DNA of 64,000 nucleotides. Origin: Monocercomonoides exilis PA203. Its lineage: Eukaryota; Protista; Preaxostyla. Both the position numbers and the translations under genes were made by a program. Under the pieces are notes generated by a model. It ran no database searches and was not told the origin of the DNA. It saw only the letters and a list, made by a program, of their open reading frames with translations. Location of the stretch: contig LSRY02000029.1 in NCBI GenBank assembly GCA_001643675.2, positions 930,001 to 994,000 of the forward strand, in the 5' to 3' direction. The first letter of the stretch is position 1. The number at the start of each line of letters is the position of its first letter. Of this stretch, positions 1 to 64,000 are shown piece by piece.

Positions 1-2
1 CC

Positions 3-3000
3 ACATCTCCTCCGCCTGCTATCGGTAAAACTATCACTTGCCAGCTTTCCACTTCTTCTGCTTCTTCTGCTTCTTCCACTTCTCCTTTGTCGCATCCACA
101 AACTCCAACACACATCCGCACACAGTCTGCCACAAACATCCTGCAGGCACTCTCCACTCCTCCTGGCTCTCCTGTCTCTTCCTTGAAAAGAATGCTTTCT
201 GGTTCTCGTTCTTCTCAGTCGCCACCTCCTTTCGTCTTCGATGCATCGACTGTTTCGCCTGCACAGAGATCCTTCTCGCCTTTGCTGCCCAATCAAACAG
301 GAGGAATAACAAGAACAGTCTCAACTGGCTCAAAAATTATTCGAACTTCTTCATCGCTTGTGCAGTCAACGAATTCTGCTGTGAAAAAGAAAACTGAAGA
401 TTTGCCAATTGCAAATAATTCTTTGACATCTTGTGGATGTTTAGCTTGTCAAAGAAATATCGCTCAGCAAAAAGGCAAAGCGGAAGAAGTTTCTGTGTTT
501 GGCACATCAAATCAATCAATTTCGCATCGAAACCAATTTCTGCATCAATTTTTGAAAGAAACAAGCTTTCCTTCAACTTCTGCTTTTTCTCCTCTTTCTT
601 CTCATCTTTCGCCAAGCATTGCTACAACTATAACTCCAGCATCTTCTGTTGTGCCTTGTTCTATTTCTTCTTCTTCTCCCTCTTCCTCTTCTTCCTCTTC
701 TTCCTCTTCTTCCTCTTCATCATCATCATCTTCTTCTTCTTTAGACACACTTTCTCTCACTCTTTCCTCGTCGTCTTTGTTCAGCAGTGAGACAGGAATG
801 ACGCCCTTCCACTATCAGATGCTCAGTCTAATGGCATCAGCCATTGAAGAAGGAGACACTCTGCTTCATGTGGAATTTGAAGAGGCAGAGGCAGAAATAC
901 AAAATGTGATGAAATTAGACAGAGAAAGACTGGATCGGCAGAGGAGGTTAGCGGAATATGGCGAGAGGAGGAGAATAGAAAAGAGGAGAAGGAAAGAAGA
1001 GAAGGAAATGGATTGGGAAAGGGAAAGTGGAAAAAGCAAAGTGAATGACGAGAAGAAAGGAAGCTGTGCAGATGATTCAGATGCTGATTTTGACTTTGGT
1101 GAGATTGAAGAAGAAGAAGAAGAGGAAGAAGAAGAAAGCAAAGAAGAAGAAGAAGAAGAAGAGGAACATTCAACTGATGAATGGCTTGTGGACTTTTCAT
1201 TTTCTGAATACGAAGATGAAACAAAAAAGGAAAACACACAAAAAAAGAACAAAAAGAAAACAAAAGAAACAGAATCCAAAGCAAAAACAGAAGAAAAAGA
1301 AAGAATCAAACAAAAGAGCACAAAAAAAATTGTCTCATCAATCACACAAAAAGAAAGAGAAGAGCATTCAAAGGATAAATTGATGGAACAGAAAGCAAAA
1401 GAAGAGGATGAAAAGACGAACAATCATTGCAAAGCATCTTTTCTTGCCCATTCATTCATTATTGAATCACGCTTTCCTCATCTTCTTCCATTTTGCAGTC
1501 GTGTTAGTAGTTCACAGAAGGAAATTGTTTCAAAAGCAAGAGAAAGAGTCACTGAGTGGATTAGACTAAGATTTGAGGAAGAGCAGGAATGGCTGGAGAG
1601 GAGAATGAGCAGATGGGAGAGGAAGGTGCAGTGGAGATGGGAATCCAACATTCTGCAGGAGAAAAGAAAGATTGTTAGAAAGAAGGAGAAGGAAATCACA
1701 AAAGAAAGGAAAGAGGAGAAGAGGAGGAGAAGACGTGAAAGCAGAAAATCTTCAGAAATGAATAAACAAACATCAAATGCAACAAGAAAAATTTACGATT
1801 TACCAGCTTCGTGTTATGAATTTCCTGATTCTTTGCCAGATTTCCCATTTGAGTCGCACATTTCGCCAACTGCATTCTCACGTGCCTCTGTCGCTGAACT
1901 GGAAGAAATTCTGCTTTCGCTGACCGTTTCACTTGAGAAAGAGAATGACAATTATCAAAAGAACAAAGAGAGAAATATGGATGTTGGATTGAATCGATCA
2001 AATAGCAGGAAGGAGGCAAAAAAGCCGATTCCACCACCTCCAACTATGTTTTATGATCAGTCAGCTTCTTCGGATTCCTTTGCGCCTTCTCCTTTGTCTG
2101 CTAAAAGTGGCATCACATTGAACACTCGTGAATCGCCTTGTGCTCCATCCACCTCTTCACTGGCATCTTCTCCTTCTTTATGTGCTTCTCCTGATTTATC
2201 TCTTCAAAATGATCATATGAACACAACTTCTTCTCTTTCTCCTCAAAATGCGCTTTCTTTCTCCAACCTCGCTGCTCTTCGAGCGTTTATTGCGTATCTC
2301 TATTCAGATTATGTTTTCCCTTCCTCTTTTGCTCCTCCTCTGCTCACATTCCAGTCATTCCAATGGGGAATTCGTGAGCTTGTTCAGGCTGTTTGGAAAC
2401 AAGAAGAAGCTGTAAAGGCTTTGGATGAAGCAGAAGAGGAGGAAGAGAAAAAGGAAAGATTATTGGCTGTCTCAAAAGAGATTGAATGGGTAAAGAAGAT
2501 AAAGAAAGACAGAGAAAGAAGGAAGAAGAAGGAGATGAAAAAGTTGAAGAAGGAAGGAAAACAAATGATAGGAAAGAATGATAAATTGAATGAAGAACTG
2601 GTTGTGCCGCCAAATGGCGTTGGCAGAAGCGAGGCAAATTCCACTGAAAATAGCACATTTGTGGATAAGATGCTGTTTCGCAGTGCAGAAATTGCTGAGC
2701 AGGTAAAAGAGGAAGAAGAAGAAAAAGAAGAAGAATGGAGAGAAGAATATGCGATGCTTGAGATGTATCGGAAGCAAGAGGAGTTGGAAAGTGTGCTGCT
2801 GATGAACAGGATAAGCAATGAATGGATCTTTTTTGGTGATATTCGACCATTTGAAGGGTGCGAGATGGAGAAAGAGGAGAAAACGAGAAAGAAGGCAGAG
2901 CTGGAAAGAAGAATGAAGAATATGCTGAAAATGAGGGAAGAAAAGAAAAGAGAAGGAAAACAGGAGAAGAGGCAAAGAGGAAGAGAGGTTGAAATAGCTA

Positions 3001-4511
3001 AGGACTCAGAAGATAGCGAAGAAGGAGATGAAAGTCAATCAAAGAACGAACAACAGGAAACAAGCGAAGACGAAGAAAATGTGGCAATTTCAATGAAACA
3101 AGCAAATGGAAGTGAAGAAAAGACTGATATTTCTGGAGAACAAAAAGTTGAGAAGGCAAAGGAATTGAATAAAGCAAGCATGAGTGCTGTTTATGAAGGA
3201 GGGTGTTGGGAAGAATGTGTTGGAGATATTTCGGAGAATGTCAAAGAAAATGTGATATTTTCGCTTCAGCTGGACACAGCAAGGAAGATGTTGGAGTGGG
3301 AATCGATGAATGAAGAAGAGAAAGAAGAGGAGAGAGCAAAGGAGTGGAGGAAAAGAATGAAATGGCCTGAAGAAGCAGAACGTATTGTGAAAGAAAAGAA
3401 AGATAGAGAGGAAGCTGAGAAAAATCTGGCAAATGAAGCAAAAGCTAATTCAATGGAGCATCTTAAAAGAAAAGAAGAGGGCAATCAATACTTGACTCAG
3501 AAGAAAGCAGATGAAGATTGCTTATCTGTATTCAGAAATGCAAAAGATGCAACTTCACAAAGGAATAATGATGCTCTTATTTCATCCAGTGATGCTTCTG
3601 CAATTGGCAAAATAGAGCGAAAGAAGCATTTCTCTACTCAATCTTTCGATGGATTGCATCTTCAGCACGCATCAACTCATCTCTTGTCACCTAAAAATCG
3701 TCCACTTTCATTGATGGGTCATTCTCAATCAACTTTTATCTCTTCAAAACAATCGCCATCTCCATTGGCATCACACACAACACTCCCAAAACAGCCAAAT
3801 GTGTTTGCAGCTTCGTCTGCTTCTGCCTCATCGCCTTTTGCATCTGCCAGTTCCTCTTTCTCTTCTCCTGCTTCTCCAGCTGTAAATTCTCTTACAGACT
3901 CATCTCGCACTTTGAGCTTTCCATCTGTTTTTACTCATTCTGCACAAGTTTCGCCTTCTCAACTTGCCAATTCATCTTCTTTGCTTTCGTCTTCTGTCTC
4001 ATCAGATATGCAATTTGTTGAACCTTTTGTGTATTTTCGCTCTCCTCCCAGTTTGTATGTCAAAGCCAAGCAATATGCCATCTTCAAAGCTCTTCAACAG
4101 AACATGACAAGTTCATCCAAAAATTTGAATGCTTCGGCATCTCCTTCACCTGAAGGCAGATCTTTCTCCTCGCCTTCTCTTCAGCCACAATTGACTACAG
4201 TTTATTCAACATATCCAACTGTTTTATTCCCGTTCAGTTCGTCTTCTTTGCCTCTTCTTTCGTTCGCCACGCTTTTCCAACTTCGTTTGATTGCAATGGA
4301 TCCTCCTAATCCTCCTGCTGGTTATGTCTTTGATTATTCTATCGAATTGCCTTCTTCGTATCCTCGTCTCAGCTCCATCTGTTATCAACTAATTGTTGAA
4401 GGCCTTACTGTAAGCAATGCAACTGCACTGATTAATCTTGGAACGAAATATGGGTCTTATAAGCTTGCTTCGATGATCTCAAATTGGCTCAAAGTTGTTC
4501 TTCGTGAGTGA
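3..4511 (+). CDS. Large Ser- and Glu/Lys-rich protein with a dispersed BTB/POZ-BACK-like domain; 5' end lies outside the window
   Basis: The frame is open from base 3 to TGA at 4509-4511. BTB-like motifs FLAHSFIIESRFPHL (~1440-1485) and AALRAFIAYLYSD (~2271-2310), and a BACK-like tail LSSICYQLIVEGLTVSNATALINLGTKYGSYKL, are separated by low-complexity inserts. Confidence 0.7.
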   Translation, partial: TSPPPAIGKTITCQLSTSSASSASSTSPLSHPQTPTHIRTQSATNILQALSTPPGSPVSSLKRMLSGSRSSQSPPPFVFDASTVSPAQRSFSPLLPNQTGGITRTVSTGSKIIRTSSSLVQSTNSAVKKKTEDLPIANNSLTSCGCLACQRNIAQQKGKAEEVSVFGTSNQSISHRNQFLHQFLKETSFPSTSAFSPLSSHLSPSIATTITPASSVVPCSISSSSPSSSSSSSSSSSSSSSSSSSSLDTLSLTLSSSSLFSSETGMTPFHYQMLSLMASAIEEGDTLLHVEFEEAEAEIQNVMKLDRERLDRQRRLAEYGERRRIEKRRRKEEKEMDWERESGKSKVNDEKKGSCADDSDADFDFGEIEEEEEEEEEESKEEEEEEEEHSTDEWLVDFSFSEYEDETKKENTQKKNKKKTKETESKAKTEEKERIKQKSTKKIVSSITQKEREEHSKDKLMEQKAKEEDEKTNNHCKASFLAHSFIIESRFPHLLPFCSRVSSSQKEIVSKARERVTEWIRLRFEEEQEWLERRMSRWERKVQWRWESNILQEKRKIVRKKEKEITKERKEEKRRRRRESRKSSEMNKQTSNATRKIYDLPASCYEFPDSLPDFPFESHISPTAFSRASVAELEEILLSLTVSLEKENDNYQKNKERNMDVGLNRSNSRKEAKKPIPPPPTMFYDQSASSDSFAPSPLSAKSGITLNTRESPCAPSTSSLASSPSLCASPDLSLQNDHMNTTSSLSPQNALSFSNLAALRAFIAYLYSDYVFPSSFAPPLLTFQSFQWGIRELVQAVWKQEEAVKALDEAEEEEEKKERLLAVSKEIEWVKKIKKDRERRKKKEMKKLKKEGKQMIGKNDKLNEELVVPPNGVGRSEANSTENSTFVDKMLFRSAEIAEQVKEEEEEKEEEWREEYAMLEMYRKQEELESVLLMNRISNEWIFFGDIRPFEGCEMEKEEKTRKKAELERRMKNMLKMREEKKREGKQEKRQRGREVEIAKDSEDSEEGDESQSKNEQQETSEDEENVAISMKQANGSEEKTDISGEQKVEKAKELNKASMSAVYEGGCWEECVGDISENVKENVIFSLQLDTARKMLEWESMNEEEKEEERAKEWRKRMKWPEEAERIVKEKKDREEAEKNLANEAKANSMEHLKRKEEGNQYLTQKKADEDCLSVFRNAKDATSQRNNDALISSSDASAIGKIERKKHFSTQSFDGLHLQHASTHLLSPKNRPLSLMGHSQSTFISSKQSPSPLASHTTLPKQPNVFAASSASASSPFASASSSFSSPASPAVNSLTDSSRTLSFPSVFTHSAQVSPSQLANSSSLLSSSVSSDMQFVEPFVYFRSPPSLYVKAKQYAIFKALQQNMTSSSKNLNASASPSPEGRSFSSPSLQPQLTTVYSTYPTVLFPFSSSSLPLLSFATLFQLRLIAMDPPNPPAGYVFDYSIELPSSYPRLSSICYQLIVEGLTVSNATALINLGTKYGSYKLASMISNWLKVVLRE

Positions 4512-5110
4512 GCGAAAACGTTGTGGTTGTAAAGAACTTACATCAATTTTTATTACTTTTTTATTGACTTTTAATTCTGTTGATATTTTTATTATTATTT
4601 ATCATTGTGATTATATGCATTAATTTGTTTGTTTGTATTGGTTAAGTTTAAAATTGTTTCTTTATTCCTGTTACAAAAGTGTGTAATATTATTTGCATTG
4701 AATAACTTCCAAAATTTAGATTTCGATAATTTTTTGAAAAAAGATAATTTCTATAATTTCTTGGAAATAATGAACATCTCTTTAAAAAAAAAAAAGATAT
4801 TGATATTAGCATGAGGCGTTTGTTATATCTTTTTTGAAAAGAATTGTGAGCAGTTCTTCACTGATCAATCAAAATTTTGTTTTGATCTAACCATTTTTAT
4901 CTGTGGATCTCGATATTGTTTTCTGTTTATTTCATGTTATCCACCTCAAATGACTTTTAAATTTTATTATCTGTGATTAAAATTATTTTAAGTTTGCTTC
5001 AAGAATATCTTTAATGTAACCGTTTTTCTAAGAAAATATTTGGATGTTCGCAATTCAAAGTTAGTAAGACAAATAATTTTTGTTAGAAGATTTAAAAAAT
5101 ATTTAGTAAA

Positions 5111-7126
5111 ATGATTATTATTTTTTGTCTTCTTAATTTATGCTCTTCAAAAGGAGATTTTCGGGCTAATAATCAACATGACGTAAAAGAAAGAAGTTAT
5201 CAAATTTCTGTTCCTATTATTGTTGTTGATGAAATTATATCGCTTAAAAGCGATGACTATGCGACTATATCTGCTAGCACAACTCAAAAATCTCCATTAT
5301 TGTCGTTATGTAATGGAACTTTTATTGGCTCAAAACTCTCTTTTGTATGCTCCAACAATATCCGTATTGCAGATCTGAATTCATGGAGCAAATGCGAGCT
5401 AATTGATTGTAAATTTATTGTTAAATATCCATTTGGATCTTTGTTTCACAGCGCAACAAGCCAAGTTCTTTTGCATCATATTGATTTTAATGAAGTTTGC
5501 ACAACGAAAAGTTACCTTTCATCAATTGTCGAAGCATATGATTGTGAAACAAAAATATCATTAACAGATTCTTCAATGAATTCTTGGATAATGAAAAAAG
5601 GTGAAACGTTTCTTGCTCGTGGACAATCTTCGATTGTATCTGTTGATGGAGTGACATTCAGAAACATGACACAAGCTCCAATCTATCAACGCAGCAATTT
5701 TTCAGTGAATAAGCATCTTAAAAATGGATTTCTCAATGATTGGGATATTGTTAGTTGCTCTGTTGTTGAGACTTTCAATCCATTTTATGATGTGATTTCT
5801 CCATCAGCTCGGAATTGTGGATTGCTTTCTATTCACAATACAACATTTAACAATTGCACTTCAGCAATTAGCGGTGAAGACAGCTGTTCATTGGAATCCG
5901 TGTCTCTTCCTTTTCATTCAACATTAACGGATACATCATTCAGCAAATGGATTAACCTAGCTTCAACAGTTAGTGCGCATCACAATCACTTCGGGGAATC
6001 ATTTAGAAAGGCAGCAGCCATTCTGAATTCAAAATGCGAAAGTGGACACCTTCGATTGGTTAGATGCGCTTTTGTCTCATGTGGCTTTTGCGTGAATTTT
6101 TACGGAGGAAGATTTGATGCAGAGGGATGCTCTTTTGTTCAAAAGGAGTTAAGCGAAGGAAATGATTCAAATCGAGAAAAGAAAGATGAAGTTGAATTTG
6201 CGGAAGAAAGATGGAAGCTCGAAAACAAAGTTGTCCGTCAAATGGAAAGAGAAGAAGAAAATACCGAAGAAGATTCTTTTACTGATTTGTCTGACGAAGA
6301 TATTTTTGAAGATAATCCAAAAGAAAACAAAGGAATCAACATGGTGGAAGTGGTATATCCAATTTCTTTTTATATTTCAAACACATCGTTTTGCGGAACT
6401 TACTCTTCTTTTCCTTCGTATCGAGGACTACTTGCAACACAACTTCCTCGAAATGCCAAAATCTCCCATTCATCGTTCTCGTTCCTTGCTTCAATGACAC
6501 GTCTTCCTTCTTCTTCTTCTTCTTCTTCTTCTTCTTCTGTTTCATCTTCGTTTTCGTCCATTCTTCCTGCATCATCATGCGGAGGTGGAGTTAGCATATT
6601 TGACAGTTCTGCTCCGTCCTTCACGGACTGTTCTTTTGTATCGTGTGCTGCTGTTGGGCAGAAAGGATCAGGCGGAGGAATATGGATTGATACCTCTCAT
6701 CCACACGAATTTTACAAACAAGTCTATTTTGTGAGCAAATATGATGGAGATGAAGATGATAACCTTGGCTTTATGCCAAAAAGAAATCACATTGAGGATT
6801 CTGAGGATGACTTTGTGAAAAGAACTTCAAGCAATGATCATCAAAGACGGTCTTCTTATGCAATTGAGCCATTGCTTTCTCATCAAATGCCATTTAAATT
6901 GTCATTTTGTCTATTTCGTAACAACCATGCTCCTTTGGTTGATGAACAGATAGAGCGAGGAAGTGACGTCTTTTGTTCAGGCTTTGATTCAACTGAGGTT
7001 TCAACTGACTGCTTCGTTCATTGCTTGTCGAATTCGATGGAAGATCGTGTTTTGGTAGAAAATGTGAGAGTTGATATCGAATGGTTAAAAGAAAATGACG
7101 AAGAAAAAGAAGAAGAAGAGCTGTAA
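5111..7126 (+). CDS. Secreted right-handed beta-helix / Pmp-like repeat protein (member of an expanded family)
   Basis: 671-aa ORF with a hydrophobic N-terminus, GGGVSI..F..CSF..C.A..GGGIWI repeats and a FCLFRNN..GSDVF..FVHC..RV..WL end motif that is shared with the decayed copies at 18.5 kb and 34 kb. Confidence 0.75.
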   Translation: MIIIFCLLNLCSSKGDFRANNQHDVKERSYQISVPIIVVDEIISLKSDDYATISASTTQKSPLLSLCNGTFIGSKLSFVCSNNIRIADLNSWSKCELIDCKFIVKYPFGSLFHSATSQVLLHHIDFNEVCTTKSYLSSIVEAYDCETKISLTDSSMNSWIMKKGETFLARGQSSIVSVDGVTFRNMTQAPIYQRSNFSVNKHLKNGFLNDWDIVSCSVVETFNPFYDVISPSARNCGLLSIHNTTFNNCTSAISGEDSCSLESVSLPFHSTLTDTSFSKWINLASTVSAHHNHFGESFRKAAAILNSKCESGHLRLVRCAFVSCGFCVNFYGGRFDAEGCSFVQKELSEGNDSNREKKDEVEFAEERWKLENKVVRQMEREEENTEEDSFTDLSDEDIFEDNPKENKGINMVEVVYPISFYISNTSFCGTYSSFPSYRGLLATQLPRNAKISHSSFSFLASMTRLPSSSSSSSSSSVSSSFSSILPASSCGGGVSIFDSSAPSFTDCSFVSCAAVGQKGSGGGIWIDTSHPHEFYKQVYFVSKYDGDEDDNLGFMPKRNHIEDSEDDFVKRTSSNDHQRRSSYAIEPLLSHQMPFKLSFCLFRNNHAPLVDEQIERGSDVFCSGFDSTEVSTDCFVHCLSNSMEDRVLVENVRVDIEWLKENDEEKEEEEL

Positions 7127-7362
7127 TGGAATCAATATTTGATTTCTTAATTGTTTAATGATTTTATTTTTTTTTTTTTGTTTTTCAGTTCATTTTTCTG
7201 CAAATTTGTTCAATGAAAAAGAACCTAATGCTTATTGTTCCGGAAAATGAAATGCTTTTTTGCCCATCTTTCAATAAGAGGGCTTTAATAAAAATATAAT
7301 ACAAATATGGCAAAATAATGAACCTAACCAAAGATCTTCCGCTCTAGAAAATCACTTCTTTT

Positions 7363-10300
7363 TCATGTTCCTTTTACAGTAACATAAAAATGAGCAGAAG
7401 ACATTGGGGATCGCGGTACATAGAAGCGGTGTGTCTTTGCATCAACAAGAACAACTCTGCAAAGAGGAAGAATGCCTGCTTTCAGAGGAATGCAATGAAT
7501 GACAGTTGTTGCAGAGTGCAAAAGAGGCAAGTGGCTTTTGATAGAAAAATTGCGTTTATCATAAATACAATAAATTAATTGGTGAAAGAAATGTGTAATA
7601 AATATGTAACTTCATACCCCAAATCAACCAAATTCTCCGACCATATAATTGATGGTGTGTAATTGAAAGCTGATAAATGTGAGAAATTCAGAGCTAAGCA
7701 AATACATTCATGTGGCAGTTTACAATTCAAAAATAATATCAATAAATGAAAGAAACATATTCAATTCAAAATTCAAATGGAATAAAATCGCATACGATTT
7801 CTATAAGCTGACTCGTATTTCCAGACATGCGAAGAGGATGCAACTGTTGATGGCAACGGAGCATCCACCGACTCTTCATCAATCAAAGGCTGCAGTACCT
7901 CAAATGAAGGCACAACGCATCCAACTGAAGACTCCACTGAAGAGCAATCATTGAGTGATATTTGACTGAGCTGTGAAGAATGGTGTGAATGATGAGAATG
8001 GTGTCTATGGCAGCGTGTGTGTGTCTCTGTGAAGGGAATCTCATCGTCCAATACGATCGAATTGGGAGGGACATATGCAACAATTGAAGACATCTCGTCT
8101 TCTTCTTCTTCTTCTCCTTCTGTTGATAATGATGAGACTTCGCTGATTGAAGATTGATCGCTTTCATTCCGAGCAGTGATTTCATTCAATTTTCTTTCAT
8201 CTGATTCGTGTTCTTGTCCTTTTATTTTATTTTGATTGGATTTTGTTCCTTCAAAAGACTCCAGACTTGAATCGCTGTCATCTTCGTCTGCTTCATTTGT
8301 AGTTGAAAAAGGAGAGCAGCGAGTGACTGGAACAACTGAATCATTATGTTCTTCATCATTTTGCACTTTCCCACTCTCCAAAAGAGGAGAAGTGCATCTC
8401 TTATCAACACTTGCCAATGAATAAGCAGTTGAAGGCGGAGTCGAAGAAGACAATGCTAAAAGAGAAATATCATTTGGCGAGTGAACACATGAAGAATGAT
8501 GATGCAATGAAGAACTGAAGTTTCCTTCCTTTGATTGACTCATCTGGCTTGCTTCTGCTGGAGAAGTTGGTTTGTTGACAGGAGAATGCGAGAAAGGCGC
8601 CTGCAGAAGAGGGCCAGCAGAGACGATGTCTGAGGCGAGAAAGAGAGTTGACTGACGAGAGGGAGATAATTGTGGATTGGCTTTTGAGAGGGGAATGCTT
8701 AGTTCTGTTGGAGGAGTGGTATTTGGAGTGAAGGGTTTGTTTGGAGAAGAAGAAGAAGAAGAGTATAAATTGTTATTTAATGATTGCTCCTCTTCATTTC
8801 TGGCTCTTGGTATTGAAGAGCAGCTGTATTGCTCATCTGAAAGTGGAGTTGTTGCAGTGATAGAAGAAGAAATAGAAGAAGAAGAAGAAGATGAAGAAGA
8901 AGAAGAAGAAGATGATGATGATGATGATGAATAAGACAAACAACAAACATTAGAGGAAACAGACATAACTGGAGAGAACATCTCAGAAGATGTGGCCATT
9001 CTTATTCCACACGACAAAGAAAGAGGGTTTTTCACAGGCGAATTTGAAGAATTCTGCGAAGAAGGAAAAGAAGATGTGTGCTCAAATGTTTCGTCAAGTT
9101 CTTTTTCCTTGTCGAAAGAAGAAGCAGCAGGAGAATAAGGAAACGAAGGAAGAGGAGAAGAGGAGAAAGAAAAGGAAGGAGAATGGTCAGGAGAAGCAGC
9201 ACGTGACGAATTGGATGAGTGAGTTGACTGCAATGGATGATGGACTGTGTCCGCAAGAGACACAGAAAAGGTGTTCTTCGAAGATGAATTAGAAGAGGAA
9301 GAAGAAGAGGAAGAAGAAACTGAGGCAGAAATAGAAGAAGCAGAAGAAGAAGCAATGCTTTTGGCATCAGAAAAAGTGCAATGAAGCAAATCCGCTTCGC
9401 CAGACACTCTTTTAAGAGGAATGTGTTCTGAAGAATTGACAAAGGCATCTGTTTCATTTGATTGAGGTGATGAGACAGAAGAAGGAGCAGAAGAAGAAGA
9501 GGAAGAATATGACGATGAATCCAATTCTTCAATCACTTCTAATGAATCAGTTGAATACGACTGTCTGTTCAATTGTGCATTTTCCTTTAAAAGTGTGTCA
9601 TTGTGTTGTTCTAAAGCAATTATTTCATTTGAGTTTAGTTGATCGTTTGAACCAGACAAGTCATCAACATCAGCAGCAGTTGCAGCAGCAGAGGCAGCAG
9701 AAGAAGAAGAAGCTAAATCTCCATAAACAGAAGGCGAAAAAGGAATTTTGTCATTCATTTGAGTGATTGGCGAGTTAAGTGAAGACTGCTGCATATGCTG
9801 AGCAGCAAGATGGCTGGCGATGATGTTGAAAGGAGTGGAAGTTTGAGGAAAAGGAGAAGAAGCATAAGAAATAGGGGTAGATGCAACAGCCGCAGAGGCA
9901 GAAGAGGAAAGAGTGCAAGAGAGGAGAGAGGAAGAGACAGAAGAGGCGCTGAACATGGAGGATGGGGCATCAGATGAGAAGGAGGAGGAAGAAGAGGCAG
10001 AATTGAAGGTGGAAGAGAGGGAAGAAGAGAGTGTTTGAGAAAGAGGAGAGCAGAACGAGTAAGACGAGTCAAAAGTGGCTGAGAGGGAGTCTGCTGGTGA
10101 ATAAGGAGAGGAAGGCAAAGGAGGAGAAGATGGATCTGATAGAGTGTTTCTATGAGAAGGAAATACAGGAGTGCGTGTGAATGTATTGTCCAGTGAATAA
10201 TTTGAGTGCATTTCTCTGTCATTTTGCCCTCCTTCGTCTTCATCCCACTTGTCAATCTCGTTCTGCTCTTCGTCTTCTTCTGCAATGGCATCCATTGTTG

Positions 10301-12730
10301 TGATACTTCTCTTCAGCCTCAAAGCAGACGGTACACGATGCACACCAAGCGATTGTGGGTCAATCTGTTTGTGTTCTGTTCTGTCGTCTTCTTCATTCTC
10401 TTCTTCATTTTCTTCTTCTTCTCTTTCACTTTCACTTTGTTCGTCTGTTTCACATTTATCTCTTTCAAACCTGACAATATTCCCTTTGTCTGTCAAATCC
10501 AACAGATCTTCACCTTTCATTTGTTTCTTGTCAAAAGAAGAGCGCTGTCTGATTTGCTGAGCACTGAAATTCTCTTCACTTTCGTGTGAATGAACAAGAA
10601 TTGCCTGCTTTTCGAGTATCCGTTGCGTCGTTGCTTTCAATCCAATCCTTTTCTGTCTTCGTCTTTCTTCTTCTTCTCCCATTTTTCCTTCTTTCCCTTC
10701 TTTCCCTTCTTTCCCCTCTTCTCTCTCTTCTCTCTCTTTCCTTCTTTGATATCTCTCACTCCTCTTCTCCTCTTCCTTCTGTCTATGCGTTCTGTGGCTT
10801 CTATGATTTCTGTGTGTTCTGTTTGTTCTGTGATATTCCTTCCGTTTTGACATCTTTGGGCATTTGACATGTCTCTTCACACAAATCGTTGTGCCCTGTG
10901 TTGGCACAGACGCCAAAGAATTCAGCTTCGAACTGAAAAGCGTCGATGCCAGCGAAAAAGCAGAGGAACACTGAAAAGTCTCGTTTCTCTTCTGTTTGTG
11001 CTGCCTTTTCTCTCTTCGGACAATCGGCGTGTGGTTGACAATGTTTAACAGATCAGCCATTGAAAGAGGTGTACTCCCTTTCAATTTAACCTCCGACTTT
11101 AACATCTCATTCCTTCTTCTTTCCCCTTCTCCTTCTCTTTCTCCTGTTCTTCTTCTGCTTCCACTTCTGCTTCCACTTCTGCTTCCATATCCTTGTTTCA
11201 CATATGCATGTCTTGCCATTCTTTCAAACTGCCTCTGTCTCATCTGCATTTGCATCTGCAGCTGATTGGCAGCGAGAATTGAGTGGCTGCGAAGAGAAGG
11301 CGTCACCCCGCGGAAGAAGGCAGGTGTCGAAGGTGCAATCACTTTGGATGTGGGATGGATGGATGGTCTGTTGGATGGGTAGAATGAGGAAGAGGAAGAA
11401 GAGGAAGAAGAAGTTTTTGAATGAGATGATATAGAAGAAGACGACGATGATAAAGAGGAAGAGGAGGAAGAAGAAGAAGGATAAGAAGGTGTTATGACAG
11501 GCGAAGCAGATTGAGAGATGAGCATATCAGCAGCAGACAGCAGCTGCTCCACGTCTTCCATCCATTCTGTCTGTGCTGCCTCAACCAGCTCAACCTCTGC
11601 CTCACACGAATCGCTCTCTCTTTCACTCTCATTTGAAGACTTTAGTTCTCCTTCTTCTGTTTCTTCTTCTTCTCCTCCTCTTCCTTCTCTTCCTTCTTTT
11701 TCTGCTTCTTCTGCTTGGAAATTGCGTTTTTTGCCTGATTTATTCTTCTTGTGGTGCAATTTGTGTGAATAAACTGTATTTTGAGGAGGAGCAGGAATAA
11801 CAACAAGAATGAGATGAGGAGTATGTGTGGCGAATGAGGTGACAGTTAATGTCAATGAAAAGGAAGAGAAAGTTGTGACATTCGAAGGAAAAGAGAAGGA
11901 GATGATGAATTGAGGAGGGGGCGTGTGGATGAGTGGGGCTGACAGAAGAAAGTTACTTTGGAAGATTGAAGAAGAGGCTGGCGTTATTGATGATGATGAA
12001 ATTGACTGATTATTTGAAGAATATTCAGAAGGTTGACTTGAAGAAGAAGAACATGGCGATGATGAAGAACTTCTGTTTGATGTCTCTTTTGTGGAAATAT
12101 TTTCTATTTTTGACTGAGAAACATGTTGAAAAAGTGGAAGACAATCAGAAAAGCCTTCCTTCAATGAATTCAATGGAGAAACACAAGAAGCAGCAGAATT
12201 ATTTGTGAATAAGTAATTTCTGTTTTTGAGAGAAGAAGAAGAAAGAAAAGAAGAAGGAGAAGAATCCGTTTCATTGAAAAGATGGTCAGAAGGAGACAGA
12301 ACAGAAACAGGAGACCAAAAAGCACTCAAATCGAAGTCGACAAGAAAAGGCGATGAAAAAGTGCTCAAAACAGCCGGCGGATGAAAAGGAGAAAGTTTTG
12401 TAGAATTCGAAAGAGAAGAAGAAGAAGAAGATGATGATGATGATGTGGTTGATGAAAGAAACAAAGAAGATGATGAAGAAGTCGAAGAAGTGGATGAAGT
12501 GCTTGCTATTGATGAAGCTGTGGCAGATAAAGAGCTATCTTCAATGTTTTGTTCAGTCAAATCAGAACAATTGTCTCTTCTGTTATTTCTCTCTATTTGA
12601 AGAGCTGCTTTTGTGGATGCTTTCTTCTTGCCAAGCAAATGTATTTGATCGAGAAATGATGAGCAAGCAAACAGTTTGAATAGAGTGCTTTCTTTATGAA
12701 GAGAAGAAGAAGAAGAAGAAGAAGAAGAAG

Positions 12731-12761
<31 letters not shown>

Positions 12762-14366
12762 TGTTATAATTGATTCTGTTATTCTCTGTTTGTCATTAAC
12801 GTTCTGTGAGTCATCATCCAATGGATCATCTGCAAATTCTCCTAAACGCAAATATCTGTTTCTGTTTGAATCGAATTTTCTGCTAAAAACTGGCAGAAGC
12901 GCCGGCATAGAAAATGAAGGAGACAGAAAATGCTGCTGAAAAAGAGGGAAAAACGAATGGCGCGATCCGATAAGAGAAAACCGCTGGGAAGACGACGAAT
13001 TCATTGAATGTGGCGAAAAAGTGGAGGAAATCAGAGAAAAAGACGAAGACGCTTCGGTTTGTGCCTTTTCCCGCTCCTTTTTCCGCTTTCTCTTCTGTTT
13101 GCCTTCTTTTGCTCTGAACTGTGATGCAGACGGCGGAGCAGAAGAGCAGAGGAAGAATACATTCTGAGAAGGGTGGAGCAGAAAAGGGAGAGAGACCGGA
13201 GAAGAAGCCAAAGACAAAGGTGTCATTGTTGCTGGTGATGAGCAATCGCTGTTTATTTTTGGGTCGATCGAGGCAGAGCCAAAAGGTGAATGTTTTGAGG
13301 AAGCAGAGGAAGAACTTGAAGAAGGCAGGGCAGACGACGAAGAAGGATATGAAACAAGCTGCAGAGTGGACGAAGATGAGGTGCATTTTGGGCGCAGTGT
13401 GAAAGAATGGAGGAGGATGGGTGTGTGTGTGCTGGTGTTTGTGATGCTGAGCAGATGCAGACGAGGCGGGTGGATTGCTCTGCTTAATGTGGAGGCAACA
13501 AGCGGGGCACGAAGCGAAGATGAGGAATCTGCGATCGCATTCACTGACGAAGATGAAGGTGAAAGTGAAGATGAAGATGCATCTTTACTATCTTTGTGTG
13601 TGTGAACGTCATGTGGTGCAGAAGAATAAATGTCTGGAATAATTAAAGGAAAAAGAGAGAATTGCAGCGGATGAATGCATTGAAGAGTTGTTGCAAGGCT
13701 TCGACAAGCAAGATCGCAATCATTCGCAAGATATGAGCGATTCAGTTCTTCCACTACTTTGCTGAAAAGTTGATTAGAAAAAAATGATTCATTGCTCAGA
13801 TGACCAGTTGACCAAAGTGAATGAATTGAATCAAATGTTTGAAAAGGATACATGCTTTCTTTCAAATTTGCTTTTGGAATAGGCTCAGTCTTCAAATAAA
13901 CTCGCTCAGCGTATAAATTACATGTTAATGAAAGAGTGCTTTCTCCGTCTTTTGGAGGTAAGGTAATTTCAGTTTCCACCGAAATACACAAGAGACGTTT
14001 CTGAAGATTTCTTTCAACAGAAATTATTCTACCTTGTGACGTTGAGTACCGCATATCGTTTGTGTGTAGTATTGTTGATCGATGCAAAGAAATACATTCT
14101 TCTGGTTCAACTGCACTCGAATGACAATTTTGCCATTCTTGTACGATAGTTATCCATAAATGACTGGTTGACGCAAGGCATTTGATTTCTGATAAAATTT
14201 TGGGTAACTGAAAAATGACAAAAAATCGAATGACTTCTCCTGGGAAAACAGCTGTCCTTGAAGGTGGTTTGAAACTAAATTGATTGTTTCGAAGAAGAAA
14301 ATTGTCAGGGATAAATAAAGAAGCATTCCTTGCCTGGATATCAAATAGAATATCGGAAGAGTTCAT
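7363..14366 (-). CDS. TRAPPC14/Trs65-like TRAPP-II subunit with very large Ser-rich insertions; 3 exons: 14366-7796, 7669-7618, 7534-7363
   Basis: A long ORF plus GT-AG introns 7795-7670 and 7617-7535 gives an in-frame C-terminus SIIWSENLVDLGHLPLLHSATTVIHCIPLKAGILPLCRVVLVD..KGT*. N-terminal RTAVFPGEVIRFFVIF and internal PQFIISFSFPSNVTTFSSFSLTLTVT resemble TRAPPC14/Trs65 motifs as I recall them. Confidence 0.65.
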
Positions 14367-14702
14367 GCCTTTAACTTAAAAAAAGATCACCAAACTCTAC
14401 AGTTGCGAAAAATAACTGTTTGTTATTCCAAATAACAAACAAAATATTTCCTTCAGAATTTTTATAATACTCCTCACGATTCCGTTTTAGTTCTGAATTT
14501 TCCTTCAAAAGGCAAACTTGTCATGTGAAAAAAAATTTTACTTGAAAAAAAGATTAAAAGGAATATTCAACAATGAAAAAATATGGTTTAACAAACGCTA
14601 ATTAAAAAAAATAGCACGATTGTTAGCGAATCCAAAAACATTCCATTTCAATTTATAAAAAACAAACAGTTTTTCTATCCCATAATAATAATATACAACA
14701 TA
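14367..14702. promoter_or_regulatory. Probable bidirectional promoter between divergent genes
   Basis: 336 bp of AT-rich sequence separates the start codons at 14366 (-) and 14703 (+). Confidence 0.45.
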
Positions 14703-15540
14703 ATGGGTTCAAGCTCTTCTCGTCAGTTAAAGGTTCTTGTTGTTGGATTAGATAACAGTGGAAAGTCAACAATAATTAGTCGAATGAAGGCTGCAGAAGT
14801 TTGAAATTAAAAAGATTTGCTGCACATGAACATTCACTTTTTTTAATTATTTAACATTATTTTTGTTCAAGGCTCCACAAGAAATACCACCAACTCCTGG
14901 TTTAAAGAATAAATTATTTCTGCTTTATTCATTATTATCGTTTAATTATCTTTAATTTATTTTTTGAATGAAACAAAATCACTTCTTGAAAATATCTATC
15001 AATCATTGATAATAATCAGGCTTTCAGGTTGAACAATTTAAAAAAGGAAAGGTTGATTTTACGATGTTTGATATGTCCGGAGCTGGAAAGTATCGTAATC
15101 TTTGGGAATTCTATTACAAAAATTGTCAAGCAATAATTTTTGTTGTGGATTCGGCGGATAAGATTCGTATGTGCGTTGCAAAAAATGAACTTGAAACAAT
15201 GTTGAAGAGCCCTGGTTTGTATTTTGCACCGATAATAACTTTCAACATTTTTTGTTTTTTGATATTAAAGAATTGAAGCCTGTTCCACTTTTGATATATG
15301 CAAACAAAATGGACTTACCTGGAGCAATGAATTATGCTCAGGTCAGTGAAGCTTTGGGTTTGGCAACGATCGCGGATCGTGAATGGAATATATTGTTTGA
15401 CCATTTCAAATTTTTATAATTCATCCAAAATTTACAAATGAAATTATTATTTTTTACAAAAAAACAGCCCAAGTAATGCTCTTTCTGGAGAAGGAATAGA
15501 TGAAGGTGTTACGTGGCTGACAGAGAAAACAAAAGAATGA
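14703..15540 (+). CDS. ARL6: Arf-like GTPase ARL6/BBS3; 5 exons: 14703-14798, 14872-14899, 15020-15214, 15271-15394, 15468-15540
   Basis: The spliced product has an MG start, P-loop [53 protein letters not shown] and [16 protein letters not shown]. All four introns are GT-AG and keep the frame. Confidence 0.93.
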
Positions 15541-15635
15541 AGTGAAACTGTGATCTAGATATTTTATTTTTTGATAACATTTCTTTCATATCATCTTCTG
15601 TATTGGCTATATTTATTTTTAAAGTTTGTTGAAGT

Positions 15636-15745
15636 TTTCTTTTTCTTTTTTCTTTTTCTTTTTTCTTTTTCTTTTTTCTTTTTCTTTTTTCTTTTTCTTT
15701 TTTCTTTTTCTTTTTTCTTTTTCTTTTTTCTTTTTCTTTTTTCTA
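15636..15745 (+). repeat. T/C microsatellite, (TTTTTC)n-like
   Basis: Visible pyrimidine repeat downstream of ARL6. Confidence 0.85.
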
Positions 15746-16252
15746 ATTCTTTTTTCTTGTTCTTTAATCTCTTTCATTTTTCTTTTCTTTCTTTAACTCA
15801 TTTCAGTCATCCGTAATTTTTTTCGTGAATATTCATTCAAAAAGATAAAAAGTTATTATAAATTTTTTGAAGAGAGTTTATCGCTTCAATGTATTTAGGT
15901 TAATAAATATGGCTAAGATTATGTTTATATTAGAGACAAATTTAATTTTGATATAGAAAATTGCTAATAGGAACTTTTTTGTTTGTTCGATCATTTTCGA
16001 AAAACCACCACAGATCAAAAAAATGAATGTCAAAGTCTTATTAACAAAAAAACTTTGTTTTCTCAAAACTTGAAAGTCTTGAATTTGATGCAAACATTGC
16101 AATTATTGTGCAATATTAGTTCCAATTAATCTCATCTTTTTTTTATTAAACATTTTTAGATTTTTTTCACATTTCATTGTGACCTTTATGGGTCTGTGTG
16201 TGTTGGTCTGTAATAGATAAGAAAAAAATTCAACAAAACCCTTTTTATCAGG

Positions 16253-16760
16253 GTGTTAACACGCACAGGATTAGTGGAAAAAATTGAAAAAGATTCCAAC
16301 GCTCCTGTCGATGCAAAAACTCAAGTGGTGAGACTGCCTGCATACAGCAATGCCAGACTATTGCATGATCCGCACGAAAATGGATTGAACATTTATTTGG
16401 TTTGCTGTTTTTCAAAATCTGCCTTTGAGGAAAAAGGAGTTGATATCTCGACATTCATTTTAAATTGAATTAAAGGCACAAAACTATGGAAGACTCATGC
16501 AAAAACCTGTCATTCCATTGATTTTTACGTAATCAGAAGAATGATGAATTGTCACGAAAGTGGAGCTGATTACGGAAAAATGAACACATCGTTCTATGGA
16601 ACAAATTGCAGTGGTTGTGTATTTAAAAGAGAATTATCTTTGATCTGTTTTATTCTTTTTTGAAGAATTGCAATCGTTTAATTTTCTTTTTCAATTCAAT
16701 TCCTCTTGATTTTTATCAGTTTTTGAATCAAACATGACAATTATCTCCAGCATGCTTGCC
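16253..16760 (+). pseudogene. Possible N-terminal remnant of a MULE-type transposase (FAR1/WRKY-like Zn finger)
   Basis: The ORF continues in frame past a TGA into IKGTKLWKTHAKTCHSIDFYVIRRMMNCHESG..TNCSGCVF, a Cys/His pattern. No catalytic domain is visible. Confidence 0.25.
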
Positions 16761-17068
16761 AAATTTTTCAAAAAATTGTTTGGTTTTTTATTTTCATTGG
16801 AAAAGTCTGAAATTTTTATTACAAAACCAAATCAATGATGTGAGGCATTTTATTGAAACAGACATTTAAACTTGACCTCTATGGCATGGCAGGAAAAAAT
16901 TTAAACAATGACAAAATTACTGACAAGATTTAATCCATTTGTCAATACTTTGTATATTTTTCGTTTCCAAATGTGTGATTATTTTTGTAGTCATAACTTT
17001 TTTCGGTGTGTTGTGTATTCAAAGACTGTTTATCATTGGAAGAGATTTAGTATTCAAATTGTCAAATA

Positions 17069-17095
17069 CAGTCAAAATCGGATGTAATCACATCG
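17069..17095 (+). mobile_element. pogo/Tigger-type terminal inverted repeat (partner of 31634-31660)
   Basis: TA|CAGTCAAAATCGGATGTAATCACATCG is 25/27 identical to the reverse complement of 31634-31660 and is followed by GTGATTATA-type subterminal motifs. Confidence 0.8.
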
Positions 17096-18299
17096 ATTTT
17101 TGCACAACTTTTTGTGACTATTTCCGATAGTGATTATATACGATAGATGAAAATCGCGTCTATATGAAAATGAATCAATCAAAGTTTTAATAACAGAATT
17201 ATTAATTTTTATAAAGGATTGCTTTATATTTTTTTATGCATTTATTTTATTTCGAAAAAAAATATCATTTTTCATTTTTTCAAAAAAAAGTTTGAAAATC
17301 AAAAATAATATAATTTGCGATCAAAGATCAACTTCGAATAACAAATACAAAGAAGTTTAAGAAAAGTGGCATGTTAACGCATTTTGATGGCAAATTCAAA
17401 TCACCGTTGTTAATGAAGAACGAACATAAATCTTTTAAAGAATAATTTAACTTATTCGATTTCATTTTCTCATTAGTAACACTTTGATATTTTTTTTTAA
17501 AACAGACAGTTTTTTCAGCTTATTGCAAACATTTTTTATTTGCAAAATATTACTTTTTAACAGTAGATTGTGATTTTTATTTTTTTTGTCAACTTGTTTT
17601 TATGATAAAGTAATTCATCAATTATTAACAAATTTTCACATATCAAAGTTTTATTGGGATAAATAATTTCTTGGAAGCTTGCTCAGAAATGAATGTTCTT
17701 ATAAACAATTTCTTTGTGTGATTTGTTATTTGATCATTATTGTTACATGTTTTTCATGTTTAAAAATTAATTTTTGTAGTTTTTGTTACGAAAAAGAAGT
17801 TTCCAATATTTGTGAAACGCAAAATTAATCAATAAATTTGAAAATTACAATAAACGAATGTTTTTACAAATTATTAAAGAATTCTTTATACATTTCTTTC
17901 ATTTTCTCAGTCATTCTCCACAAACAAAAAAATCAAATTCACATGAATAATAAAAAGCATTTCAAGTTGGAGAAAAGAAAGAATAGCTCGAGACAATCAG
18001 ATTCAAGATGAGAATATCATGAACGATTTGTTAGACAAGTGTAATTAAAGAAAAATGGATTGACAAGAGATATAAAAAATGAACAGTATTTTTATTGAAA
18101 ATTGAATGAGATCAGGCAGACAAATTGGAAAACGATTCAATATGTTTTATAAACAAAGAAATAAATATTCACGTTATAATAAAATGGAAAAAAAGGTGTG
18201 TCAGTGAATGAAGAAGTTAAATAAAAAAAACTTCCAAATAACAATTTCTTAAATATAATGAGAAAATTTTTCATCATATTGCCAACTGAATCCAAACTG

Positions 18300-19200
18300 T
18301 GAAGCATACGTATGCTGATGATTATCTGGCAAGTGAATCGTCTGAAGCTGTTACTGAAGATAGAATCAGTTTGTTAGTAAGCGAAATATTTTCGCTTACC
18401 TAAAAAACAAAAAAATACACATTGCAATGGACTTCTTGTCATATCGTCATAGTACACAACTTGCGCTTCACAAAACTAACAGTTCGTAACATTGAAACAG
18501 CGTTGTCGAAGATGAAGAAAGAGTATTTGTCCCAATCACACTAACTGCCTCAAATATCCCCACAACAGAAATATTATCCCCAATATTGATCGTCTTTTCT
18601 TCTCTCCCATGCTTCCCACACAGCACTGTGATTGTCGAGCTCAGCTGTGCCGTGCTCGACCCCATTGCATGCCCCATTGAATTGCACTGCGCTGTCTCGC
18701 TCATCCCGCACAGATTGCTCGTGTCATCTCCACTCACCACAACATACCAATCCTTCATCTTTACGCTCAGCCAGCACATCATTTCTGTATGTTGATATTT
18801 CCAACTGCTTGATTGCAAGTGAGCATAGCACAATCGACTTTCATTTGTATTCGTTGTGTACGATTCATAAAACGGATTGTTCGAAATAAAGAGGTTGTAA
18901 TTGTCTTGAAAATACACATCATGCCCATAGGGAGTGGAAGTGGTTGTGCATCTGCAATCGTGGAAGAAGAAGAAATAGCAAAAAAGCTTGTCATCTGGAG
19001 CTGTTGATAGATATGTCCTGAAATACAATCCTCCGCCATAAGACACCGCCGAGCACGAAATTAACCAAACGCTCCTCGTTTTGAACGGAGCAGTTACAGT
19101 TTCTCAGTTCATCCCTCTGCCATTCGAAATAGTTGAAGGGAACGAAATGAATGAGCACTCAAATACATTAGCGCCAACCACTTTACAACTTTCTGTGGCA
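18300..19200 (-). pseudogene. Decayed fragment of the beta-helix/Pmp-like gene family
   Basis: ORF 18468-19046 (YGGGLYF..CYFFFFHDC..GHDVYFQD..NPFYESYTTN) is homologous to 33801-34922. It has frameshifts or stops and no intact start. Confidence 0.75.
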
Positions 19201-20169
19201 AAACATTAAGATAAAGAAATATGAAAAAATTCAAAATGAAAAACTTATCCTTTTCAAATGAACAACACAACCTTTATTGGTATATTTTCCTTCTAGTTCT
19301 TTTCTTTGGAAAATATCTTTGATTATTCCTATTTCTTATATCTTTTCATTTATTACGTTAAGTCTCAATCTTTTGAATAAAATCGTTGTCCACTCATGTC
19401 TTGGTATTGATATTGTTTATTATTGCCAAATGGGTATTTTTTTTTGAAAAGTCACAAAATATTAATTGATCTGAAAATCAGATCACAAATGATCAGAAAA
19501 TGTTGATCATTCCGTTACCATCATTTGTTGCTGAATATTATTCTATTGAGTTTTGTCATACTATCCCCGAATATTGCGTTTCATTAAAACAAATTTCATC
19601 CATCATATTAACTGTTAAATCATATTTATGTTATTAAATATAATTTTTCTTGTTTTTTGAAGTCACAGAATAATTTGTTCATATTTACTATGTTTTCATT
19701 TCAACTGTTCTATTCTGCGCTTTAATTTTTTGAGTAGAGACTTCGTTTTTTATATGTTCCTATGCAGAAAAACATATAGATTTTAACTTGCTTTTATTTG
19801 AGTATTTTGAAAAGAAATTATTTAATAAGAAAATTTCATCGAAACAATCCTTGTTGTTATTAAAAGAAATACAAAAGGTTGTTAATATTGAACAGTTATT
19901 AATGTTATAACAAATAAATTAAAACAACATATAATTTCTGATGTCAAATGTCCTTTTATTAATATTCGAAAAAAATGGTATATCAAGTTTTGAATCAAAT
20001 CATGAATCAGATCTTTAATTGCTACCAATTACTCATTTGCTTTTTTTTGCTCGTCTTTATCTTCAAATTTCAACTCAACTTTTGAAGAAACCTTGTTTTA
20101 TCCTTTTCCCATTTATCGAGAATAGTGTGCTTTTGTTGCTGGTTGACCGTTCTGAAAAAAATGAAAATG

Positions 20170-21440
20170 TTGTGTTTGTGTCACCATTGGAGCTACCTGC
20201 AGAAGTGGTGGGGTATCTGAAAAAGCTTCATGTGGCAGGGGCAGCTCAGTGGTTTAATCTTCGCTCAGCGTCTTTGGTATTCTTTATCAACTACACCATT
20301 CCTGAGGTTGAGAAGCGAAGTGAAGAACGCGGCAGTGGATAAGCAGTTATCACTTTTATCATTCAACGCGTCTGTGATTGATCCTTTGGATGCCTCGGAG
20401 GTGGCAGTGCCAGACACATCAACAGCAGTGATGGATGACATTGAGAGGGAGCTGGGACGTATGCAAATCACATGAAGTTGTTACCAAGTGGGTTTCAGAA
20501 GCTTCGAGGGATATGTTGTTGCTTGACATAGCTGGTTGCGTTGTATAAGGGTGTTGTGCGTGCGCCAATGATATGGCGCTTTCGGTGGTGCTTTCGGTTC
20601 CGATAGTGGCGCTGCTTCAGTAGCTTTCAGTGTCTGTGAGCACGAAATCAGAAAGCAAGTGGATCTTTGCAGCGGCAGATGTGAATGCATTCCCGTTGAT
20701 CTCCGATCTGTTTGACCCGTCGCTGCTAACGTCGGAGATAGCGCAGTCGGTGTCGCGATCGCCTCAGTCGATGTGTGTGGTGGTGAAGCTGGACGAGGAA
20801 GTGATGGGGCAGTGTGCAGCAGTGTGTGAAGAGGGGAAGAGCTGAAGAACAAGAAGGAAGACCTGGAGAATACGAAGGCGAATGCTGTGCAGACGCTTAG
20901 CAAGATGGACGGAAAGTGCGAGGGGCATGTTGTGGAGCTGGGCGTGGAGAAGGAAGAGCTGGGGCGGCATATCCCGGAGCTTAGGGAGCTGCACGAGGAG
21001 GTGAAGCAGTAGATGGAGAAGTGGTGTTCGGAGTTCGTCATGCTGCTGCAGAAGATCCGGGACGACGTGTGGATCTCGAAGCGGAAGAGCGGGCTGGTGG
21101 AGCAGCTGCAGGAGAATGACAAGATCAAAGGATGCGGGAGAGGAAGATTCTGGAGCTGAGCGAGGAGCACAACACAAATGTGAAGGAAGCAAAGGATCTG
21201 CATGAGCATCTGGTTGCCATTAAGGAAAATGTGGAATTGACTGATGTGGGGATTGATAAGGAGAAAAGGCAACAGAAGCAGCAGAGTGGTGTGGTGAGTG
21301 TGGATGGCAAGCGGAAAATGATGTATTGGTGGTAACGCTTGCTGCGCCTTTATCATTGGCCTCAGCTGAAAGAGGGATGATTTCGTTTTCTTCTTTGTTG
21401 ATTCTGCCTTCTGGATTTTGTGAAAAGAACCATGTGTTCT
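20170..21440 (+). pseudogene. Decayed coiled-coil protein gene in the left arm of element C
   Basis: Broken frames encode VVKLDEEVMG, EQLQENDKI, RKILELSEEH..VKEAK..LVAIKENVE and VTLAAPLSLASAERGM..PSGFCEK. The region is more GC-rich than its flanks. Confidence 0.6.
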
Positions 21441-22599
21441 TCTCCTTCCTCTTCTTCTCCTCCTCCTTCACCTTCTTATTTTCTATTATTCACTCAGAAA
21501 TAAGCAAAAAGAAGACAAAACATTCTCAATGTTGACAATATATTTGTTTCTTTCAAAGAATGTTTTGAAATAAAATGAATGGAAAAAGAAACAGGATATG
21601 GATGGAAAATGAGGTTAGTTGATGAAGCAAAATCATATTTTGAAGAAAAATTGAGAATACAAAAATCGATAAATAAAGAAAAAAAGAGAAAGAGGAGAAA
21701 GATGTGTTGGAGGAAGAAGAAGAATAGAAGAAGAAGAAGAATAGAAGAAGAAGAATACGAAAAGGAGGATGTCAATGCCAATGAAGAACATGGCAAGGCT
21801 TTGCTATTAACTCCCTCCTCTTCGCTACCGTCTTTTGAAACTGTACCAATCAATGTCCATCCCCCAAAGGAAGATCAAAGCAGATCGCCTTTTTTGAGTC
21901 GTTCCTCCACAGCTTCATCCACAACAGCCATCGCAGCAGCCGCACCATCTGGGACGACTCCAACCGCACTTCTTTCTTCTCCAACACTGACTGTATAATC
22001 TCCACTGGAAGCTTCAGCCCAATCTATTCCACTGCCACCTTCGATACTGTATAAAGCTCTCGCTTTAAGTTGTTCAGCGCATCTCACTGTCTTCACAATC
22101 TCATTTTTCAAAGGCTACAGATGAGGATTTTTCAGATCAGCTTCATCACAAACATCTGGAAGCTGCTTATTCCTCTGAAGTTCAGTATCAATCCAAGAAA
22201 CGCAGAAACATTTACCACTCCCATCTTTGACAATATCTTCTCAAATCCACAAAAAACATTTTGATCTTCTTCTCCTACACCCCTTCTAACGCAATTCAGT
22301 TGTCAGGAAAACTCCAATTCACCTCCAGTTTACTCCCTCTGCACAAATTCACCAAATAGCCACATCCCTGCAAAGTCCTTCCGGAACAGCTCTTCCCCAA
22401 ACATTCTTGTCAACCGCACCACCTCTTTCTTCAATTACTTTGAGAATTTCTCCCCCAGTCATATATGAATAAAGTCCGCATGGACATGCCTTAGAAGCAC
22501 CGCACCTTCCATCCAAGCGCCCTAGTCGCTCAAATCTACCAATATCTTATCTCTATTTATTCCCTGGATCTTCGGCAGCGTCCACGCCCGTTTCTGTTT

Positions 22600-24300
22600 A
22601 AGTCCTGTCTTCAGCAGCATCAACAGCATCTGCATCGGAACTGATGATCTCCACGTTGGTGGTAACCGAAGCACATAAGCCGTTTCGCACACAACCTACC
22701 ACTGTATCTCAGACACTGCGCTCATCAGCCGCTCCATCGCTGTCGACCCCGTCAGAAAAGTTCCCTCTCCAACCACTTTCTCCTCTGTTCCGCCTTCCCT
22801 TCACCTGCCCAACCAGCCGCTCCACTGTCTCTCCATATGATGCCTTCATTTTCTTCTGCTGCTGCTTCTTTTGCGCGAGCGCCATCCACTGTTTCTCAAT
22901 CACTTCCTTGAACAGCACCGACTGCTATATTGTCGTCTTCTCCTGCATTTTCAACAGTACCATCAGCATCTTCGTTTCCTTCTCCATTTTTTTTCTCTTC
23001 TGCCACACATTTGCATCCTCCTCCTTCTCCACATTGAAACTTTCTCCTCCACAGCTCTTTGCTTCTCCCACAACGCTCACTCCGCTCCACACTTTCACAA
23101 CAACCTCTTTCCTGCTCGTGTCTGGCTCAAGCATCGCAGCGCTGTCATATTCGAAGTTCGATGTGATCTTCTCCTGACTCTTTTCACACAGCCCCGACGG
23201 TTGAATCATAAAATTCAAAGATGGAGTCATCACGCCCTCCGCAGAAATAAACGAAAAAGATATGGCAAGTTTAACCACAAATCCACAAGTTTCAACTAAC
23301 TGTTTCCGCTCATCAACCCACCCTGATGTGTCAGGCGCTTCTTCTTCTTCTCAATCCATTCTTCAATAAATTCGACCTTCTCCTTTATCGCAACCAGTTG
23401 TTCCTTCAGCTCCTTCACCTCTGCGATGTGCTTCTCGCTCATCTGCAAAATCTTCCTCTGATTCATCCGGATGATCTTGTCCTTCTCCTGCAGCTGCTCC
23501 TCCTACCCACTTGCATGGTTCAAAATCTGCTTGTAGTCTCAACTGTTTTTCAACTGCATATTTATCTACAAACTGCTCTTCTTCATCTCCCACTTTTCCT
23601 CCTCGAACTACTCCTCCAGCTCCCAAATCAGCAGCCCCTGCTCCTTCATCTTCCCCTCCATTTTTGTCATCTGTGCTTTGCACTTTCCGAACGACTTGCT
23701 TAACATCTGCACAGCATTCGCCTTCTTCGTCTGGCTTCACTGCTAAACTACTCGACTGTAGCATCAGAGGCACCAGCCGCGCTATCACCGACGGCAGCAG
23801 CAACTGTCAAGCAGATCAAAGAGAGGGAATTCGCATTTTCCTTTGAAAAGATCTGCTCGATTCTTGTTTAGCATCACACTCCGTGTCTCAACGTCTACCA
23901 GCAGCAAAAGCGACAGTGACAGATGCCGAACATGCACCCCTGCCGCCTCAGGCACCAGAATCCGCAGATGCCTTTCGTTATCTTCCATCGATGCAACAGA
24001 TATATATGATTCCGCCACAACAGAGAAATCCGAAGGATCAATTGTTTGTGCAGTGGATGATAAAGATGATGATGATTGCTCATCCACTTCTGCCTTATTC
24101 TTTTCACTTTATCTCCTGAATGACGAAAACAAAAAAGTCACAAGCGCTAAGTTAAAAGACGAACTGCTGCTCTGCTCTGGTCATAAGAATATTTTCATAT
24201 TAACCTTCAAGTCTACCAGCAGTTCCACTGACTGCACAAATACTTCATTTTCATATGAAAAGGAATGTCGATCATCCCGTAAAGCTCACATTTATTGTTC
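22600..24300 (-). pseudogene. Decayed paralogous coiled-coil gene in the right arm of element C
   Basis: Encodes EQLQEKDKII..RKILQMSEKH..VKELK..LVAIKEKVE and VKLAISFSFISAEGVM..PSGLCEK, collinear with the left-arm gene. Confidence 0.6.
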
Positions 24301-25024
24301 TTAAAGAAAAAAAAGAACAGAGTCAATTCGAACAAAAAAAAATGTGAAAATGAAAAAGATGACCGTAAGAAATATGGAAGCAAAAGAGACATTGAATGTG
24401 ATTTATTATTTGAACTCAGAAAACAAGCATCAAGTTTATTTTTTTTATTTTTTTTTATTTTTTATATTGGAATGTTTTCAAAAACATGTCGTAATTGAGC
24501 ACCATTTTCGTAATTGTCGTTTCAATAATTGTTCAAAAAGTGCAACATTCTTAAAGAGATAGATTATTTATGAATAGTTAAAAGCTAACTTCCAAAATAA
24601 AAAACTCACATAAAAATTTTAAAGATATTGAATATTTTATCTTTTCAATTTCCAATAAAGGAATATGATAAAAATGAAGTGTCCATGAAAATAATTGAAA
24701 TGAAAATTCAAATCGAATGAAACGAAAACTCTAAAAACAATTGATAATACAGTTTGGCTCGTACAAAAAGATAATGAATTGGTAACAATGTAATTATGAT
24801 TAATCAGTCTAAGTTTATATGAAATGAATCAAATTGAAACTTAATAATTTATAATTAGTCAAATAAGCCACAAATTGAAATAAATGACAATACATGATGG
24901 GAACGGAATGATCAACATTTTCTGATCATTTGTGATCTGATTTTCAGATCAATTAATATTTTGTGACTTTTCAAAAAAAAAATACCCAAATAGAGGACCA
25001 TTCGAAATGTCTATAACCCTTTTG

Positions 25025-25071
25025 TAGACCTATGCGACACGACTTGCTATTTTTTGTTGCTGTCGGTCACC

Positions 25072-25102
<31 letters not shown>

Positions 25103-28100
25103 AAAAAAAAAAAAAAAAGGCAAATTCTGCATATTTGGTCTTTAAACTTTTTTTTTTAAATTGTTTATTTTTATTTTTAAGAATTTCCACTTCTTAATTT
25201 TATTTCAAATATTTCGATCATCCGATACATAATAACATTAATTAGTGAGTTTAACATATTTTTCTTTCAAATCCCTTTTTAGTAATGCAAATGCTCGAAT
25301 GAATAATGTGAAAGCTGATGTTATCATGGTTTTCTTGAGTTCTATATTCAGACCGATTCATTTTGCACAAATAGACCAGCTTTCTATTCATTATAAAAAC
25401 AGAGTTGTTGTCTCAAACCAATATAATATGGAAAAAATACTGGAGATGAGCATCACAGAAAAGTTTAATTGTTTGTTAAACGATGCTGTATTAGAATTGA
25501 AAATAGTTATTTTCTTCTTCTTTTGATTATTATTTTTTGAAGTATTTTTAATTGAACTTGAAGATTGAAATGAGGATGAACAAATGCAGAAAATCAAGAA
25601 AATGAATGAAATGATTAATGAAATGAATGGAAAAGAATTAAAATCAGTTTTCACAGAAGAACTGTATTACGACGTGGATAAAATGATGAAGATAGAAATA
25701 ATATCAATAGAAAATGCAATTTTCCAATTGAAACATATTGGATATTGCAAATTTTTGAAAAAAATGAATAGCATTTTCTTTGATAATTCTTTGCTGTGTG
25801 AAAGATTTAAAAAAGATAATGAATGAGGAATATGAAAAGAAAGGACATGAGAAAAATGAAAAGCTATTGATTGATCTTTGCGAAAGCAATCTATTTCTTG
25901 TATGTTCCTTATCATCTGAATCACTTTCGATTTGCATTTCTTGCCTTCTAAAAGTTGCCATAAATCAGAAGAAAAACGAGGAAATGCAAAATAAAGTGAA
26001 AGTGGCTTTGTTGACAATGTGCAATGTTGAATATTATGAATGAAATTTTCTTTTCTATTTTTTTTAACACTTTGAAATTTCTTTTTCTTTTTTTAAATGA
26101 AATGGTGAAAGAATTATTCGTATATAAAATGAAAGAGATATTAGAATATCATCAGGAATATGCAACTTGGCTCTTCCTCCATTTTAATCTGCCTTTGAAG
26201 TTTTGATTATCAGATGGGAGTAAAGATAAAGTTTGACATATCCTTTTGTTATAGAGCTGTTTTATGATTATAATTATAATTATTTTATTATTATTATTAT
26301 TTTTTTTTTGAGAATGACAGTAAAAGAATTGGAAGAACAAGCAAGAAACTTGGATTGGAAGAGAAAAGAATGGGAGGAAAGAGGAAATGAACAAAAGAAG
26401 AATAAAATTTTATTTGAATAACAGTGTGTAATAGAAAAGGAGCAGTTTAAGACTTGTTGAGAGCTGCGAATGTTGATGTTGTTTTGGAAAAGATTCATCT
26501 GCCAACAATGAACAATGAAACGAAGAATGAAAGCATGTGATTCTTCATTGCAATAACAAGGCAATAGAAATGAAAAATGAATGATGAAAAAGAATAAACG
26601 AAAAGAAATACAATCAAAATGGAGTTGCACGAAAAGAAGAACGAAGAAGTGCACGAAGAAATCATATTTGGTTTTCGTGAAATTTTGGAATTTTTATACA
26701 AAAAATATTCCAATCTTTATGAATTGCTGTTGACTATTTCTAATAATGTTGTGTCAGAAATTGAATTTTTTAAAATTTTAACTCTCAAAGCATATTTATG
26801 TGCTTTTTTTATATTTCAATAATAAAAAACATTCATGTTTTGCTTTTGAAATATCTTTTTTTATTACAATTGCAAAAAAAAAAAGTGAAACTCCTCGATA
26901 AAGAAAAGAAAATGAAAAGTGAACTTAAAATATTTTCAAATTTGTTTTTTCTTTTCATTCTGATGTCTTCCTAATAAATATCTTTTATGATAAAAAACTA
27001 TTTTCTATCATCCTCTCAAGCTGGTTTCATTCTTCTCTCATAGTAATCCTCATTCAACTTTGTTTCATTTCCTTTGATTTTTTTGTTGTTTTCCTGTTGC
27101 CTTTTTCTCTGCTTTCTTGGTATCTTTGCATGTTCTTTTTTGGGAAGGCCAGAACGAAAGCGAGAATAATAGTTGTTATTTGAAGATAAAATCGCAACTT
27201 CTCAAGAAATATCGTTTGTGAATCATATGCTAAGAGTTAATGAAAAAAAAAAGATGAATGATCGAAGTGAAACAATTAAAAAATATACATTCATATATCA
27301 TATTTAAATAGCATAATAATAAATTAATGGAATAAAACCTTGCAACAACAAATTCACAAAGCACATGCTGCATTTACAAGTTGTATTCATCACTTGCCAA
27401 TTTGGATATTTTTTGCTTCAAAAGCAAAATTAGCCTTTACTGTTCATCTTATTGAACGCTTGATTCAAGCCTTCTTCAAAAGAGATGCATCACATGCAAG
27501 CAGAAAAATTAAAGTCGAATTCATCAATTTTATCTGAAAAAGTTGAAATTAAAAAATATCATGAATAATTAATGAGATATTCAAAATGAATTACAAGAAA
27601 AAGCATAACTGGCTTCTTGTTTCGCATTGAAAAGTTTGTATTTGTGGATATAACAATAAATTACTCAACAAAGTTTGATAGAAGACATTGTACTCATTTC
27701 TTTGAAGAAAAAAGGAGATTTCTAAAAAATGAAAAGAATAATTATGGATTATTTTCAATGAAAAATGTTATTAACAACATTTTAAAAACCAAACTAGTTT
27801 ATAAAATCTTCTGCTTCTTTTTCAAGAAGTTTTGCTTCTCTGACTTGAAGTGACGTCAGTGACAGCAGTGACTTCCAGTGGCAAAAAAGATCAAAGTTAA
27901 GTTGATCTCGTCACCAAACCATTTTTCACTAAATTTTTCTTCAATATTTAAAATTTTTTAATCATTTTATTTCAAAAAATGTTTCAATTTAGGTCAATAT
28001 ATATTTTCTCACTTGATTGGAAAATAATCTCTTTCTTTTTTCGCAAAAATATAGAAAAATGAAATTTTATATAAATAAAGGTTCCGATCATAAAAAATTG

Positions 28101-28158
28101 TCCTGTCTGTCACCTGTGTCACTAAGTGGCAAAATTTGTCACTTGTCGCACAGGTCTA
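25025..28158. mobile_element. Non-autonomous hAT-like element with host-gene cargo
   Basis: 15-bp TIR TAGACCT(A/G)TGCGACA and an exact 8-bp TSD CCCTTTTG at 25017-25024 and 28159-28166. GTGAC/GTCAC subterminal repeats lie near 27850 and 28110-28145. Confidence 0.88.
25428..26760 (+). pseudogene. Decayed member of a helical Glu/Lys-rich multigene family (cargo of the hAT-like element)
   Basis: EMSITEKFN|LFLIELED*NEDEQMQKIKKMNEMINEM..IENAIFQLKHIGYCK..KNEKLLIDLCE..SICISCLLKVA, with intron 25471-25542 (GTTTGT..AAG), a premature TGA at 25566-25568 and frameshifts. Confidence 0.75.
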
Positions 28159-28728
28159 CCCTTTTGTTAGAAAATACCAAACGTCATATCAGAAAATACT
28201 AACCATTGCTGTTTAATGAAAAAAACAGAAATATATTTCTTGAAATAATGAAATATGCTTTTGTGCTGCTGCTTTTTGATATTTCACGAAATTTTGGAGT
28301 GTAAAAATAAGAAAAAATTAAGTTGAGGGTCGAACTTGTAAAAATTATTTTCATTCAGAAAAATATCAAGGTTGCAAAGAAATTATATCTCCAGGAATAA
28401 ATAGATGTCGTGTGTATTAATGGAATGTTATTTCATTTATATTTAAAAATCTGAAAGTGTTAGCATTCGCATTGTCACAATAACTTAAACTTTTGAATTG
28501 CCATATCTATTATTTATCAATGCATGATAGCAAAGACAAATGAAGGGAATTCTGAATTTCAAAACGTTTATTTGTAATTTTTTTGTTCTTATTTGAAATT
28601 CATTTTGGATTTATCAGAATAATAATCGATAAGAGAATCGCAGTCTTCAACAAAAATGCACAAATTGCATCTTCGAAGTGTCCTTCATTTTTATTCATTC
28701 ATGTGACCTGATCATATTTTATCAATTA

Positions 28729-28995
28729 GGGGAAAATACGGACTTTCAAGCTTTTTATGCACAAAACATGAAAAAATTGTTTCACACATAACTTTGTTTC
28801 GCTTTCTCAGATTTCAAAATAAATTTGATTTTCATATCCGTAAACAGGCATCGTTGAAATCAAAGCATCAAGTTTTCAACATTTCACGAATGTCAAAAAA
28901 CGAACCCAATTTTGTTGTGTTTTTTGATAGAAAAAAAGTCAATGAAAAGTGCATAATTTTTCAATGAAAAAGCCTGAAGTCAAATATTTTGTCCC
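28729..28995. mobile_element. MITE-like element (~265 bp) with imperfect GGG...CCC TIRs
   Basis: GGGAAAATACGGACTTTCAAGCTTTTT pairs imperfectly with AAAAAGCCTGAAGTCAAATATTTTGTCCC. A diverged inverted partial copy lies at 51863-52046. Confidence 0.6.
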
Positions 28996-29683
28996 AATTG
29001 TCAAATGTTCAAAGAACCTTTTAAAATGAAAGAAACAATCTTAACCATTCAGCGAATCAGCAAAGGCATTTATTAGTAATTGGTTGTTTGATATTTAGCT
29101 TGAAATCTAATATTTCAAAAAGATTTACCTTTTTTTTATTCGAACTTGCTTCGAAAACGAAGAAGAAGGTTCATCATAACAAGTTTGTGAACATTTTCCA
29201 TTAGAAATTTTTCTTTGAATTACCAACTCTGAATTTGAATACACGATCGTGCAGCAATCAAAGGCTATTTTGGTGATTCTGTGGAAATTGTTAATTATCA
29301 TGATTCAAACAGTCAGTGAAATAACTTTTTTTCTTTTCAATGATATCTTAGACCTTCTGAGATGCTTAGCAGAAATACAAAGATATTTGAATCTGTTTTT
29401 TCTACAAATGTTGAGTGAAATCTGATTTGTTTTCACTTCTATATCATCTTTAGCATCTCTTAGATATGCAAAAGGAAATTATAAATATTCTAATAAGGTT
29501 TAAGTGTATCAATATCTTTTTGGAATAACAAATGCTCATGATGTGATTTATAAATGTTTTGTTTCAAAAAGTTATTGGTAAGCTTTTCTGAAATGTTATA
29601 TAAAAAATATAAAGCAAAAAAGAACAAATTCATATGAAATATCTTTGTTCTTTGAAACAAAAAGATTACAAACTGATTTTCAT

Positions 29684-31337
29684 TCAAACTTTGACTTTCT
29701 TTTCTTTTCCTGCATCACCTTTTATTCCAACTGTGTTCTCATGTGAATCACGCTCATCTGTTGTTCTGAACATGTTGAAGTCTGTTAATGAAGGCTGAAA
29801 CAGATTATAAATTGCAACTTTTTCCAGTAAATCTTCAACTTCGTTAATAACTTTATGACTATCTTTGGGTGGTGAATTGTCTTCAATGAACTCTTTTAAC
29901 ATATTCCACATTTTATTTGCCTCTCCAATTGTTTTGACTTTTCTTTTTCTTCCTTCTTCATCAACTTTCACCTTCAAGGCTATTTCATCTTCGGAAACAT
30001 TCGACTTTGATATTATTGAATCAACAATCTTTTCTTCGGATAGAATTTCTCTTGTTATTTCGTGATCTTCAGCCGAGCAAAATTCCTCGGCAATTATTTC
30101 GAAAAGATCACTGTCTCTGGTTTTCAATTTTTCAAACAGCACATTATTCTCGTTTATTTCATCTTCCTCGATATTCACAATTTCTTTTTCTTTTTCTTTA
30201 GCAGGATCCCATTCCGCATGCTTGCAACAATTTTCTATTGTTTCCTTTTTAGCTTTTTTCCAAGCTTTTTCCACCATGTTTAAAACTTCCAGCATTGTAA
30301 TCTTCGTTGCAACCCCACATTCAACTTTTGCCAGTTTTTTTTCTAAGAAATAGACATTTATAGAAGTGTTTAAAGACTTTGATAATACCTGCGTCCATTG
30401 GTTGGATAATGGACGTTTCATTAGGATGCAAATAAAATAATGAAACATGAGACAAATTGACACTATCTACACTATGAGCTGCACAGTTGTCGACAATTAA
30501 CGCAATTTTCCTATGTGAAATGGACATTTTTTCGTTAAGTCTTTTGACGTAATCATTAAAAATGACTTCATTCATCCGTGACTTTTCTGGATGATAATAA
30601 AGGGTTGGTAAGAATTTTCCTTTCAAACATCTTGGCGATTTTGATTTGCCGATCACAAGAGGGCACAGCTTTTCTCCTGTCATACTTGCGGCAAGAAGAA
30701 CAGAAACCCTATCTTTCGATTGTTTGATTCCAGAAACCGAACAACTGCCTTCGGTAAAAGTTTGTTTCGCTGATTGATTGTAAAATAAACCTTATTCATC
30801 TGCGTTGAATATGTTGTTCTCCCCATATTGATTTAAAATTGCATGTAAAGTTATATCTATCCATTTAGCGGCACTGTCCTTGTCTGCAGACAATGACTCT
30901 CCAACAATTTTCTTTGAAGTTATATCGTGTCGCATTCTCCATCGTTCTATCCAACTATCCCAGTTGCGTTCTGAAGGATTTTTGTAGTGAAATTGATTGG
31001 CGAAATACTGTGTTTTCTCTAAAAGCATTCTTCCATCAATAGCCATTTCAGGGTTTGAAGACCTTATTTGTCGAAACCAAATAATCATCGCTTCGTCTAA
31101 CTCTGGATATATCGTTGGTCGAATTCGAAATGTGATGTCAGGCTTAATAACAGATGAACTTTGTTTTAATATTGCTTCTTTGTTTTTCAATATTTTTGCA
31201 ATTGTTGAGAAATCAATATTAAAATCTTTTACAATGATATTTCTTGGTTGAGGAGGGTTCGAACTCAACTTGTTGATGATATCTAATTTTTGAACAAAAG
31301 AAAGTTTTGTTCTTTTATTTACACCTGTTGTTTTCAT
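29684..31337 (-). pseudogene. pogo/Tigger (CENP-B-like, DDE_1) transposase pseudogene
   Basis: HTH-psq and CENP-B HTH, then IFNADE*GLFY (in-frame TAA at 30792-30794), GEKL..LVIGKSKSPRC, LIVDNCAAH and TSIIQPMDAGII (DD31D spacing), with a frameshift in the A-run near 30340. Confidence 0.92.
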
Positions 31338-31633
31338 TTAAACTTTTAGAATTTCGAATTTCAATTTGTAGAATATAGTTCAAAAACGTTAGAAATATTT
31401 CATGAAAATTAACCATATTGGTCAATATTAATTTCTATCAAACAATTAATTATTAATTAATTCATATTCGTTGGATATTTTAAAAATTAAAAACAAAAAA
31501 TTTCACCCATATTAAAATAAAATGTGATTATATATTTTTAGCTCTGTGATAATATGCGATGAAAAATGAATGAAAAAAAGGAAAAAATGTTCGTGCATGG
31601 AAAAATGTGATTATAAACGAATGTGATAATATG

Positions 31634-31660
31634 CGATGTGATTATATCCGGTTTTGACTG
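31634..31660 (-). mobile_element. pogo 5' TIR followed by TA target site
   Basis: ...GGTTTTGACTG|TA lies ~300 bp upstream of the transposase ATG, with subterminal GTGATTATA/GTGATAATATGCGA repeats at 31520-31650. Confidence 0.85.
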
Positions 31661-31805
31661 TAATCACAATTGTTTTGTAAACAAATGTTTCAGCATAAAT
31701 AAAGATGAAGATGTTTCTTATAGACCTTTTCGTTTTTCAGTGTTATTTTGTTTGATATTCATGAAAATTTTTCGAATCGAAAATTTTGACAACAAAATAT
31801 GAAAT

Positions 31806-32045
31806 GTCAAAAATTTTTTTAAAAGTTCTTTTTGTTGAATTTTCAAATAGAATTAAAATTACATATTTCGATCAAATTTCTGTTTCCACTCGCCAGATTT
31901 CATGAGAATGAATATTATTGCATTATCGAAAATTTGTTTCCATCACTGATTAATTTTGTCTATGTGAACAGAAATTTGATCGAAATATGTTATTTTTATT
32001 CTTTTTGAAAATAAAACAAAAGGAACATTTCAAAAATTTTTTGAC
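31806..32045. mobile_element. MITE 'M1' (240 bp, ~79-bp imperfect TIRs)
   Basis: GTCAAAAATTTT...CATATTTCGATCAAATTTCTGTT is inverted at 31967-32045. It is flanked by AAAT and ATAT, and its interior resembles MITE 51434-51670. Confidence 0.8.
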
Positions 32046-32699
32046 ATATGGCACTTTCTTTTTGAAAAATCAGATCTCTTCCCGTTATAGTTTTTTGTTT
32101 CATAAATAATAATGTATCACAAAACAACAACTGACCATTTATCTATTTATCACAAGCGAAACACATTTCTCAATTTTTGTTTTTTTCCGTGAACCTAAAT
32201 AGCTTTTATCAAATAATTTTTTAAAGGGAAATTGTGATGAAATCGATTTATCAAATATTTATCTATCCAAATAGTATTCAAGATTTTTTTATGTTGAATG
32301 TGATTCACATTTATTTAATATATGTCTCATGTTGCGTGTATGTTATGTGTTTGTTTTTTGCACGTTTTAATGAGCAATGTTTCGATTTTCTTCATAAACG
32401 AACCACAAGCCAAAGCTGTTCCTTTATTTACGTAAATCAATCAGTTATTTTATTTATGAAAATGTTTGCAATTATATTTATCAATTAATATCTTGAAATC
32501 AGTTTTTTTTAATGCATAAAAGATTGAATTGGAACTGGAAGATTCACTGTTCTTGTCTTTATTGTGAGGAGCAAATTGAAAGAAAGAAATGGCAGTTGTT
32601 TAACTTTAAGAAAAGGGAATGAGAGCAACCATGTTTCTGTTCTTTGTAACGATTGGAGCACCTCATTTATTTGATGAAAGCAAACTTCATTTTCAATCA

Positions 32700-33282
32700 C
32701 TGGATTATCTGAGTCCACTCATCTCATTATCTCATAGCACATATCATGCAAATACAGCCCCACTTCGATTGCTTTTCAAACTCCGACACTTCGTCCAAAT
32801 AATCAACTGCCACAATCGTTGTCACTTCCTCTGATTGCTCATGTCCAAATGGAAATGGAACAGGCTCACTTCCTCCTTCATCAGCGTTTGAGGATTGTGA
32901 AGACAAAAGGAAGGAGTGTTTGAGGTGGAAGGCACCTGAATTGCAGATGAACAAGAAGATGGGGGCAACAAAAGAATCAGTTGTGTTTTCGATTGGGATG
33001 ATGCTGTGGGAGTGTTTGACGATGCATATTCCGTTTGGTGATTATGAGGCAGAGGTGGCCGGGCAGAAGATAGCGAACAGGAAGAGACCCAGCTCCTCCA
33101 CAACGAAAGGAAGTTCGATCGTGGATATTATGAATGGATACTTATCGACAGAAGGGAATGTGAGGCTAACTCTTTTGTGCCTGAAGAAAGAGTTTATCCA
33201 GTGCTTTCCAATTTGAGAAGCTATTCTGACAGTCCCCGTATCAATTACAACCTGTAAACAACAGAGTATGGCAAACAAAGCA
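32700..33282 (+). pseudogene. Tyrosine-kinase-like kinase C-lobe fragment, ending at the insertion site of element D
   Basis: LRWKAPEL..VFSIGMMLWECLTMHIPFG..KRP corresponds to kinase subdomains VIII-X. No N-lobe is present. Confidence 0.8.
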
Positions 33283-35714
33283 GGCATAGGTCTAAATTGT
33301 ACCAGTAGCGAATTTGACGTTTTTTAATTATATTTCACTGTAATATTAATAAACGTAATTAATTAACTCTATATTATCGAGAAAATCTATGAAATTTAAC
33401 TTTGAAAAACAATAATAAAAATTCATGATCGGACCCATAAAATATTTATATATTTTTCCTTTTTAGTTTTATGTACTTATTCGCTCTATATTTTGAATAT
33501 AAAATTTTGCAATTGTCTTGTTTTTCTGTTTTTGCATGACTTCTACTCAAAAAGAATGGACTAGTTTATGTTTTGTTTTCTTTTTTTTTATATAAACATT
33601 CTGTGCATTTTGAAAAGAATGCATAGAATAAAAAATTTTTAATAAAAACCGTTTGAAAAACATTGCAATTTAATTGAGAAAAATTCATACACAAACCTTC
33701 ATTGTTCTCCGTCTTGCGATGTGGATGTTCCAGTGCAAAATTTTCTTGAATCTGTTTCCAACTCAACCTTGATCCCTCCACCACTGCCACTCACACACAT
33801 TCAATCGTCAATAGTCACATTCTGAACAGTAAATATCTTTCCAGCCTTCACACTCTTTGCAGCAGCCACACCATCTCCTTCAGTCAACTTCACATTCGTC
33901 ACCTTCACATTCACCAACATGCTCTCTCCTGATGCTGTGGCTGTCAGATACAGTGCAGATGACGACAATGAAGAAGAAGAAGAAGAAGAGAGATCCGGCT
34001 CAGAGAACAATGGTTTTGAGACATTCATATTTATGATCTCCCCATCAACCATCGACAGCTGTGACAGCGGCACCACAAACACTGACGACGACAACACATA
34101 GTTTCCTGTTTTGCTCGTGGCGATCACAACATCCTCCAATGAGAGTGACCCACCTCCATCAGACACCACAACCACGCTCGGTGAAGGATTTGCACTTGAG
34201 TTGCAATCAACCTTCAAATGACTCATTTCAAGATAACCTGTAGACACACTGAATAGCGCTCCAGTTGATGAAAGGGCTCCTGTTCCAATCGAACTCTTAT
34301 CTTTGCCTTTCCCAATGACTGAAATCTTCTTTTCTCCAATTGCAATGGTTGTTGCCTCACTTATGTGATCCCCGTCCATTAATGTGATTGCCAAACTAAT
34401 TTGTATCTCACACATCTCATACGCTTTCTTCACAGTCAGACAAGGAAATGCTTCATTTGCTCCACATAGCTCTAAATTGTCATTCCCATTCACTGACACA
34501 TAAATCAATTTGTCTTTCAGCCAATTCTTCTTTTCTGTGTGCTGACATGACAAAAAACCTGTATTTGCATAATTATATCCTAAGCACACTCTCTTGTCAT
34601 CTGTGTTTGTGGTGTAACATTCAAAGAATGGATTGTAAGACGAAAATAGGTTGTTAGCATCTTGAAAATACACATCATTTCCAAATGGAATGGAAGTGGT
34701 TGTACATTTGCATTCATGAAAGAATAAAAAATAGCAATAAACGCTGTAGCTTGGAGTTGTTTGTTGAGAGGTGTAAAAGTACAGTCCTCGGCCATGCGAT
34801 ACTGTTGAACATGAAATGAACGGTATGCTCCTCATTTTCAATGTGACTGGAATATTTGAGCAATTCATTCCTCCTCCATAATTTCTTGCTAGTGAGAAAG
34901 AAGAAAATGAGCATTCAAACACACAAGCACTCTCCCCTTTCCCACTTTCTGCTCCGATACATCCAGAACTAGAAACCTGAAAAGAATAAAGATAAAGCCC
35001 TCCTCCTATTCTATCTGCTTTGTATTTTAAAAATTCTCAACCACTGATCCTGACACACTCCTGAACCGGATAAACCATAATCTCTCCTCCTTCATCTTTT
35101 TCGGCAACACATCCATTGCACGAATTATTCTCAGCCTTGACTGAACTTATCGAATAGAAAAAAATTCCTCCACCATCACAATGCGCATGGCAATCATTGA
35201 ACGAACAAAATTTCACCGAAAGTGTTCCCGAACCAGGCTATGCATGTAAATCGCTGCTCCATTTGTTATTCCATCTGAAACTGAATAATTTGTAAAATTT
35301 GTTTTTGATCCATTCCTCTAATCCCAAAATAAAGAATTCAATTCAAAGGATGTTTCGCTTCAGACAAAAATTCTTTATCATCAAGCAAGAATCATATTTC
35401 GAATAGATTTTGATTACGAAAAATATTACACATATCAATTTAAATAAATAATAGATATACAAAGAATTATATTTTTCACAATCATTATCTTTGCTGATAA
35501 CAACCAAATTTCTCCATTTCACCCCAAAAACAAAAAAGGAAAAATATATTAATATTTTATGGGTCCGATCATGAATTTTTATTATTGTTTTTCAAAGTTA
35601 AATTTCATAGATTTTCTCGATAATATAGAGTTAATTAATTACGTTTATTAATATTACAGTGAAATATAATTAAAAAACGTCAAATTCGCTACTGGTACAA
35701 TTTAGACCTATGCC
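33283..35714. mobile_element. Non-autonomous long-TIR element 'D' (GG...CC ends, 8-bp TSD; Merlin- or MULE-like) with host-gene cargo
   Basis: 164-bp perfect TIR (33283-33446 / 35551-35714) extending to ~187 bp with few mismatches. Exact TSD ACAAAGCA at 33275-33282 and 35715-35722. Confidence 0.92.
33700..35300 (-). pseudogene. Beta-helix/Pmp-like surface protein gene fragment (cargo of element D)
   Basis: 373-aa open stretch (33801-34922) with YGGG, CYFLFFHEC..GNDVYFQD and IYVSVNGND..CG..PCLTVKKA. The upstream part is frameshifted and the 3' end is truncated. Confidence 0.8.
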
Positions 35715-38700
35715 ACAAAGCATTGCTATAAATCCTTCGGATGGAACATGAAGTTTGTTTTCTTATATGTGATCAAAAAATTTGTGATAATAATTTTTTG
35801 TTCTAAAAGCAACTTTAATGCATTCTTCGATACAGCCCAGAGTTTCACATTCACTTTTTGTTTTAGCTCATCATCACATTTTTTCTTTTTTCAAATATCA
35901 CAATTTTTTATTTTCGCATGTTGTATTTCACATTATTTCTTCTGTTATCCGTCAGAATTCTGATTATCATTTTGAGGTGTTTCTTGTTTTTGTATTTTCA
36001 TGTTTGAAATTCTCTTTGCCTAATGTCAAAAAAAATATAGCTCTTGTTGTTTTAGCAAATAAAAAATATGCAGTAAAAAAACGTTCTTGTTAATTAAAAA
36101 CAAAAAAACGAATGTTAAATAACTAATAATAAGTTGAGTTCCTGATTAATTTATTGACTTAATCATCATTCTCAAAAAGCTGATCCTTTTTTAATTTCCT
36201 CTTCCTTAACTGTTACCGCTTCTGCAAAAACCGCCAATCGATCTCCCTCCTCAGGATCCATTTCAAAAATATGAACTTCTTCCTCCACTAATTCCTTAAC
36301 CTCCATAACAACTTCCACTTCCGAAGCCCCCTCTTCTGTCCACTCCTCCCTTTGGTTTTACAAAATCATTCACCATATATATGCCTTTTCCCAAGTTCGT
36401 GGCAAAGTCATTTTCTCTGACACACAGCTTTGACTGCTCTGTGACAGTCGTAAGAAATATGCAGCTGCAATTGTCAAACGTTCGGATAAATGCTACTGTG
36501 TTTTCAGAGGAAGTATTAAAAACAGCTGATAGAAGACCAGAACAAAAACTCATGCGCTGCTCCAAATCATCAATTTCCGATAAGATCAATTATTGAAGTT
36601 AAAACAAACATATTGTTAGATTAATCCTTGAAAGGCTTCTTTTGTCTGAGTGCTGACGCAGCAGCATCTGTCGAGGAGAAGCACTGTCTCACAGAAGGCA
36701 TGCGCTCTTTCAAATCAAAAAAATTAATCGTTAGACCAGTTGCATTTGTAATAAGAAATTATTTTTGAATTGGTTTCGATCTCTTGTTATTTGTGCAACG
36801 CAAAGAAATAGCACTGTCAGCATATATGGTCGCTCTTTTTTTGTCATTAACAATTTCATTTTTCTTCTCACTGCATTTTGTTTAATCCTTTTCATCTTTC
36901 CAATTCTTATTCTTTTTCTCTTTTATTATCATTCTTCTATTTTCTTCAGTTTTTCATCTTCACTCAACTTCTCACCTTCATTCAACACAGTTCACACATC
37001 CTTCATCACCTCCTCCTAGTTTATCACCAGCAACATCGCAACAGATTTCAAGAACGACATCAGAGAACCTGATCCAGACACAATCAGCTTTGCCCCATCT
37101 CTTCCCGTTGCCCTTATCATTTGCGTTACCGATGGCTCCGAAATGCACTCGAAAATAATAGTACTCCACCTTAACCATCACCAGGTGGTATTGATCTGTC
37201 TGGTTGAAAGCATAATGCATGCGCCTCCTTGTCCACACCGCCCTGTTCTTTTCGAGAGAAACTTACTGGTCTCAGTATCTGTTGATACCTGCTACACAAT
37301 AATCAGATCTTCTTTCTGAATATCAATTCGTCGCGCTGCCACATCATATGCAATCAGCACCACAATGTTGTCCATCGGAAATGTCTGCATCGTCTGTTCT
37401 CTCTATGTCTGTGCGATGCAACAATGCAATGACTGGCTTCAAAAAGAATTTAACTCTTTGAACACGTGAAGCTCGTTTGATAAAGATTTCTATCAAGAAA
37501 AGATGAAGAACTGACTGTAAATTTTCTCAAAACTGTCCGATCTTCTCATTTCATTCATCTCTATTTTGATGCAAATGAGGCATTGTGAAAAAGAGGGATC
37601 GCCAGTAAAAAAATACTAATGAACACAAGTCCTAGAGATTCACACAGATCAAATTGAGCTTCTAGTGAAGAATGTGTTTGCACAGACGGTTAACGGACAT
37701 CGGTAATGAGTTCGAGAATGGATGGATTTCCTTGGAAAAACACACAATGGAGAGGTTAATGGATATGGAAGTTGGGATTGAAGAATAAAGAGAGGAAGGG
37801 AAAAAGAACGTCTGAACGGAATTGGTGTTAGCGTTAATGAGTGCTCATAGAAAGGTGTTGATTGTCACTTTTTTTATTATTGTATGAATGTTCTGCCATG
37901 TTCGCTTATTCTGAATCTTTCCTAATTATTTCTTTATACAGTATCCGAATGAATCCAAATTTTGGAATTCCACAACATTGTTCACATCATTAGCGAATCC
38001 AACAAACTGTGTCCCACCAATTACTTCTACAACAATATTTTATTTATTTCCTTTTTTCGCTTTTTTCTTCTTCCGCAAAAGAACGCTTTTAACTCGAGCT
38101 GCTCTCACTTGGGACCTTCCACAAATAGACGTTTCTTTGTACAATCAGCTCGATTAGAAGGCAGGGCTTTGCAACAACCACATCAGTTCTGCTGGATATC
38201 ATTAACGACTGCTTCATGATCGACGTCCCAATCCACACCTCCACGTCCGACAGCGCAACTTGTTTGGGGTTTCTAGAACGCTCATGTGAAAGCGAATGGA
38301 TCAGAGGACGCTACGTATTGCGGCTCTTCCTGAAAAAACATCATTGATCCTGTGGAAGGCCAGGAGTTGAAAACGATTGAACTGGAATGGGCAAAAAAGA
38401 AATAAGAAAATAAAGCCTTAATACTTTTTTGTTGACATATAAGAATTGCGCTTTTTGAAAATACAAACTCAAAAATGAATTCAAATTTGGATCTGATTTG
38501 AACTTCGAATTCTCTGGTTGGTATAAGAAGATGTGCATAAGGAACTTTTCATCAAGATGTCCTTCGCAATATATTCTCTTCTTTTCAGTCTTTGTTGTTC
38601 AACAATTTCTGTTTGAGAACAACAATAATTCATTCAAAAAGAAGAAAGAAAATTTTAACAAATAAAAAAAAACACGAAAATGAATTTGTAACAACAACAA

Positions 38701-39051
38701 ACGAAGAGATGTCAGAGTATTCCGTTTATATTCATTTCACTAGCTTCGAGAAATAGGTAATTTTTTTCAATCTGGCAAACATCTGACTTTGTGTTGAGGG
38801 AAGTGAATCGCAATGAGATTAATTCGAATTTTGTTCATTTTAAATTCTATTTGCAAATGAAAACTTCATTATTGTACGAAAGGAGTGCTTTTCTTGCATT
38901 GTTTCTTTAAAAAGAAAAGAATTTCAATTGATCTCTGATAAATTATAAAACAAAAAGGTAAATATTTATCAAAAGTCACAAATCTTTATTATTCCTGAAT
39001 ATCTGGACAACTTTCCGAAATAAAGAGCGATTAACGTTTTAAAACTTATAT

Positions 39052-39250
39052 GTCAAATATTATTTTTGAAAAATCAGAGATCTTCCAACAATTGTTTTCA
39101 TTCAAATTTTTAATAATATATTATTCTTCGACCAAGGTTCATTACTGGGCAAACGATATAAATAACACGATTCTCACATTTTGATTTTTTTTTTGAAAAA
39201 ACCAGAATAAGATTTTTCATTATAAATGCGAAAGGGAAATGTTTTGAGAA
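39052..39250 (+). mobile_element. Internal orphan left end of the same TIR family
   Basis: ATAT|GTCAAATATTATTTTTGAAAAATCAGA, with downstream sequence resembling 32050-32235. Confidence 0.55.
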
Positions 39251-40223
39251 CTTTACACACTTTCTTCTATCCATGATGCAACAGCGGTTTGTTTTGACTA
39301 TTTTTCATGTATATTCGGAACACATATTTTTGGTTGCAATTTAATTCCTAATTAGATAAGGAGGTGAAACAATGTGAATTGCAATCTATTTTTTATAAAA
39401 TGTTGAATTAATCAAAATCATTCGTGTTATTTTCTTAAACAATCATCAGTTTCATGCATGCTGTGGAAAAATTTTTATTTTCTTGACTGATTATTGTTCA
39501 AAATATTTATTTACGAATTGTTTATAAATATTCATTATCGCTCGGTTTCTTCAAGATTTGTAACAAACATACAAAAGAAAATAGATCATGAAGATTATTT
39601 GATACAGAGCAAACGAGCCATTGAATACGTTGCTACATGAAAAAAAAGAAAAAAGAGATGGCAATTGGCTCTATGATGGAAAAGCAGTGAATCCAGATGC
39701 TAAGGAAGAAATGTGATTCATTTTTCAAAGTGTGTCTTTCACATCAGAGTTGATGAAGATAGATAGCTTTTATGTTTCACAACTTTCGACAAAATGATTT
39801 TTTTATTGCACAGAATAACCAAGCTGGTCGCACGTCGTGATTAGCTGAAAAGCCTCAACATACTTTTCCATCTACGGATTACGGCTTCTTCGCTGAATCT
39901 CTATCTGCACGTGCACCGGCTCTGCCCCACAAAAGAGAAGTTTCAAAAACAGCTTTTCTCAATCAGCGTTCTTCAGAAAAACATGATACGAAGGGTTATT
40001 TTCACATGCATCTTCAAACTGATCGTCAACATCTTGCTCGATTTTGAAGAATGTGTAGATACCAACCTATAAGCGTGAATCAAGTAATGGAAGAAAAGTG
40101 AGTTACGAAAGGGAGGTTTCTGGTTAAAGATAGAGCGTGCCCAGAAACTGAATAAGTCCATCATTGCAGCTTCGGTGGAGACATCATTGTCTGCCCTAAT
40201 CGGTAATTAAGAACGGTCATTCG

Positions 40224-40324
40224 CTTTCTTCTTCTCCTTCTCCTTCTTCTTCTCCTCCTCCTTCTCCTTCTCCTTCTCCTTCTCCTTCTCCTTCTCCTTC
40301 TCCTTCTCCTTCTCCTTCTTCTTC
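40224..40324 (+). repeat. (CTTCTC)n microsatellite
   Basis: Visible hexamer repeat. Confidence 0.85.
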
Positions 40325-40825
40325 AATATCATACAGTTTGATGATCATTTAATACATCTTTCTATTTTTATTGAAGCTTCAACTCCAAATGATATTTCAA
40401 TAACTTATTCCTCTTCGTTTATCTATCAAAAAAAAAATTATGATCATCCTATCAGAAAAATATTTTTCCTGCTATCATTCCACAACTCAGTCAAAGACAG
40501 ATTTTCTCAAAGAAGCATATGCTGTGTGTCAAATTGACAGATGAAAGGCACAGACACTAAAAATAAAGAAGAAAAAGAAGAAGACGAAGAAGAAGACGAT
40601 GATGAAGATGATGATGAATTCAAACATGTTAATGCATTTGAACTCAATTCAGCATTCCCATCAAAACGCGTGTTTTGTCTGCACATCACTCCACTTTCAA
40701 TCACAGCTCACGGAAACATCAGCGTCTCTGTCTTCGAAATCAGCTCCTAACACTCCTCTCTCCCGCCTTCCAGCAGAACAACTACATTATTCCTCTTTAG
40801 ACAGCATATGAGGTGTTGAACAGAA

Positions 40826-41450
40826 TCACTTCACAAACTGAATCGGTTGGTTAAAAAGCTTTCGACTGCTGCCTTTCGGTTCTTTAGGAGAAATGGATCT
40901 TGCAGAAGAAGAACAGAATAGAAAGTGGTTCCTGTTGAAGGCGGAAGAGGCTGTATATTCTTTCTCTCCTTCAATTCTCGGACTATCGTCTTTTCTAAGC
41001 CTTTCTCGCTCTTTTTCTCTTTCTTCTCTCCTCCTCTTCCTCTCTCTCTCCTTCTCGTCCTCCGCCTCTGCATCAATTTCCTTCTCTTTCCCGTCGCCTT
41101 CCTCCGCTTTCCTATTCATTTCTTCCTCCTCCCTCTTATTTCTCTGCTCCTCCAATCTGCTGCTCCTCCTCACATCCCTCAGCTCCTGCACCTTCTGCTG
41201 CCTCTTCCTCTCTCTGTCTGCCCTCTCCTCTTCCAAGCTGATGGCAATGGCTGCTGCTAAACAAAGATCAGCAGTCGGATCTATGCCCATCGCAATAAAA
41301 ATGGCATCTGACTCAGAAGCATCATCAGCTCCAAACTCAGAAATAAGCATCGCATTCAGAAGAGACTCAAATTCTTCGTTTTCTTTCTCAGCGAAGATCG
41401 CTTCTTCTTCTTCTTCTTCTTCTTGATTCACTTCCTCCTTTCATTCTTCT
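40826..41450 (-). pseudogene. Host-gene fragment with an Rpn10-like ubiquitin-interacting motif
   Basis: MGIDPTADLCLAAAIAISLEEER (~41222-41290) followed by a charged coil. No vWA domain is visible. Confidence 0.45.
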
Positions 41451-42737
41451 TCCACTTCACTTGATCCATCCACCATTCTCCTCCTTCATCAGCTGCTTCT
41501 TTTCCGTTTCAATGGGAAAGTGCAACAGCAGCTTAGCTGTAGTGAGTCGATGCAGAACGCAGTACTCACACCGAGCGGTTACATTCTGTTACAGCAGTAT
41601 TTACACAAAGGGAGCACACAGCAGAATACGACGTGCAATGAGAGTGGAAGAAGCAGATAGCAGAAGAAGAACAATGAGAATGAGAATGGAAATGGGGATT
41701 GGAATGAAAGGGAACATAAGCATAGACATAGACAGAATGATCAGGAGATGATAGGTCAGATGGAGGATGAGGGAGAAGATGAGAGAGAAGATGGGAAGCA
41801 TGAGAGTGAAAATAATAGCAATGAAAAAATGAAAATTGCAGAAAACATCAATGGAAATGTTGAGAAAGACAATCAAAATGCAGATGAATCTGAAGCGAAC
41901 AGTTTAGAAGAAAAAAATGAGCAGGATTTGACGAAAAGAGAGCTGCATTCGTTGGATTATGATTCAAGAGAGGCTTGAGACATTTTGTTGACCATCATCA
42001 AACAAGATGAGCAGAAAGATGAAATGACAAAAAAAAAAAAAAGAAATGGAGAAGAAGATGAAGAGATAGAGTCGAAAGCATTTGAATGGCAAGAAACGGA
42101 AGACCATCAGCTGAACATGTGGGTGCATCACTTTGATATCGATGACTTCAGCGGGAACAGCCTCAAATTCGACCAAAGGAGAGGGAGGAGAAGATGGTAG
42201 AGAATAAAATACGACAAATCAATGGAAGAAAGCAACAAAGAATTAGCAGCTGATCATTCACACAAGAAAATTTCATCGCAAAAACCAGCTCAGAAAAGCA
42301 AAAAGCCGCTTTATGCGATACATTTGAGCGTGCGCGTTAGAGGGAAGTAAACTAGCTCATCTTTTGTGTGGATGAGCAGCTGTCAATAAGAGCAGTGCTG
42401 AAGAAGCTGGAAGTGTGTGTGAATGAACAGCCCTCGAGACTCTTCTTCAGGACAGTCGATCAACAGAACGTGTCGAAGCGCCACTCATTCCCAGCAAACC
42501 TGGAGGAGCTCATTGGAATGCTCATTGTCCCATAATATGCAGTGGAACAACGCTTATGCTCTTCCTTCTCTTCCTCTTCTTCACATTCTCCCTCTTCTCC
42601 TTTTCATTTCTTCATTCGTTTCAATTTTTTCTTTCCCATCACTTTTTCCTCCTGAATCACCCCTTCATCAGCATCTTCCTCTTCTTCAATGGATATAACT
42701 TCTTTTGTTGCATTGTCGTTGAATTGTTTTTGGTCAG

Positions 42738-45368
42738 TTAAAACTTTGCGGCGAATTGGCTCGATGTCAGAATCTTCAGTCTCATCGTAATTTTCGTTAT
42801 CATCAATATTTTCTGTTGAAAGCCGATTTGGAAAAATAATTCTTCCTTCTTCATTCTCTTTATCAATAACTTTCAACTTCTCTAATCTCCTTTTATATAA
42901 AGAAATTGTTGAGGACCCTGTTGAAACATCTTCTTCGCAAATGAATTGACGGCTTGTTGATTGTTTTTTGTTCAAACGAAAAACGCTTTCAAATGAGATC
43001 TGTCTCCATCTACTAACGGGAGAATTGAAAAAAGGAGTCACTTCAATTTGTGTTTTGGTGGATCTCCAACACAAATATGTTTTTATGTCCTTCACACCAA
43101 GCTTCAAGCTTGTCTTTTGCTTGATTCGGGGAGAGTAATCTATTAAGAATCTCTCCAATCTTTCATCCTCCTTTCTTTCAATTTTTGGGGATGCTTTTTG
43201 AAAGAAAGTTATCAAATCTTTGAGGGTGGAGATGTCCTTGCGAGATCTTTGAGCGATTCTCGCAAGGACTCCAAATTCCCCATCAACCTCGCTTTTCCCG
43301 TGACCTTCTCCGAAAAAGGAAAGCGAGGTTGTTTCAAATGTTTCATGAATGGAGGAAGACGGATGAAACAAAAAAAGAGAAAGCAGCCGTTTCTGAAGTG
43401 TGGACAGCAGTCTGTCCACACTTTCAGATGAGAATGAATGTTAATTGATGATTGCAAATTTTGAAGAGCTATCTTCAAACAATCGGTTGCAAATCTGCAA
43501 TCTTTGGACAGAATTTCGGAAAGGAAGTGGAAGCAAGTCTTCGATTTTCCATTCTTCTTGAAATGATGAATAATTACGCAGAGGTGTGATATTTCTTTTT
43601 TAAAATAATAATCTCTGCTTTCTTGAGTTTGTTTCACAGGCAAAGTCCAATTTTGTTTAAAATCTAATAAAGCCAAAAACTCATTCTCTTGGAGATTCGC
43701 TACTTCTTCATTAAACTTCTTTCGCTGAAATTTTTGAATTGTGCAATGAATATTAAGTGTTTCTATTTCTTGTAATTCTGATTTTGTTAAGATTTTTGTT
43801 TTTTCTTTTTTTTTTCAAAAATTCTTTTCTAACGCAAAGATTACACATACCGGTTCTTCTTTTTGCCTTTTCAATGTTAACTGCCAATCTGTAAAACAAA
43901 GATTTACAAAGTTTGACATTAATTTCATATTTCATTCTTCTTAATAATTCATCTTTTGAACCAAAGAATATCCTCTTTTCTCCTTTAAACCATTCACTGC
44001 GATTATCATCAATATTCTTGAAGGAATTGTTTGTCCACATTTCTTTTTCATATAATTTTCTATTTTCTTGAACAACTTTTTCACTTAATTTAAAATCAAA
44101 TTAAATGAATGAGTCAGGAAATAAAAAAAGTATATTAATTAATGTTTTAGTATTTTAGAAAACAAACTTATCTGATAACTCGGAAATGCAATCGTTGGAA
44201 TTCGTTAAATATATATCATTAAATGACGAATCATCAATCGCAGAAGTTGAAAAGCATGATGACAAAACAGGTTCATTGATAATTATATCAATATGACTGT
44301 CATAAGAAAAAGAAGAAACAGAAGGAGGAGGCGTTGAGGAGATGCTTGTTGGAGTTAGCTGAAAATGAGAAAATGGTGATGATAAAGTTTGAGAATGAAC
44401 AGAGCAGAATTGTTGATGTTTGAAGGGATGAATAAGATCTAAACGAAGTTTGTGATTGTTTTCTTTTGGTGTATATTCTTGATATCTTGATTTTTGTTGA
44501 ATTCCTGAATGATTATTTGTAATTATATCAAAACTATCCTTATGAAAATAATGTTGATCTTGATGAACAAGACAATTTTGTTTTGTGTGCTCAGATAAAT
44601 TCTTTTTTTTTTTTTGATAAGTTTGAACTTTGAAACGGAGTGTGTATTTGTAAGAGTTTGAATATCTTCATAATTATATAAAACTGGTGATGTTTGTTGA
44701 TCAATTGTTGTTGAATGATGGTTTGAGTTTAAGAATTCAAAGTCATCATCTGATAAATCTTTAAATACTCTCGTTTCTTGAATGTTTTGTTCTTTGCGGC
44801 TTTCACTTGTATTCTTCCTTTACCACCATTCACATATATTTAAATTTAAAAAACTGAATGCTGATGCATCCAAATAGCTTTAAATGAGAAATGAAATAAA
44901 AAACGAACGTTTTATTCTTCTGTGAATCTTCGGTTTGCTTTCAAAAGTTATTTCAAAATTGTACCTTTTCAACATTCGTTCAGCGTGCAAAATGTTGTTT
45001 GTTGTACAATTCCGGCCAGCTTTTATTAGTTCTGTTGAAGAAAATGATTTCAAAAATGTTTGTAACAAGAGTATTTTATTCTTTTTGTCTAATATATCGT
45101 ACAATAAACCAGCGTAAACAAGAATGTTTTCCATTTTATCTATTCAATCAAAAGAAGAGAAAACAAAAAATGAAACTGAATAAAATACATTGATATAACC
45201 ATTCAATTTATTGTTAAGCAATTCAAGAATTTCTTTTCCATTTCTTAAATGATATAAAAAGTGAAGAATGAAAGATGTTTCCTCATTCTTTGAATGAAGT
45301 TGAAGAAATTCAAATAGTATCTTGCACAGTTGAGACTTTCTGCTTTCAGACAAATCTGAAAACGTCAT
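42738..45368 (-). pseudogene. Sola2-like DDD transposase, frameshifted and probably intron-containing
   Basis: Ordered motifs CNLC..H (Zn-finger-like), LLDFKQNW..Q..SRDYY (D ~43663), VWTDCCPHFRN (D ~43411) and FFGEGHGKSEVDGEFG (D ~43283) are spread across frameshifted ORFs. Confidence 0.75.
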
Positions 45369-46249
45369 TTTTTTTAAAAAATAATATTATTCTGGGATAA
45401 TTTTTTGATCTTTTATGGGATCACAATTAAAGTTTTCCGACTTTTCAAAAAGAAAGTGCCATATGGGTCATTCTTTTTGAAAAGTCGCAAACGTTTAACT
45501 GATCCGAAAAAGAGATCGAAAATGATCAAAAAATGTTGATCATTCCGTTCCCAATATTGTTTTATAAATATTATTCATTGTTATTATTTACACCTTATCA
45601 TTGAAAAAACATTTCATAAATCTGATGATGACATATAAAACGTTAATTATTTTATAGAATACGCTTTTGTTAGCTTCTCTTTGACATACTTAATTCGAAT
45701 GTAAAATAAGTTTTAATTTCTTCAATTTCATTTCATTAGTTCGAATATTCGTTCAGAATTTATGGACATTTACGAAGTTTTTATTATTTTCTTATGTTGA
45801 AAGATAAATAAAATTTTGTTCACTTGAATAATTGAATATTTTTATAAAAAGTTATCAAACATGAAAAATTCATCACAACTTCATTCGAAACAATCGAAAG
45901 ATATTCAAAAAGTTGTTAACATAGAGCAATAATTATTGTTATTATAAAAAAAATTGAAGTTAGATGTATTTACTTTCAAAATAAATCTCCATTAATGACA
46001 AACTCAAAATAAATAGTCTTTTCTCACCTTGAATTTCAAACAGTTTGTTGTATCCAATTTGATTTCAATCTTTCAAGTTCCCTTTGAAAATATTTATCAT
46101 TTCATATCTATAAATGACAGAAAATACTCTTTTCAATTTTTTTTAACATCGATCAAAATATTTGCAGCTTCGTTACAAATTTTGTATTCTTATAAGAATA
46201 GCATTTTTGAATTTTTGCTACCGATGGTTCTGCGTCAGATGTGGAGTGT

Positions 46250-47150
46250 ATCTCAAAATGTTTCTTGAGGTGGGTGAAGCTCATCAATCGCCTCTTTGTA
46301 CTGTTTTTTTATATGTTTCAACTGTGTCATCTGAAGCAACACACTGAATTGATTTTCCGTTCCAATGGTAATAACAAAGAGGATTAGAAAAACTGTAACA
46401 GAAAAGGATATACCGTCCTTGTTGCCTTTGTAATTTCTGTCTGCAATTGACTATTTGATGTGAAGGAAGAAACGGAGTCATGTTTATTAGAAACATCTAT
46501 TGACAAATTCGATTAGAAGTTAGTGGTTTTTTTTTACAAGAAGCAGTTTTGATGTATGCACTACACATGCAGCTATCGCTGTAATTGCTAACGTTGCGAA
46601 AACTGCAGGCGTTTTCGAGGGGTGTTGTGGACGGAAGGAGATGCTGAATCTGAGTGTTACGCGCAGCTTTCATTGAAGCTTTAGGTCCAGCTAGCGTTGC
46701 CTCTTCCTTTGCTTGAAGCGCCGGTATTCACGAAGTCGGGGAGCAAGCGAATCATTACAGAAGCGGATGTGAAAGTGTTCTCGTTTATCATCTGATCTGT
46801 TTGTCCCCTTGCAATTTTTTTTTTGAGATTGTGCGGCTGGAATCGCGATCACAGCAGTTGTGGCGAATGGTGGTGAAGCTTGACAACGAAGTGATATGGT
46901 GAAATGTTGTTCAATGAAGGATGGAAAAGAGAGTGGAAAAGGCGCTGGAGGTGGGGAGGTTGACGATGGTGGATGTGGTTCTGTTGCCTGATACAATTGT
47001 ATTGGCTATACGGGAGCTGAGAGAAGAGGAAGAAGGAGGAGGAGGAGATGGAAATCGTGAGAATGGTTGTTATTCAACAGTGTCCAGGGAATGTGAAGAA
47101 AGAGTAAAAGAGAACCAGGTGAAGCTGGAAGAAGCAATGTAATCGCTGGT
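46250..47150 (+). pseudogene. Third, highly decayed copy of the element-C arm gene
   Basis: VVKLDNEVIW (~46870) versus VVKLDEEVMG (~20780), at a similar distance from a homologous terminus. Confidence 0.5.
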
Positions 47151-49689
47151 TGAAAAGGAGCATAAATTGGGAAGCCAAGGCTTGTTCATGTGATTGATTG
47201 TTGTTTCAATTATCGGAATTATTTTTGCTTTTTCCGTTGCTACCTATGCTTCTAGGGACTTTCTCCTTTGCCTCTTTTCACATATCTTCTTCTCTTCCTT
47301 CTTCCTCCTTGTTTTCTCATCCACCAACTGTAGATGTTGTCTAATCTAACTCTGAATCTTCCTTTTTGGCATCTCCATCAGCCACTGCAGGAGAACGAAG
47401 CGCTTCTTATTCAGTGTTTGCAACAGAATAAAAATTATCGTAACTAGCAGTACTTCTTCCTTCACTGTTGCAACTGCATCCACCAGAACCACCGCAAGAA
47501 TCATCAGTTTCTCAAACTTATTTACAGTAACCACGTTCGCCTGTCTCACTTGCTGGAATCTGTCCGCTGTTGGACAGATGCCATTGAATATGCCCATTTG
47601 TTGGAACTCGTGGAAATGCGAGTGGCTCTACAGCGTTTATTCTTTCGTCGGCTGATGCAGATTCTGCGCCTCAAGAAGTGTAGAAGAAAGAAGAAAATCA
47701 AGCATTCAATATGAAAGGAGATTTTGGTATTCGTCTTGTTGTATTTAAATAAGCAGAGCAATTCTAACCTCGGCTCTTTCAGAGCAAACAGATTCTTTTG
47801 AACGAACATGTTCTTTGCATTATTTTGCTCTTCTTCTGAAACTTTGTTCATCACCTTCCGAACAATGGGAACTGATTGTAGAACAAAGTTTGCTTCGCAG
47901 GAGCGCGCCCAGCCTTATTCCACATTTAGTGCAAAGATCAGCATTTCTAATTGGGTGCAGTGTGTGGCATCGGAGGTGATGATGCTGAGAGTATGCAGAG
48001 CAGCTTCATCTTAATGGAAGAGAATGACAAGCATGAGGAAGACGAAGCAGAGGTGATCAGAAGTGCGATGAAGAGGAGAAAACCACACAGATCAGAAGGA
48101 TAATTGTCGTTTCATCGGAATTCATCGGCTTCTTCGAACCGATCAGCATCACATTTTCCAGCTGCTTGTCACCCGCATTCTTCTTCTTCATCTTCTTTCC
48201 TCCAAACCCGCCTCTTCCACCCTTCTGGCGCTCTCTCGAAGCTCTGCTCGTCAGTTCAATATATTCTATTTCCTCAGATGAAGCATAAGAAGAAACAGAA
48301 GAAGAAAAAATAGCTGCAGCTGTTAAGTTAGCCTTTTCCCCCTCTCTCAAACTACACTTTTCTTGACTCTATTTCGACTGTCAGCAATCGCATCGTTCCG
48401 CAAAGCTGTAGACAATAATTCTTCTGGATGGTCTTCCCTTTTAAAGAGAATCTCAGCCCCATCCTCATGTTAATGCATTTCCAACAGAAGCAGTAACACA
48501 ACTGCAGCATCTGCATGTTTGGTGAATACAACCTCAGAAGTTCATCGTTATTAACTATTCCATTCATCTCGCAGTCTGCCTCAAGCTGCAACTGCTCTGT
48601 TGCCATTTTGAACGTCATTACCCACCTCGTTAGCTCCTCCCGCTCTCCTTCAGCGTGCCATGAGCCCTGTGATGTTTTTTCTCTTCCTTTCACAAAACTG
48701 CCTTGAAAGATAGAGACGAAAGCTCGCTTCTCCTACCAGTCGCCTCGCTATCTTTCGACCCGCTTTAACTTCCACCCCTTTATTTCCCAAAATAACACAA
48801 ATTGCAGTTGAAGAGAAAAATGAGACAGCAGACTCTGTCTAAAAACACTCCCGGCATTGATGGAGTTCTTCATCAATCGCTAGAGGTTGATGGAGTGTTC
48901 GATGTGAAGAAGGGTTTTGAAGCGGTTGCACTGTTGAACACACTTGGAATGGCTGTTTCACTGGTGCATCATTAATTTTTCTGATAATTTATGTCTTGGA
49001 AGAAGTGCAAACCACACTTGATGGTTGAAATTTCCTTCAGGTTGAGGACTGTGATGAAAAGGAAATGAGAGCCTTGGTTTTGATTGGAAATAAACTTGGA
49101 AGAAGAAGAAAGAGAAGAAGAAGAAGAAGAAGAAGAAGGGAAATCCCAGGATGCAGAATCGCTGTTGCTTGTTACTGTATGTTCAAAGTGTGTGACGCTG
49201 TTCAATTGGAGTGAATCATAGAGAACGTGGGATTATCCTGTGTTCATGTCTGAAATGCATTAACTGGTGGAGAGTTGGACGGAGCAAGAGATCTTTGGGC
49301 ATATTCAGTTGAGGAAGGGATGATACAGCAGAGAGAGATGATGGACATCACGTATAATAAGAGGAGGCTGTTTGAGGAGAAGTAAAAGGTGGTGCGGGAG
49401 TGATGTTACAGGAATTTGAAGAAGAAGAAAAAGAAGAAATATTGTAATATTCAGAGTTTTTCAAGGAAGAAGGAAATATAGAAAAGACGGATGGAAAGTT
49501 GTGAAAAATCGGAAGAGGAAGAGGAAGAGGAAGAGGAAGACGAAGAGGAAGAAGAGAGAATGGAAAGAATGGAAGGAAGAAAAAATGTGAATGGGAATAA
49601 ATATTCAGAATCTGATAAAGGGCTATCACATTTTTGTGCAGGATAGAATGCAGAAAATGATGACAAGTTTGTTGTGATATGCGCTGTTG

Positions 49690-50760
49690 TTTCGTAGGAA
49701 AGTGAGAGTTGATTGTTTTGCTGAAAGCAACGAATGCGACAGGCCTAGGATGCCATGGGGATGCGTTGATACGGTTGTTTCGTGCCCTTTGAATGTGTTT
49801 ACGTGGGAACGGGAGCTGCTGCAGATGTGCTAAGAGTCTTTCAACAACATCTTATCGCATCGAACACTGCATTCCAGAAAATGTGGCATCTTCCGAGGTT
49901 AGAAACAAAGATTATGTTAGTATTTATCTCTATCCGCTTCGCGTCAGAGTTGACTTTTAGTGCACAAGCATTCACCCTTTTGATTCTTCGCATTCTGAAT
50001 ATGTTAAATTTTTGGCTTCTTCTAATGATGTTCAAAACTTTTCCTCACCGAATCAGATAGAAGGTGTGCAGGGAAAATGCCTTCTTTTTTTCTGTCTGCT
50101 TAATAGAGTGCTTCTTTGCTTGCGCTATAAATCATTTTCCAGCTGTTATCGAAAGCGATGAAATAGATCTTTCAATTTCATTGAAGGTTCATTTAAAAAT
50201 ATTCAGTGATTCCTTATTCATCGATAATTACAAAAATGACAAAATAGAGGAGATCGTCTATGCCCAGTTCACAAAATCCATTTGCAACGTACCATTCTGA
50301 ACAATGATCAGCTCAGCGGTGAATGCTGTTTCCGTTGATTGCCCGCTCCAAAAAGATATGTTCAGTCTGCTGACGCTCATTCCTCCAGCTCCACTTATCC
50401 CAACAACCTTGAACCACTGTTATTCGGATGAGACGAGTCACGCACAAGATCAAAGTACCTGTCAGTCAATGTGCCTGTTGAGACTGAAAAAAGAGCCAGT
50501 CCAGATGCTTCAGATTCTGTTTGGATTGCTGTGCTCATATTGCTTTGGCCATAAACAGAAAAAGTGTCTGTTCCACAATCAAAACTATTTGTTTCGATTA
50601 TCGTACATGAAAGGAGTTCAACATTGGGAACCAAGTCTGGAATGTGTTGAGTCAAACAATGGTTAATTGTGATGCAGTGATAGCTTTCATAAAGTCAACG
50701 TGCATCTGTGTCTTTTGCATTATGTTGCATTTTCAATGAGGAAATAAATCTGATTTTTCC
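49690..50760 (-). pseudogene. Decayed beta-helix/Pmp-like family fragment (cargo of element B)
   Basis: FSVYGQSNMSTAI..ALFSVSTGTL resembles ISVIGKGKDKSSI..ALFSVSTGYL of the element-D cargo. Several stops are present. Confidence 0.6.
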
Positions 50761-51433
50761 AAAATCATGAGGAAGTCATTCGCTTTAATCAATGATTGAA
50801 TTGAAATAAGTGCAAACTCTATGTGATGTTTCCCTGGTGGAATAGCAACTTGGATCAACGATATTTATTGTTGAGCTATGAAGGGCAATATCGTGTTCGC
50901 TTTTTATGTATGTATTATTGTGTGAAAATGCAGTAATTTAGCAATGTTCCGCTGTTGTAATTTTGAATTTCAATGTCGGTAAACCATCTTCCACATATGA
51001 AATAGAAATTTTTAAAGAGATAACTCAAAATAACATCTTGGCAGTGATGTTCCAACGCAATTTCTCTTCTCGAGATGAAGATGAACACAATAACATTCCA
51101 ATAAAGTGTTTGAGAAATCAAACTAATTTTTCAATTTGAAAACTCTTGAAATCGATTAGACCAGAAATGTGTTGCAAAAGAGCAAATCAAATGAAAAACA
51201 ACAAGTGCATTTTCACCAGAAAATCAAATCTTAAATTGATCTGAAAAATAATATCATAATAATTTTTGAACATCAATTTTTTTCCGTATGAATCGGTTTT
51301 TCATTTGTAAACACACATGTAATAAATTTTTTCGAATATTTTCGTTAAATAATGGTCACGGAGTGTTTTTGAATTAACTGCCATGGGACAAATTTTTGAT
51401 CTGCAGCGACTTTTCAAAAATAACGACCCATAT

Positions 51434-51670
51434 GGGAAATTCTTTTTGAAAAGTCGCAAATGTTTAATAAAAAAAATCGAAAATTTCATATTTTGCTCAA
51501 ATTTCTGTTTCCACTCACGAATCTTCCAAAAAATGTATGAAATAGCATTATCCAGAAATATATTCCATATTAGTGAAGTTCGGTTGGTGGAAACATTAAT
51601 TTGAGCAAAATATGAAAATTTTGATTTTTTTGAAAAATAAACATTTGCGACTTTTCAAAAAGAATAACCC
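51434..51670. mobile_element. MITE 'M2' (237 bp, ATAT TSD)
   Basis: GGGAAATTCTTTTTGAAAAGTCGCAAATGTTT...AAACATTTGCGACTTTTCAAAAAGAATAACCC, with ATAT on both sides. Confidence 0.88.
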
Positions 51671-51862
51671 ATATCAAAAATAACCACCCCATATTTTTAG
51701 ATATTTCAAAAATATAATCAAGAATTCAATGCATGGGTAATTATTTTTGTATCCATATTTTCTCGATCAAATTTTTTTTTCTGAGAATTCACTATGAATA
51801 CTGTATAATCTATTTTGAAAAGAAATAAATCCTTTTAACTATTTTTTTCCTTGAATATGTGC

Positions 51863-52046
51863 GGGAAATTTTGTGACTACAAGCTTTTTCAATGAAAAAT
51901 TGTGAACTTTTTGTTGACTTGTTGTGATCAAAAAATATTTATAAAACAAGTCCATTTTTTGACATTCATGAAATGTCAATGAACTTTATGTTTTGATTTC
52001 AATGATACCTGTTCGAGGATATGATAATCCAATTTATTTTGAAATC
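51863..52046 (-). mobile_element. Partial inverted copy of MITE 28729-28995
   Basis: The reverse complement aligns by eye to ~28810-28995 (GATTTCAAAATAAATT..CATATCC..AACAGG..TTGAAATCAAA). Confidence 0.6.
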
Positions 52047-52475
52047 ATATTTTTTCATTCATAATTTTCTGTTCAAAAACTTATCTTGAATATCAATTAA
52101 AAAAAGTTGAAAAGTGAAAAGGCTTATTGAATGCATTTTAATCTTCGATTCGGAAAAACCATTTGTTTATAATAACAATTATCATTCTTTTTCACTTTTC
52201 AAATAAAATTTTTCTTTCAAAAACCAACAATCTTTGAAAAATCAACGCCCAGAAAAAAGATATGATAACAAAAATAGTCACCCATTTATTCATTTATATT
52301 TTTAGTAGTGGAAAACCAGTGACGGACGATGTGTATTTTTTCCCTCACATCACTCATTCCAAATTGCTGTGCTCCTTTTAATAAAAGAGATTTAAAATAA
52401 AACCATGAAATATCTATTCCAAATGTTATGGTTCAGACCATAACTTCATAATGCAAATTATATGTGTGATCAAAA

Positions 52476-55400
52476 ATGTTTTTTCATCACTTTTTATTTT
52501 TGCTTGCTTTTGAAAATGTTTGGTGCCTTTCAACGGAACAAATCATTCAATCTGTCACAATATTTCCTCCAACTGGTTCACGAATAAACCCTCGTTATTC
52601 ACCGTTCGTTCACTGTTTTTCAAATAATGGAAAACCAAGTTTGTTCATTTATGGAGGTTTTGGAGAAAACGAAAAAGCGCTTTCAGATGCATATATTGCA
52701 AATCTTGAACCTTTTTTTTCGTCACGAGTGAGCATTTTTGCTGATGGTCCAAAGCCATTGGTTAAATTTTTTGCACAATTCAAAGTTGGAAACACATTTT
52801 TCATTTGGGGCGGGCAGAAAGACACAAAAATTTCAAATGCCCTTTGGTCATTTGATATTTCATCGCAGGAATGGAAAGAATTGGATGAAGGAAAAACGAT
52901 TCCTGAAGCAAGACATTCAATGGCATACGCATCAGATGGAGATAAACTGTATATTTTTGGTGGGATCAGTGCATCTGGGTTTCTAAATGATCTGTGGGAA
53001 TTTGACACACAAAATAACCAGTGGAAAGAATTGAAAATAGTCACCGGAGGAGTTGGCCCTGAACCTTGCAGCGGTGCAGGTATGCTTGTTGCAAATGGAT
53101 ATGCTGTTGTTTATGGAGGAGATACTGGAGGAGATGATGACTTTTCACTCGATATGTTCAGAATAAAGATCGACACAATTTCTTCTCAATCATGGGAAGA
53201 AGTTAAAATAACTGACAAGGATGGAAACGCAAGCAGCATTCCGAATTCTCGTTCCCAATTTGGTCATGCTACATTTATTTCTTCGGATGGTGCATTTGCG
53301 TATATTCATGGAGGGCGTCAATCAAACAATTTGTTCGATTATCAAAATTCGTTATTAATTCTTGATTGTTGTCAAGTTGTCAAAGAGGGAAATGATATAA
53401 AAACTGCAAAATATAAAGAAATTACATTTAACTTTCCGAAGTTGTTGTGTCTTTGCGGATGTACAACTGATTCAGATGGAAACCTTTTTATTTTTGGAGG
53501 GAAAACGAAGGATTCAATTACAGGAGATTTATATGTCGTCATGAAAGAAGATTTGTCATTAAGGATTTCAGAAGAGGAGATTAAATCCGAGCCAGCAAAA
53601 GAGCGAAGACAAAAATTCAGAAAGAAGATTATTAGTGAAGAATATATAGATACGAAGTCAGGTCAATTAAGCAAACATTCAAAATCAGAAAATAATTCTC
53701 GTTTAATTTATCATGATAGTAATTCTCCGTTCATTCGTTTAATTTCAGTGAATGAACTTGGTCCATCTCCACGTGTGAATCCAACAGTTGGATCATTTTC
53801 CGATGGCTTTTTTGTATATGGAGGACGAGATCCAGAAACAGGAAAAATTTTCAATGATTTATATTCATGGACTTTTCTTGAATCTGATTGGGTTAAAAGG
53901 AATCCAATTGAGGGCTCAGAGACACCTCCAGCAAGAGAGCTTGCATCTTGTTGCATCGAAAGGAGCCGATTATTATTCTTTGGAGGCTTAGGGATTAATC
54001 CACAAACAGGAACTGTAGAACCATCAAATGAATTGTGGGAATTTTCCCTTGAAACACACTCATGGAAACAATTGGGGAAAAAATCTGTGAAAAAGCCAAC
54101 AGCTGTATATGGTGCATCTTCAGTTACATACATGGATCATTTGATTATTTCAGGAGGAATAGATAGGAGTGGAAAAATATCTTCATCTTATTATATGTTT
54201 AATTTTGGCACAGATTCTTGGATGGATGCTTTCTATATTCAACCTTTATTTAAAAATTCACTTTTGGTAACGAACATGATCACTTCGAAAAAAAATAGTG
54301 AAAGTGAACAGCAAAAGTTTGCAAGCAATAAAAAAAAATACACTTTCACGCCTAATTCAACAGATGGCTTCAAAAGCACAAAATGGGATTTGATGTCGAC
54401 AGATAATAAGCAAGTTGAAAACGCCAGTCAAAAAATGAGCAATGATGATGAAACTACACATGCAAATCTAATTGTCATTGGAGGAATGGATGGTATTTCT
54501 CCAATCAAAGGGTTTATATGTTATGACTTGGTAGAGTCGTTGAAGTCAAAAATATCTCAACAAACAAACTGTTCGATGAATGATGAAGATATGAATCATA
54601 TTTTTCACTACCAAGATGGGATGGCATTACCTTTTGAAAATAAAGTATTAATGTTCGGAGGGAGAAATGGAGATCGTGCAATGGATACTTTCAAAGTTGT
54701 AGAATTCGACAAGTATGGCCATGCAACGGTGTCCGAAGATGATGGAACAGAACTTAAAAATGGTATTCATCTTGATGTAGTTGAAGCTGGGTGCACAATT
54801 TTCCAAAAAGACATTATTTGTTTTGGTGGAAGGAAAATAAGGAATGGAGGAATTGTAATGCCAACAGCACTTGATACATTTCGAAATATTAGCATACGAA
54901 AAGATGTTTTAGGTTGTTCACCAGGGTATTTTCAGAATAATGAATATGACTGCGAATTATGTCCTCCAGGCTATTATTCGAATTATCATGGAAGTAAGGT
55001 TTGCCTTCCTTGCCCAGCAGGGACGAATGGCGAATTGAAAGGTGTCCAGGAATTTGATTGCAAATTTGTTGAAGCTGGAAAATTTACAAACACTTCTGGT
55101 TTAACAGAACCAATGAACTGCTCCGAAAAACAGTTTTGTCCAATCGGTTCAGCGTCAAATAACAACACAATGCCAACAGCCGATCCTTCGAGAACAACTC
55201 AACCTCAATCATTCCAAGAGCCATCCAAAGCAGTGGCTGTGATAAATATTATTTCTTATGTTGCTCTGGCGGCTATAGGTTTTGTGGCAGCTTTGTTTCT
55301 TCTCTGTTTTCGAACAAAATCATGCATGTGGAAACTGGATGGATATTCAAGCAAGTATAGTGACTCTCTTGATCCACATACGCACTCTTCAGTCAAACAA

Positions 55401-56569
55401 ATAAGAAAAACAACATTTGGAGGATTTGTTTCAATTGTTGCCATTTTTTTTGTTGCTGGAGTTGTTCTTTCGAATATTTTGGGTTTTTTCTTATTCAACA
55501 TCACTGAGACAAGGACAACAGTCGATGCTTCAACAGAAAGTCATATATTAGAACATTTCACAAACAATCATGTTCTTATCGAGCTGACTTTGATGGACTA
55601 TACTGGAGAATGTGTAGGACCTGTGAATAAAGAGATTAATGAAAAATCTGGTAGGTGTTCAGACAAGTTAGGATTGGGGAAATTATCATTTGATCCAGAT
55701 GGTATGTGTCTGTTTTTTATTGTTAATTAAATTTTGTATAATTTTTTTGTTGCATTCATTAAAAAATATGCCATTTAGGATTGAAAAAAGATCAAAATTT
55801 GTTTTTCACACCAACTTGCACTCAAATTCATTCCAATAATTATTATTGTCGTCCAACACATAATTGCAAGATTACTCTTGAAGGTGAAAACGTAAATATT
55901 CCATTGAAAAATGTTCAAATGGACATTTTTTCCATGTTTTCTTCAGAAAGAAACGTGTCGTGCAGAGCAATAAAAGTTTTTGCATCTTTTGATTCTGCTG
56001 TTCCCGAGCAACATAACCTGAAATTTGGTCCAAATAATTACAATTCTTCAATTGAAGATATCATTTTGAGCGACAATAAAACAGTATTCAGTGGTCCAGT
56101 ATCGACAAACGTAACGTTGGAGCTTGTTAATTCAATTTTTAGTCAAAATGCTCTTCTCAAATCTTCAGATAAAAAAAAAGGACATCTCATCAACCACATT
56201 TCATTCGATAACGGATCCTTTTCAGATTATCCAAACATATATTATAACTTCGGTTTGGGTGTCAATATAAAATTCAAGATGGAAAAATCTGTGGTTGTCA
56301 CTCAGCGTTCAATGAAAATATCTTGGGCAACGTTTTTTTCATCTCTTGGTGGGTCTTTTGTTTTCTTTGGATATTTTGGTAACATTTTACCCGTATTTGA
56401 AATGTTAATGAACATTAATTGGCCTTGCGGAAAAAAAGTGCAAAAGAAAGTTTCTTCAGTGTTTCACGATTCTTTAAGAAATACAAAAAAGGTAGAATCC
56501 CACATTGAATATTTAAAGGAAATGAAGTCAACAATAGATGAACCTCTTTCTTCAAATTCTTTGCTTTGA
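52476..56569 (+). CDS. Signal-peptide Kelch-repeat, Cys-rich (GCC2/GCC3, ephrin-receptor-like) multi-pass membrane protein; exons 52476-55701 and 55779-56569
   Basis: Many Kelch motifs (IYGG, IFGG, NDLWEFD), CSPGYF..CELCPPGYYS..CLPCPAGT repeats and three hydrophobic segments. Intron 55702-55778 (GTATGT..TAG) joins the two ORFs in frame to give 1338 aa. Confidence 0.9.
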
Positions 56570-56882
56570 TGTTTCAACGCTGATAATTGTGTAATTCATT
56601 TATTCATTATGAAAAACAAGAAAAATTTTTATCAAAAATTGTTTGAAATTATAATGGTCTAAGTGGAAAAAATTCTTTTTTTCTGAAAATATTTGTTGAT
56701 CAAAAAACTGAAATGTTATCAAAAATCTGTGTTAATGCCAATAAACGGCAAATGGGTATGATAAGACCAGTGAAAAATTCATATCATAACGATTTCTTTT
56801 TCATATTCCTGCAGGATAAATCATTAGTGCAATGAAGATATAGTCAATTTTTATCATCAATTTTTACAAAGAAAGAAACTTT

Positions 56883-58292
56883 GGGTGGTATTTTTTTCCG
56901 GACATTTTTTTTATCCGGAAAAAAATTTAAAATTTAAATATCTCAACAAATATTCAATATCAATTTCCAGCAATTTGCACAGTTGTATGTTAGCATATAT
57001 GACATCGATTCATATACAAAATTTTCATAGCAGGGTTGTATTTTTTTTTTTGAAATAAATAATTTTTATTTTTGAAAATCCGACTTTTGATGAATTTTTC
57101 TATTGAAATAAAATGATTCAATTTATCCTATATGCATAAAACTTATTTTTTCCATGATATTAACAATTCTGGTTATTTTTTATTTTCCACAATTTGCTCT
57201 TTCTAACGGAATGAAAATCTGTCATTTTTGAAAAATCATTGTCAATGGGACAACTTAAAAAATATTTTTCATTAAATGAAGGAGCATCTAACTGAAACCA
57301 ACACTTGTATAAATTAATATAATAGTTATGGGTGATTATTATTGAAATCATAATTTTTTTAGGTGTGTTGTTTTTTCAAATGTAGTTTATTTTTGGTAAG
57401 AGATTTTGTATTCAAATGCAAAATTTATTTCAAAAGTTTTCAAAAACAAATGTTTAAGCCGAATTGAAGATGAAGATGTTTTTGATAAGCCTTTTCTTTT
57501 ATCATTGTTCGTTTGTTGATATTTTATTAATCTTTTTTAATCGAAATTTTGAAACAGATAAAATATGATTTCAATAATAATCACCCATAACTATTATATT
57601 AATTTATACAAGTGTTGGTTTCAGTTAGATGCTCCTTCATTTAATGAAAAATATTTTTTAAGTTGTCCCATTGACAATGATTTTTCAAAAATGACAGATT
57701 TTCATTCCGTTAGAAAGAGCAAATTGTGGAAAATAAAAAATAACCAGAATTGTTAATATCATGGAAAAAATAAGTTTTATGCATATAGGATAAATTGAAT
57801 CATTTTATTTCAATAGAAAAATTCATCAAAAGTCGGATTTTCAAAAATAAAAATTATTTATTTCAAAAAAAAAAATACAACCCTGCTATGAAAATTTTGT
57901 ATATGAATCGATGTCATATATGCTAACATACAACTGTGCAAATTGCTGGAAATTGATATTGAATATTTGTTGAGATGAGTGATTATTTTTGAAATCATAA
58001 CTTTTTTCGGAGTGTGAATAATTTATTGGTTTTCTGCTATTTTCCCAAAAGGTTAAATTCGAATGTTCCATGCTTTTCAATTGTGACAAACGCTGATATT
58101 TGAGAAAAAAATAATATGCAATAATCTGTTTGTCGTATTTCCACTTTTCAGAATTCATTCAAAAACATTTGATGCTTTTTTTCATTCCGAAATTGTTCAC
58201 AGAAAAAATCTGATTTCAAAAATAATTACCCAGATATTTAAATTTTAAATTTTTGTCCGGATAAAAAAAATGTCCGGATAAAAAAACTACCC
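56883..58292. mobile_element. Foldback / long-TIR non-autonomous element (MULE-like GGG ends)
   Basis: Outer imperfect ~60-bp TIRs (56883-56943 / 58232-58292) enclose 413-bp apparently identical inverted arms 56940-57352 / 57564-57976 with a 211-bp spacer. No TSD was found. Confidence 0.8.
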
Positions 58293-58669
58293 TATTATTT
58301 TTTCAATTTTTGCATTATACTAAAATATAAATTCCGTATTGAAGCCCTAATATTTTTATAAATGAAGTTTTTAATGAAATTTCTTTTAGCGTTAGCCCTA
58401 ATTCATAGAGTTCTGTTGTTAAAATAAGTTTAAATGGGGAAAAAAACCAAAAAAACATTATTATAAAAAATGATGGGCTTGATCAAAGATAATTATCTTT
58501 TTTAAGATTTATTACGTTGGTAGATAATTTAATTTTTGAATAGAATATAATAACTGATCTTAATTAATGAGTTCGTTGAGCTCAGTTTCGATACAGTTTT
58601 AGGTGTTTTCAAGAAAAAAAATCATTACAGGCTGCATAATCCACTTTTGCCCAATAAACTAAAGAACTT

Positions 58670-58672
<3 letters not shown>

Positions 58673-58721
<49 letters not shown>
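58673..58721. repeat. (AT)n microsatellite
   Basis: Pure AT dinucleotide run. Confidence 0.95.
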
Positions 58722-58724
<3 letters not shown>

Positions 58725-59095
58725 TATATATAAGTTTTGGATTATTTTGTTAGAAAAAAATTTATTTTTGAATTTCAAAAAATTTGAGGAAAAACAAGTT
58801 TCCGATTCACTTTCTTCTTCTTTCTCTCTCTTTTTTTATTATTAAGCAAAGCGATGAAAGGCTATTTCAATCCAAAAAAATTTTTTTAAAGATATGTCAC
58901 ATTTTCTCCATGGTCGTTGCGCTTGTTGAAAAATGAAATCAAAGAATTATATATTGCGTTGCGTTTTAACTTTTCATTTGAAAACAAATGAAAAATACAA
59001 AAAGTGAAATGTATCCACGAAAATATCCTTATAATAAGGAAATAAAGACAATAAATTTATAAAAATTGATAAATTATTTATCACTGATACAATTT

Positions 59096-59689
59096 TCAGA
59101 TTTTACTTATTTTTTCTGCTTCGAGCTTTGGATTTAATTTAATAAGAGAAGGATCGATTGATTGCTTCCAATCATATGTGCAATTATGAGATTCTGGAAA
59201 TCGATGTGCAGAACAAAAGTGCAATCCACATGAACAATCAAACGACATAAATCCTAGCTTCTTTTTACAAAAAGCACATTTTGTAGATTGAAAGAGTCCA
59301 GCTGAACTGGATTTTTCTGTTGAGTGATTCGGAAGCTGAGATGCAGTCGAAGTTTCGTTTTCTATTTTTGAATTTTCGCGACGATTTACAATAGCTAAAT
59401 CTGCAGGTTTTTCTTCATTCACAAAATTTGATGATTTTTGTGAAGATATCGGAGAAACACTTTCCTTCAAAGAAGATGACGATGATTTCTGAATTGTTGA
59501 TGAGCTAAAATCACTGTTAACTCCTTCCGATTTTTCCGGTTGCTCTGCTCGATTATGCTGTTGCTTTTGTTGATATTCACGATAACATTTTGAGCACATT
59601 CCCAAAGTTGCTGCACTTCCATAAAACCCGCATCCTGCTTTGCACAACGATGGCTCTTGATAAGAAGATGGTTGTTGAGTTGATGACAT
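59096..59689 (-). CDS. A20/AN1 zinc-finger protein (ZFAND5/6, stress-associated protein family)
   Basis: N-terminal A20 finger LCKAGCGFYGS..MCSKCY and C-terminal AN1 finger CAFCKKKLG..CSCGLHFCSAHRFPESHNCTYD..NPKLEAEKISKI. Confidence 0.95.
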   Translation of the reverse strand: MSSTQQPSSYQEPSLCKAGCGFYGSAATLGMCSKCYREYQQKQQHNRAEQPEKSEGVNSDFSSSTIQKSSSSSLKESVSPISSQKSSNFVNEEKPADLAIVNRRENSKIENETSTASQLPNHSTEKSSSAGLFQSTKCAFCKKKLGFMSFDCSCGLHFCSAHRFPESHNCTYDWKQSIDPSLIKLNPKLEAEKISKI

Positions 59690-60033
59690 TTTCCTTTAAA
59701 AACAGCAGGAACGATTGTTTTAATACAATTGTTAACAACAAAAAAGTTAAGGGCGCATATAATTATTTTATATTGGGTCATCATCAGTTTTTTAGACAAA
59801 AAAATTATTTTCACATTGCATAATCAGCAAAAACATTAAATTGATTAATATCACTTTATTTCTGTTGAAGCCTTTTGAAAAATTAAAATGAAAACAGATT
59901 CATTTAGGTTGAGTATATTTTTTTTTGGTTTAATAATTACTGGCTTTTTCATTTTATTTGACCCTTATATTCACCATGTCATTTGAAAAAATCAATTAGA
60001 CAGCAATGTTCCACAAAGAAAAACTTCCTTGAT

Positions 60034-61308
60034 ATGAAAAATCTGTCAAAAATTAAAGATTCAGATTCATACTTTTATGGGAAAAAATCTATCGACTCAA
60101 ATGAGCAATGGGAAGACTGGAAAAGATGCCGTGATCAAACAAAGCAAGAAGAATTTAAATTTGAAAGAGAGCTTGCGAACATTAAGCAATTTCAACAAAA
60201 ACGCTTATCATCAAATTTGACAACAAAATTGCATTTAAAACAAGATCAACTTTATAACAGCGAGGAAAATGAGGAACGAAATACAAGGGAAATGTCATTT
60301 TGTGAAGAGAAAAGAAATTTGCGAGTTGTTCAATCTTTACCAAATATGTTCCATCAAAAATTTAACTCAACATTCCATACTCGTTCAATAATAACGCAAA
60401 TGAAAGAGCACCCTCAAGAACTTCCTCACACTGCCGAGCATATTGCATTGCCGCTTTCTCCTGAAGATCTTTCTCGTTCATGTGATTTCCCTGATCGCCT
60501 TTCATTAACCGATATTCAATCTTTACAAAGACGCAATCCGTATCGAATGAGGCAAACAATAACGTGCCGTAAAAAAGAGAGGACTTCTGCTTCTTCGAGG
60601 CAATCTGAGAGGCCATCAGCAAGTTTATCAACGTATCTTCAAGCTGTTTCTCCTTCGATGCCATCATCTTTGTCGAATGCTCCAGCTGAAACCAGAGCAC
60701 CTCCGCTGGTCGAACTGCCAATTCCTCTCAAAGCCATCAATGAAGTTCTTCCGCCGCCCGTTATTTCTTTTCCCTCTCCTCTTGTTTCTTCTCTGAAGTG
60801 CTCTGTTGCTCGCACCAGCACATCTTCTGACTCGCCTTATTCTGCACAATCCCCAGATGCATCTTCATCTTCCTCTTTTTCATCATCATCATCATCATCT
60901 TCTTCTTCTTCTTCATCTTCTGAAGACACCCATTTGCTTCTATCATCTTCCTTCTCATCGTCTGCTCTGCCCTTCTCCGTCCGATTTTCGCACAGCTCGC
61001 ACTCCTCTCCCTTGTCTTGTACCGTCTCTGGAGAGTATCCAACAGAAGACCATGTGATTGTCCACCGGTCTGTTCTGATTCCGACTGATACGCCTTTGCA
61101 GCGCTGTGTGGAGCAGTGGGTGTGTGTGCACGGCGTGTGGATGCGGCAGAAGGACGAGCTGAGGAGCTTAGCAGCGCTGATTGAGAAGAAGACACAGGCC
61201 GAGAAGGAACAGGAGCTGATGGTGGCTCAGAGACAAAAGGAGAAAGTGAGGAGAATTAGACAGGAAGGAGAACATGCACAGAGGAAGATAAAGGCAAGTT
61301 GCTTGTGA
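60034..61308 (+). CDS. Hypothetical Ser-rich / coiled-coil protein; start uncertain
   Basis: Long ORF with host-like composition and its first in-frame ATG at 60034. An upstream ATG at 59976 is out of frame and could be joined by splicing. Confidence 0.6.
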   Translation: MKNLSKIKDSDSYFYGKKSIDSNEQWEDWKRCRDQTKQEEFKFERELANIKQFQQKRLSSNLTTKLHLKQDQLYNSEENEERNTREMSFCEEKRNLRVVQSLPNMFHQKFNSTFHTRSIITQMKEHPQELPHTAEHIALPLSPEDLSRSCDFPDRLSLTDIQSLQRRNPYRMRQTITCRKKERTSASSRQSERPSASLSTYLQAVSPSMPSSLSNAPAETRAPPLVELPIPLKAINEVLPPPVISFPSPLVSSLKCSVARTSTSSDSPYSAQSPDASSSSSFSSSSSSSSSSSSSSEDTHLLLSSSFSSSALPFSVRFSHSSHSSPLSCTVSGEYPTEDHVIVHRSVLIPTDTPLQRCVEQWVCVHGVWMRQKDELRSLAALIEKKTQAEKEQELMVAQRQKEKVRRIRQEGEHAQRKIKASCL

Positions 61309-62207
61309 ATTATTTAGAAAAAAAATTAATAAATGTGAAAGACAAAAAATATAAAGAAAAAAAAAAAGAAGAAATATGAAAGAAATTAGTTTTGATAGAT
61401 GTGAAAGAAACGTGAAATAGTTCATGTTTTTAGCAGTCGCATCTTCGTTGTGTATTTATTTGCTTTTCATTGTATTTAATTAGGATGTTTTTATTTTTAA
61501 TGATATTCTTCCAGGCTTTTATTGGAACATACAACTTTGATTTAGTTATTTTATTATTAACGCTCTCTTTTCAGTGTTATAATAATCTTTTCTTTACTAT
61601 TTAATTTGCTTTATCCTTTTTTATTTTAACTGACATTTATGAACGTGATCAGCTTGATCATTCCTTTTTTATTTATTTGAGCAACATCTTCAAAAGTTGT
61701 TTTGCTTTACAGATATTTTTCTTTGATTTTTCTTTTATTTATCTTTTTTTCAGTTCATTTTTCCAAACCGCGTTTTATTTTCAGTTTTTATTCTTTTGCT
61801 TTTGGATCTCCAAATTCATTAAAGAATATGTCATTCACCATCGCCGTATCAGTTAAAATTACTTGAAAAACCGATTTTTCTTTGTTGGTTGTTTGATGTT
61901 AGCAGTTTCGAAGTGAAGAATAAAAAAAATTGTCTACATACAAAATATGGAGAATGTAACATAAAAGCTAAGAGCCAAACACAAACATCCAAAGAAATGA
62001 AAATAAAATAAGAATTCTTCTTTTGCTAAAAAGATATGGAATAAGCTATTTAATAAGCTTTTTGTGTACGAAGCAACATTCTATCAATCAATTGATGTTG
62101 CAAAAATTAATTATTACAAAAAAAAAAGGTTATAAAAATTTCATGTGAGATTATAAACACTCAGGAAAGAGATGAATGACATAAATGCTATAGTTAATGA
62201 ACTTTTG

Positions 62208-63892
62208 TCACTGAAGAGGGAAAATCTTGTTGAGAATTGCATACCACGCCACAAACACCGGAAAGACGAGGAAAAACGACTGCAGCACGATTGACAGAGT
62301 AATCTCGCCTGAAAGCATGTTGAACTCCTTCGAAAGGGCAAATGTCACAACAGACAGAGGAAGTGCATTGATAAGCACAGCAGCGTGCTGCTGGTCTGTG
62401 CGGAGGGAGAGAGGAGAAGAGATGTTTGAAGGGGAGAAGACTGGAATAAGGATGATTGCCAGCATCACAAGGGGAGATATCACAAAGCGGATGAGGGCGA
62501 ATAGGATGACGAGGGGGATGTTGATGTGAGGACGAGGCGAGGCAAATGAGGAGGAAGGAGAAGGAGAAGCAGGAGGAGGAGAAGAAGAAGATGATGATGA
62601 TGAAAATGGAGAAGAAAGAGGAAATGAAGATATTGCTTTGACCGATGCAAAAGGGGAAGAAAGAGAAGATTCAGATTGTTCTGTGGTTGAAGATTGCATT
62701 TCTTGGTTGTGTTCATTTTCTTGTTCCACATGCACATTTTCATCGTTGCTTGCATCAGATATTTTATCGCTTGGAACATGAACGCTTTCCTTTTGACAAG
62801 AATCATCCTCAGAAGAGGAAAAAGATTCTTTTTCTCTATCATTGTTTTCTTGAATGCCCCAATTTCCATCATTTGGCTGAAATGTCATTTCTTCCATTTT
62901 GACATGGTTCATGTTGGAGCCCGCACTATGTGGCAAACGTTTTTTAAAGAAAGCTTTGACTTTTCCCCAATTTATCTTCAAAGCAGGAGCATGAGCACTT
63001 CCAAAACGAATTATCAATAAATGAAAAATAAGATTATATATATCAGCCAAATAAAAATAAATAAATCAAAAACCTGAATAGTCCAATGTTAAACATTACA
63101 ACTGAAAAGTTGCTCGAACTCGTTTGCTGAATAAAAGTCTTTAGCCAAAGTGGCTTTGTTATTCTGCAAAAATTCAGAATCAATCCAAGAAGCATGCCCC
63201 AAACAAGCATATTAGTAACAACACGGAAAATGACTTTTGGAACAAGTTTTAGAGCATCTATTGCATTAAAGTGGCCTTGCTTTGAAGGATTTTTTGCAAT
63301 TGTCTCTTTTTTCATCTTGTCAAATTCACAGATAAACAATGAAAAAGGGAAAATTCCAATGGAATCTGGAACCGCTGAGAGAACGCATAACAGTCCCATA
63401 TTGAATGAAGGATACATGCTAATAAGAAATGCACTGAACAATTTGAAATACAATCATCAATTTCAATATTAAAATGTAAATGAAACATAAAAACACAACA
63501 AACTTTCCATAGACAATATTATTCGAATAATTTGCATTCATCTGCAACATATTGTACACGCCCAGCGTGTATTTTTTAAGGAAAAATCCGGGTATAGCAA
63601 ATAGAAGAGCCATCACAGTTTTATGAATAAGAAAAGGAACTATAAATCGCAATTCTGAGACTTCAAAAAATCGTCTACCGCAAAAAGATTAGATAAGAAA
63701 AAGATGCATTTCAAACTGAGTTAATATAGAAGTTGCTGTCATTGGCAATGAAATCATCAAAGTATATCTATTAATTCCATCAACATGGTGAGGCAAAATA
63801 GTATCTGTAGTTCCAATTAACCATCCAAAGAAAAAAACAAGAAATGCAGGAACAAGAGCAATTTGTGCAACGTCAGCATAAGAGCCTGACAT
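62208..63892 (-). CDS. Auxin efflux carrier (AEC / PIN-like, Mem_trans) transporter; exons 63892-63717, 63674-63504, 63433-63074, 62997-62208
   Basis: The spliced product has GINRYTLMISLP, SNNIVYGNAFLISMY, TNMLVWGMLLGL, VMFNIGLF, IRFVISPLVM and AAVLINALPLSVVTFALSKEFNM. Three frame-preserving GT-AG introns of 42, 70 and 76 nt. Confidence 0.85.
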
Positions 63893-64000
63893 TGACTTTT
63901 TTGTGATAAAAAATTTGAATATGCATTAGATCAAATCGGGAAGTTGTGGGGCTAATAAAAAATGAACGATTCTTCTAAAATCTCCAAAAACACCACACGA

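Follow-up and report, generated by a model that had tools for sequence, protein, structure and literature searches.

How did four transposable elements come to stand end to end, with one 4-bp target copy at each joint? The question arises from the window, the whole 64,000-nt stretch of DNA analysed here. All coordinates given below are positions in this window, and M1, A, B, M2 and M0 are the names of elements within it.

The train and the element that it interrupts

Direct reading of the sequence gave the order AAAT - M1 - ATAT - A - ATAT - B - ATAT - M2 - ATAT over a length of 19.9 kb. The first-pass annotation had described an end-to-end train of four units, with a single ATAT at each joint, matched termini for each unit and no spacer DNA. 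The reading confirmed all of these points: zero non-target bases lay between neighbouring units, one ATAT was present at each boundary, and every unit possessed inverted termini of its own. The leftmost target copy, AAAT (31802..31805), is one base away from ATAT, and H-type copies have ATTT at the same place. It is followed by M1 (31806..32045), the terminal core of which had been described as degenerate. M1 is no degenerate copy: it represents, at full length, a distinct subfamily of 240-bp MITEs whose tips are GTC...GAC, and has full-length (1-240) matches at many loci, with 78-87% identity, identical tips and mostly ATAT duplications. M1 shares the ATAT at 32046..32049 with A (32050..45460), an element of autonomous type, 13.4 kb long, the GGCACTTTC... 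tips of which are both kept in other copies. A is collinear with copies on contigs C17 and C34 at 94-96%. An unrelated element with 188-bp inverted repeats, 99% complementary, is nested in A (33283..35714), and is missing from the paralogous copy on C17. The next ATAT (45461..45464) is common to A and B. B (45465..51429) is non-autonomous, 6 kb in length, and has GGGTC... at its tips; its left end carries a long B-type terminal repeat found at 59 places in the genome, and its interior is collinear with loci on C76 and C1 at about 70%. B in turn shares the ATAT at 51430..51433 with M2 (51434..51670), a 237-bp M-type MITE 87% identical to the M-type consensus, and a last ATAT (51671..51674) stands between M2 and the tail of M0.

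The train lies wholly within the terminal repeat of M0, a fifth member of the family. The left piece of M0 (31663..31801) is the right half of a 256-bp H-type MITE, and ends at the insertion point within the terminal repeat. It showed 73-79% identity with H-type copies, matching their positions ~98-240, and M0 is without its left ~97 bp. The tail of M0 (51675..51690) comprises the final 16 bases of the interrupted terminal repeat, aligns with the end of H-type copies and fits the family end pattern. Direct reading and the H-type alignment both place M0's own right-hand target duplication, ATAT, at 51691..51694. With intact H-type copies used as the proxy for the empty site, removal of the train and one 4-mer rejoined the two M0 pieces exactly. 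The DNA between them consists solely of inserted DNA, that is, four complete family elements of four subfamilies. Read-contig 'joints' were rejected as evidence for the empty site, their sides being 20-30 letters long and lying in repeats. An insertion hot spot in H-type terminal repeats was also rejected, since the strict search for insertion at the AWWT site within these repeats gave just 1 match genome-wide, the train locus itself, plus look-alikes at C18:239830 and C21:1276641.

The train locus is a cluster, because a further H-type MITE (52037..52283) lies about 350 bp to the right of the train and a lone family left end is present at 51735, 41 bp from the end of M0. Elsewhere in the window, a solitary family member, C (19432..24987), which has terminal repeats of 101 bp and is flanked by the duplication AAAT/AAAT, served as the reference for the 4-bp duplication. 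The terminal repeat of C also bounds an element at locus L052 which encodes an 854-aa transposase ORF.

That repeats were wrongly joined in the assembly, and that the train is not real, is very improbable. The public reads, four runs in the form of short contigs, all come from one sample and bridge part of the train; among the matches listed no short-read contig crossed from B into M2, owing to the high copy number of the M2 repeat. However, independent short-read contigs were identical to the window at 50575-51433 (right end of B through the ATAT) and at 51647-51999 (right tip of M2, ATAT, M0 tail, ATAT and flank). The exact fit of the two M0 pieces also argues against misassembly, as does the recurrence of this geometry elsewhere, on other contigs, at 15 or more further loci.

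Family affinity and the predicted transposase

Recognisable family ends number about 3,200 in the 82-Mb genome, and the terminal motif is specific to the family, with 745 genome matches as compared to 0 for a reversed control. The target duplications are 4 bp long and about 50% of them are ATAT, which flanks 969 of ~1,925 ends genome-wide. In a tally of 100 ends, the target was ATAT at 52, AAAT/ATTT at 26 and another sequence at 22, and 17 of 20 sampled M-type loci had matching 4-bp duplications. For comparison with Sola1 we used the passages on this group in PMC3845634 (citing Bao et al. 2009) and the Repbase classification as outlined in PMC4455052. The former passages give a 4-bp duplication with AWWT consensus as the Sola1 hallmark, and the family duplications follow this consensus. 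The terminal repeats of the family, like those of Sola1 MITEs, begin with GG and have a common ...TTTTGAAA... core (PMC3845634). Set by eye and without gaps against the one Sola1 MITE repeat given in Table 1 of PMC3845634, the family repeat agreed at 13 of the first 18 positions. Large autonomous partners in the family also encode a predicted transposase with conserved acidic residues, which may be a further likeness to Sola1. The label 'Sola-type', given earlier, fits the duplication hallmark and the apparent likeness of the termini to published Sola1 MITEs. Judged from these features, the family would be best explained as Sola1-like cut-and-paste DNA transposons with a 4-bp AWWT duplication, about half of them ATAT. 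The Pfam match of the family transposase was DUF7869 alone, below threshold at 24.4 against 26 bits.

The transposase remnant of A (42604..45071, minus strand) is in three reading-frame segments, in frames -2/-3/-2 by tblastn, and the sister copy at L047 carries an uninterrupted 483-aa ORF. The remnant, too, matched DUF7869 weakly. Alignment of 10 relatives revealed four invariant acidic residues in the predicted transposase (D131, D215, E250 and D258). None of the 135 relatives found carried an informative name, Pfam analysis of the relatives gave nothing apart from a UCH domain in two, and a word-based protein search with the transposase gave 1 match. These searches were made with separate ORF pieces.

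Shared-target junctions and short-range clustering

The strict pattern recovered 13 tail-to-head junctions with a 4-bp spacer in the genome, 11 of which (85%) were ATAT, as compared to about 50% ATAT at all ends. Two more were found via shifted pattern matches and one in L034, giving 15 or more independent places. No tail-to-head junction in the genome had a spacer of 0-3 bp, and spacers of 5-34 bp gave about 0.5 junctions per length against 15 at 4 bp. Small MITEs also form junctions with one another. Of 10 CC-flanked ends that were fetched, just 1 was a hidden junction. In a census of nested insertions, which counted any left end with a second left end following it by no more than 225 bp, there were 65 matches, some of them internal look-alikes. 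The joining of units by re-use of one 4-bp target copy is supported by these data. Chance, already judged unlikely in the first-pass annotation, is excluded as the source of such joints: in the genome, the sequences across A|B and across B|M2 each occur once, and the reversed control pattern gave 0 junctions.

H-type plus M-type pairs recur at loci L001, L002 and L004, an observation which raised the idea of a single ancestral composite that arose one time and was afterwards multiplied or relocated as a unit; no support for it was found. The recurring H|M pairs differ in spacer (ATAT or ATTT), partner length and flanks, the A|B and B|M2 junctions of the window are single-copy, and across the genome the junctions vary in contig, partner subfamily, spacer and flanks. 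As partners and flanks differ, the junctions are not one copied block, and an ancestral composite is the least probable of all the explanations weighed.

Counting the junctions against ATAT frequency, a check proposed in the first-pass annotation, gave a clear excess: 13 ATAT junctions were observed against 0.95-1.6 expected, or 8-14 times random ATAT use. ATATs located 1-30 bp from an end had received 8 insertions against 0.83 expected (9.6 times), those at 31-60 bp had received 3 against 0.52 (about 6 times), and at kb scale the enrichment was about 1.5 times. In terms of occupancy, 1.6% of duplications, 1.2% of ATATs at 1-30 bp and 0.7% of those at 31-60 bp were used, the genome mean being 0.12%. 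The proposal that insertion prefers the target beside family ends was therefore borne out as to the excess of junctions but not as to the duplication, which was used about as often as ATATs 1-30 bp off. Since nearby ATATs are enriched about equally, the duplication itself is not specially recognised; short-range clustering accounts for the effect, and the duplication is merely the nearest good site. With counts as low as 13, 8 and 3 events, the duplication might still be preferred by an additional factor of 2-3.

The explanation that we consider probable, on balance, is serial passive target re-use, in which one 4-bp site in insertion-prone DNA was struck repeatedly by the process known as 'double insertion'. 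The H-type MITE M0 was interrupted at a 4-mer in its terminal repeat. Every insertion would duplicate the target and place a fresh ATAT on either side, and one ATAT copy could then be re-used when the same transposase, or a related one, made another insertion, so that k elements would leave k+1 target copies. As the target count would rise with every insertion, trains would be self-reinforcing. The excess over random ATAT use would come from the clustering of insertions around resident copies, at distances of up to a few tens of bp; local DNA that is insertion-prone or insertion-tolerant may be the cause of this clustering. The CCC/GGG tips of the elements may help slightly, as they resemble a mild C/G preference beside the target: C was present at position -1 of the target in 26% of cases against a background of 19.5%, and CC in 7.4% against 4.5%, over the whole genome. 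A strong CC-ATAT-GG target mimicked by the element tips was considered. C at -1 reached 36% in a first sample of 100 ends, but the idea was rejected, since the whole-genome values are too weak for the excess.

Alternatively, transposase bound to a resident terminal repeat could capture adjacent DNA, and family ends would then actively attract insertions. We regard such homing as unlikely, though first among the alternatives to passive re-use. The enrichment of 8-14 times up to about 30 bp, falling to 6 times at 31-60 bp and about 1.5 times at kb scale, covers the kind of distance to be expected of a tethered protein, the excess of A-type and B-type ends in junctions is strong, and there is precedent in IS30, which inserts beside its own inverted repeats (PMC9333248). 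On the other hand, the duplication has no advantage over ATATs at a distance of 5-30 bp (1.6% vs 1.2%), H-type terminal repeats seldom take an insertion at their AWWT site (the 1 strict match noted above), and the spacers of near neighbours are often runs, such as ATATAT or ATATATAT, which point to intrinsically good TA-rich targets.

Over-representation of large elements is a feature which the purely passive model does not predict. Of the 13 A-type ends, 4 lay in junctions, as did at least 4 of the 59 B-type ends, compared to about 1% of all family ends. Age was rejected as its cause, because MITE copies (75-93% identical to consensus) are not younger than A copies (88-96% identical to one another). 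Transposases of A-type and B-type elements might be physically drawn to resident family ends by tethered target capture, a suggestion that we hold doubtful and place after homing in general. If it were true, autonomous and cargo-carrying Sola1-like elements would dock preferentially beside MITEs and build arrays, which would account for the A-type and B-type excess over the ~1% overall.

Selection offers another reading: insertion could occur at any ATAT, mainly those in or beside transposons being harmless and kept in a compact genome, with the clusters and trains, above all those of large elements, as selection's leftovers. It would fit the strong enrichment in junctions of large elements (A-type 9-17 kb, B about 6 kb), the position of the entire train inside another transposon, and the age of the copies, all of which are old (5-25% diverged). 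However, the enrichment fades within about 60 bp to about 1.5 times at kb scale, and selection would have to act at a very fine scale; junctions between small MITEs also speak against it. We consider this reading rather unlikely, behind both homing and tethered capture.

Passive re-use must also allow for the depth of the train. By arithmetic from the measured occupancy of 1.6%, one would expect 15 dimers to be accompanied by about 0.7 trimers and 0.05 tetramers. The strict pattern found one trimer, the train locus in the window. A four-unit train, with about 0.05 expected, is thus a borderline case under the measured rate.

Comparison with known systems

For a Sola1-like family, the locus indicates that a strict short palindromic target, together with its duplication, lets varied family members stack at one site into a 20-kb block, and it gives the process a measured rate, about 1-2% of end-adjacent ATATs being occupied, or about ten times the genome mean. 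Such stacks set different terminal repeats back to back, a substrate for composite elements, alternative transposition and the birth of tandem arrays. The large-element excess in junctions offers a concrete starting point for tests of how targets are chosen, or of selection in a compact genome.

Such build-up was not known, to the first-pass annotation, to have been described for Sola-type elements; the general principle is in print: tandem P, hobo and R1 elements and bacterial IS dimers have one target duplication at the junction, and tandems form at best-matching targets (McGurk and Barbash 2018, PMC5932611). The likeness of our junctions to this double insertion is close. All three window junctions have exactly one duplication-length target copy, events are independent at many loci, and the junction motif is the preferred target of the family, used more strictly than in single insertions (85% vs about 50% ATAT). 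The logic is also the same, as insertion preserves and duplicates its own target. The differences are that the window units are members of different subfamilies (two MITE types, an autonomous-type and a cargo-type element) and not copies of one element, that four elements are chained together inside a fifth, that the family concerned resembles Sola1 and has a palindromic target of 4 bp, and that the window train gave no sign of satellite expansion.

IR-targeting by IS30 (PMC9333248) is similar in that insertion occurs beside the ends of resident copies and yields end-to-end junctions. Unlike the window family, IS30 is a bacterial copy-out-paste-in element with an active IR-IR junction and orientation specificity. 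In the window family the spacer is the normal target duplication, and the site adjoining an end has no advantage over other good sites within a few bp; an IS30-like preference over equally good nearby sites was not found, although with these small counts there may be a modest excess. On present evidence, the train is not clear evidence for a new homing mechanism but a deep case of the known 'double insertion'.

Structure of the train and its host element

On direct reading of the sequence, the train comprised AAAT (31802-31805), M1 (31806-32045), A (32050-45460), B (45465-51429) and M2 (51434-51670), with ATAT after each of M1, A and B and a last ATAT at 51671-51674, in base-for-base agreement with the end-to-end geometry described in the first-pass annotation. 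Own inverted termini were present in every unit. The end of M1 had been regarded as degenerate, but M1 instead matches full-length copies of a separate 240 bp subfamily, with GTC...GAC tips and duplications that are mostly ATAT. The two copies flanking an element are often not identical: a single base separates them, in repeated cases with AAAT on one side and ATAT on the other (window 31802/32046; G000:C17:845815/857598; genomic loci L015 and L020). This mismatch is probably decay, but two trains have the AAAT/ATAT pair at their outer edge.

The train is nested inside a fifth family element, the H-type MITE M0. The segment on the left side of M1 (31663-31801, 140 bp) aligned at 73-79% with the right half of a 256 bp H-type MITE. 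What M0 lacks there, the 16-base tip of its H-type terminal repeat, lies past the last ATAT (51675-51690) and is followed by M0's own ATAT. Removal of the train and one 4-mer restored the H-type end with no base gained or lost, and therefore all 19.9 kb between is DNA inserted at one 4 bp site, where H-type copies have ATTT. Within about 350 bp of the train, on its right side, lie a lone family end (51735) and a further H-type MITE (52037-52283).

The public reads carrying train DNA came from four runs of one sample as short contigs, and were compared over 46000-51999. One contig agreed with the window over 50575-51433, from the right end of B to ATAT, and a second was identical to 51647-51999, covering the M2 tip, ATAT, M0 tail, ATAT and flank. 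As M2 is repeated in very high copy number, the B|M2 junction is bridged by none of the contigs listed for 46000-51999. The contig joints listed have sides of 20-30 letters within repeats and are uninformative on empty alleles.

Nesting was also seen elsewhere. At G000:C18:239830-239900 and G000:C21:1276641-1276702, a family element apparently lies inside the terminal repeat of another member, with a 4 bp duplication and then a 15-20 base tail of the host repeat, the geometry of M0. Family elements are nested within M-type MITEs at L015 (C1:741886-742305), L024 (C1:2458387-2458786) and G000:C5:1066828-1067025, these cases including a 7 kb B-type element within a MITE. Left-end-to-left-end pairs at most 225 bp apart numbered 65 genome-wide, some being internal look-alikes. 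A large near-perfect palindrome (56883-58292) has 418 bp arms (56940-57357 and 57560-57976) of 99.8% identity and is centred on an H-type MITE (57330-57586). Its right arm is interrupted by another inserted H-type MITE (57977-58231, AGAT/AGAT duplication), past which the arm similarity resumes (56883-56943 versus 58232-58292).

Identity of the family and its large elements

The terminal motif common to the train units, GGNNNNTTNTTTTTGAAAAGTC, is specific to one repeat family, with 745 places in the 82.3 Mb genome and none for the reversed control. AAAT stands unaltered on either side of the solitary relative C (19432-24987), whose terminal repeats are 101 bp long; this places the element tips at GGG...CCC and gives a duplication length of 4 bp. 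Matching 4-mers were present on both flanks in 17 of 20 sampled M-type loci. At 100 ends the 4-mer was ATAT in 52, AAAT or ATTT in 26 and another in 22, and genome-wide ATAT flanks 969 of about 1,925 ends. AWWT is described as the hallmark of Sola1, and GG and a ...TTTTGAAA... core appear, on comparison by eye, to be common to this family and the one Sola1 MITE terminal repeat compared from the literature (PMC3845634). Judged on its AWWT-type duplication and termini, the family is provisionally filed as Sola1-like.

Between subfamilies A, B and C, transposase identity is 38-41%, and D131, D215, E250 and D258 are invariant in the alignment with distant relatives. A D-x-C-x-x-C...H motif, which precedes the first putative catalytic aspartate by about 60 residues, is invariant in 10 of 10 aligned relatives (L047:1498-2949 and relatives) and is a possible zinc-binding DNA-recognition module. 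Pfam returned DUF7869 alone, below threshold, and the protein-language search agreed; the 135 public protein relatives include none usefully named. Two of these (P0085, P0143) have a ubiquitin hydrolase (UCH) domain at the C-terminus. In this genome the transposase motif region is shared by over 100 long open reading frames of about 1,000-1,400 aa, spread over many contigs.

A is a defined mobile unit: both tips were found at 13 genomic places, and its body is collinear with copies on contigs C17 and C34 (94-96%). It contains a nested unrelated element (33283-35714), which the C17 copy is without. The copy in the window is probably inactive; its transposase is broken into three frame segments, where a sister copy has an uninterrupted 483 aa ORF. 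B bears the long B-type terminal repeat, present at 59 places, and its interior is collinear with two other loci at about 70% identity. A module of about 700 bp in B (50250-50950) occurs at 40 or more genomic places with 74-79% identity, many on contig C1, and could be a gene-family exon or other captured repeat.

Junctions and short-range clustering

Junctions were counted genome-wide, by spacer length, as places where the half pattern for a left end comes after that for a right end. There were 0 places at 0-3 bp, 13 at 4 bp (11 ATAT, 1 ATTT, 1 AGAT), 17 at 5-34 bp and 8 at 35-64 bp, 2 of the last in the window; reversed-pattern controls gave zero at every spacer class. Two of the 17 places are true 4 bp junctions with a T run one base longer, leaving about 13-15 over thirty lengths. 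One extra 4 bp junction outside the pattern (L034) was seen among sampled flanks. The 11 other strict junctions differ in contig, partner subfamilies (H, M, A-type, B-type, others) and flanks, and therefore the junctions are not one fixed block copied around the genome.

Ends marked by the half pattern number about 3,180 (3,707 matches less 531 control matches), and ATAT has a frequency of about 0.008 per base (about 661,000 sites). With left ends carrying ATAT duplications assigned randomly among ATAT sites, 0.95 would be expected to land on the target copy adjoining a right end, or 1.6 once flank preference is allowed for. The count against ATAT frequency suggested in the first-pass annotation gave 13 ATAT junctions, an 8-14 times excess (P < 1e-7). 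Rebuilding of a strongly preferred CC-ATAT-GG target by the CCC/GGG tips accounts for a factor of about 1.7 at most, since the flank preference is mild (C at -1, 26% versus 19.5% background; CC, 7.4% versus 4.5%).

The underlying phenomenon is steep clustering of family insertions at short range. At offsets of 1-30 bp, where the flanks sampled hold 0.44 ATAT sites per end, 8 were observed versus 0.83 expected (9.6-fold), and at 31-60 bp, 3 versus 0.52 (5.8-fold). Occupancy per ATAT was 0.7% at 31-60 bp, against a genome mean of 0.12%. At the kb scale, further family ends had about 1.5 times the average density in 14 junction-centred 10 kb loci, by our count. Of the earlier proposal that insertion is preferred beside family ends, the roughly ten-fold local excess stood; specificity for the duplication itself was not supported, occupancy being 1.6% there versus 1.2% at 1-30 bp. 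The 4 bp spike is explained by the good target that every duplication supplies at that position, not by special recognition. Among the near neighbours, several have spacers such as ATATAT or ATATATAT, an indication that TA-rich micro-regions make strong targets.

Chain depth and comparison with known systems

At 1.6% occupancy per end-adjacent site, with k insertions giving k+1 target copies, about 0.7 trimers and about 0.05 tetramers are expected from 15 dimers. The sole trimer by strict pattern is the window locus, a tetramer when the GTC-type M1 is counted. The four-unit train is the tail of the distribution produced by the same process. Large elements make up only a few percent of ends and are involved in 6-7 of the 15 junctions; A-type ends were in junctions in 4 of 13 cases and B-type in at least 4 of 59, versus about 1% of all ends. 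Age does not account for this excess: M-type MITEs are 75-93% identical to consensus, the best relative of M1 is 87%, and A copies are 88-96% identical mutually. The excess could reflect selection, whereby large insertions persist only next to or within other transposons, or it could be an end-seeking tendency of the transposases of those elements.

Bacterial IS30 is known for active insertion beside its own ends (PMC9333248). Such behaviour predicts, as its defining mark, more use of the end-adjacent site than of equally good sites nearby; this was not seen in this family, within the limits of small counts. The mechanism that best fits the train is the 'double insertion' model, in which an element that prefers and duplicates a motif keeps its target, so that tandems with one duplication between arise readily, preferentially at best-matching sites (PMC5932611). 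Each insertion would duplicate the preferred motif and preserve the target, on which the next element would stack with one duplication between. The three features of the model that are open to testing were all seen here. The observation of the train is confirmed and extended. The principle of stacking on one duplicated target is already described; what is new is that the family is Sola1-like, that one chain combines four subfamilies, how deep that chain is and that it lies nested in a fifth member, together with the rates measured.
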